This document shows positions 1 to 64,000 of a DNA stretch of 64,000 nucleotides, one piece after another. A model generated the notes under the pieces. It saw nothing but the letters and a program-made list of their open reading frames with translations, made no database searches and had not been told where the DNA came from. Numbering within the stretch: the stretch's first letter is position 1; each line of letters opens with the position of its first letter. Origin of the DNA: a virus. Lineage: Duplodnaviria > Heunggongvirae > Uroviricota > Caudoviricetes. The DNA lies in the IMG/VR virus record IMGVR_UViG_3300027692_000003, one strand, 5' to 3'. A program made the position numbers and the translations under genes.

Positions 1-213
1 CTGGTACTCGTCAGGGTCCATGCCCTCGCACCGGTGGGTCTCGGTGAGGGCGGTGAAGGGTGCGAGGCGGCGTCCGCATCCGGATTCGCACTGCCGGGTG
101 GCCTCGGCGAGCATGTCGGCGAGGGCACCAGGCTTGACCTGGGCGGCGAGGTCCCCGAACGGTCCTTCGGTGAACTGGGCGGCGGTGCACAGGGGGGCAG
201 GACAGTCCGCCAT
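1..213 (-). CDS. Putative head-to-tail adaptor/connector (5' part; runs off left edge)
   Basis: Manual translation from ATG at 213: MADCPAPLCTAAQFTEGPFGDLAAQVKPGALADMLAEATRQCESGCGRRLAPFTALTETHRCEGMDPDEYQ. Position downstream of the capsid gene fits a head-completion gene. Confidence 0.6.
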   Translation of the reverse strand, partial: MADCPAPLCTAAQFTEGPFGDLAAQVKPGALADMLAEATRQCESGCGRRLAPFTALTETHRCEGMDPDEYQ

Positions 214-465
214 CGTGACCCCCTGTCACGGTATGGTCACGACTGCGGGGTAAGCGTGCATGCGGCAGCGGCCACGCCATAACCTGCTACCCGGGCAGGA
301 GGAGACTGGCGTCCTTCCTGCCGCGCGGGTGCTGGGGGGAGTCCAGCCCGTGCCCTCCGCCGGTATCAGGAGCGGGCGGAGGGCACACCGCACCCCCCTC
401 AAGGAGGCGGCGTGCCAGTCGGCCAGCGGACCTGGACCCCCCGAAGTCAGGGAATTCCGGCTGCG

Positions 466-609
466 TCAGGTCCGGGAACACGTCCTGGTCCTCGCAGGCC
501 TGCCAGTCTCGGCGAGCTCAACAGCGCACTCGTGACACAGGGCCGGGCCGCCGCACCGGGCCAGCGCACCGTCCGGCCGTGGCGTGACGTGGCCATGGCC
601 GCCCAGCAC
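466..609 (-). CDS. Small Cys/His-rich phage protein (47 aa)
   Basis: Manual translation VLGGHGHVTPRPDGALARCGGPALCHECAVEL... The GHGHV-PRPDG-ARCGGP-LC-EC motif recurs in actinophage small proteins. Confidence 0.5.
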   Translation of the reverse strand: MLGGHGHVTPRPDGALARCGGPALCHECAVELAETGRPARTRTCSRT

Positions 610-613
610 CGGC

Positions 614-913
614 TTACTTCCCGGTTCCGGGCTTGGCGGCGGCCCGCCTCTTCGGTGCCGGCTCTGTCACCGCGTTGACCGGTGCCGGGGAAGGCTCGGT
701 CACCTCGGAGCGGCCTGCCGCCGGCTCGGTAACCTCCGGGTCGTCCGGTTCCGTTTCCGGCTTCTTCTCGGGGATGACCTCGGTGAACCGGGCCGGGTCG
801 ATCCGGAGGAGGTCGGCTGCTTCCTGCGCCGTGACCTCAGCGACGGAGCCCGCAAGCGGCCAGGTGGTCCCGTACGAGGACGCGCCGGGCACGGTGGATC
901 GAATGAACGGCAT
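614..913 (-). CDS. Phage hypothetical protein (acidic, Pro/Glu-rich tail) in head-completion region
   Basis: 99-aa ORF in operon orientation with EVTEP repeats; lies between capsid and adaptor. Confidence 0.7.
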   Translation of the reverse strand: MPFIRSTVPGASSYGTTWPLAGSVAEVTAQEAADLLRIDPARFTEVIPEKKPETEPDDPEVTEPAAGRSEVTEPSPAPVNAVTEPAPKRRAAAKPGTGK

Positions 914-1053
914 GCCGTTACCAGCACTTTCTCACGTAAAGGGGGGGTGCGGCCGGTGCCCCGGCTGTGCGCTCCGGGGCACCGGCGGCCGGGCAAGCAT
1001 AATCCCGGTGCCCGCCAGGGCTACGGCACGGTGAAGGGTGGCGTGAGGACAGG

Positions 1054-1638
1054 TCAGAACAGGGAGGGCTGGGCTGCTGCACGCTGGGCGGGTACGGCGG
1101 CTGCTATCTCCAGGTCGCCGTGCCAGGCGCGGATCCGCTCGCATTTGGCCCGCAGCCGCTCCTGGTCCGCATCCCACACCGGGACCAGCCCGGTGCCGTC
1201 GGCCGGCCACAGCATCGCGGTTTTCCGGCGCCGGCACCGGTCCGTGTTCTCCCGGTGCGTGACCGGCTCAGTGCACCACGGCCCGACATGCCGGCGGTGC
1301 GGATCCCCGGCACCGCCACGGCACTGCAGGTCCGCGGTGTGGCACAGGTGATCCATCTGCAGCCCGGCAGGGATCGGGACGAAGAAATGCTCCCAGGCGA
1401 CCCGGTGCGCGAGCAGTTTCCGCCCGCCGAGGGTGAAGGTGCCGTAGCCGCCCTTGTTGACCCCGGCGGTCCAGATCCAGCATCCGTCAGGGAGTATCTC
1501 TACCTTGGCCAGGAATCTGGCAAGGGTCCTGTCGTCCGTTGCGATCTGCCCCGTCTGCCCCGTCTGGGCGGTGCCCCGTCCCCTAGGAGTGGGTTCACCA
1601 CGTTCCAGGGGACGGGGTACCGCTATGTCCGGGACATC
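1054..1638 (-). CDS. HNH homing-type endonuclease; start codon unresolved
   Basis: Frame upstream of ATG 1356 reads LARFLAKVEILPDGCWIWTAGVNKGGYGTFTLGGRKLLAHRVAWEHFFVPIPAGLQMDHLCH...EPVTHRENT. Frame is open from a stop at 1639-1641; I found no in-frame ATG/GTG/TTG upstream of the domain. Confidence 0.8.
   Translation of the reverse strand, partial: DVPDIAVPRPLERGEPTPRGRGTAQTGQTGQIATDDRTLARFLAKVEILPDGCWIWTAGVNKGGYGTFTLGGRKLLAHRVAWEHFFVPIPAGLQMDHLCHTADLQCRGGAGDPHRRHVGPWCTEPVTHRENTDRCRRRKTAMLWPADGTGLVPVWDADQERLRAKCERIRAWHGDLEIAAAVPAQRAAAQPSLF
1568..1623. repeat. Long inverted repeat/hairpin between capsid gene and HNH
   Basis: gcggtgccccgtcccct (1568-1584) pairs with aggggacggggtaccgc (1607-1623) at 16 of 17 positions, with a 22-nt loop. 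Confidence 0.85.
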
Positions 1639-1703
1639 CTACCAGGGTTGCCGGTTCTGTGTTCACATCGAACGAAGCACCATCGTTGCTGGTAGAAGAC
1701 CTT

Positions 1704-3077
1704 TCAGACCGCGACTCCGACCCGGCTTAGCCTGCCCAGATAACGAGTGGCCCGGGTCGCGAGGCACATATCCCCGATCAGCGCATACGGCAGCGTGTCC
1801 GGTGCGCTCGTGGTGGGATACACGTCCACAGGCATGCAGTCGCGCACCCAGGGGCGGATGATGTTGTTCCGGTCCCGGGATACCAGGTAGATGTTCTCCA
1901 GGCCGCTGGCGAGCGGGTACATCCCGGTGTTGGTGCCGTAGTACTGGATCGGCAGGGTCGCCGGGACCGTCGCGCCGTTCTGCGGGACCAGGGCCGCGCC
2001 GGTGTCGATGATCGACGTGGTGGTGTAGGGGGTGACCCCGTCGGACTGCAGCGCGAACGCCGCGTCGACATACCCCAGGAACGTCTCACCGCCGGATGCG
2101 GTACCGCGGTACACCTTGTAGGTGATCGCGGCCTGGGAGTCCTGGCCGGTCGGTGCCGAGAACGACAGGGTGATCGTGCTCGTTGCCGTCCCGGACCCGG
2201 ATTCCTGCGACACTTCCGCGCAGGGCAGGATCTCACCCTGACGGGCGATGACCGGGGAGATCTTGTAGTAGTACGTCGTCGACGCCGCGATGGAACCGCC
2301 GGTGGTCGCGGTCGTGGTCGTGACCGCGCCCATGGCATAGTTCCGGCTGGACAGGAAGCTCGTCTTGACCAGGGGAATGTCGCGGTAGGACGGGACGAGG
2401 AGACCAGCCTCGATCTCCACCTTGTCGTTGAACCGCTGCTGGTTCAGGAGCAGCTGCGCCACCTTGGAATGCGCGGTGTTCGACGCGACGATCATCCACG
2501 AGTCGTCGAACACGCTCATGGCGGCGTTCGACTCCACCATGTCGATCAGCTCATCGAAATGCGCGAGGGTCAGGGAGTTGCCGCCCTTGTCGATGGCGTT
2601 CTGGTACGCGCCGGAGTACTGGCTGATCTGGGTGTCGAACCCGTCGAACTGCGGGTGGGCGCCGTTGAGGGTGGATGCGGCGTTACCCCAGCAGATCGCG
2701 GTTTCCGCGTCCCAGTAGTAGCCCCGGATGGAGCCCTCGATTTCCGTCTGGCGCAGGTCCCCGATGACCTGCTGGGTGACTTCCTGCGCGAACCCGGTCA
2801 CGGCACCCACGACCTGCAGGTGAGCCATGTTGAACGAGTTCTGCACGAACGTCGAGTTGGTGACGGGCTGCGCGCCGCCGTCCTGGACGAAGCCGCCGTT
2901 GGCGACCTGGGTCCGCTGGTTGAAGTAGTACGTGTTCGATCCCCACCGCTGCGCCGGGATGGCGCGTACCAGGGGCGCGTAGCGGCGCTGGTACTCCAGG
3001 AGGATGGGGTCGATGATCTTGGGGATAAGGGCGGACGCGCCTGCGGCGGTCAGTGCTTCCCTGAGTTCGGAACTCAC
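1704..3077 (-). CDS. Major capsid protein with inserted Ig/FnIII-like domain
   Basis: 457 aa, directly downstream of protease/scaffold. N-terminus ALIPKIIDPILLEYQRRYAPL... is capsid-like. Internal beta-rich insert (TYYYKISPV...TITLSFSAP...YKVYRGTASGGETFLG...IIDTG). Confidence 0.85.
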   Translation of the reverse strand: MSSELREALTAAGASALIPKIIDPILLEYQRRYAPLVRAIPAQRWGSNTYYFNQRTQVANGGFVQDGGAQPVTNSTFVQNSFNMAHLQVVGAVTGFAQEVTQQVIGDLRQTEIEGSIRGYYWDAETAICWGNAASTLNGAHPQFDGFDTQISQYSGAYQNAIDKGGNSLTLAHFDELIDMVESNAAMSVFDDSWMIVASNTAHSKVAQLLLNQQRFNDKVEIEAGLLVPSYRDIPLVKTSFLSSRNYAMGAVTTTTATTGGSIAASTTYYYKISPVIARQGEILPCAEVSQESGSGTATSTITLSFSAPTGQDSQAAITYKVYRGTASGGETFLGYVDAAFALQSDGVTPYTTTSIIDTGAALVPQNGATVPATLPIQYYGTNTGMYPLASGLENIYLVSRDRNNIIRPWVRDCMPVDVYPTTSAPDTLPYALIGDMCLATRATRYLGRLSRVGVAV

Positions 3078-3109
3078 GGCGGTTTTCCTCTCCGGGCATG
3101 AGAAAAGCC

Positions 3110-3143
3110 CCGGCGCGGTAGTGCGCAGGGGCTAGACCATTGC
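3110..3143 (-). terminator. Intrinsic terminator-like hairpin just upstream of the major capsid gene
   Basis: Minus strand agcccctgcgc-actacc-gcgccggggct followed by tttctc. Confidence 0.55.
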
Positions 3144-3296
3144 TGCCGGATCGGCACCAGGCAGAGCTCATGCCTGCTGGCGGTCAGGAGTTACACAGAT
3201 CGGTAAAAGCGGGGGTGCTGGTGGTGGTTTCCCCGGTGCCCGGCCGTGACAGTGCCAGGCACCGGCACCGGGGAACGCCTCCGGCCGGGGCCGGGG

Positions 3297-5417
3297 TCAG
3301 GCAGCCGGGCGGGACTTGTCCCGGAAGACATGGCCGAGCATCACGGTCCCGGCATGCTGGGTCCACTCGCTCTTGGTCATCTCGTGCGGTGCCTTGTCCG
3401 GGAAGGTGGCCGGCATCCCGTGCGCGTTCAGGCCCTCCTCCGGAGGGGTCTTCGCGGTGTGCTCGCTCACCGCGCCGCCCGCGGCCAGGCCCTTGCGGGC
3501 ACCGAGGCCGCCCGGCTGCTGGGTGAGCCGCTGGACTTCCTCGGTGACGCGCTCGCTGACGAGCCGGCCGATCCGCTCCGCCTCGGTTTCCGTGACCGCC
3601 GCCGCGGCGGCTGGTGCCGGGTCGGCTGCGGGGGCGGGGGCGGGCGCCGCCGCGGGCGCGGACTCCTGCGCCGGGGCCACGGGCGCCGGCCCGCGGGCTG
3701 CGGCGAGGAGCTGCGCGAACTGGTCACTGGTCAGCGTCACAGCTGCTGGTGCCGCTGTCTCCGTGGTGGCCGGGGCTGGGTCGGTGGTTGGGGCAGCGGT
3801 CTGCCCGGCCGCCTCACTGGTGGGCTCGCTCACAGCGGGCTCCTCTCCTTCGGGGGTGGCGGCGGCCGGATCGGGCGCCGGGGTATCGGTGGACTCTGCC
3901 GGGGGATCCGGCTCCGGGCCCTCGTCCGGGGCGGTCTCCGCCGCGCCGGCTGGCCCGGTCCCGTCCGGGCCTGCCGGTACCGGTGCAGGCTGCCCGGCCG
4001 GGGGTTCCGCCGGGGGTTCCGCCGGGGGCAGGCCGATCCCGGCCCGGAACTGGTTCAGGGTCCAGTCGCCGGACCGTTCACGGAGCTCACGGAACGTCGC
4101 CAGGTTCGCCGCGTCCTCCGCCGGCTCAGCGGGTGCGTCACCGTTGGGGTCGGAGTTCGGTCCGACGCCGGGCACGTCGACGTCACCGTCCATGTCGGGG
4201 TCGAGGGCGGCCAGTGCCTTGCAGGCGGCGTCCGCGGCGGCGCGGAGGATGACGTCCAGGTCGGCGGGGTCCATGCAGTACGACGACAGGTCCATGGTGA
4301 CCGGTCCGTTCGACGCACGGACACACCACGAGCCCGCGGTGGACGGGTTCCCGCCCATCCACTCGGTGACCGCCTCGGAGACCTGCCAGGCAGGGGCGAT
4401 CGTCCAGCCCTCAGCGGCGACGGTGACACCGAAGCCCTTGAGGGCCTTGATGATGCGGCCCTTGACCCGCTTCAGCTGCGCCGGGGTGTACGCCTTGGCG
4501 TTGTCACCCTGATTGATGAAGGACCACGCCGCTTTCGCTAGAACTTTCGAAGACACGTCGTAGCGCTGCTTCTTGTCCGCCTGATAGCCAGGGTCGGCCC
4601 AGACGTGGCCGGCACCGGACAGGCCAGAGTCCCGCTTGCCCATCGGCACCGTCGCCGAGGCCTCGGCCAGGCCGTTGCGGAGCACCGGGACAGGCTCGGC
4701 TGCGAGCAGGTCCCGGTAGGCAGCGGCGAGCCCGGCGAGAGCCGCTGCCGCTTTCGGATCGGCCGCGGCGATCCCTTCCGCCAGTCCGGTGGCGAGGGCC
4801 GCCCCGGGCCCGGGGGTTTCCTCGGTGAATGTCACCAGTGCCTCCGGGGCTGTCTCGGTGATGAGCACGCGGTCATCGGTTTCCGCCGTCTCGGTGGCGC
4901 CGCCGGCTGTGTCCTTCGCCCAGGCGAACGCGTCGATCCTGGCGCCCGGAACCCCCGGTGACTTCGTGTAGTCAATTCCGTACAGATTGAGATCGTCGGC
5001 GACCTCGACCGGCGACCCATCCGGTCCTGTCTCGCGGCGGACCTTCCCCACCCACGCACCCCGGATCGAGGTGTTCCGCAGGTAGGCGGGCCGGCCGTCG
5101 CTGGTGTCGACCAGGGCGGCGATCGTCCGGCCATGCTCGGTGTCGGCGATGTCCGCGGTGTACCGGGCTGACCCGTCCTCGGCGAGGGTCATCGAGGTGA
5201 CCCGCCCCGTGATCCTGGTCGAGTCATCCTCGGCCGCGTGATGAGTCAGGTTCGTCAGCGGCTCCTGCTGGCCGGTGAGATACATGCCCTCGCCGCTGAT
5301 CTGCTCCTGTGCCCGTGCGACCATCCGGGCGATCGCCTCACGGGTGTACAGGCGCCGGTTCAGGGAGACGCCGGGGACCAGCGCCACACCGCTGACGGTT
5401 GCTATGCGCCGTGCCAC
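3297..5417 (-). CDS. Prohead protease/scaffold fusion protein
   Basis: 706 aa. N-terminal protease-like region (GVSLNRRLY..., TSIRGAW...IDYTKSPGV), central DUF6582-like WADPGYQADKKQRY...AAWSFINQ domain, long Ala/Pro/Glu scaffold-like C-terminus; precedes capsid. Confidence 0.8.
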   Translation of the reverse strand: MARRIATVSGVALVPGVSLNRRLYTREAIARMVARAQEQISGEGMYLTGQQEPLTNLTHHAAEDDSTRITGRVTSMTLAEDGSARYTADIADTEHGRTIAALVDTSDGRPAYLRNTSIRGAWVGKVRRETGPDGSPVEVADDLNLYGIDYTKSPGVPGARIDAFAWAKDTAGGATETAETDDRVLITETAPEALVTFTEETPGPGAALATGLAEGIAAADPKAAAALAGLAAAYRDLLAAEPVPVLRNGLAEASATVPMGKRDSGLSGAGHVWADPGYQADKKQRYDVSSKVLAKAAWSFINQGDNAKAYTPAQLKRVKGRIIKALKGFGVTVAAEGWTIAPAWQVSEAVTEWMGGNPSTAGSWCVRASNGPVTMDLSSYCMDPADLDVILRAAADAACKALAALDPDMDGDVDVPGVGPNSDPNGDAPAEPAEDAANLATFRELRERSGDWTLNQFRAGIGLPPAEPPAEPPAGQPAPVPAGPDGTGPAGAAETAPDEGPEPDPPAESTDTPAPDPAAATPEGEEPAVSEPTSEAAGQTAAPTTDPAPATTETAAPAAVTLTSDQFAQLLAAARGPAPVAPAQESAPAAAPAPAPAADPAPAAAAAVTETEAERIGRLVSERVTEEVQRLTQQPGGLGARKGLAAGGAVSEHTAKTPPEEGLNAHGMPATFPDKAPHEMTKSEWTQHAGTVMLGHVFRDKSRPAA

Positions 5418-5458
5418 CGGCGTACCTCCTCTGCTTCGTCCTCTTGGTCCGGGCCGGG

Positions 5459-5818
5459 TCAGGAGTAGCCGATGGTGACGGCACCGGACGTGATGGTCCC
5501 CGACGGGTTGGAGAGGTAGACGCCGCTGACAGCGGGCAGGTCGATCGTGATCACCGTGCCGGCGACGTTGAGCGCCGTCGTGGCGACGGGGAGGCTGTAC
5601 AGGAGAGTGCCGGACGCGGCGGACACGCTGTCGTACAGCGACAGGACCCCGCCGGACCCGGCGAGGGCGGTGGTGACCACCAGCTTCAGGACCCGGCCGG
5701 GGCTGCCCTTGATCACCTGCCCGGTGAGGGCCGAGGTGAGGGTGACCGGGGTCGTGAACGCTGCCTGGCCCGGGTAGCCGGCATCGTCGTAAGTGGTGGT
5801 AATACCGTTCTTGGCCAT
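5459..5818 (-). CDS. Small beta-rich virion structural protein (possible head decoration)
   Basis: 119 aa, Thr/Gly/Ser-rich, within head operon. Confidence 0.6.
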   Translation of the reverse strand: MAKNGITTTYDDAGYPGQAAFTTPVTLTSALTGQVIKGSPGRVLKLVVTTALAGSGGVLSLYDSVSAASGTLLYSLPVATTALNVAGTVITIDLPAVSGVYLSNPSGTITSGAVTIGYS

Positions 5819-5896
5819 GGGGAACTGACCGCCTTCCTAGCGGCTCGTGATGTGCGGGGGGACAGGCGGCCTAGGGGGCCGGGGAACGGGCGGCGG

Positions 5897-6310
5897 TCAG
5901 CGGCCGAACAGGGCGATCCCGGCACCGGTGAACGACCCGGTGCCGGCCGTCCACGCGATCTGGCCCCACATGGGCAGGACGAAGTTCGCGGTGGAGTAGC
6001 CGTGCATCCCGCCGGACACCCATTTCCCGGTGCTGCTCGCGGTGATCGCCGTGGTGGTCAGGAGGGGCCCGAACAGGTTCCCCTGGTCGTCATAGACGTT
6101 GAGTACGGCGACCAGGGACGGTGCGCCGCCCGCCGCGGTGCCGCCGTAGACGGACAGCCACACGTCGGTGACGTCCCGGAGGTCCACGGGGGTCTGGGCG
6201 GACGGGACACCCTGCCACGTACCGGAGTTCCCCGCCGCCGCCAGGGTCGTGGACGGCCCGGCGCTGGTCAGGGACCACAGGAGGCGGGCACACGGGTTGT
6301 AGATCGTCAC
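5897..6310 (-). CDS. Beta-rich virion structural protein
   Basis: GTG start at 6310 (VTIYNPCARLLWSLTS...); 137 aa, Thr/Gly/Ala-rich, within head operon. Confidence 0.6.
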   Translation of the reverse strand: MTIYNPCARLLWSLTSAGPSTTLAAAGNSGTWQGVPSAQTPVDLRDVTDVWLSVYGGTAAGGAPSLVAVLNVYDDQGNLFGPLLTTTAITASSTGKWVSGGMHGYSTANFVLPMWGQIAWTAGTGSFTGAGIALFGR

Positions 6311-6368
6311 GTAACCCAGCTCCCTGGCTGCTTGTCGTGCGGAGTCCCTGGACGGCGGGCTGGCTGCT

Positions 6369-6593
6369 TCACGGTGACGGGCTGGCCATCCGCGCGGCCT
6401 GGACCGCTGCCGCGTCCGGTGACTGCACGGGACGGCGGGGTTTTTCCCGCCACCGGTACGGCCGGAACTGGTTCGCGACCCGGACCGGTGCGATGAAGAT
6501 GGCCTGGTGCGGTGTCCCGGCCCAGATGGCCCGCCCGGCGAGCTGCCCTTCCCTGGACAGGCGAAGGACATCCGGCTCACGCAGATGCGGCAC
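6369..6593 (-). CDS. Hypothetical protein
   Basis: 74-aa ORF starting 4 nt after the previous stop, in operon orientation. Confidence 0.4.
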   Translation of the reverse strand: MPHLREPDVLRLSREGQLAGRAIWAGTPHQAIFIAPVRVANQFRPYRWREKPRRPVQSPDAAAVQAARMASPSP

Positions 6594-6596
6594 CTG

Positions 6597-8090
6597 CTAT
6601 CCCCCCAGCCCGAGGAACGATGCGGGGATCCGGCTGCGGGATACGAGACGGCACCTGCATCCGGGATGGCACGGGTACGCCGGGACCGTACTGGGGCTGT
6701 AGGGGCCGCCGTCCGCGTTGTCCTGGCATGCGGCACACGCGGACGCGCCCGCTTCCCAGGTGACCTCGATCAGGGCGCCGGTGACAGCAGCGGCCACCCG
6801 CCGCCACAGGGACAGTGCACCGCCGCCGATCGCGGCCCAGAGCCCGTTCCCGCCGAGGACGGCAACAGCCCGGACCTCGGTACCGCCCGCCGTCTGGACT
6901 GCGGCGCCCAGCATGTCCTCATAGGTGCCGTCGTCGGCGGCCTGCTTCGCGAGGACCCGGGCCAGGTCCACGGCCGCACCGGTGATGATGACGTCGAGGA
7001 GGTCCCTGGCCCGCCCCGGCAGCCCAGGATCGGCGGCGAGCCGGTCATACGCTGCCTGATAGGCGGCATCGGTGCCGAACCCGGTGTGGCCGTCCTGGGC
7101 CGCTGCCATCGCGAGTGCCCCGGCTTCGCCTTCCGCGGCGGCAGCCAGCAGTGCCGTCTCTATGGCGGCGAGGAGGGTGTCATGGCCGCGGGACTGGTAG
7201 ATGCCCCGCAGCCAGCCCAGCGCCACCGCGGTGGCCTCGGTCCTCCAGAACTCCTGGTCCGCGCTCTCGCGGGGGAGGTAGATGGCGGCCCGGTAGCGGG
7301 AGATCAGCTTCCGGGTGTTCAGGGAGTGGATGCAGGTACGCCATGCGTCCAGGATCACTGCGAGATGCGCGGCGAGGAGGGTGCCGGCGCGGGCCTGGAT
7401 CGCGGCCTGCTGGCCTTCGAGGAGGCCGATCGCCAGGATGGTCTCCAGGACAGCCGGGTCATCCCAGTGGCTGACGGCGAGGGCGGCGGCGGCGGTGCAC
7501 CCGGCGCGTACCCGGGGAGTCATCGGGCCGCCGGACAGTGCCCACCCTGCCGCGTATGCCTCGCGGGCCGCGGAAACCACGGCGGCATCGGGCTGTTCGC
7601 TGGCCGCGAACGGGTAGTCGGTGCGGTCGCTTCCGTGCATCACCGAGACCGCGGGGAAAGTCACCGGGATGGTGGCGAGGCGGCCGACCGGGTCCTCGCC
7701 GTCCGGGCCGAGGTAGGTGAGGGTCAGGTGCGGGCAGTACCCGTAGACGGACGGGGAGGTGATCCCGCGGGCACCCAGCCGGTCCGCGGCGTCGCGGTGC
7801 AGGTCGTCGAGGGCGGGTGAGCTGGCCAGGGCGACGATGACGTCCTGGTCCCCGCCGGTGAAGCGGGCGTGGCCGGAGATGACGGCGGTTACCGGATCGC
7901 GGCGGGCGAGGATCTCAGCGACCGCCTTCAGCGCCTGCGGGTCCACGCCGGCGGCGTCGCCGGTGTAGATGACGGTGCAGTGCAGGTCGCTGGCGTGGAG
8001 GCCGCCCGGGATGGCGAGGTCGGCGGCGAGGTCGGGTGGCGGGTAGAGGGCGATCATGCAGGACCCGGAGTAGTCAGGCTGGTCCGCCAT
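6597..8090 (-). CDS. 2H phosphoesterase (Acb1/2'-5' RNA ligase-like) fused to Mu-gpF-like minor head protein
   Basis: Start MADQPDYSG at 8090. Two HxT motifs (LHCTVIY, PHLTLTY) in the first ~160 aa; C-terminal CAACQDN...PAYPCHPGCRC typical of head-morphogenesis proteins. Confidence 0.8.
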   Translation of the reverse strand: MADQPDYSGSCMIALYPPPDLAADLAIPGGLHASDLHCTVIYTGDAAGVDPQALKAVAEILARRDPVTAVISGHARFTGGDQDVIVALASSPALDDLHRDAADRLGARGITSPSVYGYCPHLTLTYLGPDGEDPVGRLATIPVTFPAVSVMHGSDRTDYPFAASEQPDAAVVSAAREAYAAGWALSGGPMTPRVRAGCTAAAALAVSHWDDPAVLETILAIGLLEGQQAAIQARAGTLLAAHLAVILDAWRTCIHSLNTRKLISRYRAAIYLPRESADQEFWRTEATAVALGWLRGIYQSRGHDTLLAAIETALLAAAAEGEAGALAMAAAQDGHTGFGTDAAYQAAYDRLAADPGLPGRARDLLDVIITGAAVDLARVLAKQAADDGTYEDMLGAAVQTAGGTEVRAVAVLGGNGLWAAIGGGALSLWRRVAAAVTGALIEVTWEAGASACAACQDNADGGPYSPSTVPAYPCHPGCRCRLVSRSRIPASFLGLGG

Positions 8091-8153
8091 GCCAGCCTCC
8101 CCGCGCTCAGGAACCGGGGGACTGCCAGCTGCTCTGAAGCACACACAAGACAG

Positions 8154-8205
8154 GTGGCTTATTGTCGTGATTCTCTTGACAATAAGCCACGCGGGTAACT
8201 AGGCT
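8154..8205 (+). promoter_or_regulatory. Sigma70-type promoter overlapped by a 13-bp perfect inverted repeat
   Basis: gtggcttattgtc (8154-8166) / gacaataagccac (8178-8190); TTGACA at 8176-8181, 18-nt spacer, TAGGCT at 8200-8205. Confidence 0.7.
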
Positions 8206-8241
8206 GACCAGCACAGGAACCGCACCCGCAGGAGGCAGAAG

Positions 8242-8445
8242 ATGAGCGTCATCACCGAGGACCGGACCGCCGGCAGCCGCACGATCAGCGAGGACGACGC
8301 CCGCGCCGCCGCCGCGATCCTCGACCAGATTTACAGCGGTCACGCCGAGCAGGCCGACCAGCTCGCCGAGCAGGCCGGCCTCGGGGACCTGTCCGAGACC
8401 CAGCTGGAGCACCTGTGCGGCTTCTTCGGCGTGCCCCTGATCTAG
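8242..8445 (+). CDS. Small acidic hypothetical protein (counter-oriented cargo gene)
   Basis: 67 aa, RBS aggagg, own promoter. Confidence 0.7.
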   Translation: MSVITEDRTAGSRTISEDDARAAAAILDQIYSGHAEQADQLAEQAGLGDLSETQLEHLCGFFGVPLI

Positions 8446-8723
8446 GCGGGGCCAGGCGCGATCCGGGTGACGGTGTGCACCACCGCCCCGAGGTCCGCGA
8501 CCGCACCGTTGAGGGCGGTCAGGTCCAGGGCCGGGTTCGCTGCCTGCAGGGCCGCGAGTTCCGTCTCGATCTTCCCCGCCGCCACCCCGAGCGCATCGAC
8601 CCCGGCGGCGATCCCCGTCACCCTGGCCGCTAGGTCCGCCTGCCCCGACAGGAGCTGGACTATCCTGCCGTCGATGGCTTCGAGGAGCTGCTGGACGTTA
8701 CGGCAGCCGATCACGTACCCCAC
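8442..8723 (-). CDS. Hypothetical coiled-coil protein
   Basis: 93 aa with heptad-like Leu/Ala pattern. Confidence 0.6.
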   Translation of the reverse strand: MGYVIGCRNVQQLLEAIDGRIVQLLSGQADLAARVTGIAAGVDALGVAAGKIETELAALQAANPALDLTALNGAVADLGAVVHTVTRIAPGPA

Positions 8724-8944
8724 CCGCCGTCCTGTCGCTTTTCAAGCCCGGTAATGAGAAGAGGGGGGCCAGGTGGCGGTCCCGTCCACGCGCCCCGGCC
8801 ACCGGGCTACGGGGGGAAGCCCGCGCGGCCGTGCCGGCTAATTCCGGCTCTGCAGGGAAACGGGGTGATAACCGCCCTTGCCGGCGCGTCGACCCGGCCC
8901 GGTCGTTAACTCTTAACCTGCTCCCTGCGGGATGATGGCAGGCT

Positions 8945-9256
8945 ATGGACACGCCCGGCACCGGCTACTGCACCTGCACAGGCTGCCCGCCCGACGTCAG
9001 GAAGATCCTCTTCCACGTCTGGCAGCTGGAAACCTGGGCACGGGAGCAGGTCTTCGAGCCATGCGCCGATGATCCCGCTGAGTGCTGCGGCTGCGGAGAC
9101 GCGATCACGCAGGAAGACCTGCTGTGCGACGAATGCCGTCAACGCGGCGGCATCAGCAGCACCGACACCCGCCGCATCACGACGTTCCTCGAAGCACAGC
9201 CCCCGGACTCAGCGCTGGCCCATTTCGCCCAGCTGCTGACCCGCCCGGGCCAGTAG
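8945..9256 (+). CDS. Cys-rich (Zn-finger-like) hypothetical protein
   Basis: CTCTGC, CCGC and CDEC motifs; 103 aa. Confidence 0.6.
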   Translation: MDTPGTGYCTCTGCPPDVRKILFHVWQLETWAREQVFEPCADDPAECCGCGDAITQEDLLCDECRQRGGISSTDTRRITTFLEAQPPDSALAHFAQLLTRPGQ

Positions 9257-9386
9257 CCAGAGCTGGCAGGCTCAGAGAGGGACAATGACCCGGTGAAGGC
9301 CGATCTCCTGACCGCTGCCGCCTTGTGCGTTACAGGCCGGCAAAAACGCCGGAACATACGGGGTTACACGTCGAGAGGAGGGTGAT

Positions 9387-9635
9387 ATGCCGAGATCAGG
9401 TGCAGCGAGAGAGCCGCTAGCCGGCCCCGAGGAGGTGGCCGAGTACCTCGCCATCCCGGCGCCGACGCTCGCGGCATGGCGCTCGCGGGGCGGCGGCCCG
9501 AAATTTGCCAAGATCGGCGTCCATGTCCGCTACAAATGGGTTGATGTCGACTCGTGGCTAGAGGACCGATTCGCCACCGGCAAGGGTGGGGTGGCCGCAG
9601 AATGGGAGCGCGGGAAGGGTTCCGCCGGCCGGTAA
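9387..9635 (+). CDS. Excisionase/AlpA-like HTH DNA-binding protein
   Basis: PEEVAEYLAIPAPTLAAWRSRGGGPKFAKIGVHVRYKWVDVDSWL; strong RBS gagaggagg. Confidence 0.85.
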   Translation: MPRSGAAREPLAGPEEVAEYLAIPAPTLAAWRSRGGGPKFAKIGVHVRYKWVDVDSWLEDRFATGKGGVAAEWERGKGSAGR

Positions 9636-9662
9636 CCCCGAAGAGGACGCTGCCACCGTAGC

Positions 9663-10277
9663 TCAACGGGCAGAGAATGACCGGGTCGCGCCCGAGGGTG
9701 ACGGCATCAGCCGTGCCAGCATCCGGTAGTCAGCAAGGATGCGCTCAGCGAAACGGTCAGCCTCGGGCGTAACTCCGTAGTCGTAGCCGTAGCGGGGAAG
9801 GCGGCGGACACGAGGCCTGGCGCGGCACTCGGCTCCTGCCTTCGCCAGCCATGCGGGCGTCTCCCGGTCAAGGGCAGGAGGTGACGCGGGTGCGGGCGGT
9901 CGCTCGGTGAAGGTATGACTGGCCCCCGGCGGCGGGTAGAGGGGGTTCCCGTCCTCATCCTCGCCGGCGGGCTCACGGCTGGTGAAGGTGTGGGTCCAGG
10001 GAGGTCCGGGTTCGGGCTCTGGCCTGAAGACGCCATGCAGGAACGGTGCCAGCTTGCCGATATCACCCGGATACAGCACGATCTCCGGCCGCACATTCTG
10101 AGGCGACAGCGGGGGTGCCCACGCCACGGCCTCGCATGCTGCATCGAAGACTGCCAGGAAGTCGACCGAGCAGGACGGGGCGTCGCCGTTCATGGGGACG
10201 GCGAGGCTGTGGCCTACGGGCAGTTCCTCGTCCGGGAGTCCGCATCCGGGACAGGTCCACGTACCGTCGTCGGTCAC
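9663..10277 (-). CDS. Phage hypothetical protein
   Basis: 204 aa, N-terminal CPGC, GTGA overlap with upstream gene. Confidence 0.6.
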   Translation of the reverse strand: MTDDGTWTCPGCGLPDEELPVGHSLAVPMNGDAPSCSVDFLAVFDAACEAVAWAPPLSPQNVRPEIVLYPGDIGKLAPFLHGVFRPEPEPGPPWTHTFTSREPAGEDEDGNPLYPPPGASHTFTERPPAPASPPALDRETPAWLAKAGAECRARPRVRRLPRYGYDYGVTPEADRFAERILADYRMLARLMPSPSGATRSFSAR

Positions 10278-10477
10278 GCTGCGGACCTCCCGGCATCGGC
10301 CAGGTCCCTTTCCGCCTCGCGCTCCGCCGTCAGCCTGGCCAGCGTCTCACCGAAGGTCAGGCAGTAATCCCGCCAGAACGCATCGTGCAGCACGCATTTC
10401 TGGCCGAGGGTGAGCCCGTCGTAAAGGGGACGGAAATCGCCGCCTCCGGTCTCATGCCAGCCTCGCCGGTTACACAT
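10274..10477 (-). CDS. Phage hypothetical protein
   Basis: Start MCNRRGW at 10477 overlapping the previous stop; 67 aa. Confidence 0.55.
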   Translation of the reverse strand: MCNRRGWHETGGGDFRPLYDGLTLGQKCVLHDAFWRDYCLTFGETLARLTAEREAERDLADAGRSAA

Positions 10478-10868
10478 CGCCCGTGTCTTCCGCCGGCCCG
10501 GGCCAGCACCTGGTGGGGGTGTCCGCGTAAACCTCGGAACGGTACGGGCTGCCCGGAGAGATGTAGTCACCGGCTCGTGCCGGCGGGAAAAGCGGCCCCG
10601 TCCAGGAGTCGAGGTACACCGGCCCGGCCGCTACCCCGGGCGTGATACCGGCCGTCATCCGGTCCGGCGGGGTCATCCCTATCGTGCCGGGAAAAGCCAC
10701 GGTCGCTGCGGGAGGGAACGTGATCGTCCGGTAGTACCGCGGCACCTGGGCTGTGGTGCCCCGCGGCGGCTTCAGCGGGTCATGCCCGGTGCAGCCGTAC
10801 CGGGTGCCGGCACCCCAGCCGTACTCGCACACGGCGGGTGCGGTGCAGTCACTGCAGGCCGTGTTCAC
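10470..10868 (-). CDS. Phage hypothetical protein (CxxC N-terminus)
   Basis: GTG 10868 overlaps the stop of the DUF2829 gene; VNTACSDCTAPAVCEYGWG. Confidence 0.55.
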   Translation of the reverse strand: MNTACSDCTAPAVCEYGWGAGTRYGCTGHDPLKPPRGTTAQVPRYYRTITFPPAATVAFPGTIGMTPPDRMTAGITPGVAAGPVYLDSWTGPLFPPARAGDYISPGSPYRSEVYADTPTRCWPGPAEDTGDV

Positions 10869-11155
10869 AGGTCCCCCAGGGGTGCCGCGGACGCGGCAAT
10901 AGGCGTCCAGTCGGCGGCGAGCAGGTCCGCGTGGGCGGGTGCCCAGGGCACGAACGCCCCGGACGGGGTGCGCAGCATCAGGTACGGCGAGAACGTCGCG
11001 GTACCCGCGCCGGCGGACTCCCTGACCGGGCCGGAGAAAATCCGGTCCCCTGGCAGGCTGAATCCTGGCGAGAGCGCCACCCACTGGCCGTACCAGCCGG
11101 CCCGGGCAGCCTTGCCGCCGGCACGCAGCACCGCGAGCGCTTCACCGAAATCCAC
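10865..11155 (-). CDS. DUF2829 / Thoeris anti-defence Tad2-family protein
   Basis: MDFGEALAVLRAGGKAARAGW...YLMLRTPSGAFVPWAPAHADLLAADW matches the family pattern FGEAL..L..G....R.GW / PW..S..D.LA.DW. Confidence 0.8.
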   Translation of the reverse strand: MDFGEALAVLRAGGKAARAGWYGQWVALSPGFSLPGDRIFSGPVRESAGAGTATFSPYLMLRTPSGAFVPWAPAHADLLAADWTPIAASAAPLGDL

Positions 11156-11170
11156 GGGGCCTCCCAGAGG

Positions 11171-12463
11171 TCACCGGCATGTCCGGGTCAGTGCCTGCGA
11201 GGTGAGCTCGGCGACCGCCCCGGCCGGGGCGTCGCTGCGCTTGCATGCCTCGATGACATCGGCGGGGGAGATGCCGTCGAGGTCCGGGATCATGCCCGGG
11301 GTGATGGCATCGCGGTCATACCAGCGGGTGATCAGTTCCCTGACCTGGACGCTTCCGGCGTGCCCGAAATGCTCTACGAGGTCGACGCGGCCGGAGCGGA
11401 TCACCGCGGGGTCGATCGCCTCGGGGGTGTTGGTGGTCAGGACGGTGAGGAGGCCGTGGGGAGTGCCGATCCCGTCGAGGGCGTTCAGCAGCCCGGACAG
11501 GGTGGCCTTGTCGACCCCGTCGTCGTCACGCTGGGTCGCGGCATGGAACACGTCGACGTCTTCGAGGAGCAGCATGGACCGGGGCCCGATCCGGTTCGCG
11601 ACCCGGAGCAGCTCCCCGTCTTTCTTGACGTCGGCGAGGGGCAGGTACCAGACGTCCATCCCGAAATGGGACGCGATCGCCCTCGCTACCGAGGTTTTCC
11701 CGGTCCCGGGGGGCCCTTCGTAGAGGTGGCCGCGGTGCCACGGGATGCAGCGGCGGCCGTACTCGGCTTCGGCGGCGAGGAACCGGCCGACATCGGCGGT
11801 GAGCCGGTCCAGCTGCCCGGCGGGGAGGATGACGCTGTCCAGGGTGCGGGCGGGCACGTCGTCGAGGCGTTCCCAGTCACCCCACTTGTCGAGCATCCTG
11901 AACGCCGGCATGCTTTTCCGCTGGTGGCTGCGCTGCACGACACGGCTGATCTCAGCGAGGAGCGCGTCCCGGGCAGCGGCGGAGGTCATGGTGAACACGA
12001 TCTCCGGTGGTTTCCACGGCCGGTCCTCGGTCCCCCCGGCGGGGATGCTGACGGAGACCCGGATCTTGCAGCCGCCGATCCTGACGGCCTGCTCCCGTGC
12101 CCCGTCGTAGCGGAGCCTGACCGCCGCCGCCTCTGGTACGGCGGGCCGGCCGGAGCTGGACATGGGGATGCATTCGCCGCGGCGGGACGTCCACGCGACG
12201 AGGGCACGCTGATCCTGGCGGGGCAGCAGCCCCAGCACCCATTCATGCAGCTCGTCGTATACGTCGTCGCTGCCGGGGACTTTCACCGTATAGGTGGCAC
12301 GGTCCCGGTACCTGGCACGGGCAGCCCTGGCGAGCGGCAGGGCCATCTGCCCGGCGGCGAGGGCCAGGGCGACGCGTGGTGCGCGTTCCCGGAGGACCGA
12401 CACCAGGTCAGCGGCGGGCCGGTCCCCGGAAGTGGCGGCCTGGGCGGGGTGGTCAGCTGTCAT
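11171..12463 (-). CDS. BCS1-like AAA+ ATPase
   Basis: RGHLYEGPPGTGKT (Walker A), LLLEDVD (Walker B), TLSGLLNALDG, TTN, DPAVIRSGRVD. Confidence 0.9.
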   Translation of the reverse strand: MTADHPAQAATSGDRPAADLVSVLRERAPRVALALAAGQMALPLARAARARYRDRATYTVKVPGSDDVYDELHEWVLGLLPRQDQRALVAWTSRRGECIPMSSSGRPAVPEAAAVRLRYDGAREQAVRIGGCKIRVSVSIPAGGTEDRPWKPPEIVFTMTSAAARDALLAEISRVVQRSHQRKSMPAFRMLDKWGDWERLDDVPARTLDSVILPAGQLDRLTADVGRFLAAEAEYGRRCIPWHRGHLYEGPPGTGKTSVARAIASHFGMDVWYLPLADVKKDGELLRVANRIGPRSMLLLEDVDVFHAATQRDDDGVDKATLSGLLNALDGIGTPHGLLTVLTTNTPEAIDPAVIRSGRVDLVEHFGHAGSVQVRELITRWYDRDAITPGMIPDLDGISPADVIEACKRSDAPAGAVAELTSQALTRTCR

Positions 12464-12523
12464 GATTCCTTCGCTAGTCGGCAGTGTCGAGCGGGAGGCC
12501 CAGCGCGGTGCAGGTGACGGCGG

Positions 12524-12742
12524 TCACCAGGCAGGATCGCGGCTGACATGGAACGGCCTCGCGCATCGCAGTGCCGTCTGCCGGAAGATCTGCACGTCAT
12601 TTCCGGGCTTTGCGGGGGGCAAAGGTACCTGCACCACGTAGTCGCGGCCCTCAGCCCAGCCACGTGCGGCCAGGACGGAAACCACGGAGCGCGGGACCAC
12701 CAGCGGGGCCGGTGCACTGCCGAGGGTGAAGCAGCCCATCAT
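12524..12742 (-). CDS. Hypothetical protein
   Basis: 72 aa, ATGA overlap with the methyltransferase stop. Confidence 0.5.
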   Translation of the reverse strand: MMGCFTLGSAPAPLVVPRSVVSVLAARGWAEGRDYVVQVPLPPAKPGNDVQIFRQTALRCARPFHVSRDPAW

Positions 12743-14373
12743 GCCTCCAGCCCGAACATGGCTGGCTGGACAGCCTTGGACAGCCGTACGCAGGTCAGTG
12801 CGAGTGCCTGCGGGTCACGGTCGACCAGGATCGCGCCGAAGCCATCCAGGGCCGCAGCCTCACCTGTGGTCCCTGTTCCGCTGAAGGGATCCAGGACCAG
12901 GCCACCCGGTGGTGTCACGAGCCGGATAAGCCAGCGCATCAGCTCGAGCGGCTTCACTGTCGGCCACGCCGTGCCGTCCTCGAGGCGGGGACGTTCCGAC
13001 GCTGGGGCCTTGGCCTGATACCGGAAGGCCGGGAAGAAGCGGGACGCGCCCCCGGTGTCGGCGTAGCCTTCCGTGAAGGATCCCGCTGGCCGCGATTCAT
13101 AGCCGAAAGCGGCACTCTGGTTGCCGTCACGGTCAGCGCCGCTTTTCCGCTTCGCCCGCACGATGCCGCCGGTAGGACGTGCACCGGACTGCCGGTCAAG
13201 TTCAGCTACCGGGCAGTCATTCGCGCACGACCACGCCTCGACCGTCTCCATGCCGTCCGCATCCTGATAGCCGCGCATCTCCGACTTATCCTGGCCGCCG
13301 ATCTGGCCGTAAGCGTCGCGGTGTCCCTCCGGAGCGCTGGAACCTGGAGTGTTGGCGCCTTTCACGCGCCGCGTCCCGGTCATCTCGCAGGCTGCTGAGT
13401 GAGTCAGCAGGATGTTCGGCGGCCAGCGGCCAGCATCATGCGAATGTCCCGGAGTCATGCCGAAGTCCATCGCGCGAGTGCGGTTGCCCTCATGACCGCG
13501 ATCCCCCGGTGCATCGTAGCCTCCGCTGCCCATCCGGCATCCGTCGATGTTCAGCGCGCCCGTGCCGTGCTCCAGAACGTTCGCCGCCACGGTCCCGGCC
13601 AGAGGCTTGCGTGCGACGATGACCGGCTCATGTGCTGGCTTGAGTGCGGTTCCCCAGCCATCCCAGCGGGCGGCGTCCTCGGTGGCGGGGGCGGTCAGGT
13701 CATAGTCCTCAGCGCCGATGCCCACGGGGCCGATGGCCGAGCGCGTCCCTTTCCCCTTGGCGCAACTCAGGACGGCGCGCTCCAGACGTCCCCAGTCTTC
13801 TGGGGCAAGGTGGGCCTTGAACTCCTCCCACCACTTATCGCCAGGCGAGTGGCCTTCCTTCGTCCAGTCGTCGAGGTTGCGGCCTGGCACGTTCATGCCA
13901 AGCTCTACCGCCATCAGCACGTAGTCGCGACGTTTCACTTTGTCGATGGCCTTGGACACGTCCAGTGATTTCGGGAAGCCACTGCCGTATATCCAGTGGA
14001 TCGAATCGCGGATATCGAACCCCGCGTCCTCGATGCCGCACGCCAGCCGGTGCCATGTCCGCGTGCCGCCGAACGCCAGCAGGTGCCCGCCGGGCTTGAG
14101 CACCCGCAGGCACTCTGCAGCCCATGCCTGGCACCATGCCTGGAACGGCTGGCCTGCGACGTACGCCTCTGGCGTCGAAGTGACCGACTTGCCGTCAGCG
14201 GGGTTGGTCCGCTGGTCGACCCGCGTCCGGATCCGTGCAGCGGACGGCTTGAACGTATCCCAGCTACGGTGCATGAATTCCAGGCCATATGGCGGATCGC
14301 AGACGACCGCGTCCACGCTCGCGCTTGCCAGCGGCAGGCGGGAGGCGTCCCCGCGAAGAACGACGACGCTCAC
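12739..14373 (-). CDS. DNA N6-adenine/N4-cytosine methyltransferase (beta-class arrangement)
   Basis: VVCDPPYG catalytic motif near the N-terminus, LKPAHEPVIVARKP, and VLDPFSGTGTT SAM-binding motif at the C-terminus. Confidence 0.92.
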   Translation of the reverse strand: MSVVVLRGDASRLPLASASVDAVVCDPPYGLEFMHRSWDTFKPSAARIRTRVDQRTNPADGKSVTSTPEAYVAGQPFQAWCQAWAAECLRVLKPGGHLLAFGGTRTWHRLACGIEDAGFDIRDSIHWIYGSGFPKSLDVSKAIDKVKRRDYVLMAVELGMNVPGRNLDDWTKEGHSPGDKWWEEFKAHLAPEDWGRLERAVLSCAKGKGTRSAIGPVGIGAEDYDLTAPATEDAARWDGWGTALKPAHEPVIVARKPLAGTVAANVLEHGTGALNIDGCRMGSGGYDAPGDRGHEGNRTRAMDFGMTPGHSHDAGRWPPNILLTHSAACEMTGTRRVKGANTPGSSAPEGHRDAYGQIGGQDKSEMRGYQDADGMETVEAWSCANDCPVAELDRQSGARPTGGIVRAKRKSGADRDGNQSAAFGYESRPAGSFTEGYADTGGASRFFPAFRYQAKAPASERPRLEDGTAWPTVKPLELMRWLIRLVTPPGGLVLDPFSGTGTTGEAAALDGFGAILVDRDPQALALTCVRLSKAVQPAMFGLEA

Positions 14374-14376
14374 CTG

Positions 14377-14625
14377 CTACTCCGGTGGCCGGCCCTGACC
14401 GGACATCAGCTGTGTCGTCGGCTGGAATCCGGGAGCTTCCACCTTGGGTTCGCCGAGCCGCTCGACGGTCAGCACCTGATCCCGGTCTACCATCAGGGTC
14501 TCTGTGCCGGCGTCGTCGTGGAAGACCAGCATGCCGGGGAAGCTGGGGGACACCGCGAAACCGGCGGCGAGCACCGTCCTTGCGTTCCTGCTCTTGTCAC
14601 GGAACTCGATCCGGTATTTCCGCAA
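14377..14625 (-). CDS. Hypothetical protein
   Basis: 82 aa, tightly packed in the operon. Confidence 0.6.
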   Translation of the reverse strand: MRKYRIEFRDKSRNARTVLAAGFAVSPSFPGMLVFHDDAGTETLMVDRDQVLTVERLGEPKVEAPGFQPTTQLMSGQGRPPE

Positions 14626-14741
14626 TGTGCTGCTTCCCCCGAGGGTCCGTGGCTTGTCAGCCGATGAGTTTCGGTATCAGGGCCGGCACGTCCTGTGCCC
14701 TGAGCGGATGGTCGATAAGGGACTGCGGCTCGGCCGCAGCT

Positions 14742-15020
14742 TCAGTACCTGGGAGCTGGTAAGGCTCCTCCTGCTGCGGCTGGCCCATCTGCGTCACCGT
14801 CCTCGCCAGGCCGGGCTTCTCCCATGGCACGCAGGTGCGCCCACAGGGCCAGGTTCTGGCGGTCAGCCTGCACCGCGTCATCGTCCTCGCCCGGCCGGAC
14901 GTCCCAGCAGTACGTGCAGGCAATCCACTGGCCGCTGGCCAGGCGCTTGTCCCGTACCGCCCGGATCGCCTCGGCATCGCAGTCCTGGCAGAGCGGGCGG
15001 CATCCGCATACGTGGCTCAT
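14742..15020 (-). CDS. Small Zn-finger protein carrying a copy of the portal C-terminal motif
   Basis: CGC, CQDC and CTYC motifs, then DDAVQADRQNLALWAHLRAM (14/20 identical to portal DDAVLVDRQNLVLWAQMRDM); ATGA overlap with the portal stop. Confidence 0.65.
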   Translation of the reverse strand: MSHVCGCRPLCQDCDAEAIRAVRDKRLASGQWIACTYCWDVRPGEDDDAVQADRQNLALWAHLRAMGEARPGEDGDADGPAAAGGALPAPRY

Positions 15021-16663
15021 GCGGCGGGGAGGTCCCGGAGCGCCTCAGAGAGGCGTGCCTGGTAGGCGGCGTACCGGATCCGCCATGCCTCATCGGGTTC
15101 CGCGGCGGGTTTCCCGGCCGGTGCTTTCCTGCCCGCCGTCGGCTTGCCTGCAGGTGCTGCCTTCCCCTGCCCCCGCCCCTGCTGCTGGTCCTTGCCGGTG
15201 TCGTCGTCCTGGTCCCCGTCAGGTTCCGGTCCCTGGCCAGGTGCGGGCGGGGCGGGGCCGGCTATAGCCAGAGGGGCGCTGCCCTTGCTGTCGATCATCG
15301 CCTGGGACATGTCCCGCATCTGGGCCCACAGGACCAGGTTCTGCCGGTCGACCAGCACTGCGTCATCGCCGCCGGCTACGGGCGGTTCCCCGATCTCTGC
15401 CCTATACCTGTTCAAAGTCCAGGACCCGTTGCGGAGCCGGCTGTCCCGGATTACCTCGATGGTCTGGGAGTCCCGGAGGTCGATGTCCTTGAATTTCAGG
15501 TGCCAGCCGGTGACCTTGAAACCCTGCTTGGCGAGGTGGAAGTTCAGTTTCTCCAGCACCAGTTCAGCGGTCGGCTGGCACGTGTTGACCTGGAATGTTC
15601 GGTTCTGGTCTTCCCCGGTGCCCCCGCCGATGTTCCCGCTTTCGATGATCCCGGCTTTAGCCGGGGGGACACCGTAGCCGGCGACGATCTCGTCGCGGCA
15701 CTGGTCCTTGAACAGCAGGACGTCGGCGACTTTCCCGAACTGCAGCTCGACGATCTTCCCGCCGTTTTTGGTGACGACGGGGCGGCCCATGTTCCGGGGT
15801 CCGACGTTCCGGGCCATGTGCTGGGAAACCCACCGGTTGATGTCGCCGTCCGACATGCCCTGCGGGAAGTCGACATGGAAAATCGACGGGAGGCCCTTGC
15901 GGAACATCTCCTTGCCGCACGACGCCGCGAACAGCCACCCCGTGATGGGCAGCAGGGCGGCCTGTGTCGCGGAGATCCCGAACACCCCCGAGCGGGGGGC
16001 GTCGAGGGCGATGTGGATGACCTCGCGGGGCTCGAACTCGGCACGCTGCCCGAACTCGGTGACCTGCACGTACTTCGTGATGATGCCGTGCTCGTCCGCT
16101 ACCGGGGTGGTGGTGGGGCAGTCCAGGTTGTAGAGGGCGACGGGGATGTCCCCCACCCAGGAGACCTCGATGTAGGCGTCGCCGAACACTTCGAGGTCGG
16201 TGATGACGTTGCGGAGCAGCTGCCGGATATCGGAGGTCGGGTTGCAGAACCCGATCAGTCTTTCGAGTGCGAGGACCTGCGGTGGCTTGTCGGGCTGCTG
16301 CTGGTCCCCTTCGCCGTCGTCCCGGTCCCAGTCCATGACGAGGCCGCCGGCGGTGATGGTCCGCGCGATCGCGTTCACCGACGCCCACGACCACGGGCAT
16401 GCCAGGTACGCCTCGTACAGTTCCTGCATGAGGCTGCGGCGGTCAGTCTGAGTACTGGTCCCCATCGCGGACGTGTACTCGTTCATCCCGCCGCGCGGGA
16501 TCCCCGTCACGTACCCGGCCCGTTCCGGGACCTTCGCCTGCCTGGCCGCCAGGGCGGGGGCAGCCTCCCGGATCTGCCACGAGTACCAGTCGGAGCGGAC
16601 GGGGCGGGCTGCGGCTACCTGCTCGACCAGGGTCGGGGAACGGACAGCGACATCAGCGGCCAT
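15017..16663 (-). CDS. Phage portal protein
   Basis: 548 aa, downstream of terminase; HK97-type portal features (EVIHI, G.S...AA, K.G...L.., GVPP...G, WTLNRYRAEIGEPP). Confidence 0.92.
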   Translation of the reverse strand: MAADVAVRSPTLVEQVAAARPVRSDWYSWQIREAAPALAARQAKVPERAGYVTGIPRGGMNEYTSAMGTSTQTDRRSLMQELYEAYLACPWSWASVNAIARTITAGGLVMDWDRDDGEGDQQQPDKPPQVLALERLIGFCNPTSDIRQLLRNVITDLEVFGDAYIEVSWVGDIPVALYNLDCPTTTPVADEHGIITKYVQVTEFGQRAEFEPREVIHIALDAPRSGVFGISATQAALLPITGWLFAASCGKEMFRKGLPSIFHVDFPQGMSDGDINRWVSQHMARNVGPRNMGRPVVTKNGGKIVELQFGKVADVLLFKDQCRDEIVAGYGVPPAKAGIIESGNIGGGTGEDQNRTFQVNTCQPTAELVLEKLNFHLAKQGFKVTGWHLKFKDIDLRDSQTIEVIRDSRLRNGSWTLNRYRAEIGEPPVAGGDDAVLVDRQNLVLWAQMRDMSQAMIDSKGSAPLAIAGPAPPAPGQGPEPDGDQDDDTGKDQQQGRGQGKAAPAGKPTAGRKAPAGKPAAEPDEAWRIRYAAYQARLSEALRDLPAA

Positions 16664-16669
16664 CTAGGC

Positions 16670-16975
16670 TCACCCGCCGTTCGCGTGCGCGATCTCGCTC
16701 CGCAGCCGCTCGATCTCGGCGAGCATGTCATCCCGTTCCCGCATCATCTCGGCCCTGGGGGGCCGGACAGTGCCGTGCGCGTTCTGCCACCCCAGCCGGA
16801 CCGCCGTCGCCGACCACGCGAAAGCCAGCCACCCGAGCGCGAACCCTTTCGCGACCAGCCACCCGGCCCCGAACAGCACCCCGGTGACCGCGGCCAGGAC
16901 GGTGGCGCCGAACCGGACCTCACGGGCCTGCCTGGAGATCTCCCCGACAGGAACCCGGTCAGTGATCACGGACAT
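16670..16975 (-). CDS. Small membrane protein
   Basis: Hydrophobic segments (VLAAVTGVLFGAGWLVAKGFALGWLAFAW) and a coiled-coil C-terminus. Confidence 0.7.
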   Translation of the reverse strand: MSVITDRVPVGEISRQAREVRFGATVLAAVTGVLFGAGWLVAKGFALGWLAFAWSATAVRLGWQNAHGTVRPPRAEMMRERDDMLAEIERLRSEIAHANGG

Positions 16976-17021
16976 CAGGACCCACCATCCCTGTCTCTGA
17001 TCTGGCTAGGGCGCGCGGTGG

Positions 17022-18623
17022 TTACAGGAACGGGGACTGCTGCACGCCACGTTTCGGCCGGTCAGTGTCATCCCCGGTCCAGAATTCGGGCTCGATCCAC
17101 TGGCCGTCGCGGGGCACCACGACCATCGCCGGGTTCATCGGCACGTACTCCCCGAGGACATCACCAGGCGCCGGCTTGGGCTCGTCGCCGATGACGGGGT
17201 ACCGGGGGCCGGTTCCGAGGTTCAGCAGCCAGTACCTGAGGTCGTCCATCAGGTGATCGGGAGCATCGGAGTTGGCGTCTTCCGGATCACCCTTGGTGGC
17301 GTGCGGGAGGTTCTCCAGCTCCCACCAGGTCTTGGTCAGGGTCCGGAAGAAGTGGATCATCGGGCACTCAGCCCACCCGAGTGCGCGGTGATGCGGGCAC
17401 GCGGGTCCGTCGGCCAGGTAGGTGTGGATCCGCTGCCAGCCCGCCACCCGCGAGCCCGGTCCCTTGCCGGCCGGGGTGAGGTGCACGCCGTTCTCGGCAT
17501 AAACCTGCGAGATCGGCTTCGCCTCGCCGCGGGTTGCCCACATCGCATCGTCACCGAGGCGGATGGTGATCTGCTCATCGTCGGTCTCGGCGGCGAGGAT
17601 CCGCTTCGCCTGGTCCGACTCCAGGACGCCGGCCTCGTAGATCTCCCTGTAGGCGTATGCCCTGCCGTCCTCATCGACGGCGCCCCACAGCACGGCCCAT
17701 GGCTTGGTGAAACCCCAGTCAACGGTGGAGTAGCGGCGCCACGACGATGGCAGCCGGAACGGGTCGATGACGTGCCGGTCCCACCGGATCTCCGGGAACA
17801 TCTGGCCGGCGAACTGTCCCCAGTCGCCATCGCGCATCGCCGCCCGCCGCGCGGGATCCTTGATCGAGTCGAGGCGGTGGCGGTAAGCGGCATCGAGGTA
17901 GGGATTATCGGTGGCCTTCGCCGGGATGAACCGCCGGGTCAGGCCGTGCTCATCGGTGACGACCTCGGCACCGCGCCCGGTCGGCTCCACATAGCGGTCC
18001 TTGACCTCGCCGTGTGAGGGGCCGCCGGGGTTGCTGGTCGACCTGATCCCCAGGACCGGGATACCGCGCGAGGAGCGGAGCCGTTCCAAGGCGATGACGT
18101 CAACCACGCCGGGAGGCAGGAGCGTACGTTCATCAACACACAGGAGCTGGTAGGCGCCCCCCTGGCGCTTGCTCGCATCCTCCAGGTTGTCCATGTACCG
18201 GAGCCGGATGACCGACCGGTTCAGGAAGGTCAGTTCCTTCTCGGTCTTGTTCCAGGACGCACCGAGCGCCCTAGCCCAGCTGATCTGCTGGAACTCCGGG
18301 TACACGCTCTCGGCGAGCTCGTCATAGGTACGACGCAGGATCAGGACCCGGATGCCCGGATACCGGACGCAGGCCCTGACGGATTCCATGACGATCGCGC
18401 AGGTCTTGCCGCCACCCGCCGCGCCGCCATAGAGGACGTCATCCTCGGTGGCGGCGTGGAAGAGTTCCTGCGGGCACTGGCCGCACGGCTCGGGCAGCCC
18501 GAGGTCGCCGCGGAGCTTCGCCGCGACGCGCGGCTTGCACGTCGGCTCGTAGCCGAGGATCTCGAACGCGTTGTCCGGCGGGTCCAGCTGGTCGGCGAGC
18601 GATGAGGCAAAGCCGGTCGCCAC
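17022..18623 (-). CDS. Terminase large subunit
   Basis: Start GTG 18623 (VATGFASS). YGGAAGGGKT Walker A, LCVDE Walker B, STSNPGGP, nuclease VDWGF...DHLMDDLRY. Confidence 0.95.
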   Translation of the reverse strand: MATGFASSLADQLDPPDNAFEILGYEPTCKPRVAAKLRGDLGLPEPCGQCPQELFHAATEDDVLYGGAAGGGKTCAIVMESVRACVRYPGIRVLILRRTYDELAESVYPEFQQISWARALGASWNKTEKELTFLNRSVIRLRYMDNLEDASKRQGGAYQLLCVDERTLLPPGVVDVIALERLRSSRGIPVLGIRSTSNPGGPSHGEVKDRYVEPTGRGAEVVTDEHGLTRRFIPAKATDNPYLDAAYRHRLDSIKDPARRAAMRDGDWGQFAGQMFPEIRWDRHVIDPFRLPSSWRRYSTVDWGFTKPWAVLWGAVDEDGRAYAYREIYEAGVLESDQAKRILAAETDDEQITIRLGDDAMWATRGEAKPISQVYAENGVHLTPAGKGPGSRVAGWQRIHTYLADGPACPHHRALGWAECPMIHFFRTLTKTWWELENLPHATKGDPEDANSDAPDHLMDDLRYWLLNLGTGPRYPVIGDEPKPAPGDVLGEYVPMNPAMVVVPRDGQWIEPEFWTGDDTDRPKRGVQQSPFL

Positions 18624-18634
18624 GCGGTCTCGTC

Positions 18635-19219
18635 CTAGGCCGCCGCGGGGGCCAGCCGGAGATGCCGGGCCACCAGGGTGCGCGCCTCGCGCTGCTTCTC
18701 GACAGGAAGGCCCATCTCCCCGAGGGCTGCGGTCAGGGCGGCCACCGTCATCGCCGCCTGCTGCTCGGTAACCTTGGTGAGCCGTTCCTCGATGTTCAGC
18801 TTGGCGATGTCGACCAGCAGCCGCCCGCACCGGTCCATGGCCCGCTCCAGGACGGCGACCTCGGCGCGGAGCTGCTCGCTGCTGCTCTCGCCTCCGCTTT
18901 CGTACCGGATGGAGCCGAGCTTGTTGACGAGTTCCCCGATGGTCTCCTCAAGCGCCAGGGCGCGGCCGGCGAGGCGCTGGAGGGCTTCGAGAGGGTCGTT
19001 GACCGGTCCCGCGTCATGCTTGTACAGGAGCTGCCGGGCCTGCTCGTTGATGGCGGCGATGCGGTTGCCCGGCATGCATCCGCCGTGCAGCTTGCACTGG
19101 CCGGCTCCGGCGTGGTCGGTGCCCCAGCCGGCCGGGCGGGTGCAGGTGCCTTCCCCCTGCTTCTTCTTCGCGCCGCACTTGGGCTTGTCATGGCGTGGCC
19201 CGGAAGCGGCTGCTGTCAT
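18635..19219 (-). CDS. Putative terminase small subunit (HGG-motif protein)
   Basis: CGAKKK..G..CTRPAGWGTDH.G.GQCKLHGG N-terminus, helical C-terminus; directly upstream of TerL. Confidence 0.75.
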   Translation of the reverse strand: MTAAASGPRHDKPKCGAKKKQGEGTCTRPAGWGTDHAGAGQCKLHGGCMPGNRIAAINEQARQLLYKHDAGPVNDPLEALQRLAGRALALEETIGELVNKLGSIRYESGGESSSEQLRAEVAVLERAMDRCGRLLVDIAKLNIEERLTKVTEQQAAMTVAALTAALGEMGLPVEKQREARTLVARHLRLAPAAA

Positions 19220-19524
19220 GGCGTGGCGCCGGAAGTCAGCGCTCGTGCGGCCTGGGTGCCTGCACGGCAGATGACGTTCTCGTACCACTCGCGGACGGGC
19301 CCGGGACCCGCGGCTGCGGCCATCTCGCGGAGCACGGGTTCCGGCGGGCAGTCACCGGGGTCATCCCATGCCTCCACTGGATCGTCGCGGAGGGCGGTGG
19401 TCCAGCCGGAACCGCAGCCTCGTGCGGGCAGCTCAGCGCAGCGGCGGGACAGGAGGGCGCGGACCAGCGTTTCCTGCCGCGAAGTGAGGGTGACGGCCTT
19501 GCCGGCAGTGGTCCAGCCTCGCAT
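19216..19524 (-). CDS. Hypothetical protein
   Basis: Start MRGWTT at 19524; ATGA overlap with the TerS start. Confidence 0.5.
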   Translation of the reverse strand: MRGWTTAGKAVTLTSRQETLVRALLSRRCAELPARGCGSGWTTALRDDPVEAWDDPGDCPPEPVLREMAAAAGPGPVREWYENVICRAGTQAARALTSGATP

Positions 19525-19573
19525 GGCGGCCCCTCCGGCGGTGATTGACCGGACCGGCCAGCCGCCGGTAATG

Positions 19574-19600
19574 TGTCGTAGTTGTCTTGACAGTAAGCCA
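19574..19600 (+). promoter_or_regulatory. Second copy of the TGTCGT..TT.TCTTGACA.TAAGCCA promoter/operator box
   Basis: 23/27 identical to 8163-8189; contains TTGACA; upstream of the counter-oriented gene at 19621. Confidence 0.7.
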
Positions 19601-19620
19601 TCGTGTCGTGAGGGAGGAAC

Positions 19621-20373
19621 GTGGAAGCCGCCCGGATCATTCTCGCCCTGACCGCCATCACTCGCGGTCTCGCCGGGGACGAGGCCGGGCCGGACCTGGC
19701 CGGGTTCCTCCCCGGGGAGGATCACGCTGCCGCTATTGCTCACGCGGTCGCGGAGGCCGGGGAGTGGCGGGCCGTCACCTGGCGGGGCGCCGTGCTGCGC
19801 GAGGGCATCGGGGTGTGGAAGGCCAGGTCCGGGAACCTCAGGACCACCAGCCGCGACCCTGGCGACGCGGAGCTGTTCCTCACCTGGGAGAGCGTGCTGG
19901 CGGTCATCGGCCGCGGGTGCCGGGACGGCAACCTGGAACGGTACGCCGCGGCGTCAGGGACGGCGAGGGCGGCGGCGGCGGAGCTGATCATCCGGCATGG
20001 CTGCGAGGCGGAGTGGCTGCAGCCCGGTCCTGGCGGCCTCCCGGACGCTGCTGAGCTGACCGCGGCGGTCCGGCAGCTGATCGGCGAGGCACGCGCCGCC
20101 GGGCGGCGGGATCCGCTGCGGGCGGCGGCCCGGCTCCTGGACCGGTTCAGGCCTGCGGTCGATGAGCCGGCCGACACGCGGAGAGCCGCTGATTGGCTGG
20201 GGATCCAGCCGGCATCGGTGTACCGGGAGAAGGACCGGGTGAACGCGGACGGGTCACCGCGGTGGGCGGAGCCGGACGGGAAGCACGGCAACTCGGAAGT
20301 GTGGACGTACCGGGCCATCGTCCTGGCCAGGGCCCAGATGCCCCGCAAGGGACGGCCCCGGAAAGACAGCTGA
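19621..20373 (+). CDS. Protein with C-terminal AlpA-like HTH
   Basis: TRRAADWLGIQPASVYR...RWAEPDG...WTY..I...RAQMPRKGRPRK; RBS gggagg. Confidence 0.7.
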   Translation: MEAARIILALTAITRGLAGDEAGPDLAGFLPGEDHAAAIAHAVAEAGEWRAVTWRGAVLREGIGVWKARSGNLRTTSRDPGDAELFLTWESVLAVIGRGCRDGNLERYAAASGTARAAAAELIIRHGCEAEWLQPGPGGLPDAAELTAAVRQLIGEARAAGRRDPLRAAARLLDRFRPAVDEPADTRRAADWLGIQPASVYREKDRVNADGSPRWAEPDGKHGNSEVWTYRAIVLARAQMPRKGRPRKDS

Positions 20374-20564
20374 TCCTGCCAGGGTGCCCGGCCCGCCGGG
20401 GTGCCGCCCCGTACCCCCGCGTGGGGTGAACGGGGGAGGTACGGGGCGGCTGCGGGTGCAGGCGGCAGCCAGGTGGCACTGCGCGGGACCGGGACGGCGT
20501 GGCGGCCGGTGACGGGCGGTGCGGGCACGGTAGCGTTCAGGTGAGTCAGAGGGGTTTGCGGGCT

Positions 20565-20912
20565 CTACGCGGTGGCCCGGCGGATGTCCCTGCCCCCGAG
20601 GGGTGTCACGCCGGGCACCGTACTCTCTGTGCGGCGGGTGGCGGCGCGGACGGCGGGATGCCGGGAATCACGCGGCCACCACGGCCGGGCTGCTTCCGGG
20701 AACGCCGACGTGACATGCTCCTCGAAGGACAGGTCGCTGCCGAGGGCGGCGCCGAGGATCTCGATGCCGGTCACGGTGCCGTCCGGGCCGTAGTCCACGA
20801 TCACCCTGCCGTCGAGCTGCTGCTGCCGTGCACTCGTACGGACGTCACCGACCGCGATGTAGACGGCGGACGCTGCCGGGTCGGCGGTGACCCGTACCGG
20901 GACAGGTGCCAT
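20565..20912 (-). CDS. DUF2283 family protein
   Basis: TADPAASAVYIAV...VIVDYGPDGTVTGIEILG pattern. Confidence 0.8.
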   Translation of the reverse strand: MAPVPVRVTADPAASAVYIAVGDVRTSARQQQLDGRVIVDYGPDGTVTGIEILGAALGSDLSFEEHVTSAFPEAARPWWPRDSRHPAVRAATRRTESTVPGVTPLGGRDIRRATA

Positions 20913-20989
20913 GGGCGGGGCCTGCCTCTCAGCGCCTGATGCCGGTGCGGCCCGGGTGACGTGCGTGCATGGTGTGCATGGTGTGCATG

Positions 20990-21223
20990 CTACGCGGTGA
21001 GGGAACGGGCGAACTCAGCCCAGTCCCTCGGGGGCGGCTCCCCGTACCTGATCGCGCGTTCCACCGCGGCCAGGGTGCGGACGTCGAACAGGGTGAGGCC
21101 GGTGCGGGTGCGGCCGAGACGGGGGATGCGGTACCGGGTGGCCCAGACATGGATTGTGCGGGGGGACCGGTGCAGCAGCACCGCGGCGTCCGCGGCGGTG
21201 ATGAGCGTGTCGTAGGGGTACAC
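20990..21223 (-). CDS. MerR/excisionase-like HTH protein
   Basis: LITAADAAVLLHRSPRTIHVWATR...LFDVRTL; GTG start at 21223. Confidence 0.65.
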   Translation of the reverse strand: MYPYDTLITAADAAVLLHRSPRTIHVWATRYRIPRLGRTRTGLTLFDVRTLAAVERAIRYGEPPPRDWAEFARSLTA

Positions 21224-21366
21224 GGACCCCCCGGCAACGCGGAATGCCCCCTGGTCACGTCCGGGAACCCGGCGACCAGAGGGCATGACTGTGGTGGATG
21301 TGATTCTTACACACAGGCAGCGGCGATGCCAAGCCATGCCAGCCGTGCCACGCCGGGACCCGGCGG

Positions 21367-22566
21367 TCACCCCGCACGCATACCGGGCATCCTGGGACCG
21401 AACACCCGCCGTGACATCACCGTCAGCAGGTCCCGCAGCACCCCGGAATGCTCCTGCCAGGTCCCCTCCGCCGCCACGTCACCGCCAGCGCGGACCGCCA
21501 GGACGGAGGTGACCCCGTCCGGGCCCGCGACAGCGGTGATGATGTCCCCGGCAGCCCATTCGGCCTGGATCCCGCCGTCCGGCAGCGGATAGTAGGCGGG
21601 GGGCATGAACTGGGGGCGCATCACCGCGACGATCACCTCATGGACCGCGGCGGCGGCGGCGGGGGTGACCTTGCGGGCACGGTGCCCGTCCCACCCGGCC
21701 GGGAGGGCGAGGAGGGCGGCGACCTTCGCGTTCATGTGGTTGATGTACCAGGCGCCGTGCGCGAGGAGGGCCGTCCAGCGGGCGTACTCGTCCTCATCCG
21801 GTGCATGCCGGCACATCGTGCAGCTGATCCTGTTCTCCCCGGCGGTCCGGACCAGGGTCAGGCTGTCGCAGCGGGGGCACGGGGCACCCATCTCCTCCCG
21901 TTCGAGGAAATGGCCGAGGATGTGGCGGGCGCGGCCGTGGAGGGCGATGATCTCCCCGGCCGCGTCGGTGCCGGACAGGTCCCGGACCACCTCCGCCCAC
22001 TCCGCCGAGACATGCACGATGCCGGTGTCGCCGGCCTCGACGTCCTCGATGCGGACCGCGCGGGTCACCGGCGCGGCCGGGAGTGACAGCAGCACCGCCA
22101 GGTTCATCGCCAGGGTCTGGACGTAGAGGGCGACGGCGACCATGTCGCGGCGGTGCCGGGCCGCCTGCGTGCCGGGGAAGTACCGGCCGGCGGTGTCCCG
22201 GACCCGCTCATCCCAGGAGGCGAGGACCGCGACGTACTCCCGTTTCAGGGCGTCGATGTCGAGGCGGACCGGGACCGGCGGGGTCCGGGACCCTGACACC
22301 CGCTCGGGGGTGCCGGATTTCTCCCCGGTCTCGGCGTCCAGGGCGTGGTACATCTCCGGGAGCTCGTCCAGGCACTGGGCGATGTGCCGTTCGCACGGGT
22401 CGCAGAGCGCTCTCGGGGTGAGGGCGGGGACCCGCTGGGTGCCCTCTATCCGGTACCCGCGGCACCAGGTCCCCTGCGCGCACGGGCTGAGATCAGCATT
22501 ATCGCTGGCGGGATGGTAGCTGGCGGGTGCGGGGAGGTCGGAGTGGTGCCTGGGAATGATGATCAC
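21367..22566 (-). CDS. Zn-finger protein at the head of the late operon (putative late-gene regulator)
   Basis: LCDPCE, RVSGSRTPPVPVRLD and APCPRC...ISCTMC motifs, as in actinophage proteins that precede terminase genes. Regulatory role inferred from position only. Confidence 0.6.
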   Translation of the reverse strand: MIIIPRHHSDLPAPASYHPASDNADLSPCAQGTWCRGYRIEGTQRVPALTPRALCDPCERHIAQCLDELPEMYHALDAETGEKSGTPERVSGSRTPPVPVRLDIDALKREYVAVLASWDERVRDTAGRYFPGTQAARHRRDMVAVALYVQTLAMNLAVLLSLPAAPVTRAVRIEDVEAGDTGIVHVSAEWAEVVRDLSGTDAAGEIIALHGRARHILGHFLEREEMGAPCPRCDSLTLVRTAGENRISCTMCRHAPDEDEYARWTALLAHGAWYINHMNAKVAALLALPAGWDGHRARKVTPAAAAAVHEVIVAVMRPQFMPPAYYPLPDGGIQAEWAAGDIITAVAGPDGVTSVLAVRAGGDVAAEGTWQEHSGVLRDLLTVMSRRVFGPRMPGMRAG

Positions 22567-22913
22567 CTCCGGGAAGATGATCCACGTATACGCGCCCCGG
22601 CCCGGCCCCGCGCGAACCGTGCTGCCAGCAGTTACGTGGCGTCAGCGCCGGACCGTCACCGATGCTGAGGGCCTCCGGTGCCTGACCGCCGCAAGACCAC
22701 GCCGGAGGCAGCCGGCGCGGAGACGGGACAATCCGGCGTGAGGGCTGACCAGATCTGGCGGGAAGCAGCAGGACATGCCGACCACGCCAGGGTGGCTCGC
22801 ATGCTCGCCCACGTCGAGGAGCAGCGCGCCCAGCTTCCCGCATCCCACAGGTGAGCGAGGAAGTGGCCGCTCCAGGGCTAGCGGTGCGGCAGCAGCAGTG
22901 CCGGTGCCTAGCC

Positions 22914-23252
22914 TCAGCCGGTGTAGACCTCCGGCGGGAGCCCGGCGGGATCCCGCAGGACCTCAGGTGCCAGGGACGATAGCGGCTGATGTTCCAGCAA
23001 CCGCGACTCCTCCGCGTCCCGCCGCATCCGTTCTTCGGCAGCGGCCGGCGACGGCGACCCGTACAGCATGCACCGTACGACCCGCTGCGCGGTTTCCCGG
23101 TCGACGCCTTCGTCGTCGAGGATCACTTCGAGCAGGTCCAGGGTGTCCCGCAGGACCGTCATCTCGTATTTGTAGAGGCCGTCGAGGCCTGAATCGGGCG
23201 GCACGCATCGGCGCCGGAAGTAGTTCTCCACGAGAGCGTGCGTGTATCCCAC
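22914..23252 (-). CDS. Hypothetical protein
   Basis: 112 aa, globular-looking composition. Confidence 0.6.
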   Translation of the reverse strand: MGYTHALVENYFRRRCVPPDSGLDGLYKYEMTVLRDTLDLLEVILDDEGVDRETAQRVVRCMLYGSPSPAAAEERMRRDAEESRLLEHQPLSSLAPEVLRDPAGLPPEVYTG

Positions 23253-23433
23253 GCCCGCGACGCTACCAGCCGGGGTACCGCACTGGCCGCATCGTCAACG
23301 TCAGACACGCCAGTACCTCCGCATAACGTGATCATCTTCCGTCCGCCCCTCCCCTCCGTGATCTGTGTGTTACGTTCCGGCCTACGCGCCGCGAGTCGCG
23401 CCAGGGCGGCGACCCACGACACCCGGAGGGTGC

Positions 23434-24147
23434 ATGAGTACTGGTTACGGGCACGACGCGACAGCAGCCGGCTTCAGGCCGCGCCGTCACAAGGCCCCAG
23501 GCGCGGCGGCACGGGCAGCCGGGAAGGCAGCACCGCCCCTGGCCATCGCAGGCCTCCTGTTCGGGTTCCCCCACCCCGGCACCCAGCCACGGCACATCAC
23601 CGTGAAAGCCGGGGACACGCTCTCCGGCATCTCCGCCAGCCTCTACGGGAACCCCGCCGGCTGGCATGCCCTGTACGCCGCGAACCGGGGCGTGATCACC
23701 GACCCGGACCGGATCTTCCCGGGTGAGGTCCTCACCGTCCCCGCCGCCGCAGTCCGCCCTGGGGGCGCCCTGGCGGTCACATCCGGCCAGCAGGGCACCT
23801 ACCGGCCCCGGCACGCGAAACGGCCCGTCACCGTCCTCCAGGACCAGGTGACCGGCGGCACCCTCGGCTGCGGAGGCCTCGAAGACCTGTGGGAAGACGC
23901 AGGCGGCGCCGCCGGCGAGGCTGAGGTGGCGGCGTCGGTCGCGATGGCGGAATCCGGCGGGAACCAGTACGCCCTCAGCCCCACCGACGACTACGGGTAC
24001 TGGCAGATCAACGGCTCCTGGGGGCCGGCCCTCGCCACCTTCGATGCCATGGGCAACGCCCGTGCCGCCGTGCAGATCTCCTCGGACGGCGACGACTGGG
24101 CCCCGTGGACCACTTACACCGACGGTGCCTACGCAGGACGCTGCTGA
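23434..24147 (+). CDS. LysM domain + lysozyme-like/SLT transglycosylase
   Basis: TVKAGDTLSGIS...W.ALYAANR..I.DPDRIFPGEVLTVP (LysM); VAMAESGGN...YGYWQIN...NARAA..I..G.DW.PW.TY (SLT-like with catalytic Glu). Confidence 0.9.
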   Translation: MSTGYGHDATAAGFRPRRHKAPGAAARAAGKAAPPLAIAGLLFGFPHPGTQPRHITVKAGDTLSGISASLYGNPAGWHALYAANRGVITDPDRIFPGEVLTVPAAAVRPGGALAVTSGQQGTYRPRHAKRPVTVLQDQVTGGTLGCGGLEDLWEDAGGAAGEAEVAASVAMAESGGNQYALSPTDDYGYWQINGSWGPALATFDAMGNARAAVQISSDGDDWAPWTTYTDGAYAGRC

Positions 24148-24165
24148 ACACGAGGGAGTTAAGAC

Positions 24166-24205
24166 GGAGGGCCGGTCCTGTGCCTGCTGCCGGGGCCGGC
24201 CCTCC
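24166..24205 (+). terminator. GC-rich hairpin after the LysM gene
   Basis: ggagggccgg (24166-24175) / ccggccctcc (24196-24205). Confidence 0.55.
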
Positions 24206-24254
24206 GCGCTCGCGACGGCTCCAGCTGCTTTCCCCGTCGCCGGGTCACACTTTG

Positions 24255-24308
24255 CTTACCTTCCCGGATAGCACTTGTATGTCGTAGGACTCAGGATAGT
24301 CTGTACAC
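24255..24308 (+). promoter_or_regulatory. Conserved box plus promoter of a probable leaderless transcript
   Basis: cttaccttcccggatagcacttgtatgtc; TTGTAT-16 nt-TAGTCT; ATG 6 nt after the -10 and no RBS. Confidence 0.6.
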
Positions 24309-24578
24309 ATGAATCCTGATACGGACCGGTGGGTCCGCAGCGACGAGGCCCGGAACAAGCTCCGGGACCTGCTCGACGAAGTGACCCGCGGCGGCGCGCA
24401 CGTCTACGTGCTGCGCTACGACAAGCCAGAGGCCGTCATCGTGCCCGTCGGGTGGTACGAGGAGATGCGGGCCGTGCTGGCCGACCACGACATCAAGGCC
24501 GGACCGCACTCCGAGGACACCTCGAAAGAGCAGCTCGCTGCCTACCGGCACGCGGACGGCTCAGGTGAACCGCAGTGA
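24309..24578 (+). CDS. Phd/YefM-family antitoxin-like protein
   Basis: SDEARNKLRDLLDEVTRGGAHVYVLRYDKPEAVIVPVGWYE. Confidence 0.85.
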   Translation: MNPDTDRWVRSDEARNKLRDLLDEVTRGGAHVYVLRYDKPEAVIVPVGWYEEMRAVLADHDIKAGPHSEDTSKEQLAAYRHADGSGEPQ

Positions 24579-25129
24579 GCGCCACCTTCCCGGCCGTAGC
24601 CGGCTGGCCCCTCAGCGGCACAGCAGACCCCGCCGAAGCCGCAGCAGCCTTCGACCGCCTCCAGCTCCCCGACTCTGCCGGCGAGGACCTGTGCCCGTGG
24701 CCTGACCCCGCCAGCCTGGCCGCAGCCGTCCAGGACGGCACCCTGACCCTCTTCGAGGGAACCGGGACGGCCCGTGCCCTCTACGTCACCCGCGCGGCAC
24801 TGGCGGCGCTCCCAGACGGTGACCACGACGGACTGCGGCCCCGCGCGAGCGTCCGGCTGGAGGCACGCCGCGCCCTCATGCGCCTGCTCATCTCATCGTT
24901 CACCGCGTTCATCGCAGGGGCTGACACCGGTCACCTCGCCGCCGTCGCCGCTTTCCGCGTCAAGGACGGGACACAGGTCCCGTCCGGCCTGGGCGGCACC
25001 GTCCCAGGCGAATCGCTGGTCCTCGCCCTCTGGGATGAGGTCCGCGAGCCTGTCCTTGAGGCCGCTGCCGCCTGGGAAGCCGAGAACGCCGACCCCGCTG
25101 GCACGCGCTGGCCCGGCGAGAACTACTGA
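24575..25129 (+). CDS. Hypothetical protein coupled to Phd-like gene
   Basis: 184 aa, GTGA overlap. Confidence 0.7.
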   Translation: MSATFPAVAGWPLSGTADPAEAAAAFDRLQLPDSAGEDLCPWPDPASLAAAVQDGTLTLFEGTGTARALYVTRAALAALPDGDHDGLRPRASVRLEARRALMRLLISSFTAFIAGADTGHLAAVAAFRVKDGTQVPSGLGGTVPGESLVLALWDEVREPVLEAAAAWEAENADPAGTRWPGENY

Positions 25130-25156
25130 CCGCGCGGCGAGAGGAGACCCGCCATC

Positions 25157-25540
25157 ATGACCACCACCCATCCCGAGGTTGAGGCCAGCTTCCGCGCAGA
25201 CGGCCACGGCGGGTTCATCTCCCGCAACGGCGGCGGGTTCGTCTCCTGCCCGCCCTACGTCATCGCCGCCGCAGCGGCCCGCGCAGCCGCGGGCTTGCTG
25301 GTGCTGCCCGAGGGTTACGGCACGCACATCCTGGAACAGGTCAAGAACCTCACCGGATGGGCGGAACGAGACGTGCACGTCTCGGGACGGCAGGCTGAGG
25401 AACTCGCCGAGATCGGGCGGCAGCTCCTCGCGGCCGGCGAGGAGAAGATCAGCCCGCCGCTGGGTTACTTCGAGCGGCAGTCGGTAGAGCACCTCGTACG
25501 GCTCACTGAGGCCGTGAAGACAGGAGACCAGAAGTCATGA
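25157..25540 (+). CDS. Hypothetical protein
   Basis: 127 aa, RBS gaggag. Confidence 0.7.
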   Translation: MTTTHPEVEASFRADGHGGFISRNGGGFVSCPPYVIAAAAARAAAGLLVLPEGYGTHILEQVKNLTGWAERDVHVSGRQAEELAEIGRQLLAAGEEKISPPLGYFERQSVEHLVRLTEAVKTGDQKS

Positions 25541-26118
25541 CCGCCGAGACCACGACGGCAGCGCAGCTCACAGGCCGCAACCAGAGCGGCTGGCTGGCAG
25601 CGTTCTGGACCGAGGACGGCAAGATCGCCTACCGGGTGATCGCGACCCCGGCGAAGAACTTCGACGCCGGCCTGATGATCTGCTACGGCTGGTCCGGCAG
25701 CGTGAAGCCGTCCTACGAGCACTTCGGCGGCGACGTGGGCGAGACGCTGGCCTGGGCCGCCAGCTACACCGGAGGCTACGAGCCGGTCACCGGGTACCCG
25801 CTGCACGCTTTCTGCAACCGGTGCGGTGAGCCTGTCTCCCTCGATGAGGGCAGTAGCGGCTGGCACCACGACGCGGCAGGAAGCCGCGACCTCATGCCGT
25901 ACCGGAGTCCGCAGCCGCTGCCGGGGCCGTTCGTCCAGTGCGAGCCGGCCGGCGGCGAAGAGACAACCGTGGCCGTCCTCACCTGCGGTCACATGAAGCG
26001 GCTGCCCGTACCGGTAGAGCTGCCAGACGTAACCATGTGCGGGGTCTGCGACCCGGACATGGAGAGGGAGATCACCGCGATAGTCGGTGACGGGGACGAG
26101 ACAGGAGACCAGACATGA
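25537..26118 (+). CDS. Hypothetical protein with Cys motifs
   Basis: 193 aa, CNRC and CGVC, ATGA overlaps at both ends. Confidence 0.7.
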   Translation: MTAETTTAAQLTGRNQSGWLAAFWTEDGKIAYRVIATPAKNFDAGLMICYGWSGSVKPSYEHFGGDVGETLAWAASYTGGYEPVTGYPLHAFCNRCGEPVSLDEGSSGWHHDAAGSRDLMPYRSPQPLPGPFVQCEPAGGEETTVAVLTCGHMKRLPVPVELPDVTMCGVCDPDMEREITAIVGDGDETGDQT

Positions 26119-26381
26119 CCGGCCGCGAGCTGCCCCTAGCCGAGCGCATCAAGCAGATGCGCGACCGCGACCGCCGTCACGCGGAACTCATGGCGCTCCC
26201 CGTCAAGGCCGTATGCGAGTGCATCAGCCGGGCAGGCGAGAACTTTTGGGGCGGCTTCCGCTTCGGTGACGACCCGCAGTGCCCGGGCCACGGCATCCGC
26301 GCAGTATCAGCCCGCGAGCTCACAGACGGCGAGCTCGACCAGCTCCGCGAGGACATGGGCTATGACACCTACGAGCGCTGA
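26115..26381 (+). CDS. Hypothetical protein
   Basis: 88 aa, CEC...CPGH. Confidence 0.65.
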   Translation: MTGRELPLAERIKQMRDRDRRHAELMALPVKAVCECISRAGENFWGGFRFGDDPQCPGHGIRAVSARELTDGELDQLREDMGYDTYER

Positions 26382-26452
26382 GATTTCCAGACTGGCGGGG
26401 CGCATTTATCCAGGCTGTCGGGGTGATCGTGTGCCCGGTTAAGTGACAGTTC

Positions 26453-26508
26453 CTTGCCTTCCCGGATACCGCTTGTGTGTCCAGTCCTGCGCATGTACAG
26501 TTATGAAC
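26453..26508 (+). promoter_or_regulatory. Second copy of the conserved box plus leaderless-type promoter
   Basis: cttgccttcccggataccgcttgtgtgtc, 25/29 identical to 24255-24283; TTGTGT-17 nt-TACAGT; ATG at 26509. Confidence 0.65.
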
Positions 26509-26916
26509 ATGAGCGAGACTTACTACCGGTTCCACCAGGGCGATGCCCCTGCATTCAGCGCCGGCAACGCATGGTCCGCGCTGTGGGGGTCAGAGTTCAG
26601 CGCCGACGGCACGCAGAACCGGTGCCACGGCTGCGACGGCGAGGGAACCGACTGGGACCGCGAAGACGGCACCTGCCAGACCTGCGACGGCACCTGCTGG
26701 GAGGACTGCCTGCGCGGCTACTCCTGCTGCTGGGACGCAGAATCACTCATCGACTACTTCGCCGAGCGCGGAATCCCCGCCGATGACCATGGCGTCGTGG
26801 TCATCTTCACCGGCCGCCGTGTCGGCAGCGGATTCGACGGCGAGCCGCTGGCCATCCCCGAAATCGTCACCGGGACCCTGACATGGGCTGAGTTCACCGC
26901 GAGGACGGCAGCGTGA
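26509..26916 (+). CDS. Protein with DnaJ-type Zn-finger (CxxCxGxG) repeats
   Basis: CHGCDGEG and CQTCDGTC, plus RGYSCC. Confidence 0.7.
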   Translation: MSETYYRFHQGDAPAFSAGNAWSALWGSEFSADGTQNRCHGCDGEGTDWDREDGTCQTCDGTCWEDCLRGYSCCWDAESLIDYFAERGIPADDHGVVVIFTGRRVGSGFDGEPLAIPEIVTGTLTWAEFTARTAA

Positions 26917-27875
26917 AGCTTACTCACCACCCGTTCCAGCGGGCCGGAGCGTGGTCGGCTTGCGCACTTACCGGCAAGCAGGAGCCGGCCCTTCTTGATG
27001 ACGGCAACCTGGATGACCTCGCCGCGATGATCAGCCGCGACGCCACCCGCGCAGCGCTCGCAGCCAAGGACGGACCCGGCTACGCCTGGTGGAAAGTACT
27101 GCTTGCCTGCTACCCGAACAGCCCGGCCACGCACGCGGCACGGGCACGCTGGGGCCAGGACTGCATCGGCGCGAAGATCGCTGACCTTTTCGCGCCCGAC
27201 GACGACGCCCGCATCGAAGGCCCCTGCGACCTGTGCGGCACCCCGGCGTCAGCCCGCTGGGGCAAGTCGCTGCGCCCCCTGGCCGCACCGGCGAACCACG
27301 TCAACAGCCAGCCTGCGGGCGGCTGGCCGATCTGCCGCGAATGCCGGATCGCCATGTGGCTGCTGCCCTACGGGTCGGCCAGCAACGGCCACCTCATACT
27401 CACATGCGGCACCGTAGCCGGCGAAGCGCTTGAGGCGGCCATCGCCCGGAACTGCGTCACAGCGAACCGCCATGCGATCGACGCTGGGCTGGCGGCGTGG
27501 CCGGAAGGACACGAGTGGCTCAGTCCCGTCTTCGCCGGCCTCGCCGAGCATCCCGGCGCCCCCGAGCTTCTCCGCTGGCGCAACGACAACAAGGCGCCAT
27601 TTCTCACACCGCTGCGCGTCGACGAGAACACGGCCCTCCGCATAGAGGCGTGGGAGCATCTCGCTGCCCTGATCGACAGCGCCCCCGCCACCCAGGACGG
27701 CATCCGCGAGCTCGCCGCCGAGCAGCTTGGGCTTCTCCGCGACCGCGAGTGGATCATCCGGAATGCGTACGCGGCCGGCCTGAACGTCAACCAGATCCAC
27801 AAGCGGTCCGGCATCAGCCGGACCACCATCTACAAGACTGTCGCCGGTAACGGCGGGACAGGAGAGACATCGTGA
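26913..27875 (+). CDS. Stand-alone truncated Cas8b1/Cst1 (CXXC-CXXC)-like protein fused to a C-terminal HTH
   Basis: LTHHPFQRAGAW, YAWWKVLLACYPNS, PCDLCG, GWPICRECRIAMWLLPYG and WRNDNK follow, in order, the motifs I recall for actinobacterial type I-B Cas8b1. The last ~45 aa (AYAAGLNVNQIHKRSGISRTTIYKTV) is an HTH. Confidence 0.7.
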   Translation: MKLTHHPFQRAGAWSACALTGKQEPALLDDGNLDDLAAMISRDATRAALAAKDGPGYAWWKVLLACYPNSPATHAARARWGQDCIGAKIADLFAPDDDARIEGPCDLCGTPASARWGKSLRPLAAPANHVNSQPAGGWPICRECRIAMWLLPYGSASNGHLILTCGTVAGEALEAAIARNCVTANRHAIDAGLAAWPEGHEWLSPVFAGLAEHPGAPELLRWRNDNKAPFLTPLRVDENTALRIEAWEHLAALIDSAPATQDGIRELAAEQLGLLRDREWIIRNAYAAGLNVNQIHKRSGISRTTIYKTVAGNGGTGETS

Positions 27876-28168
27876 AGCGCATCCTTGACCATTTCAGGTA
27901 CCGCCGCTGCCCTCAGTGCGGCCACCTCGCCGCAGTGGTGACCACCGGTTTCGCGCCGGCGCCCCTCATGACGCACGTCCGCCGCGTCCCGCTGTGGATC
28001 CGCCATCGCGGATGCCCCGACACCCCCGTCAGCAAGGCTGCCCGGCACATCGCGTGCCAGCCGGCATGGGAGGCACCCCTCGCCGACTGGGAACTGGCGA
28101 TCCTCGCCGAGGTCGAGGTCGCCAATACCCGCGTCGCCGCCAACGGCGAGGCTGGAGAATCGTCATGA
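27872..28168 (+). CDS. Hypothetical protein (CxxC)
   Basis: 98 aa, RCPQCG, GTGA overlap. Confidence 0.6.
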   Translation: MKRILDHFRYRRCPQCGHLAAVVTTGFAPAPLMTHVRRVPLWIRHRGCPDTPVSKAARHIACQPAWEAPLADWELAILAEVEVANTRVAANGEAGESS

Positions 28169-28689
28169 CCACCGTTTACAACTACGTCACCCAGCAGTAC
28201 GGCGGGTACCACGAAGCCGTCAGGTTCGCCAGCTTCCCGCAAGCCGTCCGCTGCGCGGCATCCGATGTGCACCAGCTGGTGTGGCTGCACGAAGCCGAAG
28301 CGCACGGCGAGGCAGATGCCCGGCCGCAGGAGATCCTGGCACCCATCGCGCGTGTCGCCGTCTATGCCCTCGCCGCCCCGCAGTGGGCGGCGGCCATCGG
28401 CACCGGCGACTCCCGGAACCCCGGGACGCACGGCCGGGAGGCTGCGGACAGCATGCCCGCCCGCGTCATTGCGGCGCAGGCCGCCCTTGAAGCGATGACC
28501 GGGGCCGGGTACTGCCTCGAATGGGCTTACGCCAAGGAACTGATCGCTTACGAGGCGGCGAGCGCGCTCACCGCGCTCTGGTATGCGAACCGGAACGTCC
28601 GCGGCAGCACGCCCCTCGGTGCGCCGGCCATCAGGGAAATCCTTCGCGCAGTGGCGGGCCAGCCGGTAGCGGTAGGTGCGGCATCATGA
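28165..28689 (+). CDS. Hypothetical protein
   Basis: ATG 28165 overlapping the previous stop; 174 aa. Confidence 0.65.
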   Translation: MTTVYNYVTQQYGGYHEAVRFASFPQAVRCAASDVHQLVWLHEAEAHGEADARPQEILAPIARVAVYALAAPQWAAAIGTGDSRNPGTHGREAADSMPARVIAAQAALEAMTGAGYCLEWAYAKELIAYEAASALTALWYANRNVRGSTPLGAPAIREILRAVAGQPVAVGAAS

Positions 28690-29000
28690 CCACCGAGACC
28701 ACCACCGAGACGCGCGAGGACCGCGAATCCGAGGCCCGCACCACCCTGGCGCGGCACGGCGTCCACCTGGACTCGCACCGGCCGTTCTCCCTCGAGGAAA
28801 TCGAGAAGCTGGCCGAGGTCGCCGCGTTCTTCCGCGACAACGGCGCCGATGGCCACCCCGCCCGCGTCCGCTTCGCCGACTTCTACACCGCCACCTACGG
28901 CGATGTAGGCAACGGGGCGCGGGCGCTCACTGTCGAGACCGAGGAGCCGATGGAGATACGCCCCCTCGGTGACCGCAGGATCATCATCAAGCGGGCATGA
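28686..29000 (+). CDS. Hypothetical protein
   Basis: ATG 28686 overlapping the previous stop; 104 aa. Confidence 0.65.
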   Translation: MTTETTTETREDRESEARTTLARHGVHLDSHRPFSLEEIEKLAEVAAFFRDNGADGHPARVRFADFYTATYGDVGNGARALTVETEEPMEIRPLGDRRIIIKRA

Positions 29001-29017
29001 CCCCCCCCCCCGCGCAC

Positions 29018-29057
29018 ACAGCGGCACCCCGCTTCCTATGCGGGGTGCCGCTGTTTT
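29018..29057 (+). terminator. Intrinsic terminator
   Basis: cagcggcaccccgc-ttcctat-gcggggtgccgctg followed by tttt. Confidence 0.85.
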
Positions 29058-29108
29058 CCGGGGCGTCACCGATTCTGCCTCGCCACGTCCGGCCTGGTCA
29101 CCGCGCGG

Positions 29109-29426
29109 TCAGTTGAACTGGGCGCAGGCTGACTGCGGATAGGTCCAGACGTGGAGGAGGTGCCCGGCTTCAGACCAGCCGGTGACCGGGTGCCGTCCGC
29201 AGGATGCCGTGGCGAGGTGAGTCGTCGCGGCGGTGTCACGGGTGTCACGGCCTGCTTCGGTGCCTGTGCTGGCGCATGCACGGCAGTACCAGGCCCACGG
29301 GTCGTCCCGGCAGGCTTCCGCTTCTTCGGCGGCGAGCTTCTCCCAGCCGACAGGGCGCTCGGCGAGGTCACGGAGGATCTTCCCGGCAAGCTCTTGCAGG
29401 TGCGCCATGTGAGCGTCCTGGTCCAT
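29109..29426 (-). CDS. Hypothetical protein (CxxC/His)
   Basis: 105 aa, WYCRAC...HL...C. Confidence 0.55.
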   Translation of the reverse strand: MDQDAHMAHLQELAGKILRDLAERPVGWEKLAAEEAEACRDDPWAWYCRACASTGTEAGRDTRDTAATTHLATASCGRHPVTGWSEAGHLLHVWTYPQSACAQFN

Positions 29427-29572
29427 GGCGGCCAGGATAACGGAGGGCCGGCCCTGGTGACCCCTAGTTCACCTGGACCGGCCCTCGGCCCTAACCCGAG
29501 GCGCCGAACATACCACGCCCCGTGACGAGGGCGTCAGTACGGGCGGGATACCAGCGGGCTAGGCTCGCTGCC

Positions 29573-29950
29573 ATGACCGGGACTGAGACGAACCTGACAG
29601 CCGAGCGTGTCGAGAACCTGTTCGGAGAGTGCCTCGCTCACGAGGGCGTGGCCGTTGAGGGAATCATGTGCACGACCCGGTTCAGCCCGGATGCCATCGG
29701 GGCGCACCGCGCCGAAATCACCGCGATGCTCGCCGAGCTGCCCGATGAGTTCCGCAGGTCAGGCGGGGGCGGCTGGACGTTCCTGAACGCCTGCCTTGAC
29801 CGGCACGGTGTCCAGTGGACTGGCCTGCACAGGGTGATGGAGCAGCTGTTCATGCTCGGTCTCGCAGCGGGGCTCGTGTCTGAGCTGATGCCCCGCGACA
29901 TGTGGAGGGTCCTGCCGGGCGGGATGCCGTACTACGTGGTGGACCTGTAA
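29573..29950 (+). CDS. Conserved phage hypothetical protein
   Basis: GGGWTFLNACLDRHGVQWTG.H..MEQLF.LG...G...LPGGMPYY motif, familiar from diverse phages. Confidence 0.75.
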   Translation: MTGTETNLTAERVENLFGECLAHEGVAVEGIMCTTRFSPDAIGAHRAEITAMLAELPDEFRRSGGGGWTFLNACLDRHGVQWTGLHRVMEQLFMLGLAAGLVSELMPRDMWRVLPGGMPYYVVDL

Positions 29951-30136
29951 GACCCGCCGGAGGGTGCCGGGTTCCGCGCGGGTAGGCTGCTCGCGCCCCC
30001 GTGCTGGATTGCGTGCGCCTTGCTGACACCTTGGTGCTCCCCGGCACGGGGGTCTTCTCCGCCCATCGGGGTTGCGTTTGCTGGTAGTTCCGGGCATAAT
30101 GGTGGTGTCAGCAAGGCATCACGCAAGGAGCACCCG

Positions 30137-30892
30137 ATGGAGCAGATCCACCCGGACATCCCGGTCAGCAAGGCATGGAAGACCAGCCGCACCATCTTCG
30201 TCACCGCCGGCTACAACTCGGTCCTGTCCGGCGAGATGTACGATCTCGGCGCGAAGTGGGACCGTGACGAGCACGCGTTCCGCACCGGCCCCGGCAAGCT
30301 CGACACAGTCATCCCGCTGATCCTGGCCGACCTCGGCCGGGCCGCGAAGACAGCGGACATCAAGTCCGCAGGGCTGTGGGTGAAAATCCCGTTCGAGGCA
30401 CATGCCATACGCGACCAGGCCAAGAATCTCGGTGCCCGCTGGGACAAGGACCGCAAGGAATGGGCGATGCCCGGCGAGGAGTCCCTCGCCCAGGTCCGCG
30501 AGCTCGTCTCGGCTCACGGCCAGGCGGAGAAAGACCGGAAGACGGCCGCCAGGGCGAAGAAGGCAGCCGAGGCAGCGGTCACCGACGAGGAGATCATCAC
30601 CCGGTCAGGACGCACCCTGGTCAGTGACGTGCGGGTCGGCCTGGAACGCCACGAGTCCCAGTGGCGGATGAAGCGCGCCGAGGCCGAGAAGTACGCACCG
30701 GAACGCGGCGAGATCCAGCGCACCCGCGACGGGAAATACTGGCTGATCCTCTCGGCCGCTAAAGCGGACTTCTGGAATGAGGACACCTGCGCCGACCTCG
30801 CCCCCCACCTGCAGCCAGGCTGGCACTACAGCTTCGCCGGGGTCGAGGTCACGCCCACCGCCGAGGAAATCGCGAAGGACGCGGCACGGTGA
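30137..30892 (+). CDS. DUF5710-like domain protein
   Basis: Two GA(K/R)WD repeats, including IPFEAHAIRDQAKNLGARWDKDRKEW; RBS aaggag. Confidence 0.7.
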   Translation: MEQIHPDIPVSKAWKTSRTIFVTAGYNSVLSGEMYDLGAKWDRDEHAFRTGPGKLDTVIPLILADLGRAAKTADIKSAGLWVKIPFEAHAIRDQAKNLGARWDKDRKEWAMPGEESLAQVRELVSAHGQAEKDRKTAARAKKAAEAAVTDEEIITRSGRTLVSDVRVGLERHESQWRMKRAEAEKYAPERGEIQRTRDGKYWLILSAAKADFWNEDTCADLAPHLQPGWHYSFAGVEVTPTAEEIAKDAAR

Positions 30893-31302
30893 TGGCCCGG
30901 ACCCGGGACGCCCGGGCGGCCGACGCGGCGGCTCTGGCAGGCAGCCTGAGCGCCGCGGCGATCGCCCGGCGGCTCGGCGTCCACGAGCGGACCGTCCGCC
31001 GCTGGCTCGGCGCCTACGGGATCCCGCTGCGGCGCGGCCCGAGACCGTCCGCGCCGGGCCGCCCACGCCGCCCGATCGGCGACGCTGACGCGGCGGCTCT
31101 GGCATCGCTGTGGCAGTCCCTGCCGCCCCCGCCCCGCGGCGGAGGGGGCCACGACCTGCGCGGTACCGGCGGCCAGGAACTGGTGCGGCTCCTCACCGGG
31201 CACCGCCGCGAAGGTGTCACCGCCGCGGCGCTGGGCGCCGTGCTCGGCGTGTCCGGGCAGTACATCCGGCGCATCACCGCAGGAGGCGGCCGTGACCAGT
31301 GA
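30889..31302 (+). CDS. Tandem HTH DNA-binding protein
   Basis: SAAAIARRLGVHERTVRRWL and VTAAALGAVLGVSGQYIRRI. Confidence 0.75.
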   Translation: MMARTRDARAADAAALAGSLSAAAIARRLGVHERTVRRWLGAYGIPLRRGPRPSAPGRPRRPIGDADAAALASLWQSLPPPPRGGGGHDLRGTGGQELVRLLTGHRREGVTAAALGAVLGVSGQYIRRITAGGGRDQ

Positions 31303-32683
31303 CCGGTACGCCGTCGTGATCCCCGAGGAGCCCGCCGGGGCCGTGCGGTCCTGGCGCAAGCTGGTCAGTGCCGTCGACGGCGGCCGCGGCGGCGCCTACG
31401 CGCTCCGGGGCGGCTGGCTGGACCCCGACAAGGCCTACGAGCTCCCCGCCAGCGCCCTCGTGGTTGCCTGCGACACGTTCCCCGAGGTCCGAGAGGTCGT
31501 CCTCTACAAGGCCGCCGGCGGGACACTGGAGACGGTGAAGCAGTGGACGCTGCGGACCCCGCTCGGGAAACGCGTCACCGATTTCACGGCACGCAGGCTC
31601 GCTCCGGGCGCCTCCGGGCACCGGGCGGTCCCGCTGGAGGACCTCGCGAACCGGTACGACGGCCGCTGCCGCACCTGCCGGCAGCCCGTCCCCGCCCTCA
31701 CCGGACGGGCGTGGACCGCGCGGGACGGCAGCCGCACGGTCGCGCACCGGGAAGGGGAATGCCCGCCGCCTCCGCCTCCGCCGCCCCGGGTGGAACCGAA
31801 CCTGTACGCGGACGCGTGCCTGTGGTGCGGCGGCTGGGTCGCCGCGGAGACCGGGGCGGCGATCCTGGGCGAGCAGGCCGAGCCGGGCCGCCGGGGCCTG
31901 TACCGGGCCGTCCACCAGGTGTGCCCGCCCGATCCGCTGCCGGGCCCGGTGAACTCGCGGGAGGCATGGTGCTCGGAATGCTCCGGGATCGTCGCCGGGC
32001 AGGCTGGCTGCTGGGTCCTCCAGCCAGGCGGCGGCAGGCTGCTGCGCCACCACCCGGCCTGCCCCGGCACCGCCCCCGCTGAGCCGCGGTGGATCGTCGG
32101 CGCTGAAGGCCGTACAGGCGACGCGGTGACCGCCCGTGCCGACCTGCGCCGCGGCGGCCCGGCCATCCCCGAGACCGTTCCGGGGTACCGGATCCTGGAC
32201 GATCAGGGCTTGTACATCCAGTTCTACGGGGTCATCACCGCCGTCATACGCGGCAGGTACGGCAAGTGGGAGACCCAGGTCCGTGCCGCCACCCTGGACG
32301 AGGCGGCACCGCTGGTCGCCGCCGAAGCGGAGCAGGCCCTGATTGCCGCCCCGCACGATCCCGGGTTCCGGGGTGCGTGGCATGCGGAGATCATCGGCCC
32401 GCACCGGCCGTGGCTGGCCCGCCTCACCGGCTATGACCCGGACTACGGGCTGCGCCGCGTCTTCCTCCGCCCGAAGGAAGACTGGCTGGACGCGAACCGG
32501 AAAGGGACCCGCGGCGTGCAGTGCTGGTGGACCCTCGAGCTGAACGAGGTCTACGAGGCGTGCTGGCGGCAGACGTGGAACTCCGAACTCCGCGAGTTCC
32601 TCCGGGTCACCCCCGAAGGGGACGTCACCACCATCACCCGGGAGGAGGCCGAAGCATGGCTGGCAATGCCGCACGTACGCTGA
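31292..32683 (+). CDS. Multidomain protein with three CxxC..H..C zinc-ribbon repeats
   Basis: NRYDGRCRTC, NLYADACLWC and NSREAWCSEC repeats; C-terminal RPWLARLTG..P.YG..R.FL...DANRKGTRG domain; overlaps the ibrA-like start. Confidence 0.7.
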   Translation: MTSDRYAVVIPEEPAGAVRSWRKLVSAVDGGRGGAYALRGGWLDPDKAYELPASALVVACDTFPEVREVVLYKAAGGTLETVKQWTLRTPLGKRVTDFTARRLAPGASGHRAVPLEDLANRYDGRCRTCRQPVPALTGRAWTARDGSRTVAHREGECPPPPPPPPRVEPNLYADACLWCGGWVAAETGAAILGEQAEPGRRGLYRAVHQVCPPDPLPGPVNSREAWCSECSGIVAGQAGCWVLQPGGGRLLRHHPACPGTAPAEPRWIVGAEGRTGDAVTARADLRRGGPAIPETVPGYRILDDQGLYIQFYGVITAVIRGRYGKWETQVRAATLDEAAPLVAAEAEQALIAAPHDPGFRGAWHAEIIGPHRPWLARLTGYDPDYGLRRVFLRPKEDWLDANRKGTRGVQCWWTLELNEVYEACWRQTWNSELREFLRVTPEGDVTTITREEAEAWLAMPHVR

Positions 32684-33918
32684 GCCGCACCAAGCGGGGC
32701 CTCGGCATCGACGTCCTCACCGCCGCCCGGCAGCGGATCCGCCGGGTCTTCGACGATTTCCCGGATGTCTATTGCTCTTTCAGCGGAGGAAAGGACAGCG
32801 GCGTCTGCCTGGAACTCGCCGCGGTGGAGGCACGGGCGCGGGGCCGGCGGCTCGGCTGCCTCATCGTGGACCTCGAGGCCCAGTACCAGCACACCATCGA
32901 CTACATCCACCTCATGCTCGAGCGGCACGCCGATGTCCTGGACGTGTACTGGGTGTGCCTGCCGATCTCCCTCCGCAACGCCGTGTCCCAGTTCCAGCCG
33001 AAATGGCAGTGCTGGGACCCGGACGCCCGCGACTGGTGGGTGCGGGAATACCCCGTGCATCCCGGGGTCATCACCGACCCGGGGTTCTTCCCGTTCTTCC
33101 GGCGGGGAATGGAGTTCGAGGAGCTCGTCCCCGAGTTCGGCTGGTGGCTGTCGGAGCAGCACGGCGGGAAGCTGACGGCATGCCTGGTCGGGATCCGGTC
33201 CGATGAGTCACTCAACCGGTACCGGACCATCGCGTCCCGGGTCAAGCGCGTCCACGAGGGACTGCGGTGGACGACCTGGACCGGGCATGCCGCCTACAAC
33301 GCCTACCCGGTCTATGACTGGCGGACCGAGGACATCTGGCGGTACTACGGCAAGACCGGCACCCCCTACAACCAGGTGTATGACCTGATGCACCGTGCCG
33401 GGGTATCCATCCACCAGGCCCGCCTGTGCCAGCCGTACGGCGATGACCAGCGCAAGGGCCTGTGGCTCTACCACACCCTCGAACCCCGCACCTGGTCCAG
33501 GGTCGTCGCCCGGGTCCAGGGCGCCAACTTCGGTGCCCGGTACGCCCGCGAGACCGGGAACATCATGGGCCGCATCCAGATCACGAAACCGGACAGCATC
33601 ACCTGGGAGCAGTACGCCATGGGCCTCCTGGACTCCATGCCGGAGGACACCGCGGAAGCGTTCCGGTGCAAGATCGCCTGGTTCATCCGCTGGTATGAGA
33701 ACAACCGCGGGTACGGCGGCGGCATCATCCCCGACGACGGCCCCCTCGGTAAAGGGAGCCCGTCATGGCGGCGGATCTGCAAGGTCATCCTCAGTTTCGA
33801 TTATTACTGCAAAGCGCTCACCTTCAGTGCGCCCGCGCATCCCGCCGCGTTCGAGGCGTACAAGAAGCGGATGGCGGCCCGGCGCCAGGAGTGGGGTTAC
33901 AGTGACCGGGGCCTGTGA
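32656..33918 (+). CDS. PAPS-reductase-like/DUF3440 protein (IbrA/YbdN family)
   Basis: YCSFSGGKDS PP-loop, VDLEAQY, LVGIRSDESLNRY, YPVYDWRTEDIW, RLCQPYGDDQRKGL, SWRRICK.IL..DY.CK.L.F. Confidence 0.9.
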   Translation: MAGNAARTLSRTKRGLGIDVLTAARQRIRRVFDDFPDVYCSFSGGKDSGVCLELAAVEARARGRRLGCLIVDLEAQYQHTIDYIHLMLERHADVLDVYWVCLPISLRNAVSQFQPKWQCWDPDARDWWVREYPVHPGVITDPGFFPFFRRGMEFEELVPEFGWWLSEQHGGKLTACLVGIRSDESLNRYRTIASRVKRVHEGLRWTTWTGHAAYNAYPVYDWRTEDIWRYYGKTGTPYNQVYDLMHRAGVSIHQARLCQPYGDDQRKGLWLYHTLEPRTWSRVVARVQGANFGARYARETGNIMGRIQITKPDSITWEQYAMGLLDSMPEDTAEAFRCKIAWFIRWYENNRGYGGGIIPDDGPLGKGSPSWRRICKVILSFDYYCKALTFSAPAHPAAFEAYKKRMAARRQEWGYSDRGL

Positions 33919-33928
33919 CATCGTGCGC

Positions 33929-34315
33929 ATGGCGAATACCGGCCCCGGGTTCTATCCGCTGCTCGGCCCGTACCTGGCCTCCCGGCAGGTCGCCGCGGAC
34001 CTCGGCGAGCAGCCGTGGGACGACCCCGGCAAGACCTGGTGGGTGATGGCCCCCGGAGGCGCCGTGGCGGGGTTCGCCGCCGCGGCGGACCTCGGGACGC
34101 ACCTGGCGTGGTGCTCGGCGTGGACCGCCCCCGCCTGGCGCGGGAAAGGGGTCTGGTCCGCGCTCGCCGCCGGACGGGACACCGCGGCGGCCGGGCGTGA
34201 GGTGCGGGTCCTGTGCCGGCCCGTGCTCGAGGCGGCATACCTGCGGATGGGGTTCACGGTGACCGGCCGCACCGCCGGCTACGCCCGGATGCGGCGGCAG
34301 TCCCTGGCCGGCTAG
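33929..34315 (+). CDS. GNAT-fold acetyltransferase-like protein
   Basis: SAWTAPAWRGKGVWSAL acetyl-CoA motif; AAYLRMGF. Confidence 0.7.
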   Translation: MANTGPGFYPLLGPYLASRQVAADLGEQPWDDPGKTWWVMAPGGAVAGFAAAADLGTHLAWCSAWTAPAWRGKGVWSALAAGRDTAAAGREVRVLCRPVLEAAYLRMGFTVTGRTAGYARMRRQSLAG

Positions 34316-34316
34316 C

Positions 34317-34330
34317 TTTCCTTAAGGAAA
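34317..34330. promoter_or_regulatory. 14-bp palindrome upstream of the second Phd-like gene (candidate operator)
   Basis: tttccttaaggaaa, an AT-rich perfect palindrome in a GC-rich context. Confidence 0.6.
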
Positions 34331-34348
34331 TAGCTTAAGGTTCAGGGT

Positions 34349-34525
34349 ATGCATGAACGTGAGACCGGAGTCGAGGAAGCCCGGAAGATCCTCGGGGACC
34401 TGGCCGACGACGCCGCGGACGGCACCGTCACCTGGCTGACCCGCCACCGGCGCCGCATCGCCGCGATCGTACCCGTCGACCTCGCCGAGCTCGCCATCCG
34501 CGAGACACTGGAAGAGGGCCTGTGA
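34349..34525 (+). CDS. Phd/YefM-like antitoxin (58 aa; not in ORF track)
   Basis: Manual translation MHERETGVEEARKILGDLADDAADGTVTWLTRHRRRIAAIVPVDLAELAIRETLEEGL. Confidence 0.75.
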   Translation: MHERETGVEEARKILGDLADDAADGTVTWLTRHRRRIAAIVPVDLAELAIRETLEEGL

Positions 34526-34911
34526 AGCTGCTCTCCCTCACCAGCGCAGACCCCCGGTTCTACCCGCTCCTGGGCCGGTTCCTCGCGAACCGGGACGTCG
34601 TCGCCTACCTCGGCGGCCACCTGTGGGACGACCCCGCCAAGACCTGGACCATCGCCATCAGCACGGAGGGGGTCCGCGGGTTCATCGCCACCGTCCCATC
34701 CCGCGGCGCGGTCAAAGCCCAGTCCTGCTACGTCCTCGACGGCGAGGACACCCTCACCGGCGACCTGATCCGCGCCGTCGTCCAGGCACACGCCCCTTCA
34801 CCGGTCACCGCGGTGGTCCGCGCCGGCCACGCCGGGCCCTGGCACGAGGAAGGTTTCGTGACCGTCGCCGACAAAGGCCGTTTCCTGCACCTGGCCAGGA
34901 AAGGCTCCTGA
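34522..34911 (+). CDS. Degenerate GNAT-like paralogue of 33929-34315
   Basis: Shares FYPLLG..LA.R.V.A.LG...WDDP.KTW; lacks RGKG; GTGA overlap with the Phd-like gene. Confidence 0.7.
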   Translation: MKLLSLTSADPRFYPLLGRFLANRDVVAYLGGHLWDDPAKTWTIAISTEGVRGFIATVPSRGAVKAQSCYVLDGEDTLTGDLIRAVVQAHAPSPVTAVVRAGHAGPWHEEGFVTVADKGRFLHLARKGS

Positions 34912-34913
34912 CC

Positions 34914-35600
34914 ATGGATCTCCTGTCATCCGCCCTCGTCGACTCCGCGGCGGCCCTGTTCGAGCAGCTGGACGGCATCCCCGAAGCCGAGCGGATCGAG
35001 GTCATCAACGAGATCAGGCTCGCGTTGCGGGAGCATTCCCCGATGAAAGCTGAGCCGGTCGACTGCGTCCTGTGGGTGCCCTCGGCCCGTGTCGCCGGGA
35101 ACGAGTACAACCCGAACGTAGTCGCTCCCCCCGAGATGCGGCTCCTCACCAGGTCTATCGAAGCGGACGGCTTCACGCAGCCGATCGTGGCGTGGCCCGT
35201 GGGAGACGGCTATGAGGTGATCGACGGGTTCCATCGTCACCGGGTCGGCAAGGAGAGCAAGCCGGTCCGCGCACGGGTCCGGGGGCACCTCCCGCTGGCG
35301 GTGATCAACGGGGACCGGGCGGCCCTGGAGGACCGGCAGGCGGCGACAATCCGGCACAACCGGGCGCGCGGGGTGCACACGGTGGACGGCATGAGCGAGA
35401 TCGTCACCGACCTGCACAGACGAGGGAAAGGGGACGAGTGGATCGCCGCCGAGCTCGGCATGGACCCTGACGAGGTCCTGCGGCTGCGGCAGACCGCCGG
35501 TATCGCCGAGCTGTTCTCAGGCCAGGAATTCTCCGAGGCCTGGGAAGCGGACACCTGGGCCGGGCAGGGCGCCGCCGAGCAGCCCGGCAGTGACCTGTGA
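34914..35600 (+). CDS. ParB/Srx-like protein (IbrB/YbdM family)
   Basis: NEYNPNVVAPPEMRLL..SI..DGFTQPIV...EVIDGFHR...ATIRHNRARG.H...IAAELGMDPDEVLRL.Q..G.AELF. Confidence 0.9.
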   Translation: MDLLSSALVDSAAALFEQLDGIPEAERIEVINEIRLALREHSPMKAEPVDCVLWVPSARVAGNEYNPNVVAPPEMRLLTRSIEADGFTQPIVAWPVGDGYEVIDGFHRHRVGKESKPVRARVRGHLPLAVINGDRAALEDRQAATIRHNRARGVHTVDGMSEIVTDLHRRGKGDEWIAAELGMDPDEVLRLRQTAGIAELFSGQEFSEAWEADTWAGQGAAEQPGSDL

Positions 35601-35792
35601 ACCGCGGCAGGGCGATCCGGGCGCTGGCCCGGGCCGTGCTCACCGCGGAGGCGGCAGCGTGAGACCCACCCACGGCGGCGCCGCCAGCAGCGGCCCGCAG
35701 GGGGATCATCACGGCCGGCCTCGCGGCGGAACGCGGTGACCCACGAGACCCAGCTGCTCTACTCCCCGGCCCGTGGCGGGGCGCCGCTACGT

Positions 35793-36191
35793 TCAGCACT
35801 TCACGGTCACGCTGTTGACGTACTTCGCGCCCTGGCTCGTGATGGTGACCTGCATGATGTTGTCCTCGGTGCGGCCCGGCTGTACCGGTGACGCGAGGGT
35901 CCCGATATTGATCCCGGAGTAGGCGCCGGACGGGTCGGAGGCGTCGACCGTGCACTGCGGATCACCCGCCGTCTTCCCGGTGTTCGTGACGGTGAAGTAG
36001 ACGTTCAGGTCCGCAGGATTCACCACGGTGTAGGTAGCGACCGCGGCCTTGTACTGCGCCGCCGACTGGGCCTGGTCCTTCGCGCCGAGATGGACCGCCA
36101 GGAGTATGGCCCCGACGACTGCCACGACGACGACGAGCGCGCATCCTTGCGCCGCCCCTGACGGTTTCCCCTTATTCTGCGTACCTGTCAT
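35793..36191 (-). CDS. Membrane-anchored secreted beta-sandwich protein
   Basis: N-terminal TM (CALVVVVAVVGAILLAV), FTVTNTG..AG...C.V, C-terminal C. Confidence 0.7.
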   Translation of the reverse strand: MTGTQNKGKPSGAAQGCALVVVVAVVGAILLAVHLGAKDQAQSAAQYKAAVATYTVVNPADLNVYFTVTNTGKTAGDPQCTVDASDPSGAYSGINIGTLASPVQPGRTEDNIMQVTITSQGAKYVNSVTVKC

Positions 36192-36594
36192 TTCCAGCCC
36201 CTTCATCCCGGTTCCCTTTGCGGGGCATTCTTGCGCGGAGAAGGGGATATACCGCCACCCGCGACCGTATCGAGACGCGAATGTGTCGGCAGGGATAGGA
36301 AAACGTGGCCCCCGGGACAGGGGGTTGCTGCTCCCGGACACATCGCGTTATCCGGCCTGCTGCGCCTGACGCGCGAGGGAGAATGATGGCCGGCACCCGC
36401 TGCCGGACGGCCGGTAACGCCGCTACCAGCACGTCCTGCGCATCGTCACCGAGCTGCACGTCGAGCGGCCCCTCCTCCTCGGCGAGTCCTGGCTCTGCGT
36501 CCGGTTCCTCGCCGTACCTCGGGTCATCCAGTCCGGGGACTGCCATCAGGAGGATCAGGGCACACAGGACCAGGATGCCGAACAGGACGTACAC
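36172..36594 (-). CDS. Possible small membrane protein (boundaries uncertain)
   Basis: N-terminal hydrophobic YVLFGILVLCALILLMAVPG, then an acidic segment. Confidence 0.35.
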   Translation of the reverse strand: MYVLFGILVLCALILLMAVPGLDDPRYGEEPDAEPGLAEEEGPLDVQLGDDAQDVLVAALPAVRQRVPAIILPRASGAAGRITRCVREQQPPVPGATFSYPCRHIRVSIRSRVAVYPLLRARMPRKGNRDEGAGNDRYAE

Positions 36595-36755
36595 GAATGC
36601 CGATCAGGAGAGGAACTCAGCGGGAGGAGCGCTGCGGCCAGGAAAGGCGAATGCGCTGGTCACGATCCTATCAGCGGCGCGGCGTCATCCCGGCGAGAGG
36701 GTCAGCCGGCGACTAGGCTCCTGTCCGACCCTGAACGGACCAGGAAGGAACCGCG

Positions 36756-37106
36756 ATGCCCGCCGAAGTGACCGTTACCAAGACCGAGCTGCTCAAAGTC
36801 CTCGAAGCGAACCGGGCCACGCATCGCGAGACCTTCATCGCTGCACAGTCCGGCTTCCGCGCCAGGGTGATCGAGGAGCTTGACCGCCGGCTAGCGGAGG
36901 CTCGCGCCGGTCATCACGTCGACCTGATGATCCGCCTCCCTGAGCCGGAAGACCACACCGAAGACTACGACCGCGAGATCCGGATGCTGCAGATGCACAC
37001 CGGGGACACTGTAACTGTCGGGGCGCACCTGTTCGACCAGATCGTCATGGACCGCTGGGGCTGGTCGACCTCGTTCAACACGACCAATTCGGCCTACCTG
37101 CCGTGA
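36756..37106 (+). CDS. Conserved phage hypothetical protein
   Basis: ELLKVLEANRATH...LPEPEDHTEDYDREIRML.MH...FDQIVMDRWGW; RBS aggaagg. Confidence 0.8.
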   Translation: MPAEVTVTKTELLKVLEANRATHRETFIAAQSGFRARVIEELDRRLAEARAGHHVDLMIRLPEPEDHTEDYDREIRMLQMHTGDTVTVGAHLFDQIVMDRWGWSTSFNTTNSAYLP

Positions 37107-37510
37107 GGGAGTGACCCGTCCGCGGCGGCCTGGTGCCGGTAGCGCCTGCGTCCTTTCATGGTGCTGGCTACGGTCGACCGCTTCCACCGGTGGACGCCGT
37201 GCTCAGTATCGTCGGGGGCGGGCCAGCGGCCGCGGCTGATGTCGGAGCGGATTGTGGATCCGGACAGGCCGGTCTCGGCGGCGATGCGTGCGACGTCCAG
37301 GAGCTCGTCAGGGTCGCCGTCGGGGAGCGGGGTCCGGCCGGCGATCGTCGCGACCGCGGCGGCGACCTCGGCGGCGTCGTACTCCTTGTAGCGGCCGCGT
37401 TTGCCGGCGGCTGCCGGCCAGGCCGGGTGGGGTACCCACTGGGTCCGGATCGTGCCGGGTGTGCGGTCGTATTTCTGGGCGATCTCGGGGATGATGAGCC
37501 GCTGTATCAT
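37094..37510 (-). CDS. Tandem AlpA/excisionase-like HTH protein
   Basis: IPEIAQKYDRTPGTIRTQW and LLDVARIAAETGLSGSTIRSDISRGRWPAPD; RBS ggagg. Confidence 0.75.
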   Translation of the reverse strand: MIQRLIIPEIAQKYDRTPGTIRTQWVPHPAWPAAAGKRGRYKEYDAAEVAAAVATIAGRTPLPDGDPDELLDVARIAAETGLSGSTIRSDISRGRWPAPDDTEHGVHRWKRSTVASTMKGRRRYRHQAAADGSLPHGR

Positions 37511-37673
37511 GGTGGTTACCTCCATTTCTGGTGGTGGTTGTGTGCGGGGCCGGCGGCTTTCCGGATTTTCCTGCCTGCGGGCAGGTGCCGCCGGCCCTGT
37601 CGTATGCCTGGGGTGCTTCTTTTCGTGGTGGATCCTCCCCCCGGAGGTGACTCCGGGGGGAGGGTGACGCGTG

Positions 37674-38060
37674 CTACTCGTCTTCGAGCATCGACCTGAG
37701 GATTCTCAGGCCGGCTGCTATCCGTCCGAGTGCCGTATCAAGTCCGTCGACCCGCCATGGTGCCGGGCCTGCGGATTTGATCGCGGCGGCGAGCTCGTAG
37801 GCAACGAGCCATTCGAGCACGAGGCCTTCGAAGCCGATCTTCAGGATTTCCGGGATGGGCTCCTCGCTGATGAGCGATCGGCTCCTGTCCACGGCTGGGA
37901 TTGCCAGCTGCGGGTCCCAGGTTTCCTGGTCGATCGGGGGGAGCCCGATCGGGATCGGCAGGCCGGCGAGCTGGTGGAGGATGATGTCGTAAGCCCACAT
38001 CAGGGCCTCCATGAGTTCGCGTGCCCGTCCCTTTTCGGGGTCGGCCTCGTCGTGGTCCAC
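37674..38060 (-). CDS. Hypothetical helical protein, paralogue A
   Basis: 128 aa, LEWLVAYEL...G.APWRV motif; RBS gaggagg. Confidence 0.75.
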   Translation of the reverse strand: MDHDEADPEKGRARELMEALMWAYDIILHQLAGLPIPIGLPPIDQETWDPQLAIPAVDRSRSLISEEPIPEILKIGFEGLVLEWLVAYELAAAIKSAGPAPWRVDGLDTALGRIAAGLRILRSMLEDE

Positions 38061-38132
38061 CGTGTGGACCTCCTCTCTGTAGTTGTTGTGTGCTGCCGGG
38101 CGGGGTTTCCGGTCCCCGTTCCGACATGACTA

Positions 38133-38175
38133 ACTATACAGAGTAACGGCAGGTTTTGCAATACTTATGGCAGGA
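38133..38175 (-). promoter_or_regulatory. Sigma70-type promoter of paralogue A
   Basis: Minus strand TTGCAA-17 nt-TATAGT. Confidence 0.7.
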
Positions 38176-38206
38176 AATACAAGACTGGTTCTGCGGTGTG
38201 CCCCGG

Positions 38207-38581
38207 TTACCCGAGGTCGGCCGCCACCCGCCGGGCGGCGGCGCGGAAATGGGCTAGCGACGCCGCGATACTCTCCAGCCGCCACGGGGTGATGCCGTGC
38301 TCGCTCGTCAGCTGGAAGATCTCGTACGCGGTGATCCACGCGATGATCGCGGCCCGGACATGGCCGCGGGCCTGCCCGGTGAGGCCGGGCTGCCACTCCA
38401 GCAGCACGCTGGCGCGGTGCAGGCCCGGCACCACCAGGTTGACTGTGGCGGGATCGCCGGGGTCCATGATGTACAGCACCGGGACGGGGAGGCAGGAGAG
38501 GACGAAGCCAAGCTGGTGGTAGGTCTCGGTCAGGTCCTCCCGGAGCTTTGCTCGCTGCTCTTTCGCGCTGGCCTGGTCCAT
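38207..38581 (-). CDS. Hypothetical helical protein, paralogue B
   Basis: 124 aa, IAWITAYEI...GITPWRL motif; RBS gaggagg. Confidence 0.75.
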   Translation of the reverse strand: MDQASAKEQRAKLREDLTETYHQLGFVLSCLPVPVLYIMDPGDPATVNLVVPGLHRASVLLEWQPGLTGQARGHVRAAIIAWITAYEIFQLTSEHGITPWRLESIAASLAHFRAAARRVAADLG

Positions 38582-38616
38582 GCCTGCCTCCTCGCCGCAC
38601 CTGCTTGCATATCAGA

Positions 38617-38659
38617 GTTTACAGCATTAACGGCATGTTTTGCAACACGCTTGGCGGGA
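38617..38659 (-). promoter_or_regulatory. Sigma70-type promoter of paralogue B (duplicate of A promoter)
   Basis: TTGCAA-18 nt-TAAACT; 38628-38659 is 26/32 identical to 38144-38175. Confidence 0.7.
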
Positions 38660-38680
38660 TTCCCCGGCTAGACCCCCCGG

Positions 38681-38896
38681 TCACCGCAGCAGCAGGCTGA
38701 ACCCCGAGAACAGCACCCGGCCCTCCGGCTGCTCCACCCTCACTCTGAACCGCCGGCCCGGCAGCTGGGCCACCTCAAGGCCAGCCTCGCCGGCCACCGC
38801 CGCCGCCGGCCAGCGCGCCACATCACCCGCATCACCGCCGTCGATTATGAACTCGGCATGGTCGCCGACTACCAGCAGGCACGACACGACGACCAT
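38681..38896 (-). CDS. Hypothetical protein
   Basis: 71 aa in operon orientation. Confidence 0.45.
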   Translation of the reverse strand: MVVVSCLLVVGDHAEFIIDGGDAGDVARWPAAAVAGEAGLEVAQLPGRRFRVRVEQPEGRVLFSGFSLLLR

Positions 38897-39023
38897 CCGG
38901 CCATCACCTGTACCGCTCACAGCCCCATCATCCTTTCCGTCCAGGTCCCGGCACCCACGTGCCCGGCACCATCATCAGCTGCAGTCCTCCGCGCCGCGAG
39001 CCGGCGCCTGCCCGATCCTGGCA

Positions 39024-39311
39024 TTACCGCGCCCTGCGGATAACGCGCCGCGCTGCCTGGGCAATAGCGTCAGCGTAGGGCTGCTCCCTCTCCTGCATGA
39101 GCGGGCTCAGCTGATCAAAAGGGACCAGGCAGGGATGCGCGGGGGTGCGGTCCGTGTAGTAAGCGCACCAGGCGTCGTGCACGTCCGCCAGGGTGACGTC
39201 CTCGCCCCGCACCAGGACCAGCAGGACGTAGAGCCTTATGAGCCCGGCCGGGAGTCCCTGCATGACCTCGTAGCTGGTCAGGATCTCGGCTATCTCGTCG
39301 AAGTACATCAT
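39024..39311 (-). CDS. Conserved phage hypothetical protein
   Basis: LYVLLVLVRGEDVTLADVHDAW...HPCLVPFDQLS...Q..E..Y..AI motif; ATGA overlap. Confidence 0.75.
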   Translation of the reverse strand: MMYFDEIAEILTSYEVMQGLPAGLIRLYVLLVLVRGEDVTLADVHDAWCAYYTDRTPAHPCLVPFDQLSPLMQEREQPYADAIAQAARRVIRRAR

Positions 39312-39799
39312 GACCGGGGGCTGCCTCCCGCCGGCTCGTCCCATGCCCGGCACGCCGCGGCAAGCCGGGCGCATCCGGCCGCGTGTCCTTGCCCGGCGTC
39401 TGCGGGGCCGCCCGCATCGGGGCCGCGGTCGGTGACGGTGGCGCCGCACTGCGGGCACGTCCACGGGACAGCGGGGCCGCTGCCGTAGTCGGCGGCGAAA
39501 CAGGCGAACGCTTCTGCTGGCCAGTCTTCCGGGCTGAGCGTCGTGCCGTCAAACAGCACCTCCCCGATCTCGCCCCAGGTCTGGCCGGCCTCCCGCGCAG
39601 CCCGCGCGAACTCGGCTAGGAGGCTGGTGATGGCATGCCGCAGCGGGAGGGCGGCACGGATCCCGTCAAGGGGCGCGGGCCCGGCGACCGTGCCGAATTC
39701 CGGGTGACCGGGGACCGCCTGGCTGGTGACCATCCGTGCGCCGTTCCCCCGGGCCGCGGTCGCGATGACATTGCGGATGAGCTCGCGGTCGGTGCTCAT
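39308..39799 (-). CDS. Hypothetical protein (CPQC motif)
   Basis: ARAAREAGQTWGEIGEVL, WTCPQCGA.VTD.GP...GHAAGC. Confidence 0.7.
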   Translation of the reverse strand: MSTDRELIRNVIATAARGNGARMVTSQAVPGHPEFGTVAGPAPLDGIRAALPLRHAITSLLAEFARAAREAGQTWGEIGEVLFDGTTLSPEDWPAEAFACFAADYGSGPAVPWTCPQCGATVTDRGPDAGGPADAGQGHAAGCARLAAACRAWDEPAGGSPRS

Positions 39800-40866
39800 G
39801 CCTGCCGCCTGTCCCCGATGGAGACGACACGCTGCGCCTGCTGTGCCGCGAGCGCGAGCACCTTCCCGGCGCGCTCGTGGCCGATGCTAGCCCGGCCGCC
39901 CGCCTGCTCGCGGATGACCTTGACGACTCTCGTCGGCGACACGTCGCCCTCGGCGAGCAGCGGGATGATGAGGGCCGCCAGGTCGTCGTCGGAGGCCTTC
40001 GCCGGGACGAGCCGGCGGCCCCTCGTGACGGGGGCTTGCGAGGGGCTCGCGGCGGGGGTTCCGCCGGCAGTGCCAGCGGTGCTCCCGGAGGCCTCACCCG
40101 GAGGGGTCCCGGCTGTGCTGGCGGGGGGGTCCTGCGAGGGGGTCGCGGGAGGGGGCGCGGAGGCCTCGGCGCGGGCCGCGCGGAGGACCTCCGCAGTGCG
40201 CTCCGGGAGGGTCACCGCGGCGGCTATCCACGCTTCCACGGCGGGCTCCCAGACGGTCGCGCCGCCGTACCTCGCGCCACTGCCGATAGCCTCCATGACC
40301 TTGGCCGGGAGGCGCCCGGAGAGCAGCTGGCGGCGGAGCAGGACGGGGGCGCGGAAACGCCAGGAGAGGCCGAGCCCGGAACGCAGCATGTCCCTGGCAT
40401 GGGCCTGCGCGTCGGCGAGGGTGACGGCGGCGGCGCGTTCCTCCGGTGTCACCTTCAGGCGGCGGACGAGGATCTTCGCGAACAGCAGCTGGCCGTAGAA
40501 CGCGGTCACGACGATCACGTGCGCGATGGCGTCCGGGACCGCTCCGCGGGCGGCGTAGATGTTGAGCCAGTAACTCCCCGCCGCGCTCGCTGTCAGGAGG
40601 GCGCCGAGCATCCACGTGACAGCGCGCGGCGGCGTGTCCTTCAGGTCGAGCAGCAGCCAGCCCGCGTACAGGCCGGTGAACATGCCCTCCGCCGATGCCG
40701 GGACGATCCACGCCCAGTCCCCCATCCACTGGTGAACCAGGTGGGTGACGGTGAAGTAGATCTCCACGAACGCGAAGAAGCCGACCGCTGCGCACAGGAG
40801 CCCGTAGACGGCGGCGAGGCCGAGTTCCCAGGCGGTCCACCCGCCGCCAGCCCGGTGGCCCTTCAC
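39796..40866 (-). CDS. DUF2637/SpdA-like membrane spread protein
   Basis: Four N-terminal TM segments (WAWIVPASAEG, SYWLNIYAA), low-complexity Pro/Ala linker, C-terminal HTH-like SPTRVVKVIR...SIGHERA. Confidence 0.7.
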   Translation of the reverse strand: MKGHRAGGGWTAWELGLAAVYGLLCAAVGFFAFVEIYFTVTHLVHQWMGDWAWIVPASAEGMFTGLYAGWLLLDLKDTPPRAVTWMLGALLTASAAGSYWLNIYAARGAVPDAIAHVIVVTAFYGQLLFAKILVRRLKVTPEERAAAVTLADAQAHARDMLRSGLGLSWRFRAPVLLRRQLLSGRLPAKVMEAIGSGARYGGATVWEPAVEAWIAAAVTLPERTAEVLRAARAEASAPPPATPSQDPPASTAGTPPGEASGSTAGTAGGTPAASPSQAPVTRGRRLVPAKASDDDLAALIIPLLAEGDVSPTRVVKVIREQAGGRASIGHERAGKVLALAAQQAQRVVSIGDRRQA

Positions 40867-41138
40867 TGCCCGTCACCGTCTGGCCCGAACGTGCAGTCGA
40901 GCCAGCGGCCGGACCGGTGAATCAGCGGTGCCGCGGCGATCAGCATGATTACCGTCACCGGGATGACGGTGCTGATGGCCAGCCCGGTCATCCACGGGTT
41001 GCGCCACGACGGCATTCCGGGCACTCCCGGCAGGAATGCCCACGCGGCGCAGGCCGCGATCACGAGCAGGGTGCGCGTGCCGCGCCGTGACTGGCACGGC
41101 GGTGGCGGCGCAGCCTCGGGAACGTCCATGCGGGCCAT
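40863..41138 (-). CDS. Small membrane protein
   Basis: Two hydrophobic segments; GTGA overlap. Confidence 0.55.
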   Translation of the reverse strand: MARMDVPEAAPPPPCQSRRGTRTLLVIAACAAWAFLPGVPGMPSWRNPWMTGLAISTVIPVTVIMLIAAAPLIHRSGRWLDCTFGPDGDGQ

Positions 41139-41327
41139 CCTTGCCTCCGTCGCTGATCGCTGTCAGGCGGTTTCTGGTTACCGGCACTTGCATCCGGGGC
41201 AGGTGCACCGGCAGCTGGTGGGGCACAGGCACCAGATACGGCGGCAGCACGTGCCGCCGGACATATTTCAGTCATTCCGGGCCGGTGCGTCCGGGACGAA
41301 CCCTCCCCTGCCGGTCACGGCGGGTGA

Positions 41328-41454
41328 TTGTCCACTTGTCCACGGCGTTGTCCGCGGGAATTGTCCGCTTGTCCAGATGGATGATCCTCGCGGGCCTGCG
41401 CGCGCCTGCGCGCGTAGGGGCGCGGGCCGGTCCTCCAGTCGTCCGCTCGTCCGC
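41328..41454. repeat. Cluster of 8-bp direct repeats, candidate clt/TRS for TraB
   Basis: TTGTCCAC 41328 and 41336; TTGTCCGC 41348 and 41361; TTGTCCAG 41369; TCGTCCGC 41439 and 41447. Immediately downstream of traB. Confidence 0.7.
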
Positions 41455-41468
41455 GCCCTGGACGACAC

Positions 41469-43577
41469 TCACGCTGCGTTCACTTTCCGGGCGTCCCTGA
41501 ACAGGGCATCCCGTTCCCTCGTGATGGCTTCCATCGCCTCGGTCACGGACGTCCCGGGGAGCGGGGCGTAACGGCCGCGGGACAGCTGGGTGACGGCGCC
41601 GTGCTCGATCAGGGCGGCGAGCATGGGGTGGATCCAGGACGTTGACATGCCGGACTCGGCTTTCAGCTGGGCGGGGGAGATGCCGCCGGCCGCACCGGCG
41701 AGGGCGGTGGCGAACATGTCCCGCTGCCGTTCCAGGACCGGCCGCAGGTCCGCCGGCGGGGGAGTCCAGCCTTCGGGGACCTCGCCGTACATCGCGTCCA
41801 GGTCCGCTTCGATCCTGTCCGCGACAGCACGGGCCCCGGACCCGGCGGGGGAGGGCGCCGGCGATGACTCCGATGCGGCTGCCGCAGCCGCCGCGGTAAC
41901 GCCGAACTGCCGGACCGCCGCCTGGTACTGGGGGGAGAACTCCCTGAACCTGGGGTCCAGGCGCAGCCAGCGTGTGTCCCACCATTCCTGCCAGGTGACG
42001 CCGAGCGGCGACATCTCAGCGCCGCAGAACAGCCGCACCGGATCACGCGGGCCGATCAGGGCGGCGTTCTGCTCGCAGATCCGCTTCAGCAGTTCGTGGG
42101 GCATGTGCGGGGCGCGGACCTGCTCGGCGGTTGTCTCCGGGCCGTCTTTCATCAGGAACGTGCCGAGTTCCTCGAGCCGGGACGCGTCATACCGTGACCA
42201 GTCATCGAACGCGAACTGTCCATGCGAGGCTGACTCGACCCGGTACACGAACCGCAGGCGCAGGTTCCCGCGGGTCTGCTCGGTGCGGACTGATTCCTCG
42301 AGCGACCCGTACTGGGTGTCGATGTCTGTATAGATCTCGACGGCGCTGCCCTGGCTCGCCAGGGTGGCCAGGTAGCGGGCGCATTCGGCGTCCCCGTTGG
42401 TGACCGAGGTGAGGCCGTGGGTCTCATCGATCTCCACGTGCCATGCCGGCAGCCCGGTGGTTGCCTTGAGCTGGTCATCGCCGTCGTAGGCTCCCGCGCC
42501 GCGGGCGTCGATCTCCCGGGTGGTCATCAGCAGGAACATCCGGGCCTCGTCCACGGTGGTGATGACATGCTCCGCGGACCCTGCCTCGAGCACGGGCCGT
42601 GCGGACCGGCCGCCTTTCAGGGCGATGAGGACCTGCCGGTCATCGGGGCAGCCGGACAGGGACGCGATGCGGGCCAGGAGATGATTGGTCTTCCCGCTGC
42701 GGGTCGTGCCGATGATGAAGCTGTTGCACCGCAGGCTGCCCATCCGCCATAGACCGGTCTCGGTGACGCCGAGGGGGGCCAGGTCGTGGACTGAGCGCGG
42801 GGCGATGTCCGGATCCCACTGGACGACGGCGGCGAGGGGGTTCTCCCGCTTGAAGCGCAGCCTGAAGTGGCTCGGCTTGCCCTTGACGGTCTCGCAGCTG
42901 ACCCGGCCGACGTCCACCATGCCGTCCAGGGCCGACTCGATCAGCGGGACGACCTGCTGGACGTGGGAGAGGGCGTGCCGGCCGGGCAGGCCTGCGACCT
43001 CCAGGGCCACGGTGACACCGGAGGCCTTGGCGTCCACGACCCTGGACCCGCCAAGGTTCCAGGACCAGCAGTGGGACTGCCACCAGGCGTCCCACTTGCC
43101 GATGAGGGCCTCGCGCCTGCGGCGGCCGCGGGGCCGCTTGTGACGCCACCACAGCACGCCCCACGCGGTGCTGAGGGGGGCCAGGGCAGAGCCGAGGATG
43201 ATGCCGGGCAATCCGGCGGCAGGGCCGGTGAACGCCGCGGCAGTTACCCAGCTGGCGGCGGCGACGGCGGACAAGCGGGCATAGAGCAGCTCGGGGGGCC
43301 GGTCCCATCTGTGCGGAGCGAAATACCACAGGCCTGCGGCGGCGACAGCGGAGGCGGTCGCGATATAGGGGGCGGCATGCAGCGCGAAGGATGTTTCCCC
43401 GGCCAGCCACAGGACCGGCGGGACCCCGATGGGGACGGAGACGTGCCGGTTGCGGGCCAGGGAGCGGCCGGCGGCGATGATGGCACTGCCGGACGGCCGG
43501 AGGCCTGCCTCCCATGGCGGACTGCCTGCCGGTGCCGGCGGGACGTAAGGACGCGGCACCAGGTCCCCTCCTGGCAT
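41469..43577 (-). CDS. traB: TraB-like FtsK/SpoIIIE DNA translocase
   Basis: N-terminal TM segments, IIGTTRSGKTN Walker A, HVEIDE Walker B, C-terminal winged helix (ISPAQLKAESGMSTSWIHPMLAALIEHGAVTQLSRGRY). Confidence 0.8.
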   Translation of the reverse strand: MPGGDLVPRPYVPPAPAGSPPWEAGLRPSGSAIIAAGRSLARNRHVSVPIGVPPVLWLAGETSFALHAAPYIATASAVAAAGLWYFAPHRWDRPPELLYARLSAVAAASWVTAAAFTGPAAGLPGIILGSALAPLSTAWGVLWWRHKRPRGRRRREALIGKWDAWWQSHCWSWNLGGSRVVDAKASGVTVALEVAGLPGRHALSHVQQVVPLIESALDGMVDVGRVSCETVKGKPSHFRLRFKRENPLAAVVQWDPDIAPRSVHDLAPLGVTETGLWRMGSLRCNSFIIGTTRSGKTNHLLARIASLSGCPDDRQVLIALKGGRSARPVLEAGSAEHVITTVDEARMFLLMTTREIDARGAGAYDGDDQLKATTGLPAWHVEIDETHGLTSVTNGDAECARYLATLASQGSAVEIYTDIDTQYGSLEESVRTEQTRGNLRLRFVYRVESASHGQFAFDDWSRYDASRLEELGTFLMKDGPETTAEQVRAPHMPHELLKRICEQNAALIGPRDPVRLFCGAEMSPLGVTWQEWWDTRWLRLDPRFREFSPQYQAAVRQFGVTAAAAAAASESSPAPSPAGSGARAVADRIEADLDAMYGEVPEGWTPPPADLRPVLERQRDMFATALAGAAGGISPAQLKAESGMSTSWIHPMLAALIEHGAVTQLSRGRYAPLPGTSVTEAMEAITRERDALFRDARKVNAA

Positions 43578-44419
43578 CAGGGGGCACCCGTCTCGGTCAG
43601 CTCACGGTAATGCGGTGCCTGTCTCGGGGACCTGGCCAGCTCCCCGAGGCTCATGCCCAGCAGGGTGCCGAGTGCGGTGTCGGCCTCGCCCAGGACCATG
43701 GCGGCAGCCTGGAAATGCTGCCCGGACCGGGCGACCGGCTCGGTGATCTCCGGGCCGTAGTGCCCCTGGTCGGTCATGCCGCGGGAGATCGCGACCGCGG
43801 TCGTGTTCGCGCGCAGCCCGACCTCGGACAGGGCCCGCATGACCCGGTGCTTGTCGTGGGCGTTCCCGGCGGATGCTTCGGCGCGGAGGCGCTGCAGTCC
43901 TTCTATCACCATCTCGAGCGAACCGGATCCGGCCATGCTGGGGGATGTTCCTTCCGTGACTGGAGGGTGACCGGCTGATACCGGGCCTGGCGGGGAGCTG
44001 GCCGGGACGCCGGGTGCAGGGCCCTGCTGCGGCGGCGGTCCGAGGACGTCGGCAACATCGTCCCCGCCGAGGCGCAGTATCCGGGACGGGGCGTGCGTGC
44101 CTCGGCCGCCGCGGGCAGATGGCGGTCCGGCGGCCGGTGCTGCGGCGGGACCCCCGGCGGACGCCGGGCCGTGCCGGCGTTCGTGGCGGCGCTGCTCGAG
44201 CCAGTCCGCGGCCTGTGCCTTCGCCCATGCCCTGCTGATCTCGGCGGCTGCCGCTGCCCTCATGTTCCGCGGCGACATCAGGCGGGCACCGGCGGCGCCG
44301 CGGCTGGCTACGCGGGGATTCCTGGAGTTCGCTGCGGCGCGGGACACCGTGCGGGAGAGCACGAGGAACGCCCCGCCGATGACGAGCAGGGCGAGGAGGA
44401 CCTGCCCGGTGGCGTGCAC
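43577..44419 (-). CDS. TraA-like/plasmid transfer accessory protein
   Basis: N-terminal TM, Pro-rich linker, helical C-terminal domain; directly upstream of traB as in actinomycete plasmids. Confidence 0.55.
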   Translation of the reverse strand: MHATGQVLLALLVIGGAFLVLSRTVSRAAANSRNPRVASRGAAGARLMSPRNMRAAAAAEISRAWAKAQAADWLEQRRHERRHGPASAGGPAAAPAAGPPSARGGRGTHAPSRILRLGGDDVADVLGPPPQQGPAPGVPASSPPGPVSAGHPPVTEGTSPSMAGSGSLEMVIEGLQRLRAEASAGNAHDKHRVMRALSEVGLRANTTAVAISRGMTDQGHYGPEITEPVARSGQHFQAAAMVLGEADTALGTLLGMSLGELARSPRQAPHYRELTETGAP

Positions 44420-44422
44420 GGG

Positions 44423-44884
44423 TCAGCCTCCCAGCAGGCGCGCGAGGGAGGCTACGGCCTGCTGGGCGGGGACGGCTGTCAGCTGGTAGGCGCTGGCGGC
44501 GATCCCGCCCCCGGCCAGGCACGCCAGGAACGGGGTCCCGGCCGCTGCGTAGGCGATGCCAGGGTCGGGTTCCCAGATGAGGGCTACGGTGATGGCGGCG
44601 AGGAGGAACAGGACCGCGATCGTGACCGCGGCCCACCCCAGGCCCGTAGAGACCCCGCCGAGCCACCTGGTGGCGTCCCGCTCGATCCCGGTGATGAACT
44701 CACCTGCCGGGGTCACTACCAGGGCGCAGCCGGCGCAGTACATGAGGGCGATGATGAGCCGCCCTGTCCACGGGTGGGTGGCGGAGGGGAACCGGTGCCG
44801 GTGCGTCATCGTCAGCACGCAGGCGCCGATGGTGATGACCGCGGCACCGGAGCCGAGCCAGCCGCCTGCACCGTGGAGGTTCAC
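44423..44884 (-). CDS. Multi-pass membrane protein (pilin/Spd-like)
   Basis: GTG 44884 overlaps the WhiB stop; about 4 hydrophobic segments. Confidence 0.65.
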   Translation of the reverse strand: MNLHGAGGWLGSGAAVITIGACVLTMTHRHRFPSATHPWTGRLIIALMYCAGCALVVTPAGEFITGIERDATRWLGGVSTGLGWAAVTIAVLFLLAAITVALIWEPDPGIAYAAAGTPFLACLAGGGIAASAYQLTAVPAQQAVASLARLLGG

Positions 44885-45219
44885 GCGGCCTCCGACTGCT
44901 GCGGGCTGCCCTGGGGCAGCGCGGCCTGGTGTCGCATGCGGCGCCGCTGGCGTGCGGTCGTCCCGCCGAGGATCCCGTGGCCGTCGCCGATGGCGAGCGC
45001 CCATTCCAGGCACTGCGCCCGGACTTCGCAGCCCTGGCAGATCCGCTTCGCGTGGCGGCTGGTGCAGCCTTTCTCCGGGTGCCACAGGTCGGGGTCGGCC
45101 TCTGCGCACCGGGCGCCGTCCTGCCAGGACAGGTCACCCGTGCCCCGCTCCGGGTACAGGGCGGACCGCAGGCCGCGCAGGGCCGGTTCCGGATGCGCCG
45201 CGCCCGGCGGGGTGCTCAT
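44881..45219 (-). CDS. whiB: WhiB-family Fe-S transcription factor
   Basis: WQDGARCAEADPDLWHP...AKRICQGCEVRAQCLEWAL...GILGGTTARQRRR (GxWGG variant). Confidence 0.92.
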   Translation of the reverse strand: MSTPPGAAHPEPALRGLRSALYPERGTGDLSWQDGARCAEADPDLWHPEKGCTSRHAKRICQGCEVRAQCLEWALAIGDGHGILGGTTARQRRRMRHQAALPQGSPQQSEAA

Positions 45220-45365
45220 GCGGGGATCCGGCCGGTGACCGCGGTGTGCCGGCGGTGCCGGCGCAGGAAGTGAAGGGCGCGGGCCCGGAGGCGGCGGGAT
45301 GGCGGGCGCAGGTGCCTGGGGGTAGTGATGCGGTAAGCGGCGCTCGGGGGGGTTTCGGGGTTCAT
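45216..45365 (-). CDS. Small Arg-rich protein, first gene of the tra operon (49 aa)
   Basis: Manual translation MNPETPPSAAYRITTPRHLRPPSRRLRARALHFLRRHRRHTAVTGRIPA; ATGA overlap with whiB. Confidence 0.45.
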   Translation of the reverse strand: MNPETPPSAAYRITTPRHLRPPSRRLRARALHFLRRHRRHTAVTGRIPA

Positions 45366-45399
45366 CGGGTTCCGTTCGGCGCGAGGGATTCACGATGCC

Positions 45400-45428
45400 A
45401 GTTCACGGTTAACGGCTAACCGTGAACT
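45400..45428. promoter_or_regulatory. 12-bp perfect inverted repeat between the divergent tra operon and GntR (Kor-type operator candidate)
   Basis: agttcacggtta-acggc-taaccgtgaact. Confidence 0.75.
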
Positions 45429-45552
45429 ACGATACACCATGGACTCACGCGTAGCCGTTGTCAACTTGCAGCCCGGTTCTGCGGGTGCGGGAGTGACCGG
45501 GCTCTACGATTGGCGCAGGACCGGGACCAGGATCGGGAGGAGACGCCGCCAC

Positions 45553-46089
45553 ATGGACCTGACGCCGCCTGTGGCGCGCTATGAGCAGGTCGCGCGGCAC
45601 CTGAAGGCGCAGATCCTGTCCGGGGCCTACCAGGCGGGCGACACGCTGCCCGGCGCTCCCGCCCTGGCCGGCATGCTGGGCACCTCCCAGTCGGTGGTGC
45701 AGAAGGCATACGAGATGCTCGACGCCGCCGGGCTGGTACGCAGCGAGGTCGGCCGCGGCACCGTGGTCGTGGCCCGCCGCCGCTACCAGGTCCGGGTCGA
45801 GGTGCCGCGGCGGGGGGCACCCCGGGACGCCGCCGCCGAGCCTGGCGCCCTGCGTGCCGCACTGGAGGACGCCGCACGGAATGAAGCCGCGATCACCGAG
45901 ATCGGATTCGCCGGCGCCGGGCCCTACGGCGCCTCAGTGCTGATGACGGTGGAAGCGGCAGATCCCCGGCGTGCCGTCGACGCGGGATATCCCGTCGTGC
46001 TGGCAGCCGGTGTACAGGCGGGATGGAGCTGGGATGGCTGGGGCCTGGACGCTGCATCTGTCAGCGCGCGGCCCGGGCAGGATCCGTGA
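45553..46089 (+). CDS. GntR-family regulator (KorA/TraR-like)
   Basis: RYEQVARHLKAQILSGAYQAGDTLP...LAGMLGTSQSVVQKAYEMLDAAGLVRSEVGRGTVV. Confidence 0.9.
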   Translation: MDLTPPVARYEQVARHLKAQILSGAYQAGDTLPGAPALAGMLGTSQSVVQKAYEMLDAAGLVRSEVGRGTVVVARRRYQVRVEVPRRGAPRDAAAEPGALRAALEDAARNEAAITEIGFAGAGPYGASVLMTVEAADPRRAVDAGYPVVLAAGVQAGWSWDGWGLDAASVSARPGQDP

Positions 46090-46890
46090 CGGGCAGGCTC
46101 GCGGGCTCCTGGCCTGCCTGGCGGCAGTTAACTCCGGACCCCCGACGGGGATCTCGTAGACCAGGGCGTACCGCTCGACGGGGAGCACGATATCGGCGGT
46201 CTCCACTGCCATCTGCTCTGTCCGGTAGGTGCGGGCGATGGTGAGCACAGCCGATCCTGCCCGGATCCGGAGCCGTTCCGCTTCGGCGGCCAGGGCGGCG
46301 CGGGCGGAGACGACTTCCTCAGCGCGGATGACCCGCTGCCCGATGACGGCCATCCGGTCCACGACCCCGGCGCCGGCGTGGGGTCCTTCCTCGGGGAACA
46401 TGATGGCGGTGCCGCTGGTGAGCGTCGCGGGTTCCCACGAGGTGGACAGCATGACCGGCTCCCCGTCCCGGAGGAACGTGTACGCGGTGCGCATGGCCAG
46501 CTGGCCGGGTCCGGCACCGAGGCGGCCGGTGATCGCCGGGGTCATGGGGGCACGGTCGGTGGAGGCTTCCCAGGTGCCGGCGGCGCCGGACTGCTCAGCG
46601 TCGGCACGGAACGGTGACCCGCCCGGGCGGGTGGTGTACCAGGCGCGCGTGAGGCGCTGCCGTTCGGGGCGCTGCCGGACGTAGGTTCCTGATCCTGGCC
46701 TGCTCTCGGCGAATCCCTCGGCGGTCAGCAGGCGGACGGCCTCGACGGCTACCCGGTCCGATACGCCGTACTGGCGGGCGAGCTGGTGGCGGCTGGGGAT
46801 GCGGGCACCGGCGGTGAGGTTCCCGTCAACGATGTCGCGGCGCAGTTCGTCGGCGATGCGCCGGTAAGTGGATTCCGCCATGGATGACAT
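45934..46890 (-). CDS. GntR/HutC regulator with UTRA domain (KorSA-like)
   Basis: YRRIADELRRDI..G.L..G.RIPS...LA..YGVS...EAV..L..EG....RPGSGTYV plus UTRA ending YEIPV (~46144). The frame runs on ~70 codons into the convergent GntR gene. Confidence 0.88.
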   Translation of the reverse strand: MSSMAESTYRRIADELRRDIVDGNLTAGARIPSRHQLARQYGVSDRVAVEAVRLLTAEGFAESRPGSGTYVRQRPERQRLTRAWYTTRPGGSPFRADAEQSGAAGTWEASTDRAPMTPAITGRLGAGPGQLAMRTAYTFLRDGEPVMLSTSWEPATLTSGTAIMFPEEGPHAGAGVVDRMAVIGQRVIRAEEVVSARAALAAEAERLRIRAGSAVLTIARTYRTEQMAVETADIVLPVERYALVYEIPVGGPELTAARQARSPRACPSRILPGPRADRCSVQAPAIPAPSRLYTGCQHDGISRVDGTPGICRFHRHQH

Positions 46891-46901
46891 CTTGACGAAG
46901 G

Positions 46902-46936
46902 TGAGTACTCAGGTGCAAGCTGAGTACTCAGCTTGC
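46902..46936. promoter_or_regulatory. Perfect 22-bp palindrome plus adjacent core repeat (GntR operator candidate)
   Basis: gcaagctgagtactcagcttgc at 46915-46936; second tgagtactca at 46902-46911. Confidence 0.8.
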
Positions 46937-46963
46937 TTTCATGTGTCGCGTTAAGGAGGGGCC

Positions 46964-47113
46964 GTGGACCTGTCGGCCTCGGGGGCGCCGGTGGAGGAGA
47001 TCGCGCGGCTGGCTGGGCACTCGAGCTCACGTACGACGGAGGTTATCTACCGGAAGGAGCTCCGTCCGGTCCTGGTCAAGGGGGCCGAGGTCATGGACCA
47101 GATCTTCGGATGA
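46964..47113 (+). pseudogene. C-terminal 49-aa fragment of a tyrosine integrase
   Basis: Manual translation VDLSASGAPVEEIARLAGHSSSRTTEVIYRKELRPVLVKGAEVMDQIFG retains the LxGH...Y catalytic end; aaggagg precedes the GTG. Confidence 0.75.
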
Positions 47114-47414
47114 TCAACCACAGAAAGGAGTCCGTGCGCGCTGAGAGTCTCGCCCACGGCTCAGACCAGCACGGATAAATAATCGGCACTCAAAACGTTC
47201 CGTGATCCTTGATGGTATCCGTCATGCGGGAGCGGTGGCCGCGTGGGGAAGCGCAATCCGAGTCCCCGAGGCGGTACAACTGCCCATTCCTGACTGTGCC
47301 GCAGCGCGACTCCCGGCCTGCTGATGGGCCGGGTACGGCCCAGGTAAGGTTTCCGTAGGGTGCTGATCGGTCTACTTTCTACTATCAGCCTGGGCCCGTG
47401 GTCGGCCCTTGTTA

Positions 47415-48890
47415 TCAGTCTGTCGTAGTGTCCATCGCTCCGAGAGATGATGCAATTGCAGCGAACTGGTCCAGAGCCGCTTGCAGGTCCTCGACGATCT
47501 CGGCGGCAATCAGCTCTGGAGCTGGCAGGTTACCGGTATCCTCCAGCGATTCGTCGCGGAGCCAGAAGATGTCCAGGGACGCCTTATCTCTCGCGGCCAG
47601 CTCGTCATAGGAGAACGCCCTGAACCGCTCCGTCTCCGTGCGCTCGTGGCGGTCCGCCGGGTTGTAGCAGGCCACGAAGTCATCAAGGTCCGTCCGCACG
47701 AGAGCCCGGGTCTTCAGCGTGAAGTTCTGGTTGGTGCGGAAGTCGTAGATCCACAGCTTCTGCGTCCACGGGTTCTCCGACGGCGGCTTGCGGTCGAAGA
47801 GCAGCACGTTCGCCTTCACGCCGCCCGCGTAGAAGATCCCGGTCGGCAGCCGCAGGAGGGTGTGCACGTCGCACTGCTCCAGCAGCTGTCTCCGTACCGT
47901 CTCGCCCGCGCCGCCCTCGAACAGGACGTTGTCGGGTACGACAATGGCGGCGCGACCGTTGATGGTGAGCAATGACCGGACGTGCTGGAGGAAGTTGAGC
48001 TGCTTGTTGGAAGTAGTCGCCCAGAAGTCCTCGCGGAGGTAGCTCATCTCCTCCCGTTCGGTCTCGCCCTGGGCGTTGACCACCTTGTAGGAGGACTTCC
48101 TGCCGAACGGCGGATTGGTCAGTACCATGTCGAAGTGGTCCGACGGAGTGGACCTGAGCGAGTCATCCACGGTGATCAGGCTCGGACTTTCCGGTGCACT
48201 GATCCCGTGAAGCAGGAGGTTCATGGCGCACAGCCGAGCGGTTGCATCGACGATCTCCCAGCCTCGCAGCGCCACGTCCCGGAGGAACCTCTTCTCGTCC
48301 GGGTCAAGGCTGCCTGACTTCATCTGCTCGTAGGCGGCCAAGAGGAAGCCCCCAGTGCCAGCCGCCGGGTCGCATACCCGCATGGATGCCGTTGGCCGCA
48401 TGACATCCACGATGGCCTTGATCAGCGGGCGCGGGGTGAAGTACTGGCCTGCGCCTGACTTGACGTCCTCGGCGTTTTTGGCGAGCAGCCCCTCGTAGGC
48501 ATCGCCTTTGACATCCGCGTCGAGTGTCATCCACTGCTCGCGGTCGATCAGGTCGGAGACGAGCCGCTTCAGCTTCGCCGGGTCTTGGATTTTGTTCTGC
48601 GCCTTGCGAAAGATGACACCCAGGGTGCCGGGCCATTTGGCGAGTTCAGCCAGGACGTGCCGGTAGTGAACCTCAAGGTCGTCACCGTCCAGACGCACCA
48701 ACGATAGCCAGTCGAGGCCCCTCGGAACGATCGCAGGTCTGCTGAAAGGTGGGTGCGCCTGCTCATCGGCCATCTTTAGGAAGAGCAAAAAGGTTAGTTG
48801 TTCGATGTAGTCCTGGTATGACAGCCCATCGTCCCGTAGGACACTACAGTAGTTCCAGAGCTTCTGCACGATGGTGGCACTGTCGCTCAT
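47415..48890 (-). CDS. hsdM: Type I R-M methyltransferase subunit
   Basis: IVQKLWNYC.VLRDDG..Y.DY.EQLT.LLFLK, GAGQYFTPRPLI, DPAAGTGGFL, TNPPFG, AAIVVPDNVLFEGG. Confidence 0.97.
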   Translation of the reverse strand: MSDSATIVQKLWNYCSVLRDDGLSYQDYIEQLTFLLFLKMADEQAHPPFSRPAIVPRGLDWLSLVRLDGDDLEVHYRHVLAELAKWPGTLGVIFRKAQNKIQDPAKLKRLVSDLIDREQWMTLDADVKGDAYEGLLAKNAEDVKSGAGQYFTPRPLIKAIVDVMRPTASMRVCDPAAGTGGFLLAAYEQMKSGSLDPDEKRFLRDVALRGWEIVDATARLCAMNLLLHGISAPESPSLITVDDSLRSTPSDHFDMVLTNPPFGRKSSYKVVNAQGETEREEMSYLREDFWATTSNKQLNFLQHVRSLLTINGRAAIVVPDNVLFEGGAGETVRRQLLEQCDVHTLLRLPTGIFYAGGVKANVLLFDRKPPSENPWTQKLWIYDFRTNQNFTLKTRALVRTDLDDFVACYNPADRHERTETERFRAFSYDELAARDKASLDIFWLRDESLEDTGNLPAPELIAAEIVEDLQAALDQFAAIASSLGAMDTTTD

Positions 48891-50308
48891 GACGTGACCT
48901 TCTCTTGGGACGCGAGACTGGCGCGGCGCCGTCTCGGCTTCTGGCCATCAGATGCCGTCCGTTTTGCACTAATTCGTTCGAGAAGAACGGATGCTGGTTC
49001 GTCCATCGGATCCTGCGAAACGAGTTGGCCAGAGAATGCTGCAGCGAGAACAGCAAATCGGAGTCGTTGTTCCCTGACCTTGGCGGCCTGCAGGTCGGCC
49101 TCTAGTCTTTCGAGTGATGACAGGACTCGCTTGACCTCATTAACGATCCGGATGATTTCTGTGAACGGCGGGATGCCTACCACGGTAGCGTCGATTGACG
49201 GTGCGTTTAGGTTTAGCCGCCCGATGCCGGCGCTCTTCCCGATGAGCTGCCTCTGGATGTGCGGAGCCTGAAAGAGGAAGAAGAGATACTCTGAGAAGAC
49301 AATTGGCAGTCCGAACCGATAGAGAATCAAATAAGCCCCTGGAATCGCTGGGCGATCCTCGGCGATGAACGCGACGGTGCCGATGCTCCCCGTGCGAGTT
49401 ACGAGAATATCCCCAGGCATGACGTGGTATTTTTGAAAGTCGGATTTGCTCAACGCTAGTTTCGGTGCTTGGCCAACTCGTATTCGTCCGTAGGGTGTTA
49501 TGTCTGTCGTACGTAGTACCGGTACACCTGATGCGACATAGTCGCTGCTAGTAAATCGCGGCCCATACAGAGACCAATTCTTCAGTTCGCCGATAGTCGT
49601 ACGCACCCATCCGGGTGGATGGCAAGTCTCGCTACCTTCGAAGTTTTTATTATAAGTCTTCATCCAGACAGATGCGGGCTCATCGTTTAGATCTTGGGGA
49701 ATAAGCTGGCCCGTTACTGCAGCCTGAAGAACCGCCGCGCGCATTCGCTGAAGATTCTGCTGCACCCGGCCCAACGCTGCGGCTCCGGCGTTGATACGGG
49801 AGAACTGTTCCTCGATGGCAGCGACAATTCGCTCCTGCTCAAGCCGCGGAGGAAGCGGTATGCGGATACGCCGCAGTCCCGAGAGTGGAACAGTCATTTG
49901 GGCTGTCCCAGTCGCATATTTAGTCGCTTGATCGAAAATAGCTCGGCTACTCATAAGTAGCGCTATGAAGGAGGGGTAAATTTCGCGCGAGGGTCGCAGA
50001 ATGCCGATATGGCGTTGAACGCAGAACGGCATGTCGTCTCTTACCAGTGCGGAAATGCCATACGACCCAACTAGGGAGTAAAGCACATCGCCCTTCTGGG
50101 GGCGACGGACTGGATCGAGTGACTCAAAATATTCCGGTGGCACATGCCTGCAGCCCGTGAAGTCAAGCTTCTGAGTTCGGATATTGCCGATCACTAGGAA
50201 CGGTACCCCCGCCGGAACTTGAGGTGGGGCTTGATGATCACCGTCGCTGATTGAGGTGCAAACCTGAGATAGTTCTGCCCAAGCCCACCCCGTTGGTAGT
50301 TCGTTCAC
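48887..50308 (-). CDS. hsdS: Type I R-M specificity subunit
   Basis: ELPTGWAWAEL, two TRD regions, IPLPPRLEQERIV..IE..FS, L.AA..GQLV.QDP.DEPAS.LLERI; visibly lower GC. Confidence 0.95.
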   Translation of the reverse strand: MNELPTGWAWAELSQVCTSISDGDHQAPPQVPAGVPFLVIGNIRTQKLDFTGCRHVPPEYFESLDPVRRPQKGDVLYSLVGSYGISALVRDDMPFCVQRHIGILRPSREIYPSFIALLMSSRAIFDQATKYATGTAQMTVPLSGLRRIRIPLPPRLEQERIVAAIEEQFSRINAGAAALGRVQQNLQRMRAAVLQAAVTGQLIPQDLNDEPASVWMKTYNKNFEGSETCHPPGWVRTTIGELKNWSLYGPRFTSSDYVASGVPVLRTTDITPYGRIRVGQAPKLALSKSDFQKYHVMPGDILVTRTGSIGTVAFIAEDRPAIPGAYLILYRFGLPIVFSEYLFFLFQAPHIQRQLIGKSAGIGRLNLNAPSIDATVVGIPPFTEIIRIVNEVKRVLSSLERLEADLQAAKVREQRLRFAVLAAAFSGQLVSQDPMDEPASVLLERISAKRTASDGQKPRRRRASLASQEKVTS

Positions 50309-51318
50309 GCTGCCAAAGCCTCTGTCAACTCGTCAAGGAGCGGGGTGAGTCTGTCCCCGAAGACTTGTGCCGCCTTGCCGATGCCCCCATGCTCCACAAA
50401 GGGCGTGTACTCGAATGACTCTGGGGATATCCCGAGCTCTCCTGTGATGTTCTCTTTCATCCAGGTCAGCCACTGCAGCTGCTCCACCGTGAATGAGACC
50501 CGCTTCTGCTGCTGTGCGCTCAGCCATGCTGCAAACCGTTCCTCGACCTGATCGCGGAACGGGATTAGTTCCTCGTCCAGATGCAGGGTGTACCGTACCA
50601 GCGACACGATGTCAGTGAGCATCCTGTCACCAGAGCCGCGTACTTTCGACTGGTCGAGCAGCTCGTATGCGCGCCAGAGCACGTCCGGGGTCCACTGGCG
50701 CGGTGGGCGTTCGATGGCCCTGGCCAGCTCCTTGATCTCGGTGAAGGTTAGCCGTTCCTTATGCGGGCGGCTGTAGAGCACCTGCAGGGCTCTGATGTCG
50801 TCCTTGTGCTCCTCGATGTACTCCCTGAACGAGGAGATCATGGCGGAGGCCTTCCCGCGGGCCTCTGCGGAATGCCCGGCAAAGAGCAGCTTGTCCCAGC
50901 CCTCATCTATCGTCTGCACGTACGATTTGCGGACGTCAAGGATCGCGTTGCGTAGTCCGGGGTTCGTGGCCAGCGGTTCCAGGGCCTGGGTGAGCATGGC
51001 AGTCGCCATCGCGGCGACGGCGACGGGGTCGTCGGTGGACTGGCCTGCCGCTTCGGTAGCGGCGATTTGCTGGTCGGGATCGAGCGCATCGACCAGGTGG
51101 TGGGCGATCGTGCCCAGGTCGGTGCCTTCGGCCAGGCCGGTGAGCACGTCCCGGTCATCCTTAGTCAGATGCTTGTCGAGGCGGGCGAGGCGCCCGGCGA
51201 TTGAGGATGCGACCTGCGGGTCTCTGCTGCCGAGAGCGACCAGCTTGAACAGCTCCTTCAGGCTCTGGGCTGGCTTGCGTTCCAGAGGTTGTACGGTCTC
51301 GGCGAGCGGGGTGTCCAT
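50305..51318 (-). pseudogene. hsdR: C-terminal fragment of type I restriction subunit (no nuclease or helicase domains)
   Basis: PLERKP..SLKEL, DIRALQVLYSRP, LTDIVSLVRY...L.PF.DQVEERFAAWL, FT.EQ..WL, EHGGIGKA..VFG.RL..L.DEL.E.LA. Homology stops near 51333. Confidence 0.85.
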
Positions 51319-51696
51319 GACGCCGACACATCCGTCACCTTCCCGGGCATCGCGGCTATTGTCCCATCCGTACGGCGGTGGGTGCGCGGCATACTCGCCG
51401 ATTCCCCCCGCACCGACGACATGGAGCTCATCGCCTCCGAACTCGCAACCAACGCGATCAGGCACACCCCGTCCGGGACCCCGGGCGGCTCGTTCACGGT
51501 CACGGTACGGACCGGACCCGCGTGGGCCAGGCTCGAAGTCGCCGATACCGGGACCGGGGTGTGGTCCGCCCCGGAGGGCCAGGACCACGACGCCGAGTAC
51601 GGGCGCGGCCTGGAGATCGTCGCGATCGTGGCCGACAAGCTCGGCCACGACATCGGGCCGGCATGCCAGGTCATGTGGGCAGAGGTCCTCTGGTAA
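51289..51696 (+). CDS. HATPase_c anti-sigma-like ATP-binding protein (AbaA-like); 5' end uncertain
   Basis: TFPG....V..VRRWV, ELIASELATNAIRH, RLEVAD.G, EYGRGL.IV...AD..G; N-terminus abuts the hsdR fragment head-to-head. Confidence 0.8.
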   Translation: MYGLGERGVHDADTSVTFPGIAAIVPSVRRWVRGILADSPRTDDMELIASELATNAIRHTPSGTPGGSFTVTVRTGPAWARLEVADTGTGVWSAPEGQDHDAEYGRGLEIVAIVADKLGHDIGPACQVMWAEVLW

Positions 51697-51833
51697 GCCG
51701 CAGCACCGCACACCGGAGGGTTTTACCGCCGCTTACGGGCGCCTTACCCTATAGTGTGCGGACGGCCACAGACCGGTTATCACCTACGAGACAGTCGGCC
51801 AGGACCTCGCAGCCGGCGACTACAGTGAACCGC

Positions 51834-52643
51834 ATGACCCTCCTGCCTGGCGGTTACGAACCTGACCGGATCGTGGTCGCCGGCGACTGGCACGGCCGCA
51901 CCACGCAGGCGGTGGCGGCGATCAGGACCGCTGCGGGGCTCCTCGCCGATCAGTCTTACCCGGTTATCGTGCACTGCGGCGACTTCGGGATCTGGCCCGG
52001 AGCGGTGGGCCTGGCCTACCTGTCAGCAGTGAGCCGGGAACTTGCCCGGACCCGCGGGGTCCTCCTGTTCGGCGACGGGAACCACGAGGACTTCACCCGC
52101 CTGGACGCGCTCGCCGCCGATGCGGACGAGGGCGGCTGGCCGCTGCCGGAGCCGGTGCCGGTGACCGGGAACCGGCGGGTCCTGTGGCTGCGCCGCGGCG
52201 CGAGGTGGCGGTGGCATGGCCGGGAATGGCTGGCCCTGGGCGGCGGGGTCAGCCTCGACAAGGCCAGGCGCACCGAGGGCAGGGACTGGTGGCCGCAGGA
52301 AGCCATCACCCCGCGGCAGGAAGAGGCGGTGTCCGCTGCCGGGCCTGCTGACGTGATGGTCACCCATGACTGCCCGGCAGGTGTCGTGCACGCGTTCCCG
52401 CCGCCGCCGGCATGGTGGGACCTGGCCGATATCGCCCGGTCCGATCCGCACCGGGAGCGTCTCCAGCGGATCGTGGACACGGTCCGGCCGTCGTACCTGA
52501 TGCACGGCCACCTGCACATCGGGTACCAGCGGATGTGTGACTTCGGGTACGGCCCGGTCCAGGTGACCGGGCTGGACTGTGAAGGCGAGACGTGGAATTA
52601 CGCGGTCCTCGACGTCAGGTCGATGGAATGGGCTGCCGGCTGA
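51834..52643 (+). CDS. Calcineurin-like metallophosphoesterase
   Basis: GDWHG, HCGDFG, DGNHED, VTHDCP and HGHLH motifs. Confidence 0.92.
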   Translation: MTLLPGGYEPDRIVVAGDWHGRTTQAVAAIRTAAGLLADQSYPVIVHCGDFGIWPGAVGLAYLSAVSRELARTRGVLLFGDGNHEDFTRLDALAADADEGGWPLPEPVPVTGNRRVLWLRRGARWRWHGREWLALGGGVSLDKARRTEGRDWWPQEAITPRQEEAVSAAGPADVMVTHDCPAGVVHAFPPPPAWWDLADIARSDPHRERLQRIVDTVRPSYLMHGHLHIGYQRMCDFGYGPVQVTGLDCEGETWNYAVLDVRSMEWAAG

Positions 52644-52902
52644 CCGGCGCCGCTGCCACAGGATGCCGGCGCGCCGGCTGACAACGGCAGCCAGGTTGCG
52701 GGTAATGTCCGGCACGGGCGGGGCTGTGACCTTCGCGCGGGAAGGGGCAGCGATGGGCGACAGCGGAGCCAGCCGGACAACGGACCCGGAACCCGGCCGC
52801 GGTGAGGCTGAGATGGCCGAACCGTACGTCCTCACCGGTTTCGCCCGCGGATACCCGGTCCCGCGCCTGCCAGCTGAGCTGCAGCCAGGGACGGAACCAG
52901 GC

Positions 52903-53169
52903 TTAACCCTGCTGAGGAGGCTCCACCCCAGGCAGCTGGCCGTCCGGACCCAGGTCGAACTCGCCGTCCTTGACACCCAGGACGAACGCTTCCCATTCCG
53001 CCTCAGTGAAGTACAGCTTGTCTCCGTCGGGGTCGGCCGCGTCGAACATCACGTAGAGCTTAGGCTGGTCCGCCTTATTACCGGCGCCGGACGTGTCAGT
53101 GGCCTCAGTCACCGTCACGTGGCTTTCCTGGGGCTGGCCGACGGGCATCTGGCCGCTGGTTCTCGCCAT
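52903..53169 (-). CDS. DUF397-like protein (divergent)
   Basis: DAADPDGDKLYFTEAEWEAFVLGVKDGEFD. Confidence 0.8.
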   Translation of the reverse strand: MARTSGQMPVGQPQESHVTVTEATDTSGAGNKADQPKLYVMFDAADPDGDKLYFTEAEWEAFVLGVKDGEFDLGPDGQLPGVEPPQQG

Positions 53170-53331
53170 CCGGTCAGGTTACCGGAATTTTCTCGCGTGC
53201 TAGAGGGGCTTGGCGGTAAGCGATCTTGCCCGGTGAGTCTATGCTGCTTACAGGGTCGGCATTACCGCGAGAAAACCCCCAGACGCCCGTTGCGCCTGGG
53301 GGTTTCCTCCATTTCCGGGTGGACCAGCCTT

Positions 53332-53535
53332 CTAGCTGTGGTCGCCTGCCTTCAGCCCGTCAGTGAACTCGCGCCACGCCGCGGCGCCGAAGGACAGGAC
53401 AGGGCCGCTCCTGTCCTTCGTGTCCCGTACGGCCACCAGCTCCAGCCCGGCGTGGCCGACTTCGACGCAGCTATCCTGCGCTCCGCTGTATGTCGCTTTC
53501 CGCCACCCATGGGCGGCATGCTCGGTAAGGGTCAT
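53332..53535 (-). CDS. DUF397 protein (Scr2/BldB-like)
   Basis: WRKATYSG...CVEVG...VAVRDTKDR.GPVL.F...AWREF..GLK. Confidence 0.95.
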   Translation of the reverse strand: MTLTEHAAHGWRKATYSGAQDSCVEVGHAGLELVAVRDTKDRSGPVLSFGAAAWREFTDGLKAGDHS

Positions 53536-53555
53536 TACCGCGCTCCTTATGGTCT

Positions 53556-54407
53556 TCAGCCTTTCACCGAGGCTTTCTCGGCGAAACTGATGGTCTCACG
53601 CTGGGATAGGGCGGCGGCTGTGAGGTCGCTGAATATTCGGCTGAACCGATCGAGATCGTACAGTTCCTCCACGTATATGTCACCGGCGAGCGTCCTCAGG
53701 TAAGCCGAGTCGTCGTATCCCTCCTCGGGGTACTGCAGGATGGTGAACGCTCCGGACATCGCCGAGTACGCTCCCGCGCTGAACGGCAGGATCTGGATAT
53801 CGACATGGGGGATGGCGGCGGCCTCGGCCAGGTGCAGCAGCTGGCTGTACATGATCTCGTCGCTTCCGACAACCCGCCGGATAGCGGCCTCATCGATGAC
53901 CGCCCACAGCCGGGTAGGCGGATTGCGCCGCAGGATGGCCTGCCGGTTCATCCGCAGCCCGACGAGCCGCTCGACCTGCTCCTCGTTCGGCGGCGGCGAC
54001 CCTGATTTGATGACCGCGCGCGCGTACTCCTGCGTCTGGAGCAGGCCGGGGATGTAGGTCGTCTCGAAGGTCCGCACGGCCGAGGCGGCGTCCTCAAGTC
54101 CTACGTAAGTGACCTGGGGATCTGAGACGAGATCCCGGTAGTCGTGCCACCAGCCCCTGAGCCGCGCTTCGCGGCAGACAGTCAGGAGCCGGTCCGCCTG
54201 CAGGACGGGTACCCCGTAGAAGTCCAGCAGCATGCGTACGTCAGCTACGGAAGCCGGGGAGACGCCAGCTTCCATCCGGCTGATCTTGGACTGGGCACAG
54301 CCCAGCTGCTCGGCTGCCTGCGCGGCGGTGATCCCGGCTGCCTTCCGGGCCTTGGAGAGCTCTGCGGCGAGATACCGCCGCCTGATTGTCGGGCTGCTGT
54401 CGGTCAT
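53556..54407 (-). CDS. XRE-HTH + DUF5753 regulator (Scr1/WhiJ-like)
   Basis: RRRYLAAELSKARK.AG.T...AA..LG...SKISRME.G, GWW, IPGLLQT.EYA.AVI, RMNRQ.IL, WAVIDEAAIRR.VG..EIM..QL.HL. Confidence 0.95.
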   Translation of the reverse strand: MTDSSPTIRRRYLAAELSKARKAAGITAAQAAEQLGCAQSKISRMEAGVSPASVADVRMLLDFYGVPVLQADRLLTVCREARLRGWWHDYRDLVSDPQVTYVGLEDAASAVRTFETTYIPGLLQTQEYARAVIKSGSPPPNEEQVERLVGLRMNRQAILRRNPPTRLWAVIDEAAIRRVVGSDEIMYSQLLHLAEAAAIPHVDIQILPFSAGAYSAMSGAFTILQYPEEGYDDSAYLRTLAGDIYVEELYDLDRFSRIFSDLTAAALSQRETISFAEKASVKG

Positions 54408-54667
54408 CCTGGCACCTCAGGGTTACGGGAGAGGAGAGTTGTCACGGAAACTCGGACATTTCGGATACATTCTATCGTGGATATTGCATCGTTAACAGGT
54501 GCATGACACTCTGATCATGCAGGCACTCCCTGCCTTCTCTAGACCCTGGGGGGATGGGCATGAGGCTGCTAGCGGGTCCCTGTTAATCGTGGCACGGGAT
54601 GCGTCAGCGGCCTCTTGCTGAGGCGGATTTACGTGCCTGGGAATAACCGTGAAAGGGAGGGACAGAA

Positions 54668-55168
54668 GTGAGTCAGGATCCCATTCAGGCCCGGCTCCGG
54701 GCACTCCAGGAGGATTACCCCGCCTGGGATATCCGGTTTACCCAGAGCAAGCAGAATAGCACTGGAGCGCCCATAGCGACGCGACTCACGGCGCCGACAA
54801 ACGAGATGATCGCCGCGGGTGTTCACTACACCGTCGCAACGTCGGCCTCCCTCCGCGACCCCCATGAGCAGCTGGATGACCTGCGGGGACAGCTGCTAGC
54901 CCAGGAACGGGCCGATGAGCGGTTCCTCGCCTCGGCAACTTCTTTAAGCGGCCAGTTCCCGAACCCGGTGTGCATCACGGGCCGGTATATGGCAGTATCG
55001 TCAGCGACGAAGCCCGCCCTAACCTTGAGGCGGGCTCTTGGGAACAGCCTTCGCGGTCTCCTGCTGGGTGCGGGCGGACGGAAGGGATCCCCGAGGACGG
55101 CCGTCCGGTGCTCTGGCAAGTTCACCGGCCGGCCGTTTCTGTTTCCCCCCGCGGCCGTGACGATATGA
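54668..55168 (+). CDS. Hypothetical protein
   Basis: RLRALQEDYPAWDI... N-terminus typical of small actinomycete proteins divergent from XRE genes; RBS gggaggg. Confidence 0.55.
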   Translation: MSQDPIQARLRALQEDYPAWDIRFTQSKQNSTGAPIATRLTAPTNEMIAAGVHYTVATSASLRDPHEQLDDLRGQLLAQERADERFLASATSLSGQFPNPVCITGRYMAVSSATKPALTLRRALGNSLRGLLLGAGGRKGSPRTAVRCSGKFTGRPFLFPPAAVTI

Positions 55169-55255
55169 CCCATTCCGCGTATTTCCGCGCGTAAAGCTAT
55201 GCCTGGGCACTCACCGGTATCGCGTGGTTGACGATGATCACCAGCCGGGCTTAGC

Positions 55256-55290
55256 GTGACCCTCTGGCGCAATTGCGCCAGGAGGGTCGC
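55256..55290. repeat. Long inverted repeat/hairpin
   Basis: gaccctc-tggcgc-aatt-gcgcca-g-gagggtc. Confidence 0.6.
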
Positions 55291-55426
55291 TGTTCTCACC
55301 CAGCCCGGAGGGGACCGGGGTTAACCTGCGCGGCGGATAAAGCTGGCCGCCGGGCAAGTCCGTTGAGGGAGGGAAGCGGTACCCGGGCGTCCCGCACCAG
55401 GGACGCCATCCGGATGCCGCGAGGAG

Positions 55427-55840
55427 ATGGATGCGGACCCAGTACCGCATGTCACGAAGTCCCGCCGCGTGGCCACGCACTGGCCCCGCGCCGTCGGGTG
55501 GGCCACCCTGGCAGCACTGTGGCCCGCCATACTCACGATCAGCAGCAGGCTGCCCGCCAGGGATGCCTTCACCGTGGACAACCTGGACGAGATGGGCCGC
55601 ACGGCTACGGTGATCCTCGTCTTCTTCCTGCTCGTCGTCCCGGTCGCCGCCCGGGCATTCGAGGCGCTCATCGTGCAGGTGTGCGAGGAGGCGAGGGAGA
55701 TATCGGATGCTTCCGCGGCGCGCATCGCCGCGGCGGTCGCCGACGAGGTCCGGGGCCGGGAGACCAGGAGGCCGGCCGGGGACGGCCGCTGGCTCCGGGT
55801 CGCGCAGAAGGACCAGGGGGGACAGCCCCCGGAGGCTTAG
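55427..55840 (+). CDS. Two-TM membrane protein
   Basis: WATLAALWPAILTIS and VILVFFLLVVPVAA; converges on the repressor stop. Confidence 0.6.
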   Translation: MDADPVPHVTKSRRVATHWPRAVGWATLAALWPAILTISSRLPARDAFTVDNLDEMGRTATVILVFFLLVVPVAARAFEALIVQVCEEAREISDASAARIAAAVADEVRGRETRRPAGDGRWLRVAQKDQGGQPPEA

Positions 55841-56391
55841 GCGCTCTCGGCCGGGCCGCCGTTGCCGTCGCTGCCCTGCGGTTCCGCCCGGCGGGCATTC
55901 TCGATGTCCCGGCGGGCATTCTCGATGTCCTGGCGGGCATTCTCGATGTCCCTGCGGACGTTCCGGAACCGGCGGACATCCGTGGCCCGCCGCAGCGGGT
56001 CGGGGTTGGCGACCAGGCGGTCCTCGATGGCGTCCAGCATGTCATTGCCGGCATCCACGATCTGCTGGTACGCGAGGGTCAGGGCATCGGCTCCGAGCGG
56101 GGCTCCCGGTGCGGGCGGCAGCACGGCAGGATCCCCGGACTCGATGTAGGCGAGGATCGACCCGGCGGGCATCTCATAGACCCGCTCGAGGCTCGCGAGC
56201 ATCGCCGGCTTGTACGTCTTCCGCACCCCGGTCTCGATGTCGCGTATGACGCTCCCGCTGATCATGGCGCGGGTTACCCGGTCGCTTGCCGCGAACCGTG
56301 ACCGGCGCCGCCACTGCGGGCTCAGCTGCCCGCGCCGCCCCTGCAGGAAGGCCCCCAGGCGCTTCCAGTCATCAGCCTGCGGTCCTTGCAC
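55837..56391 (-). CDS. XRE-type phage immunity repressor
   Basis: DWKRLGAFLQGRR..L...W..RS.FA...ISGSVIRDIETG.RKTY....LASLERVYE...GSI; divergent from Cro-like gene. Confidence 0.75.
   Translation of the reverse strand: MQGPQADDWKRLGAFLQGRRGQLSPQWRRRSRFAASDRVTRAMISGSVIRDIETGVRKTYKPAMLASLERVYEMPAGSILAYIESGDPAVLPPAPGAPLGADALTLAYQQIVDAGNDMLDAIEDRLVANPDPLRRATDVRRFRNVRRDIENARQDIENARRDIENARRAEPQGSDGNGGPAESA
55890..55952. repeat. 3 x 21-bp in-frame tandem repeat in the repressor
   Basis: ggcgggcattctcgatgtcc(c/t) x3, encoding (R/Q)DIENAR heptads. Confidence 0.95.
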
Positions 56392-56578
56392 GTACACCCT
56401 CGCTGGTAGACGCCTTGCTGGCGGGAAAAATGTTAACAGAAACCGTCGCAAGCCAGGGACGGGGCCCGTGAACGGGGGGTGCTGGGTTTACGGCATTAGA
56501 ACCCTAATCTTCATGCCACGGAAAATAAAGTGCCAAAACACTTGCCCCGCCGCCCGGCCGGCGACTAAATTCCCCCAC

Positions 56579-56908
56579 ATGACCAAAACAGCTGGCCACC
56601 CCGGCGGCGTCGTCATCCGGCACGATCCGGGCGTCATGCGCGACACAAGACGGGCCCTCGGCCTGTCCATCGTGGAACTGGCCGGCAGGGCCGGGCGCTC
56701 CCGCAGCGTCATCTCGCGGTATGAGCGCGGCGAGAGGAACATGACCTGGGAGTCGCTGCATGCGGTCGCGCGCAGCCTGCACTTCGATAACCCTGCCGAC
56801 CTGCTGGTAGAGCCCTTCGCCCAGAGGATGCGGGCCGCCCAGCGGCGGCAGCGGGCCGCCCAGCGGCGCGAGGAGGCCGGGCGCGAGAGCGAGCCGATCG
56901 CCTCATGA
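56579..56908 (+). CDS. Cro-like XRE HTH protein
   Basis: MRDTRRALGLSIVELAGRAGRSRSVISRYERGER....SLHAVARSL. Confidence 0.85.
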   Translation: MTKTAGHPGGVVIRHDPGVMRDTRRALGLSIVELAGRAGRSRSVISRYERGERNMTWESLHAVARSLHFDNPADLLVEPFAQRMRAAQRRQRAAQRREEAGRESEPIAS

Positions 56909-57159
56909 GCGCCGTCCTGACCGCTGAGGAGATCGCGGCGATCCGCGCCCTTCCCCCGATCGACCCAGAGATGGCATACCGGATCGCCCGGATCATGCCT
57001 CTCGAGCCTGCGAGCAGCGGCAGCACAGCAGCCTTACCAGCCCGGACAAGAATTTGGGACCCCTGCCCGTTGCGCCGGGCAGAGGTCCCCAGGTTAGAAG
57101 CAGGACCCAACTGCCAAGTCGGTGTTCCACAGCTTCGTGCATTCAGGATAAGCGACTAG
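56905..57159 (+). CDS. Small hypothetical protein after cro
   Basis: ATGA overlap; N-terminus LTAEEIAAIRALPPID plausible, C-terminus doubtful. Confidence 0.45.
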   Translation: MSAVLTAEEIAAIRALPPIDPEMAYRIARIMPLEPASSGSTAALPARTRIWDPCPLRRAEVPRLEAGPNCQVGVPQLRAFRISD

Positions 57160-57228
57160 GGGCGGGAGGGCCACCTTGTTGGCCATTGGAGAAAGTGACA
57201 AAACCCTTACCAGTAAGGGGATCCGGTC

Positions 57229-57435
57229 ATGAGCGGCGACCGGGAAGCCGAGCCGCTGCTGACGCCGGCGGAGGTCGCCACGATGTTCCGTGTCGACCCC
57301 AAGACCGTCACGCGGTGGGCGAAGGCAGGGAAACTGACCTCGATCCGCACGCTGGGCGGCCACCGCAGGTACCGGGAGAAAGAGGTCCGGTACCTGCTTG
57401 CTGGCGTGCCTGAGCCGGCGGCGGCACGGTCATGA
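57229..57435 (+). CDS. bldC: BldC-family developmental regulator
   Basis: AEPLLTPAEVATMFRVDPKTVTRWAKAGKLTSIRTLGGHRRYRE matches Streptomyces BldC as I recall it; 68 aa. Confidence 0.95.
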   Translation: MSGDREAEPLLTPAEVATMFRVDPKTVTRWAKAGKLTSIRTLGGHRRYREKEVRYLLAGVPEPAAARS

Positions 57436-59168
57436 CTGCGGAGGCCGGGGCACCCGCCGCCTGTGACGAGGCGGCGGCCGTGCCCGTGACGAGCGGGGAC
57501 GCGGCAGTACCCGGGGATGAGCCCCGGGCTGCTGCTGCTGCCCCGGCCTCGGCTGGACCCGTCCCGGACCCGGCCCCGCCGGCGGGACGGGCGCTCATCC
57601 CGCCGCCGGGATCACCGTTCCCCCCGTTCGCGCACCTGCCGGTCGTCGTCCGGTGCGAGATCGCCACCCTGACCTGCCGTCCCGAGGACGCATGCGACGC
57701 CACCTGGACCGCACCCGACGCCCAGTACACCGTGGAGGCCGCCATGGCGGCGGCCCGCCGCGAAGGCTGGGGTTACGGCGGCTGGCGCCTCCGGATGTGC
57801 CCCGAGCACCAGCAGGAGCCACTGCCCCGGCGGGAACCACTGCCCCGCCGGAACGGACCCCCCAGACCCCCGGTACCACCCGGACCCGTACCACCCGCAC
57901 CCGTACAGGTGCCCGTCCGCTTCTTAACAGCCACCCGTAACCCGAGATCTCAAGGAACTTGCCACATGACTCAGCCAGCCCCGGTAGCCGAGGAGCCGTC
58001 GCCTGTCCGCGTGGCCGACGACGAGACCAGCGAGCGGTATTACCCCTACCCGCCGACCAGAGAGCGCCTGGATTCCGTGACCATGGTCATCTCCTGCACG
58101 GACTTCAAGCCGTGGATACCAGGCTGGTACAGCAGGTCATCGACAGCCTGGTGCGTCGACCACATCAGCCGCGTCCGCCGGGTGAAGCGCCGCCACGGCC
58201 GTGACGCCGCGATCCTGCTCGGGAAGGACGCCGCCGAGCAGGAGCGCCACATCAAGGCCGACGCGGGCACATACGTCCACGACGTCAAGGAGGCCCTGCT
58301 GCGGTGGGCGTGGCTCCCCGGCCGGTCCGGGGCCAGCATCGCCCTGCCGGAATTTCCCCCCCATCTCGCCCGCGCCCTGTACGACGGGGAGCCGGTGGCC
58401 GAGGTGATCGACTTCATGGTCACGGGTTTCGTCAACTTCGTCTCCGCCTGCAGCCCCCGGTTCCTGGCGACCGAGATGACGGTGTACAACCAGCCCCTGG
58501 GGATCGCGGGGACCCTCGACGGGATCATGGAGCTGGACGGGTACGCGATCAGCATCGGGACGGGCCTGCACGGCGCCGACGAGGTCATCGCCTGCCCCGG
58601 CAGCATCCTGACTCTCTGCGAGGACACCAAGACCGGCAGGAACCCGGACGGCACGTGGAAAGAGCAGCTCGCCGCATACCGGCGGATGCGCGAATGCAGG
58701 CCGGACCGGCAGTTCGATGACCTGTACCCGATGCTGCCCACGGACGCCGCGGTGGTGCTGCACCTGCGCCCGGAGTACCCGGACGGCTGGCTGCTGATGC
58801 TGGTCTCCGCCGGGGAAGAGGAGGCGGCGTGGGACCGGTTCCAGGGCGCCGCCCGTATCTACCGGGACCGGCAGGCGGTCAGGAACAAGCCCGGAGTCTC
58901 CATCCGGCCGCTCCGTGCCGACGGCACATTGCCGGGACCCCGGCTGTGCGACCTCGCCGCCGAAGGGTACGGCCGGGCGCTGGCGCCGCTGCGGGAAGCA
59001 CTCGGCGGCGGCGCCGAACTCGAAGACATCGCCAGGTTCACGGCGGGCGAGCTGCTCGCGGTGAGAGGTGTCGGGCCGAAGCTGATCGAGACGATCCGCG
59101 TGATGCTCCGCGACCACGGCCTCGCCCTGGCCGAGGACAGCGCCGTCACTGTGCAGAAGGCCGCCTGA
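57432..59168 (+). CDS. PD-(D/E)xK exonuclease (RecE/Cas4-like) with C-terminal HhH domain; Pro-rich Zn-finger N-terminal extension may be a separate gene (internal ATG 57966)
   Basis: AGTYVH, FLATEMTVY, IAGTLDGI, EDTKTG, EQLAAY; ELLAVRGVGPKLIETIR. Confidence 0.8.
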   Translation: MTAEAGAPAACDEAAAVPVTSGDAAVPGDEPRAAAAAPASAGPVPDPAPPAGRALIPPPGSPFPPFAHLPVVVRCEIATLTCRPEDACDATWTAPDAQYTVEAAMAAARREGWGYGGWRLRMCPEHQQEPLPRREPLPRRNGPPRPPVPPGPVPPAPVQVPVRFLTATRNPRSQGTCHMTQPAPVAEEPSPVRVADDETSERYYPYPPTRERLDSVTMVISCTDFKPWIPGWYSRSSTAWCVDHISRVRRVKRRHGRDAAILLGKDAAEQERHIKADAGTYVHDVKEALLRWAWLPGRSGASIALPEFPPHLARALYDGEPVAEVIDFMVTGFVNFVSACSPRFLATEMTVYNQPLGIAGTLDGIMELDGYAISIGTGLHGADEVIACPGSILTLCEDTKTGRNPDGTWKEQLAAYRRMRECRPDRQFDDLYPMLPTDAAVVLHLRPEYPDGWLLMLVSAGEEEAAWDRFQGAARIYRDRQAVRNKPGVSIRPLRADGTLPGPRLCDLAAEGYGRALAPLREALGGGAELEDIARFTAGELLAVRGVGPKLIETIRVMLRDHGLALAEDSAVTVQKAA

Positions 59169-59170
59169 GC

Positions 59171-60298
59171 ATGCCTATCACCGGATTCGCGGACCTGCAG
59201 CGCCGCTCCGCCCACCTCGGCGAGATCCGCATCGGCACCTCCATCGCGGTGCCCGGGACAAAGGGCCGGCAGCCGGTCAGGCTGTGGACCTACCGGCTGA
59301 CAACGTTCAACGAGTACGCCGCCGACGTCGCCGCAGCCGAGTACGGCGGGACCGTCACCCCGTGGGAACGGCAGAAGGGCAAGTTCGAGGTCACCACGGA
59401 CCGGTCATCCCTGGACGTGTGGGTGCCGCCCCGCGGCGCCGCCGTCGACGCGAACATGGAACTGTGGGTCAATAACTGCCGGAAACGGAAATGCGACGGG
59501 GAAACCGAGTCTGAGTCGGGCCGGCCGTGCATGTGCCCCCGGGACCGGGATGAGCGGCTCCGCCTCGCCGCGATGCGGCCCCCGCGGGCGTGCAGCCCGC
59601 AGACGCTGATGCACGTCACCCTGGACGCCCTCCCCGGCCTGACGGGGGTGTGGCGCCTGGCCACCGGGTCGGCGAGTGCCGCGGTGGAATCCGCCGACAA
59701 CGGGGACGTCATGGCGATCGCGCGGGACAGCAACGTGTTCCTGCCGGCGACCCTCATCATCGAGCGCCGGTACCGGGTCGGTGACGGGTCCCCGTACCCG
59801 GTCCCGGCCCTGCACCCCCGTTCATCGCTGCGGGAGTTCGCGTCGGGCAGCCTCCCAGCCGGTCCTCTGGGGCTGCTGGCCCAGATCCAGGGCGGCCCCG
59901 AGCGGATCGCCATCACCAGCGGCCGGCCCCCGGGGCGCCCGGCACCCGGCATCCCGGTCACCGGCCCCGGCGAGGCCGGTACGCCGGGCCAGGGTCCCGG
60001 CGTGCAGGGGATCGCCCAGCGGATCGCTGACGAGGCCATGCAGGCGACCACCCAGGAGCAGGTGGCCGGGCTCGGCAAGCAGGCTGCCGCGGCGAAGGCC
60101 GGGGAAGTGACGGTCAAGGTCATCGAGGACGGCGAGGAGCTGCTGACCGAGCTGCACCCGTGGCTGCAGGACCGGTGGCGTGAGCTCCCCGCCGCGCCCG
60201 CGACCTTGCCGCCGTCAGCCCCGGTCCCGGCGGCCCGTGCGGCCCGGCCTGAGGATGACGAGCCGTGGCCCGACGCCCCAGCAGGGGCGGCAGCATGA
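59171..60298 (+). CDS. Gp3-like recombination directionality factor / ssDNA-annealing family protein
   Basis: LQRR.A.LGEIRIG, YRLTT, YGG.V.PW, RKCDGE, CMCP, C.P.T...V.L..LPGL.GVWRL.T.S..A..E. Confidence 0.7.
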   Translation: MPITGFADLQRRSAHLGEIRIGTSIAVPGTKGRQPVRLWTYRLTTFNEYAADVAAAEYGGTVTPWERQKGKFEVTTDRSSLDVWVPPRGAAVDANMELWVNNCRKRKCDGETESESGRPCMCPRDRDERLRLAAMRPPRACSPQTLMHVTLDALPGLTGVWRLATGSASAAVESADNGDVMAIARDSNVFLPATLIIERRYRVGDGSPYPVPALHPRSSLREFASGSLPAGPLGLLAQIQGGPERIAITSGRPPGRPAPGIPVTGPGEAGTPGQGPGVQGIAQRIADEAMQATTQEQVAGLGKQAAAAKAGEVTVKVIEDGEELLTELHPWLQDRWRELPAAPATLPPSAPVPAARAARPEDDEPWPDAPAGAAA

Positions 60299-60456
60299 CA
60301 GCCCAGGACGCGGACGCCATGGTGGCTGCCTTCGCGGACACCGCCACCGGCATGGGCCAGGAGTGCGTGCCGTTCACGATGGACACCGATGCCGGGGGGA
60401 ACCTGGCTGTCAGGTGCACCCACGGTCACGTGATAGCCCTCGGGGAGGCATCGTGA
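60295..60456 (+). CDS. Small hypothetical protein
   Basis: 53 aa, ATGA/GTGA overlaps. Confidence 0.5.
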   Translation: MTAQDADAMVAAFADTATGMGQECVPFTMDTDAGGNLAVRCTHGHVIALGEAS

Positions 60457-60983
60457 ACGCCAGCTGCAGATTCGGCCGCGCGTTCCGGAGCCAGGCCAGT
60501 GCTGATGGCGCGGTATGGAAGGGCGCGGACGGTGATCACCCGTTCAAGTGCCGGATCTGCCCGGCATGGCATCTTCACAAGGCAGCGCAGCACACCGGGT
60601 TCAGCGACGGCGTGAAACTCGCTGTCCGGCGCCGCGCCGGCGGCGGCGACATCTTCGAGGCTGTCTGCGAGGCGTGCGGGAGCATGCTCAGGGAGAAGCT
60701 CGGGGAAATCCAGCACATTGTCGCCCGCGGCGCCGGGGGGACCTCCCTCGCCGTGATGGACAGCTGCGCGAACGCTGCCCTGCTGTGCGGTTCAGCGGTC
60801 TGGCATGAAGGCTGCCACGCGAAATGTGAGGACCGTGACCCGGGCATGGCGGCCGACGGGTTCTTCATCACCCACCGCAAGGACCCCCGCACTATCCCGA
60901 TGAGACTGCACGACGGCCGTGACGTGTACCGGTCCGTGGACGGCTCCTACCTCGATGACATGCCTGAACTGGAGGCAGCGTGA
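60453..60983 (+). CDS. HNH-like endonuclease with N-terminal Zn finger
   Basis: CRICPAWH; CEACG...IQHIVARGAGG...NAALLCG...GCH. Confidence 0.7.
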   Translation: MNASCRFGRAFRSQASADGAVWKGADGDHPFKCRICPAWHLHKAAQHTGFSDGVKLAVRRRAGGGDIFEAVCEACGSMLREKLGEIQHIVARGAGGTSLAVMDSCANAALLCGSAVWHEGCHAKCEDRDPGMAADGFFITHRKDPRTIPMRLHDGRDVYRSVDGSYLDDMPELEAA

Positions 60984-61531
60984 ACGACCTCACCGTGTAC
61001 CGGACTGCCGACCCGGACACCATCCGTATCTGGCGGGACGCCTGTACCGCGGTCGACACCTACATTGACCGGATCCGGGATGTGCTGGCCGCGCACGGCG
61101 CCGGCGAGTACGCCGTCATGACCAGGACGGACGGGTGGCGTCCCTGCGAGTTCGCCGGGATCCGGGTCCCGCCCGGCGAGCACCCGCCGGACGGCTGGCG
61201 GCGCGGCCAGGACTGCGAGATACCCGACCGCCGCGTGAAAGCAGGCCAGGCGATCGCCGCCGCACTCGCCGAGGTCATCCACCCTGGCAGCCCTAAGAAC
61301 TCGCTGAAAGGCATGCCGTCGATGGTGTACACCGGCGCTGGCCTGGCCCACCCCGGCGCCGAACTCCTGGAAGGCGGCACCGCCCTGTACGTCCGGTGGG
61401 GCAGGGGTGACCCCGAAGCCACCGGAGGGGAACGGCGGGACCCCGGAGGCAGCGTCGACCACGGGATCTGGGAGCGGATCCCGCTGTCCAGGTACTACCT
61501 GGTGAAGGAGACCGAGGCGGCCGGTGCCTAG
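60980..61531 (+). CDS. Phage hypothetical protein
   Basis: 183 aa, GTGA overlap; WERIPLSRYY C-terminus. Confidence 0.7.
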   Translation: MNDLTVYRTADPDTIRIWRDACTAVDTYIDRIRDVLAAHGAGEYAVMTRTDGWRPCEFAGIRVPPGEHPPDGWRRGQDCEIPDRRVKAGQAIAAALAEVIHPGSPKNSLKGMPSMVYTGAGLAHPGAELLEGGTALYVRWGRGDPEATGGERRDPGGSVDHGIWERIPLSRYYLVKETEAAGA

Positions 61532-61898
61532 CACGGACTGCGCGGACAGCTGTCCCGCACGCATCGCCGCCGCCTGCCGCGAGGCAGGTACGGAGGTCAC
61601 CGTCTCAGCCGGTCCCCCCGCCGCCGGGTCAGGCACTCCGCAGGCGTACCGCTGCCCGCACGACGTCACCTACTGGGTCACCCCGGCCAGCGGCCACGCC
61701 GCCGCAGCGGACGCCAGCGAGGCAGCTGCCGCACACCAGGCACAGCGGGGCACCTGGGCACAGGCCATCAGCGCCGGCCACAAGGCAGGCCGGGCAGCAC
61801 GCAGCAACCCGAGGGCGCGCCACGCACGGTCCGCCCGCCCCCGTCCGGGCATGATCCGGCGGATGCCGCCCGGCGGCAGTCCCGGAGGCGCAGCATGA
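61524..61898 (+). CDS. Hypothetical protein
   Basis: 124 aa, YRCPHDVTYW motif. Confidence 0.5.
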   Translation: MPSTDCADSCPARIAAACREAGTEVTVSAGPPAAGSGTPQAYRCPHDVTYWVTPASGHAAAADASEAAAAHQAQRGTWAQAISAGHKAGRAARSNPRARHARSARPRPGMIRRMPPGGSPGGAA

Positions 61899-62080
61899 GG
61901 CCGCTGTCCACCTGCCTGGGCATCCGCCCGGCCCGGGACCGTGAAACCGCTGACGCCGAGGCCCGTCAGGCAGACCAGGACCAGGCAGCCATGGTCGCCC
62001 GTGTCCTGCTCGCCACCGCCCCGACCGACAGGGCACTCACCGGCTGGTGCCCCTTCGATACACGGGAGGTGCATCCGTGA
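61895..62080 (+). CDS. Small hypothetical protein
   Basis: 61 aa, overlaps at both ends. Confidence 0.45.
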   Translation: MRPLSTCLGIRPARDRETADAEARQADQDQAAMVARVLLATAPTDRALTGWCPFDTREVHP

Positions 62081-63465
62081 ACGGCGTGCCGGAGCCGTAT
62101 ACGGCCCTGCTCGAAGCCAGGGCGCAGCTGGACACCGCCACCGGGTTCGAGCCTGTCTGGCTGCCTGATTTCCTGTTCCCGTTCCAGCAGGCGATGACGG
62201 CCTGGGCTGTCCGGCAGGGCCGCGGGGCGCTGTTTGAGGACTGCGGGCTGGGCAAGTCGATCCAGGCGCTCACCTGGGCACGGAACGTCCACCTGCACAC
62301 TGGCCGGCCCGTGCTGCTCCTGGCTCCGCTCGGTGTCACGTTCCAGATCCGGGATGAGGCCGCCAAGTTCGGCATCGACGCCGCTGTCTCCCGCGACGGC
62401 TCAGTCAAGGCCGAGGTGACGATCGCGAACTACGAGCGGCTGCACCTGTTCAGCCGCGACGATTTCGCCGGCGTGGTGTGCGACGAGTCGAGCTGCATCA
62501 AGGACTTCGACGGGACCCGCAAGGGCCTGGTGACGGATTTCCTGCGCCGGATGCCGTACCGGCTGCTGGGCACCGCGACTGCGGCGCCGAACGACTACAC
62601 CGAGCTCGGCACCTCCAGCGAGGCCCTGGGCTACCTCGGCTACATGGACATGCTGTCCAGGTTCTTCACCAACAAGCACGGCACATCCAAGGGGTACAGG
62701 GGGAAGTGGCGGGACCCGGGCGGGTGGAGGTTCAAGGGGCACGCCGAGGACGCGTTCTGGCGGTGGGTGGCGTCGTTCGCCCGGTCTCTGCGTCGCCCGT
62801 CCGACCTCGGGTTCGACGACGGCGGGTTCGTGCTGCCCCCGCTGGAGTACCGGCAGCACGTCACCGATCCGAGGACCCGGCCTGACGACGGGACGCTGTT
62901 CGACGTGGCAGCGGCCGGGCTGCGGGAGGAACGCGCCGAAGCGAAGAGGACCATCACCGAGCGGTGCGAGACAGCTGCCGGGCTGCTCGAGGACGCCGAC
63001 TCGGCGATCGCCTGGTGCAACCTGAACGCTGAGGGAGACCTGCTCGAGCACCTCATTGACGGGGCGGTCCAGGTGTCGGGGCCGGAGGAACCGGATGCGA
63101 AGGAAGCCAAGCTTGCCGGGTTCACCCGCGGGGAGTTCCGGGTGCTGGTCACCAAGCCGCGTATCGGGGCGCGGGGCCTGAATTTCCAGCACTGCCACCG
63201 GATGACCCGTTTCCCTACCTGGAGTTATGAGGAGCATTACCAGGCGGTCCGCCGCTGCTGGCGGTTCGGCCAGCAGCATCCGGTCACCGTCGACATCATC
63301 ACCACGCCGGGCGGGATCAACATCCTCGCCGGCCTGGAACGCAAGGCGCAGCAGGCGGACCTCATGTTCTCCTCGCTCACCGCCTGCATGCGCAGCGCCC
63401 TGGCCGTCCGCCGCGCAGACACCTACGACCTGGACATGGAGGTACCGTCATGGGCCGTGTCCTAG
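62077..63465 (+). CDS. SF2 (SNF2-like) helicase
   Basis: LFPFQQ, ALFEDCGLGKS, VVCDESS, LGTATAAPND, VLVTKPRI...GLNFQHC, QAVRRCWRFGQ. Confidence 0.92.
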   Translation: MNGVPEPYTALLEARAQLDTATGFEPVWLPDFLFPFQQAMTAWAVRQGRGALFEDCGLGKSIQALTWARNVHLHTGRPVLLLAPLGVTFQIRDEAAKFGIDAAVSRDGSVKAEVTIANYERLHLFSRDDFAGVVCDESSCIKDFDGTRKGLVTDFLRRMPYRLLGTATAAPNDYTELGTSSEALGYLGYMDMLSRFFTNKHGTSKGYRGKWRDPGGWRFKGHAEDAFWRWVASFARSLRRPSDLGFDDGGFVLPPLEYRQHVTDPRTRPDDGTLFDVAAAGLREERAEAKRTITERCETAAGLLEDADSAIAWCNLNAEGDLLEHLIDGAVQVSGPEEPDAKEAKLAGFTRGEFRVLVTKPRIGARGLNFQHCHRMTRFPTWSYEEHYQAVRRCWRFGQQHPVTVDIITTPGGINILAGLERKAQQADLMFSSLTACMRSALAVRRADTYDLDMEVPSWAVS

Positions 63466-64000
63466 ACCAGCTCATCACCCCCTCGTACGCGATCTACTGC
63501 GGCGACGCGATGGAGGTGATGCCGGGGCTGCCCGACAGGTCAGTGCACCTGTCCGTCTACTCCCCCCCGTTCTGCGGCCTGTACCACTACTCATCGAGTG
63601 AGCGGGACCTGTCCAACGCCGGCGGGTATGAGGAGTTCTTCGCGCAGTACGCGTTCTTCGTCGCCGAGATCGCCCGGCTGACGATGCCGGGCAGGTGCAC
63701 GGCGGTGCACTGCGCGGAGGTGCCGACCGGGAACTCGGGCGGGGACGCGTACACCGATTTCCCCGGGGACATCATCAGGCTGCACGAACAGTACGGGTTC
63801 GGGTACGTCGCACGGCACTGCATCTGGAAAGCGCCCCTCAAGGTTTTCAACCGGACCCTGAAGAAGGATCTCGCGCACCGCACGATCGTCGACGACGCCG
63901 CGATGGCGTCGGTCGCGTCAGCCGACTACCTGCTGGTGTTCCGCCGCGCCGGCGTCAATCCTGTCCCGGTCACCCACCCAGCGGGGTTCATGCGCTACCA
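63450..64000 (+). CDS. DNA N4-C/N6-A methyltransferase (partial; runs off right edge)
   Basis: Manual translation MGRVLDQLITPSYAIYCGDAMEVMPGLPDRSVHLSVYSPPFCGLYHYSSSERDLSN...; SPPF catalytic motif. Confidence 0.88.
   Translation, partial: MGRVLDQLITPSYAIYCGDAMEVMPGLPDRSVHLSVYSPPFCGLYHYSSSERDLSNAGGYEEFFAQYAFFVAEIARLTMPGRCTAVHCAEVPTGNSGGDAYTDFPGDIIRLHEQYGFGYVARHCIWKAPLKVFNRTLKKDLAHRTIVDDAAMASVASADYLLVFRRAGVNPVPVTHPAGFMRY

Follow-up and report, generated by a model that had tools for sequence, protein, structure and literature searches.

A phage head-module gene joining a predicted 2H phosphoesterase to a MuF-like head-morphogenesis region, a candidate for capsid-borne attack on immune messengers

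The minus-strand gene at 6597..8090 of the window (the whole stretch of viral DNA analyzed here, 64,000 nt) encodes a single protein in which an N-terminal 2H phosphoesterase domain is fused to a C-terminal MuF-like head-morphogenesis region. With a rough probability of 0.4, it is read as a late head-module gene for a 2H enzyme that would be packaged in the capsid, injected, and active in degrading immune messengers. What the sequence shows is the identity of the two domains, the conservation of the catalytic residues, the gene position, the modularity, and the fusion to the portal in relatives; packaging and ejection are the parts that we infer, by analogy with SPP1 gp7, and the substrate is the least secure part of the reading. 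An earlier note, made from the sequence alone, had described the gene as an Acb1-like 2H phosphodiesterase fused to a virion minor head protein. What it had observed in the sequence was confirmed, its interpretation was partly supported, and the Acb1 label proved to be its weak point. The features of the gene are listed below, each with its basis in brackets.

6597..8090, minus strand: whole coding sequence, 497 aa, fusion of a 2H phosphoesterase with a MuF-like head protein (open reading frame and translation)
8096..8102, minus strand: Shine-Dalgarno-like GGGGAGG, 5 nt ahead of the ATG (read from the sequence)
7596..8090, minus strand: predicted 2H phosphoesterase domain, residues 1-165 (PF13563, confident model, Foldseek and VIA matches)
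7974..7982, minus strand: first predicted catalytic motif, H37-C-T39 (H37 and T39 invariant in relatives)
7722..7730, minus strand: second predicted catalytic motif, H121-L-T123 (H121 invariant; position 123 is T or S)
6600..7580, minus strand: MuF/SPP1-gp7-like head-morphogenesis region, residues 171-497, a helical body and a C-terminal knuckle (homology, model, and BFVD matches)
6636..6953, minus strand: stretch equivalent to the Pfam Phage_Mu_F model, approximately residues 380-485 (PF04233 span of relatives)
6651..6737, minus strand: CxxC ... HPxCRC putative zinc knuckle, C452, C455, H475, C478, and C480 (invariant columns and PHROG matches)

The gene begins with an ATG at 8090 and ends with a stop codon at 6597-6599, and the homologues of its 497-aa product share the same start residue. 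An identical copy of the protein was found on a 165,194-bp ENA metagenome scaffold, of which the window is a part. The G+C content of the window is about 70%. Streptomyces, Kitasatospora, and Streptosporangiaceae are the sources of those relatives of the portal and the 2H-MuF protein that are named, so the host is taken to be a Streptomyces-like actinobacterium. Among the isolated phages of INPHARED, the protein gave one match only (31% identity, an uncultured phage), and a search with 20 kb of the window gave no DNA match. An inverted repeat, CTTATTGTC ... GACAATAAG, was observed at 8160-8200 of the window, in the gap that separates the 2H-MuF gene from a divergent plus-strand gene of 67 aa (8242-8445), and is a possible operator.

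The N-terminal domain was assigned to the 2H clan by Pfam PF13563, which matched residues 32-130 (E = 7.2e-11; 42.8 bits, threshold 27). Modelled with AlphaFold, residues 1-170 adopted the 2H fold at a pLDDT of 93.7, and the fold matches of this model in Foldseek and VIA were CPDase/LigT, Usb1, VP3, and Acb1. The two HxT motifs that had been noticed earlier in this domain were thereby upheld, and H37, T39, and H121 were invariant both in 26 close relatives and in 52 distant multi-domain relatives. The catalysis of 2H enzymes is metal-free and proceeds via an HxT/HxT tetrad; hydrolysis of 2',3'-cyclic phosphates is an alternative 2H chemistry. Because the catalytic residues are invariant at both distances, the domain is very probably active, that is, a catalytically intact, metal-independent phosphoesterase using the HxT/HxT tetrad for acid-base catalysis. 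The idea of a dead structural remnant was rejected on account of the same residues.

As to the closer affinity of the domain, structural ranking and sequence profile pointed in opposite directions. In the Foldseek ranking, D. radiodurans CPDase, E. coli LigT, and T. thermophilus LigT came first (E ~1e-7, TM 0.60-0.67), and the Acb1 entries, which the earlier note had proposed to look for in this way, were indeed matched but ranked after them (E ~3e-5 to 9e-5). In hhalign, in contrast, the family was aligned with T4 Acb1 at 86.9% probability (E = 4e-6, 108 columns, both motifs covered) and with E. coli ThpR at 12.8% over 26 columns. A profile search of PDB sequences with the 2H part did not separate the families (PH0099, LigT-like, E = 0.013; BCSR5 Acb1, E = 0.015). 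The Pfam Acb1 model PF23474 reached 21.7 bits on the target, below its threshold of 27, and matched 4 of the 52 multi-domain relatives at E <= 1e-5; PF02834 (LigT_PEase) matched 19 of the 52 and had no match on the target itself at E <= 1. The ligand residues of Acb1 include the base-stacking Y12, W74, F107, and W147, as well as E141 and the C-terminal lid 145-152 (Hobbs 2022, PMC9117128). When the family was aligned with T4 Acb1 by hhalign, an invariant methionine (M12) fell in the column of Y12, F77 lay one column off W74, and an aromatic residue stood ahead of the second HxT; the alignment ended at residue 127, with the lid, W147, and E141 outside the alignable part.

The T4/FBB1 Acb1 (an anti-CBASS 2H nuclease; PF23474; PDB 7T26, 7T27) and the target have in common the 2H fold, the HxT/HxT tetrad, an N-terminal D-[YF]-S stretch, and a similar domain size of about 150-165 aa. 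Bacterial LigT/ThpR and the D. radiodurans CPDase (RNA 2',3'-cyclic phosphodiesterases; PDB 5H7E, 1IUH, 5LDI) are 13-18% identical to the target 2H domain and are stand-alone cellular enzymes with no virion link, whereas the target domain is fused to a head protein. On these comparisons, "Acb1-like" is a weakly supported label, and the domain is not to be called "an Acb1". Acb1 opens 3'-5' bonds through a 2',3'-cyclic intermediate (PMC9117128), and degradation of immune messengers has been reported for viral 2H enzymes (PMC9117128; bioRxiv 10.1101/2025.08.21.671373). Since their substrates differ sharply in published assays, in which two structural groups cleaved 0 of 18 messengers (Doherty et al. 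2025, bioRxiv 10.1101/2025.08.21.671373), the substrate of a 2H domain is not readable from its fold. Here it may be either immune messengers or the 2',3'-cyclic ends of RNA.

Residues 171-497 are homologous to stand-alone proteins of ~340 aa, which share 56-57% identity and the same genome position. In the model of this region (pLDDT 94.3), a small beta knuckle comes after a body of helices. Nearly every match of the model in BFVD bore the name of a minor capsid, head morphogenesis, or MuF-like protein, though scores were modest (E = 3e-4 to 1e-2, TM 0.3-0.5), and none of the solved structures searched with it resembled the model. On the C-terminal part of the target, Pfam yielded 0 families at E <= 0.01, PF04233 included; within the MuF family, PF04233 matched 10 of 35 members (best E = 2.3e-6; 26-27.5 bits against a cut-off of 29.6). 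In P0068, P0073, and P0105, the model covers the corresponding C-terminal ~100 residues; in P0134, it covers residues 1159-1263, a stretch over which the target and P0134 align collinearly. The Mu-gpF-like Cys/His motif reported earlier for the C-terminus was recovered as a family feature: C455, H475, C478, and C480 were invariant, C452 was conserved in at least 90% of homologues, and phrog_1657 and phrog_8089, both "head morphogenesis", matched residues 449-484. In P0122, P0133, and P0027, inteins (Hint_2, Intein_splicing) are inserted at an identical site immediately ahead of the first Cys of the MuF CxxC, and this Cys is the +1 residue of the inteins. Inteins usually occupy functionally important sites. 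Judged by homology and motif, the C-terminal region is a diverged MuF/SPP1-gp7-type head-morphogenesis domain. It shares with SPP1 gp7 and Mu gpF (MuF, PF04233) the C-terminal HPxCRC-type knuckle and the gene slot after the portal and before the scaffold and capsid genes. The target region is highly diverged from both and has no PF04233 match of its own, and the target possesses an enzymatic N-terminal module, which SPP1 gp7 and Mu gpF lack.

The placement of the gene in a head operon, as previously proposed, was borne out by the annotated neighbours, which run from terminase and portal through accessory genes to the 2H-MuF gene and on to a protease/scaffold-like gene and the major capsid gene.

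17022..18947, minus strand: large terminase (phrog_979, E = 6.9e-29; PF03237)
15017..16663, minus strand: portal protein, the presumed docking partner (PF04860, E = 6.7e-23; phrog_12, E = 2.9e-42)
10865..11155, minus strand: Tad2-like (DUF2829) gene, 96 aa, in the same late-strand block (PF11195, E = 1.7e-16, 61 bits against a cut-off of 25)
3297..5417, minus strand: protease/scaffold-like head protein, DUF6582 (phrog_207, E = 1.2e-5; PF20223, E = 2.3e-6)
1704..3077, minus strand: major capsid protein (phrog_752, E = 4.3e-36)
1054-1638, minus strand: HNH endonuclease, directly after the major capsid gene (phrog_826, E = 1.3e-25)

The complete order on the minus strand is large terminase, portal, DNA methyltransferase, AAA ATPase, Tad2-like gene, several small genes, 2H-MuF gene, DUF6582 protease/scaffold-like gene, major capsid gene, and HNH endonuclease gene. 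The Tad2-like gene is located 3 kb upstream of the 2H-MuF gene, between it and the portal gene, and its product may be a signal sponge. The 2H-MuF homologue of a Streptomyces prophage lies directly after the portal gene and before the scaffold-like and capsid genes, which is the classical MuF position. The slot after the portal and before the scaffold and capsid genes was found in the window and in loci L002-L004, and in these three loci the DUF6582 protease/scaffold-like gene also follows the MuF gene. The soil-phage contigs L003 and L004 (116 and 186 kb) have the same head-gene skeleton, broken by many small genes on both strands, and the portal-to-MuF interval appears to be an accessory-gene hotspot. 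The small-gene domains of the L003 and L004 head modules include Uma2, SprT-like, DUF6011, and AbiEii-like domains. In the window, the remaining head genes are separated from the portal gene by an insertion at 11171-14373 (minus strand) that holds one gene for a DNA N6/N4 methyltransferase of 544 aa (phrog_67, E = 9e-66) and one for an AAA ATPase of 430 aa (phrog_7485, E = 5e-52); this insertion is absent from the Streptomyces prophage relative.

The 2H-MuF architecture was found in more than 100 clusters, mainly from Streptomyces-type prophages and soil phages. A tree built from the MuF part of 35 sequences requires the 2H module to have been gained or lost at least five to six times. On this tree, P0038, P0039, and P0041, the nearest proteins that lack 2H, are sister to the protein of the window, and no 2H coding capacity was found in any frame within 9 kb at the P0039 locus. 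By this phylogeny, the 2H domain is an accessory, swappable module on orthologous MuF proteins. The exhaustive search with the 2H domain retrieved 2,641 cluster representatives at E <= 0.001, including 904 at <= 1e-10, and in the relatives the domain is found at the start, in the middle, or at the end of proteins of 160 to 3,693 aa. The partner census was based on a sample of 52 multi-domain 2H relatives. Head partners comprised 11 Pfam portal-model matches (PF04860, five; PF06074, five; PF06381, one), three MuF, and three prohead protease domains; the other partners included ART, NUDIX, P-loop kinase, and topoisomerase IB. P0134 unites portal (PF04860), 2H, and MuF in a single 1,288-aa chain, its 2H domain being 55% identical to that of the target and its MuF part matching PF04233 with 49.6 bits (cut-off 29.6). 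P0250 carries MuF, 2H, a Zeta-type kinase, and an ADP-ribosyltransferase in a single chain of 1,638 aa. The portal/MuF/2H fusions of the relatives provide the best indirect evidence that the module would travel with the portal and capsid.

Complex prediction for the portal and the MuF part gave a score of 0.36, with 0.00 for the best of three controls, a weak pass: 58 of 80 solved complexes reach the mark, as do 2 of 110 mismatches, and the range of scores up to 0.60 held only 7 of the 80 solved complexes and both passing mismatches. Contact agreement in the portal-MuF runs was at least 26%, and the pLDDT of the partner was at least 79. These models lend weak support to portal binding by the MuF part. 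[quoted passage not shown] By analogy with SPP1 gp7, the MuF/gp7-like part would dock on the portal during procapsid assembly, and a few copies of the protein would be enclosed per capsid and would leave it with the DNA, so that the 2H enzyme would arrive in the next host as infection starts. The 2H-MuF protein would also be abundant in the producing cell late in infection. In the cell, the 2H part would destroy phosphodiester-linked immune messengers, the candidates being CBASS-type cyclic di- and trinucleotides, type III CRISPR cyclic oligoadenylates, and 2'-5'-linked signals. By a rough kinetic estimate, one to three enzyme molecules per cell (~nanomolar) may clear a micromolar signal only slowly, so that unpackaged protein, acting late in infection, may account for much of the benefit. 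The more specific proposal, in which the particle would deliver a working phosphodiesterase with the DNA and CBASS or type III CRISPR signals would be degraded before phage gene expression, alongside the Tad2-like sponge, is held to be doubtful.

Degradation of immune messengers is favoured because the domain is repeatedly fused to head proteins and behaves as a swappable module, because its gene has a Tad2-like gene and methyltransferase genes for neighbours, because no RNA ligase was seen beside it, and because its family profile aligns with T4 Acb1. Several comparisons speak against it: the cargo is N-terminal, unlike that of most described MuF effector fusions, two viral 2H structural groups were inactive on messengers, the Pfam Acb1 score is below threshold, and an invariant Met occupies the column of the Acb1 stacking Tyr. 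The absence of a Pfam match on the MuF part of the target and the weak pass of the portal-MuF complex also count against packaging, and by the rough kinetic estimate one to a few molecules in each virion may be too few for micromolar signals.

The main rival to messenger degradation is RNA-end healing, which is judged somewhat unlikely. The 2H domain would then be a LigT/ThpR-type 2',3'-cyclic phosphodiesterase, injected or late-acting, by which RNA ends left by metal-independent host RNases (anticodon nucleases, HEPN or Csm6-type effectors, toxin RNases) would be processed and damaged tRNA or mRNA restored or neutralized. A kinase and a CPDase form the healing pair of tRNA ligases. The census of 52 relatives is consistent with such a role, with a Zeta-toxin-type P-loop kinase in 7, AAA_33 in 3, and LigT_PEase more frequent than Acb1 (19 vs. 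4), as is the Foldseek ranking with LigT/CPDase structures first. However, no RNA ligase, Pnkp, or tRNA gene was seen in the window and four loci, a tRNA scan of the window found no tRNA genes, and the 2H type in question was never seen with RNA ligases by Iyer et al. 2017 (PMC5512222). The low hhalign probability for ThpR and the lack of a PF02834 match on the target also argue against healing, and a few injected molecules would repair little RNA.

It is improbable that the enzyme is not delivered at all and that the fusion merely couples the 2H domain to late expression or head assembly. The 2H part would in that case be left unpackaged or be cut off by the prohead protease and would act solely in the producing cell, perhaps when capsid proteins trigger signalling defences. 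The 2H-MuF gene has its own ribosome-binding site and an upstream intergenic region with the inverted repeat, most of the activity would come from unpackaged protein at the low virion copy number of the rough estimate, and the portal-MuF complex was only a weak pass, all of which fit this explanation. Against it, fusions of the 2H clade to portal, MuF, and prohead protease recur across many lineages, so physical incorporation, as assumed in the messenger reading, fits better than mere co-expression.

An offensive effector, in which the 2H domain would act after injection as a Usb1-like RNase or toxin against host RNA, as in MuF polymorphic toxins and polyvalent proteins, is the least probable explanation: it is one of the two options of Iyer et al. 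2017 for MuF- or portal-fused 2H domains (PMC5512222), and P0250 has an ADP-ribosyltransferase toxin in the same chain, but MuF toxins have the toxin C-terminal and then an immunity gene (PMC5576092), whereas the enzyme of the target is N-terminal, and the ~137-aa downstream gene also adjoins 2H-less orthologues and is therefore not a 2H-specific immunity gene. The idea that the 137-aa gene at 5897-6310 or the small ORF at 6369-6593 encodes an immunity protein for a toxic 2H domain was dropped, since the 137-aa gene likewise follows the 2H-less orthologues.

Fusions of 2H domains to MuF or portal proteins were reported by Iyer et al. 2017, who proposed a Usb1-like RNase or the degradation of defence-activating nucleotides (PMC5512222); according to Iyer et al. 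2022, such fusions suggest packaging in the head and injection against SMODS, cyclic-mononucleotide, and CRISPR signalling (PMC9503650). The target is one more predicted example of this 2H-MuF class, in print since 2017 and 2022 and itself a sequence-based prediction. It has the same single-chain 2H and MuF combination in a head-module gene never found beside RNA ligases, and the relatives in the class are fused to portal, protease, ART, NUDIX, and kinase. It differs in being a minimal two-domain form with the enzyme N-terminal and the MuF knuckle at the extreme C-terminus, and its subfamily is mainly confined to Streptomyces-type prophages and soil phages. MuF polymorphic toxins of temperate phages (Jamet et al. 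2017, PMC5576092) likewise use MuF as the carrier of a variable enzymatic domain; however, they consist of an N-terminal MuF and a C-terminal toxin followed by an immunity gene, whereas the order of the target is reversed and no 2H-specific immunity gene is evident. In the literature on Acb1 with MuF and on MuF with anti-defence, no experimental test of the 2H-MuF idea was found. Since the family is large and its Streptomyces hosts are cultivable, the predictions of 2017 and 2022 are directly testable.

To our knowledge, all proven anti-CBASS, anti-Pycsar, and anti-type III enzymes are synthesized once infection is under way. Counter-defence proteins that are injected include T4 Alt, IPI*, and P1 Dar. 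If the more specific proposal, delivery with the DNA and signal degradation before phage gene expression, is true, the 2H-MuF protein would be the first demonstrated virion-borne anti-signalling enzyme. A capsid-preloaded enzyme would act without delay and would extend the list of injected counter-defence proteins to second-messenger immunity.

The window encodes several DNA methyltransferases. At 47415-51732 (minus strand), a solo type I HsdM methyltransferase (PF02384, E = 5.6e-64) adjoins a protein with the EcoEI R C-terminal domain only (PF08463, E = 1.5e-37), and this stretch has a lower G+C content of 0.58-0.64 compared with ~0.70.

Follow-up and report, generated by a model that had tools for sequence, protein, structure and literature searches.

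Why would a phage-like element carry the N-terminal half of a CRISPR-Cas large subunit, joined to a helix-turn-helix (HTH) and separated from every other cas gene? The question arises from a gene for a 320-residue protein on a stretch of 64,000 nt, hereafter the window, which is part of a 165-kb metagenome scaffold. The element is phage-like and presumably belongs to a high-GC actinobacterium. The window encodes a portal protein (E=7e-23), a terminase large subunit, a capsid-like protein and a LysM/SLT lysin and is therefore regarded as phage or prophage. Megablast with 20 kb of it retrieved no close relative from the phage collection, and neither a tRNA nor an Rfam family was detected in the 64 kb. 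Searches for Cas6, Cas7, Cas5, Cas3, Cas4, Cas1 and Cas2 (tblastn; profiles built from about 65 operons) did not yield a match in the window, nor was a CRISPR array, a mini-array or a solitary type I-B repeat found there, which bears out the solitary location described in the initial annotation of this DNA. No known acr or anti-defence gene was found next to the gene.

With near certainty, the first ~237 residues are genuinely homologous to the N-terminal domain (NTD) of Cas8b1/Cst1 from actinobacterial type I-B systems. All sequence motifs on which the initial annotation had based this assignment are present in the 320-residue reading frame, in the order given there, and the likeness itself is upheld by sequence as well as structural comparisons. 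A profile built from the first 265 residues recovered, in an exhaustive HMMER search, 150 proteins at E≤1e-3 (109 at E≤1e-10), which fall into two size classes, short proteins of ~250-420 aa and long proteins of 460-500 aa, the latter with E values of 1e-47 to 1e-40. One of the long proteins, P0032 (480 aa), is encoded in a cas6-cas8b-cas7-cas5-cas3-cas4-cas1-cas2 operon (L004) of a 7.8-Mb genome. Pairwise BLASTP aligns it with the window protein over 247 residues at 37% identity (E=2e-40), covering residues 3-236, and the two proteins share the predicted fold of the NTD, the CxxC...CxxC cysteines and the PNSPxTH, RWGK, LPYG and NDNxEP motifs. Among 30 aligned proteins of both size classes the four cysteines (C105, C108, C141 and C144) do not vary, among 91 they hardly do, and several further motif residues are likewise invariant or nearly so in both size classes. 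When species-representative genomes were scanned with a profile from the 30-sequence alignment, relatives appeared at 70 genome loci (Streptomyces, Kitasatospora, Frankia, Micromonospora, Nonomuraea and relatives), 67 of which encode a long form of 460-508 aa flanked by other cas genes, most of them with arrays.

Among existing models, the PADLOC Cas8b model matched the window protein at E=1.4e-3 in a collinear manner, residues 2-193 falling on profile positions 3-195 of 477, and it recognised four of nine family members, the best at 5e-5. A comparison with TIGR01908-type profiles, proposed earlier as a check, gave no match in NCBIfam or Pfam, so that apart from direct searches only the PADLOC model made the connection: neither Pfam PF09706 nor the NCBIfam Cst1 model matched the 320-residue protein, PHROGs and NCBIfam contained nothing for its first 265 residues, and a sequence-profile search of the PDB returned HTH proteins only. 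The structural match to Cas8 that had been suggested as a further check was obtained. An AlphaFold2 model from a 91-sequence alignment reached a pLDDT of 89.8 (above 90 in the N-domain; a model from 9 sequences, with a pLDDT of 62, was set aside), and AlphaFold DB clusters named Cst1/Cas8b1 match the window protein with E values down to 4e-5. For the ESM Atlas model, comparison with 482-aa actinobacterial "Cst1" clusters gave a TM score of 0.84 by query over residues 1-258 and of 0.48 by target, the match comprising half of the 482-aa Cst1 target.

The missing half is the ~220-aa Cas11-like C-terminal domain (CTD) of Cas8b. The window protein stops at residue 320 as against 460-500 in the long forms, and a CTD profile built from 68 operonic proteins did not match anywhere in the whole window at E≤10; the truncation postulated in the initial annotation is thus real. 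We also considered whether a vestige of the CTD persists in the linker, and rejected this (hhalign probability 0.2% against the CTD profile); vestiges in the tails of other short forms were rejected on the basis of the same kind of profile comparison. The linker is modelled as two helices (residues 238-256 and 262-276) at a pLDDT of 65-70. In other short forms the NTD is followed by tails of 20-180 aa that show no likeness to the CTD or the HTH and, for the most part, none to one another. As a functional Cas8b, the protein lacks two defining features, the CTD and the location in a cas operon.

In the window protein, the C-terminus is formed by three helices that constitute an HTH of the kind required of an anti-CRISPR-associated (Aca) type regulator. 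Pfam searches with the 320-residue protein gave HTH_7 at E=4e-4 with 20.9 bits (gathering score 23.8) and HTH_23 at 8e-4, also below gathering. A catalytic resolvase domain, which might have been expected alongside HTH_7, is absent; only the HTH matches, and the remainder is Cas8b NTD. Membership in the serine-recombinase (resolvase) family was rejected, as the resolvase likeness is confined to the HTH.

Table 1. Positions of the Cas8b-NTD-HTH gene, its parts and its surroundings in the 64,000-nt window
Feature	Position	Strand	Remarks
Conserved noncoding box GTGACAGTTCCTTGCCTTCCCGGATACC	26443..26470	+	just upstream of putative -35
Putative promoter	26473..26501	+	-35 TTGTGT (26473-26478), 17-nt spacer, -10 TACAGT (26496-26501); read from sequence
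Partner gene	26509..26916	+	135 aa; DnaJ-like CxxCxGxG zinc knuckles between conserved N- and C-terminal modules
Cas8b-NTD-HTH gene	26913..27875	+	320 aa; GTG start overlaps upstream stop as GTGA
Cas8b1/Cst1 NTD	26913..27623	+	residues 1-237
CxxC...CxxC zinc-finger motif	27225..27347	+	C105, C108, C141, C144; cysteines conserved in alignments
Two-helix linker	27624..27740	+	residues 238-276, in place of Cas11-like CTD; model
Resolvase/transposase-type HTH	27741..27848	+	residues 277-312
Three downstream genes	27872..29000	+	98, 174 and 104 aa; same operon; overlapping stop/start codons

The gene is the second of five on the plus strand (26509-29000; Table 1) that are connected by overlapping stop and start codons and form one translationally coupled operon. 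A position in second place behind a conserved promoter box had been noted initially, and both elements are confirmed by the overlapping codons and by the conservation described below. The products of the three downstream genes did not match any Pfam or PHROG family. The first gene, to which we refer as the partner, encodes a zinc-knuckle protein that does not belong to any Pfam, PHROG or other named family and is not a Cas protein. It directly precedes the Cas8b-NTD gene with overlapping stop and start codons in the window as well as in L001 (48% identity), L007 (51%) and L095. On viral contig L006 (39% identity) it is located away from the Cas8b-NTD gene, and in L003 it is reduced to a vestigial mini-ORF with the same GCGTGAAGCT junction.

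The noncoding box upstream of the partner gene, 28 nt in length, occurs once in the window, where none would be expected, and is kept in L001 and L095, in contrast to its diverged flanks. The putative -10 hexamer lies 7 nt before the ATG of the partner gene, and the promoter overlaps a CATGTA/ACATGTA motif. With two hexamers 17 nt apart and the second so close to the ATG, the arrangement is one characteristic of leaderless promoters in actinobacteria. L001, L003, L007 and L095 likewise have a TANNNT hexamer 7-11 nt ahead of the ATG together with an ACATGTA-type palindrome, such that motifs of this type overlap the putative -10 in five loci. A strict sigma-70 scan did not report a promoter at the start of the operon, and the window's own promoter copy contains no clear inverted repeat. 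The combination of a fused HTH with a conserved promoter region would fit self-regulation.

How did the element come by such a gene? The initial annotation envisaged a phage that captured and shortened Cas8, and this is where we depart from it. In a maximum-likelihood tree of 80 N-domains, which is midpoint-rooted only, all short forms fall into one clade with 98/98 support (27 short and 10 HTH-fused proteins, plus one of 496 aa that lacks a canonical CTD). The sister group (100/99) comprises all 21 operonic sequences sampled, while more divergent long forms fall outside both clades. Short forms are 34-45% identical to operonic Cas8b. The proteins with a C-terminal HTH constitute a tight subclade (100/99), and in P0018, which belongs to another subclade, a closely similar HTH forms the N-terminus; the fusion has therefore either arisen twice or been permuted. 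Ten short-form loci come with 4 kb or more of surrounding sequence; cas genes are absent from all ten, and homologues of the short clade are hence not confined to complete cas operons. Most of these loci are set among genes like those of phages or conjugative elements: an integrase is found nearby, as are ParB-like and PAPS_reduct/DUF3440 pairs, a DnaB/replication module (on an IMG/VR contig) and a GntR-NUDIX-FtsK-WhiB set, the last being typical of actinomycete conjugative elements. By these phylogenetic and contextual data, the short forms are an old, monophyletic family resident on mobile elements and not a one-off capture.

The same data bear on the question whether the gene has any function at all. 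Truncated cas8b genes do occur elsewhere, one adjoining cas6 (L075) and others as fragments that group within the operonic clade (P0035, P0044 and P0045), so that the gene might be taken for a decayed piece of a cas operon or for an annotation error. The reading frames are however intact in at least nine clusters of the HTH clade and in about 30 further short forms. Compared with the L095 orthologue, which is 85% identical, dN/dS amounts to 0.26 for the whole gene and, at a dS of ~0.33, to 0.29, 0.11 and 0.15 for the NTD, linker and HTH, respectively; all three parts are therefore maintained by purifying selection. Operon partner and promoter are conserved, and the clade is separate and well supported. 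Because of the selection and clade data, the notion of a functionless leftover is effectively refuted, and we attribute next to no probability to it.

If the protein is functional, its fold suggests where it could act. In type I-B Cascade it is the NTD of Cas8b that rests on Cas5, recognises the PAM and keeps hold of the non-target strand (PMC11096372). The window protein combines an NTD of this Cas5-facing fold with the lack of the belly domain and is therefore an obvious candidate for a poisoned large subunit. The reading we prefer, at a probability of roughly 45%, is that it represents a candidate Cas-derived anti-CRISPR, i.e. a defective large subunit, with an Aca-like HTH. It would be a mobile-element derivative of the type I-B Cascade large subunit in which only the Cas8b NTD was retained. 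Early in infection or after transfer, the protein would compete with the host's own Cas8b for binding at the Cas5/crRNA end, and the resulting Cascade complexes would be defective, a "subunit-poisoning" like that by AcrIB3 and AcrIB4. The fused HTH would repress its own operon at the conserved promoter region in the manner of an Aca repressor, and the zinc-knuckle protein encoded upstream may serve as a co-factor.

Docking of this kind was addressed by complex prediction. The N-domain together with an operonic Cas5 from a stand-in host scored 0.49 as against 0.00 for the best control, for a type of complex of which similar examples have already been solved. The runs agreed in at least 62% of contacts with a partner pLDDT of at least 86. 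The mark applied is reached by 58 of 80 solved complexes and by two of 110 mismatched pairs, and passes at or below 0.60 comprise only seven of the 80 solved complexes and both of the passing mismatches. The prediction thus lends weak support to docking; since Cas8b-Cas5 complexes are solved, the pass may reflect likeness only.

The loss of the CTD, on the other hand, does not necessarily render Cascade defective. A structure match of the window protein is Cas8a of type I-A (PDB 7r2k chain Y, 333 aa), a natural large subunit that consists of an NTD only; it is encoded in cas operons, lacks an HTH and is just 7% identical to the window protein. Moreover, type I-B hosts make free Cas11b (PMC11096372). 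Because an NTD-only Cas8a works beside a separate Cas11 in type I-A and Cas11b is available in type I-B, the statement in the initial annotation that a Cascade containing the phage protein cannot license Cas3 is an assumption. The same facts open a different perspective, related to the second of the two hypothetical roles in the initial annotation (a dominant-negative anti-CRISPR and an adaptor between Cascade and DNA), namely that the protein acts as an alternative large subunit or adaptor which joins host Cas5-Cas7-crRNA and free Cas11b in a working, re-purposed Cascade. Altered PAM choice or tethering by the HTH could then serve regulation, the exclusion of competitors or diversion from the phage. 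Two independent fusions of an HTH with the NTD would suggest that DNA targeting is coupled to the function of this domain, and in Streptomyces sp. CB02056 a solo full-length Cas8b paralogue resides on a mobile element in addition to the canonical operon (L027, L053). Most members of the short clade nevertheless have unrelated tails instead of an HTH, the element does not carry an array or repeat, and several further steps would have to be assumed; we consider this mode of action improbable. In a more elaborate version, to which we grant a slim chance, the phage would supply a replacement subunit for a hybrid Cascade that is anchored by the HTH at defined DNA sites, the element would use host CRISPR for its own regulation or for competition, and the zinc-knuckle partner would be an assembly or exchange factor. 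CasPR-type transcriptional silencers were considered as a match and rejected, since these are CapR+AP2 proteins of unrelated architecture.

The distribution of type I-B systems and of their spacers calls for caution with the anti-CRISPR reading, as does the absence of a known acr or anti-defence gene beside the gene and of a clear inverted repeat in its promoter. Out of 401 Streptomycetaceae genomes, 26 carry a type I-B Cas8b (about 6% of the sampled species) and none carries a short form, so that co-occurrence of short forms with type I-B is not supported in the few genomes available. One isolate genome that does contain a short form (G001) had no detectable I-B-type Cas5, while the positive control was detected; the short family can accordingly persist without its presumed target. 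I-B arrays at 74 loci supplied 1,674 spacers, none of which matched the window or any of 11 related loci over its full length; the only matches were partial ones of 24-36 nt. The two matches in the window (E values of 7e-6 and 1e-4) lie inside the range of shuffled controls, which produced 0-1 matches per run with a best E of 6.7e-6. In L094, a 25/25 partial match beats the controls but extends over just two thirds or so of the spacer. Neither the window nor the 11 related loci contain a convincing protospacer for I-B spacers.

The lack of co-occurrence and the genome without a detectable I-B Cas5 speak for a further explanation, according to which the protein has lost its link to Cascade and was exapted as a DNA-binding or regulatory protein, either an early regulator or an accessory factor of replication or partition. 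The zinc-finger NTD of Cas8b, which contacts dsDNA and ssDNA, and the HTH would then act jointly, perhaps together with the zinc-knuckle partner. Such a role would agree with the gene's place among the small genes of an early-type operon, with HTH, PAPS_reduct/DUF3440 and ParB_N genes close by; this association is seen again in L003, L092 and L094, and L006 has a ParB-like gene. It would also agree with the age and divergence of the short clade and with a conserved partner that is not a Cas protein. What argues against it is that the whole NTD is under purifying selection, including the segments WWKVL, GWPxCR and NDNxEP, which it has in common with operonic Cas8b only, that docking to Cas5 is predicted, albeit weakly, and that published Cas-derived anti-CRISPRs provide a precedent. 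On balance we regard exaptation as rather unlikely, although it deserves serious attention.

The precedent for the anti-CRISPR reading is a close one. Listeria mobile elements encode AcrIB3, a homologue of Cas5 that becomes part of Cascade, as well as AcrIB4, which corresponds to the last 90 residues of Cas8b; both inhibit type I-B systems by keeping Cascade from binding its target, and each stands in a clade separate from the genuine cas genes (10.1101/2023.06.24.545427; PMC13131331). The window protein resembles them as a type I-B Cas homologue on mobile elements outside cas loci, with a clade of its own and proposed subunit mimicry. Unlike AcrIB3 it is not derived from Cas5, and it comprises the opposite half of Cas8b from AcrIB4, which represents the CTD/Cas11 part. 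Furthermore, AcrIB3 and AcrIB4 are Firmicutes proteins with demonstrated activity that lack a fused HTH, whereas for the present family an inhibitory activity is proposed. Katz et al. also listed 358 orphan viral cas genes, and the matches to orphan viral cas8b1 in their Table S3 span ~350 aa and stem from IMG/VR Lachnospiraceae phages (10.1101/2023.06.24.545427). These, too, are solo genes on viral contigs devoid of array or operon; they belong to a different phylum, and neither an HTH fusion nor a partner gene was described for them. Neither the actinobacterial short Cas8b-NTD family nor contig L006 is listed in that table.

Joining a putative inhibitor domain to an HTH has parallels as well. 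Fusions of an anti-CRISPR with an Aca regulator comprise AcrIIA1 and AcrIF24. In another case, Aca12 is a domain of AcrIIA36, and HTH Aca regulators bind and repress acr promoters (PMC13551039). The inhibitor domains of these fusions are however not Cas homologues, and the HTH of the window protein, for which DNA binding is putative, is of the resolvase/transposase type.

What was already known, then, is that viral Cas mimics poison type I-B Cascade and that orphan viral cas8b1 genes exist. What is new is which half of Cas8b is used, that the clade is an actinobacterial one on mobile elements, that an HTH is fused to the domain and that a zinc-knuckle partner accompanies the gene. If active, the protein would be the first Acr-like one to stem from the N-terminal half of the Cascade large subunit, which reads the PAM and binds Cas5. 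It would likewise be the first Cas-derived anti-CRISPR candidate for the actinobacterial type I-B systems that occur in about 6% of the sampled Streptomycetaceae species, and a naturally occurring fusion between a Cas mimic and the regulator that controls it. The clean split between NTD and CTD amounts to a natural experiment on the contribution of each half of Cas8b, the recurrent zinc-knuckle partner is an uncharacterised protein that gains a concrete functional context, and the family offers a candidate off-switch for type I-B tools in Streptomyces. A review from 2024 contrasts Cas proteins with CRISPR RNA segments and holds that the former "apparently were not" recruited on a broad scale by viruses (PMC11656645); a clade of about 30 diverged Cas8b-NTD proteins on mobile elements argues for a wider recruitment of Cas proteins than stated there.

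Variation in domain order is found among the short proteins carrying the Cas8b N-terminal domain (NTD), a clade apart from operonic Cas8b. P0018 possesses an HTH of the same kind as that in the C-terminal HTH fusion, but the order is permuted, and the gene for this protein, too, is preceded by the zinc-knuckle partner gene. A different situation is encountered in Streptomyces sp. CB02056 (L005/L027, L053), which contains a canonical type I-B operon plus a second, solo full-length Cas8b paralogue. This 471-aa protein is 47% identical to P0032, the operonic Cas8b of L004, and groups in the tree with the operonic copy of the same genome (L053). Its gene is surrounded by Prim-Pol/D5_N, DUF6009 and small unknown genes and therefore encodes a mobile-element-borne complete large subunit.

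A mini-array and a partial spacer match were seen on two elements with short Cas8b-NTD genes. The viral contig L006 combines an HTH-less version with a mini-array, the repeat of which (roughly 28 nt, GTGGGATCCCTACGCGCGAGGACGACGG, period 61 nt) differs from that of the type I-B operons; cas genes were not found in the 17 kb analysed of this contig. In L094, 25 of 25 contiguous bases (17985-18009) agree with part of a spacer that belongs to a type I-B array in Streptomyces radicis (L017). As the remainder of the spacer is unmatched, the site is not a clear protospacer. It resides inside an SNF2-helicase gene, and the short-clade protein P0046 is encoded on the same element.

Features of the window and of related loci
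Feature	Location	Strand	Match or content
2H phosphoesterase-domain protein, 515 aa	window 6597-8144	-	2_5_RNA_ligase2, E=8e-11
Phd/YefM-type antitoxin gene	window 24309-24578	+	E=4e-8
IbrA/IbrB-like pair	window 32521-33918, 34623-35600	+	PAPS_reduct/DUF3440, ParB_N
Type I restriction-modification parts	window 47415-51711	-	HsdM, HsdS, R-subunit C-terminal match
Five-repeat mini-array	L006 15245-15529 (IMG/VR contig IMGVR_UViG_3300012942_001156)		
P0018, HTH at N-terminus before Cas8b NTD	L007 481-1614		

In the window itself, the 2H phosphoesterase gene has structural genes as neighbours. Its product matches the anti-CBASS protein Acb1 weakly and below threshold (E=2e-4) and could be an anti-defence enzyme degrading cyclic-nucleotide signals. 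The antitoxin gene is the first of the upstream operon, and the gene overlapping its 3' end, specifying 184 aa without an assignable family, could encode the toxin partner. The restriction-modification stretch has a GC content of 0.58-0.64 versus about 0.70 and may represent an island or lie where the phage-like region ends. HsdM (N6_Mtase, E=5e-64) and HsdS are encoded here. A further ORF, of 468 aa, matches solely the R subunit C-terminal domain (EcoEI_R_C); the R gene may be truncated.

The IbrA/IbrB-like pair is also present in L003, L092 and L094, and a ParB-like gene in L006. In several otherwise different elements the pair is located within a few kb of the short Cas8b-NTD gene, a recurrence that may reflect shared element ancestry or a functional link.

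Follow-up and report, generated by a model that had tools for sequence, protein, structure and literature searches.

Organization of the locus

The window, i.e. the whole 64,000-nucleotide stretch analysed here, is phage-like, with capsid, portal and Acb1-like genes, and the host of this phage-like element is a Streptomyces-type actinobacterium. It carries a seven-gene operon that is an expanded copy of an IbrA-GNAT-IbrB module, the core pair of which is very widespread. In order, the unit comprises HTH, Zn-ribbon/X, IbrA, G1, a palindrome, Phd-like, G2 and IbrB, with the following features:

30889..31302, + strand: HTH_23-type DNA-binding protein, 137 aa, first gene (Pfam HTH_23, 1.6e-8)
31292..32683, + strand: Zn-ribbon/X protein, 463 aa, GTG start (recognized by its ribbons and full-length homologues)
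32357..32674, + strand: X domain of about 105 aa, rich in beta structure and ending in a helix (phrog_26647, 1e-4; custom HMM)
32656..33918, + strand: IbrA, 420 aa, PP-loop ATP pyrophosphatase of the PAPS-reductase superfamily with DUF3440 (Pfam, phrog_2302)
33923..34315, + strand: G1, 130 aa, GNAT-fold (Acetyltransf_1, 6e-5; AlphaFold)
34318..34329, no strand: palindrome TTCCTTAAGGAA (12 bp, perfect), ahead of the Phd-like gene in the one AT-rich spacer that the operon has
34349..34525, + strand: short Phd/YefM-like protein of 58 aa, limited to the N-terminal DNA-binding/dimerisation domain (PF02604; Atlas)
34522..34911, + strand: G2, 129 aa, GNAT-family paralogue (family HMM, 6e-33)
34914..35600, + strand: IbrB, 228 aa, ParB/Srx N-domain followed by an HTH-like segment (ParB_N, 7e-4; phrog_2159)

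The initial annotation had described six tightly coupled genes at 31292-35600 (triple zinc-ribbon, IbrA, G1, Phd/YefM-like, G2 and IbrB), and all six were recovered there, on the + strand. The tight coupling is borne out by the junctions: three genes overlap their neighbour (by 11, 28 and 4 nt), two junctions leave only 4 and 2 nt between genes, and one holds a 33-nt AT-rich spacer. However, the unit does not begin at 31292, as the HTH gene at 30889 comes first and ends just inside the Zn-ribbon gene. An HTH gene occupies the equivalent position at four other loci (L087, L088, L014, L001), and the whole layout is shared only by L087, L088 and the IMG/VR contig L101. The operon encodes no cysteine desulfurase or sulfur carrier, and neither an SMC-like ATPase nor a cognate nuclease.

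Comparison with two metagenomic relatives indicates purifying selection on every gene of the operon. The dN/dS values are 0.09-0.32 for the main genes (0.18-0.22 for Zn-ribbon/X, 0.14-0.32 for G1 and 0.24-0.28 for G2), 0.4-0.5 for the HTH gene and 0.5-0.6 for the Phd-like gene.

The IbrA-IbrB core

IbrA matches the Pfam families PAPS_reduct (PF01507, 6e-12) and DUF3440 (PF11922, 1.5e-26), as well as phrog_2302 (1.5e-80). IbrB matches phrog_2159 (1.9e-64), its ParB_N match lies under Pfam's cut-off, and a 65%-identical homologue carries the NCBI name 'IbrB-like domain-containing protein'. The pair and the gene content had been correctly identified at the outset.

Among 87 IbrA homologues from many phyla, residues conserved at 93% or more comprise SGGKDS (43-48), D72 and E74, R181, E184, S185 and R188, and D221, W222, D226 and W228. 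Cys258 is the sole cysteine column invariant across all 87. At 40-70%, identity between phyla is very high, in keeping with a universal substrate, e.g. nucleic acid. Similarity to DndC is only local (22-25 bits versus a cut-off of 290), and that to BrxP is weak and local. IbrA could also be taken for a PAPS reductase with which the phage enhances sulfate assimilation in the infected host, given the Pfam PAPS_reduct matches and the many GenBank phage records labelled 'phosphoadenosine phosphosulfate reductase'. This weak reading is most improbable: scores against the CysH and CysD models fall far under their cut-offs (e.g. 20 bits versus 165), IbrA carries an ATP-type PP-loop (SGGKDS) as well as the DUF3440 extension, and in the loci surveyed it is always accompanied by a ParB-like DNA-binding protein, often by a GNAT and never by cys genes.

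In IbrB, the motifs NEYNPN, a box I-like stretch, DGFHR (104-108) and IRHNRARG (146-153) can be recognized. The box I-like, DGxHR and RHNxARG active-site features are conserved, together with the HTH-like segment.

IbrAB pairs or IbrA occur in 221 GenBank phage records, Flavobacterium and Mycobacterium phages included, and the pairs are found in hundreds of IMG/VR contigs. A module so common in phages might disable host immunity, for example by using up or altering an immune signalling nucleotide or cofactor, or through acylation or adenylation of a host defence protein, and leave phage DNA unmarked. In line with such counter-defence, the operon lies within a block of small accessory genes including an Acb1-like 2H phosphoesterase, and a modular, variable make-up (GNAT, X, alternative helical domain, Phd) is typical of conflict systems. 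We nevertheless consider it unlikely, since the module is also fixed in chromosomes without phage context, e.g. as E. coli ybdNM, and the cross-phylum conservation of IbrA is far above that usual for host-specific anti-defence proteins. In addition, no known anti-defence family was matched except the unrelated Acb1-like neighbour 25 kb away.

A GNAT-fold family dedicated to IbrAB

Of the 87 genome, plasmid and phage loci, 41, from many phyla and two archaea, carry a GNAT gene, placed either between IbrA and IbrB or next to them; a GNAT is missing altogether from about 40% of IbrAB loci. GNAT-bearing triads in this census belong to Bacillota, Desulfovibrionaceae, Actinomycetota, Pseudomonadota and Methanobrevibacter, and on the IbrA tree the loci with a GNAT group together (10 changes versus 29 in shuffles). 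In seven representatives sampled evenly from 1189 clusters, the GNAT is always directly downstream of IbrA (7/7) and upstream of IbrB (6/6). Each of five whole genomes contains a single match to the family, always within the IbrAB locus. Moreover, GNAT and IbrB are fused in at least six proteins (L014, P0039, P0040, P0107, P0109, L105). The GNAT family is dedicated to IbrAB. Hence, the conservation of GNAT genes with ibrAB homologues, on which the initial annotation had made its reading depend, is supported by their recurrence, by the restriction of the family to these loci and by the fusions. Our literature search found no paper describing the IbrA-GNAT-IbrB triad, and none on the mechanism of its components.

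Motif A, the acetyl-CoA loop, is absent from 27 of 50 locus-derived family members and from 43% of the 150 best representatives. Since the loop is lost in about half of the family, an acyl-transfer step cannot be universal; given the GNAT-free loci as well, acyl transfer cannot be the core chemistry. In loop-less members, the GNAT fold must serve as a structural or ligand-binding subunit.

The window contains one protein of each kind. G1 carries the N-terminal motif of the family, FYPLLGPYLASRQV (nt 33950-33991), and its motif A, RGKGVW (nt 34139-34156), is intact. Its AlphaFold model (pLDDT 95) has a GNAT fold with Foldseek matches to many GNATs. G2, for which a Pfam search gave no match, retains the N-terminal motif (nt 34558-34599), but has lost motif A, like the single GNAT of the Streptomyces loci L003 and L007-L011. 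It is 91% identical to its L087 orthologue and 47% identical to G1 across the N-terminal 53 aa. A recent tandem duplication was considered as the origin of G1 and G2 and rejected, as the paralogues are old and distinct.

G1 and G2 are predicted to pair via the N-terminal motif of the family, which forms the modelled interface. The complex prediction scored 0.78, and the best of three controls 0.02. In the calibration, which was not three-chain as the G1-G2 job was, 51 of 78 solved complexes reached that value, as did 2 of 108 mismatched pairs. At least 97% of contacts are shared between runs, and the partner pLDDT is at least 90. Because G1 and G2 are paralogous, the predicted heterodimer may merely mirror a homodimer interface.

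The Zn-ribbon/X protein

The protein encoded upstream of IbrA consists of an N-terminal beta domain, three ribbons, a middle domain and the C-terminal X domain (AlphaFold model pLDDT 88.6), and a Pfam search matched it to no family. The ribbons are three CxxC...H...C units at residues 126, 176 and 227 (nt 31667-32062). Full-length homologues lie immediately 5' of IbrA at seven loci (L003, L007, L008, L010, L087, L088, L096). A custom HMM places the X domain itself immediately 5' of IbrA in 14 of 87 loci, in 28 of 80 IMG/VR loci and in four of the five long contexts of the sampled GNAT genes. Its fold matches are uncharacterised small proteins only.

The Phd-like gene and its palindrome

Assignment of the 58-aa protein relies on a PhdYeFM match (PF02604) under Pfam's cut-off (E=0.026; 0.015 for the L087 orthologue) and on an Atlas feature score of 0.91 to 54-aa Phd/YefM clusters. 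Orthologues are present at L087 (83%), L088 (57-59%) and L101 (63%), and related domains occur upstream of IbrA inside larger proteins at L095 (40.5 bits, over the cut-off) and L105. Thus, Phd-like domains recur in actinobacterial IbrAB loci, while most IbrAB loci lack the gene. The palindrome TTCCTTAAGGAA preceding it is unique in the window (chance expectation 0.01), is exact in L087 and is retained as CCTTAAG in L088. It is a candidate operator overlapping an internal promoter.

The Phd-like gene overlaps G2 by 4 nt, an arrangement that recalls a toxin-antitoxin pair. A prophage could accordingly use the operon to protect its host by excluding other phages. IbrB would then be a ParB-type nuclease, or else G2 a GNAT toxin, and the Phd-like protein would be the antitoxin. 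ParB/Srx domains can be nickases and are found in restriction and Dnd systems, and the recurrence of Phd-like domains fits as well. TacAT and AtaRT likewise join an antitoxin to a GNAT-fold toxin, and Phd/YefM antitoxins share the N-domain signature; GNAT toxins, however, are known to pair with RHH/DUF1778 antitoxins, not with Phd. G2 belongs to an IbrAB-dedicated family and lacks the acetyl-CoA loop required by GNAT toxins. The Phd-like protein is only the DNA-binding half, without the C-terminal toxin-binding half, and stands behind its own palindrome. Furthermore, no Doc, YoeB or RelE-type toxin is adjacent, and PADLOC, which includes no model for this gene set, gave nothing beyond weak DndC/BrxP matches. 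The defence and toxin-antitoxin readings are therefore weak and quite improbable, and the defence or abortive module put forward in the initial annotation was the weaker half of its proposal, considering also how frequent IbrAB is in phages and the phage-like nature of the window. Instead, the Phd-like gene resembles an operon regulator that has a putative operator to itself.

Comparison with known systems

The same core families, PAPS_reduct with DUF3440 and ParB-like, form the overlapping pairs IbrA/IbrB of the E. coli ECOR-9 IbrAB island and YbdN/YbdM of K-12. IbrA of the window is 47% identical to that of Escherichia phage PhiR5_2. E. coli-type loci are plain pairs, whereas the window adds two GNATs and the Zn-ribbon/X, HTH and Phd-like proteins. 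Three-gene IbrA-GNAT-IbrB operons have the same triad and the same dedicated GNAT family; the window differs from them by two diverged GNAT paralogues that are predicted to pair and of which just one has motif A, by the Phd-like gene and operator-like palindrome between them, by the upstream Zn-ribbon/X gene and by its viral context.

In Dnd and Dpd, a ParB-like protein acts together with enzymes that modify DNA, namely DndB with PAPS-reductase-like DndC and DpdB with DpdA. DndB/DndC, and likewise SspD and BrxP of BREX type 4, resemble the window in that a ParB/Srx-superfamily gene lies beside a PAPS-reductase-like PP-loop ATP pyrophosphatase. However, the window has no DndA/IscS, DndD or DndE genes or restriction partner, and IbrA has one invariant cysteine rather than a conserved cysteine cluster. 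To our knowledge, Dnd and Ssp systems have no GNAT component. The 7-deazaguanine system Dpd is alike in that a ParB-like ATPase helps a DNA-modifying enzyme, but the window lacks TGT-family (DpdA), QueC and DpdC homologues, and IbrA belongs to another superfamily. Mom of phage Mu shares the idea of a GNAT-fold protein in phage DNA modification. No sequence relation was detected, G1 matching only general GNAT models in Pfam. Mom is known to act alone, whereas the GNAT family of the window occurs solely with IbrA and IbrB and half of it has no CoA loop.

Proposed function

The best reading of the locus, held tentatively, is a DNA-directed enzyme complex serving the phage. IbrB, with its ParB/Srx nucleotide-binding motifs and HTH, would be a nucleotide-gated DNA-binding platform. 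A GNAT-fold dimer, here G1 with its intact acyl-CoA loop and the loop-less G2 in contact through their N-terminal motif, would dock on the IbrB N-terminus. IbrA, with its canonical PP-loop ATP pyrophosphatase site and one invariant cysteine, would activate a group by adenylation, whether on the bound nucleic acid or on a partner attached to the DNA, and then transfer or exchange a group. The X domain, here on the zinc-ribbon protein, may act as an accessory substrate- or DNA-binding subunit of IbrA, and the Phd-like protein would repress the internal promoter at TTCCTTAAGGAA. We infer DNA modification as the purpose: the outcome would be a covalent mark or a processing step on the element's own DNA, possibly allowing escape from restriction or silencing, or activation of phage genes. 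The ParB-like partners of DNA-modifying enzymes in Dnd and Dpd speak for this reading by analogy, while the weak, local similarity of IbrA to DndC and BrxP, the missing Dnd-type and sulfur-transfer partners and the many GNAT-family members lacking motif A weigh against it.

On the other hand, the operon might be a gene-expression switch with no DNA-modifying enzyme. IbrB would then load on DNA like VirB, KorB or Noc and activate or de-silence phage or prophage genes, IbrA would make, consume or transfer a nucleotide-type ligand or modify IbrB, and the GNAT dimer would sense acyl-CoA or acetylate IbrB or a nucleoid protein. The ParB N-domain motifs and HTH kept in IbrB, the HTH and Phd-like regulators accompanying the module and the regulation of the E. 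coli ybdNM operon by a LysR repressor are consistent with this. Fusion of the GNAT to the DNA-binding subunit would suit regulatory modification of that subunit, and loop-less GNATs would suit a sensor or adaptor role. In addition, the GenBank/RAST-style label 'co-activator of prophage gene expression IbrA/IbrB' can be traced to the ECOR-9 study. However, a simple DNA-binding switch needs no IbrA so conserved, with an intact PP-loop and an invariant cysteine, and neither a ParB-type C-terminal dimerisation domain nor a parS-like repeat was identified. Activation in E. coli could itself stem from DNA modification. We thus consider a switch possible but doubtful and favour the DNA-directed enzyme complex.

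According to the title of the ECOR-9 study, IbrAB genes reportedly activate prophage eib genes, the only published phenotype. This activation is a gene-expression effect and, as such, counts against a modification reading.

The operon and its phage setting

Seven co-directional genes occupy positions 30889-35600 on the plus strand of the window, whose G+C content is about 70%. The initial annotation had described six of them, at 31292-35600, as a candidate DNA-modification or defence system. These six genes were read correctly, but the unit really starts one gene further upstream, with the HTH_23 gene at 30889.

Genes of the operon
30889-31302, plus strand: HTH_23 protein, first gene of the unit
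31292-32683, plus strand: Zn-ribbon protein, 463 aa, three CxxC...H...C units, no Pfam family
32656-33918, plus strand: IbrA, PAPS_reduct (6e-12) and DUF3440 (1.5e-26)
33923-34315, plus strand: G1, GNAT-fold protein, Acetyltransf_1 (6e-5)
34349-34525, plus strand: Phd-like protein, 58 aa, PF02604 (E=0.026, under the cut-off)
34522-34911, plus strand: G2, GNAT-fold protein, no Pfam family
34914-35600, plus strand: IbrB, ParB_N (7e-4, under the cut-off)

Three of the junctions are overlaps (11, 28 and 4 nt) and two are gaps of 4 and 2 nt, and the only real spacer is the AT-rich segment 34316-34348. The gene directly 3' of the operon lies on the opposite strand. A promoter and terminator scan of 29000-37500 gave no signal above chance. 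Just upstream of the HTH gene, two other plus-strand genes are found (30137-30892 and 29522-29950). This pair includes a DUF5710 protein (1.3e-9), also present upstream of the operon in three compared loci (L087, L009 and L011), and a 142-aa protein matching phrog_26039 (1.4e-26).

The closest relatives of IbrA are from Streptomyces (65-71% identity), and the gene content of the window is phage-like, with an SU10-type capsid protein, a portal and an Acb1-like 2H phosphoesterase. The latter domain (2_5_RNA_ligase2, 8e-11) is carried by a 533-aa ORF on the minus strand (6597-8198), whose match to anti-CBASS Acb1 is weak (2e-4) and under the cut-off. A role of the operon itself in counter-defence is, in our estimation, improbable. 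The layout of the window, X-IbrA-G-(Phd-like)-G-IbrB, where X is the C-terminal domain of the Zn-ribbon protein and G a GNAT, is also found on another viral contig (L101:1535-5196; IMG/VR UViG_3300037827_001081), with 71% identity to the window for IbrA and 63% for the Phd-like ORF.

A dedicated GNAT subunit of IbrAB

We carried out a census of 87 loci, namely the window, 80 genome loci with IbrA relatives and six annotated phage or plasmid loci. All open frames were scored with HMMs built in this analysis; the GNAT HMM was built with IbrA and IbrB regions masked, because a fusion ORF in one locus (L014) otherwise pulls in IbrB. Both IbrA and IbrB are held by 85 of the 87 sampled loci.

Gene orders in the census
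IbrA-G-IbrB: 36 of 87 loci
Variants with an adjacent G, including IbrA-G-G-IbrB of the window: 5 of 87 loci
IbrA-IbrB: 35 of 87 loci
IbrA-IbrB with a G-family match about 2.8 kb downstream on the opposite strand (L050): 1 of 87 loci
IbrB-x-IbrA, x being an unrelated helical domain: 10 of 87 loci

The recurrence of IbrA-GNAT-IbrB, for which the initial annotation had proposed a neighbourhood census, is thus borne out by 36 loci, plus the five variants with an adjacent G. Forms with a G are spread over Actinomycetota, Bacillota, Desulfovibrionaceae, Alpha-, Beta- and Gammaproteobacteria, Bacteroidota and Methanobrevibacter. On the IbrA tree, the presence of G requires about 10 changes, versus 29 in shuffles, and G is found in 8/8 actinobacterial, 22/24 Bacillota/Methanobrevibacter and 5/5 Desulfovibrionaceae members of the respective clades.

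Searched against five whole genomes that carry such a locus, the family profile matches nothing outside it. In the reverse direction, a profile search of 1.84 billion representatives yielded 1189 clusters at E<=1e-3, and genomic contexts were sampled for seven of the best 150 of these clusters, taken at even steps. IbrA is directly upstream of the sampled G gene in all seven, and IbrB directly downstream in all six with a long enough contig. Another 400 Actinomycetota genomes gave two weak partial GNAT matches only, a sample that is uninformative as a reverse test. Only a minority of IMG/VR loci have the G form (7 of 80, L101 among them). A tblastn search of GenBank phages with G1 and with the GNAT copy of locus L081 gave no match; both queries are short and divergent, so that this result carries little weight.

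In addition, the G domain can be fused to the N-terminus of IbrB, as in the 351-aa ORF of L014, in four other proteins of 357-365 aa among the best IbrB matches and in the IMG/VR contig L105. An apparent triple fusion in L105 is an open-frame artefact of high-GC DNA; GNAT::IbrB alone is fused. Overall, this GNAT family is a dedicated third subunit of IbrAB, with which it is exclusively associated.

In IbrB-x-IbrA loci (10 of 87 genome loci and 26 of 80 IMG/VR loci), the GNAT is replaced by a helical domain of about 130 aa with the motif W..S.EHNLTN...NRIAWLGQA and no relation to GNATs. This domain is an alternative third component of the IbrAB module.

Positions of the helical domain
L005:3631-4029, free
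L022:1390-1812, free
L029:5568-5984, free
L027, L030, L033, L042, L054 and L065, fused to the C-terminus of IbrB

Two forms of the GNAT subunit and their predicted pairing

The model of G1 has a GNAT fold (pLDDT 95) and no specific nearest relative in Foldseek; against the PDB, 151 matches were obtained at E<=1e-3, GNATs throughout among the matches listed. An HMM match puts G2 in this family as well. Conservation within the family peaks at an N-terminal motif, FYxx(L/M)GxFxAxRxV...G..I.DD..K.W. Motif A (R/Q-x-x-G-x-G/A), the acetyl-CoA pyrophosphate loop of GNATs, is present at the β4-α3 junction as R-x-x-G-(V/L/I)-aromatic in 22 of 50 members, among them every fused copy, two copies from proteobacteria and G1 (RGKGVW). 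It is deleted or degenerate in 27 of 50, including G2 and the lone G protein encoded at each of the Streptomyces loci L003 and L007-L011. Among the best 150 family representatives, 85 have an R/Q/K-x-x-G motif. Since about 40% of IbrAB loci are devoid of G and about half of the G proteins are devoid of the CoA loop, acyl transfer cannot be the central reaction.

Two clades inside an unresolved actinobacterial group, one for G1 and one for G2, unite each protein with its orthologues in L087 and L088, two close relatives of the window operon; on this phylogenetic evidence, G1 and G2 are therefore old paralogues. For both, dN/dS indicates purifying selection (G1, 0.14-0.32; G2, 0.24-0.28). A complex of G1, the Phd-like protein and G2 was predicted as a three-chain job in which G2 was scored as the partner. 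The G2 score was 0.78, versus 0.02 for the best of three controls, with at least 97% contact agreement between runs and a partner pLDDT of at least 90. In a calibration made on single-chain pairs, unlike the three-chain job, 51 of 78 solved complexes attain this mark, as do 2 of 108 mismatched pairs. The predicted contact joins residues 5-34 of G1 to residues 8-37 of G2, that is, the N-terminal motif of the family, and the score was lost when G1 was replaced. With G1 replaced, the Phd-like and G2 chains scored 0.02, which gives no support for a contact between them and no evidence against one. The loop-plus and loop-minus forms, which co-occur in the window, can probably pair. Because G1 and G2 are paralogues, the modelled contact may equally be read as the homodimer interface of single-G systems.

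In GNAT-toxin type II toxin-antitoxin systems (TacAT/AtaRT), the toxin is catalytically competent; G2 is devoid of motif A, and the GNAT family of the window also differs in being confined to IbrAB loci. The operon gave no match to a DUF1778/RHH antitoxin, and PADLOC matched no defence model beyond weak DndC and BrxP matches. We consider it very unlikely that the operon serves in defence or as a toxin-antitoxin pair.

Conserved features of IbrA, IbrB and the X domain

IbrA scores 46.3 bits against PF01507 (cut-off 22.5) and 93.7 bits against PF11922 (cut-off 25), and matches phrog_2302 in PHROGs (1.5e-80). Its PAPS_reduct domain followed by DUF3440 places it in the IbrA/YbdN family. The PP-loop, S43-G-G-K-D-S48, is intact. 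This loop (SGGKDS, 43-48), D72/E74, R181..E184 S185..R188 and D221 W222..D226.W228 are kept in at least 93% of 87 homologues, and among the cysteine columns Cys258 (RLCQPYG) alone is conserved in 87/87. Judged against established knowledge of the PP-loop/PAPS-reductase superfamily, this motif set is the signature of a substrate-adenylating ATP pyrophosphatase, and Cys258 could be a sulfur carrier or form a covalent intermediate.

Assignments to characterized enzymes of this superfamily were rejected. As CysH, IbrA scores 20.1 bits with TIGR00434 (cut-off 165) and 18.7 bits with NF002537 (cut-off 154), and as CysD it falls far under the model cut-off; we consider participation of the operon in sulfur metabolism extremely improbable. 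As DndC, it scores 22.2 bits with TIGR03183 (cut-off 290.4) and 25.6 bits with the PADLOC model. Moreover, the operon differs from Dnd/Ssp phosphorothioation systems in that a cysteine desulfurase, the DndD/SspC ATPase and DndE/SspB are absent from its genes.

On a Rhodovastum plasmid (L001), the neighbours of an HTH-IbrA-GNAT-small ORF-IbrB operon are a C2H2-type zinc-finger gene in divergent orientation and a second, short member of the PAPS-reductase family (1705-2856 and 7508-8305).

IbrB matches phrog_2159 (1.9e-64) and scores 20.1 bits with ParB_N (cut-off 26.3). It has the ParB/Srx N-terminal domain with a DGxHR-type motif that characterizes IbrB/YbdM, and NCBI gives the name IbrB-like to a protein with 65% identity. 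Across 85 homologues, D104-G-F-H-R108 is kept in at least 90%; IbrB retains NxYNPN, a box I-like stretch, DGxHR and RHNxARG and, towards its C-terminus, an HTH-like segment. These motifs point to a nucleotide-binding, DNA-binding ParB/Srx protein. A ParABS partition system was rejected, the operon having no ParA and IbrB being just 228 aa long, with 16.8 bits for parB_part TIGR00180 (cut-off 58.45).

X corresponds to the last ~105 residues of the Zn-ribbon protein (32357-32674) and to phrog_26647. It forms a small free protein or terminates larger ones, and stands immediately 5' of IbrA in 14/87 loci, in 4/5 long contexts of sampled G genes and in 28/80 IMG/VR loci. The complete Zn-ribbon/X architecture is retained in seven loci (L003, L007, L008, L010, L087, L088 and L096). 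By sequence, neither IbrA nor the Zn-ribbon protein has a relative among solved structures. The model of the 463-aa Zn-ribbon protein shows β-rich domains (pLDDT 88.6); Foldseek against the PDB gave meaningless matches only (TM ~0.08), and against AFDB clusters uncharacterised proteins, with one weak row, "single-stranded DNA-binding protein", for the X region.

Proposed working of the IbrAB complex

In Dnd and Dpd, ParB-like proteins are paired with DNA-modifying enzymes. By analogy, we tentatively favour a DNA-directed IbrAB complex. IbrB would serve as the DNA platform, with a dimer of G docked on it, and IbrA with X would form the adenylating catalytic subunit, acting on DNA or on a DNA-bound partner. 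The product would be a covalent mark or a processing step of benefit to the phage. More specifically, X-IbrA-GNAT-IbrB might write a novel covalent DNA mark by ATP-dependent adenylation followed by thio- or acyl-transfer, with the ParB-like subunit selecting the sites; we hold this version to be rather unlikely. A gene-expression switch is likewise a somewhat doubtful explanation. It agrees with the only published phenotype, which, as the title of that report states, is the activation of prophage eib genes by IbrAB, and with E. coli ybdNM being a repressed operon.

Full-text literature searches returned no paper dealing with how IbrAB works or with the GNAT triad; the pair is known by name, not by mechanism. 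The reverse-tested exclusive GNAT-IbrAB link, the GNAT::IbrB fusions, the X domain and the recurring Phd-like regulator appear to be additions of the present work, as do the division of the family by presence or absence of the loop, the co-occurrence of the two forms and their predicted pairing. With at least 8000 IbrB clusters, 221 GenBank phage records and 421 IMG/VR stretches, IbrA/IbrB is among the commonest phage and prophage gene pairs of no known mechanism, and it is widely mislabelled as a sulfur-metabolism gene or a partition protein. With a dedicated GNAT subunit, which exists in two loop forms and is fused to IbrB in some proteins, and with X, the pair becomes a defined complex of several subunits that is amenable to purification and assay. 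The version in the window, with every part present in a Streptomyces-type phage, is a convenient model for deciding between DNA modification and a ParB-based switch. If the covalent-mark reading were true, it would represent a new class of phage and prophage epigenetic modification, spread over thousands of phages, plasmids, bacteria and some archaea, and would account for the old observation of prophage-gene activation by IbrAB.

The Phd-like gene and the inter-GNAT space

The spacer 34316-34348 contains a perfect palindrome, TTCCTTAAGGAA, unique in the window (0.01 copies expected by chance). Located upstream of the Phd-like gene, it recurs unchanged in L087 and in part in L088. The Phd-like orthologues are 83% identical in L087, 57-59% in L088, where an N-terminal extension is present, and 63% in L101; the gene is real. 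The protein remains under the Pfam threshold for PF02604 (14.7 bits in the window and 15.5 bits in L087; cut-off 29.8), and its Atlas feature score of 0.91 to 54-aa Phd/YefM clusters is a supporting lead only. Upstream of IbrA in another actinobacterial locus, L095 (949-1443), a 164-aa protein has two Phd N-domains and exceeds the cut-off (PF02604, 40.5 bits), and in L105 (1802-3121), likewise actinobacterial, a Phd/YefM-like domain is found inside a 439-aa zinc-finger protein, also upstream of IbrA.

No Doc or YoeB/RelE-type toxin is found beside the Phd-like gene, its neighbours being G1 and G2, and the 58-aa protein consists of the N-domain only, with no C-terminal toxin-binding segment. 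We infer that it would repress an internal promoter driving Phd-G2-IbrB. In L088 an extra 92-aa gene of no known family (4996-5274) is inserted between G1 and the Phd-like gene; thus, the interval separating G1 from G2 acts as a variable slot.
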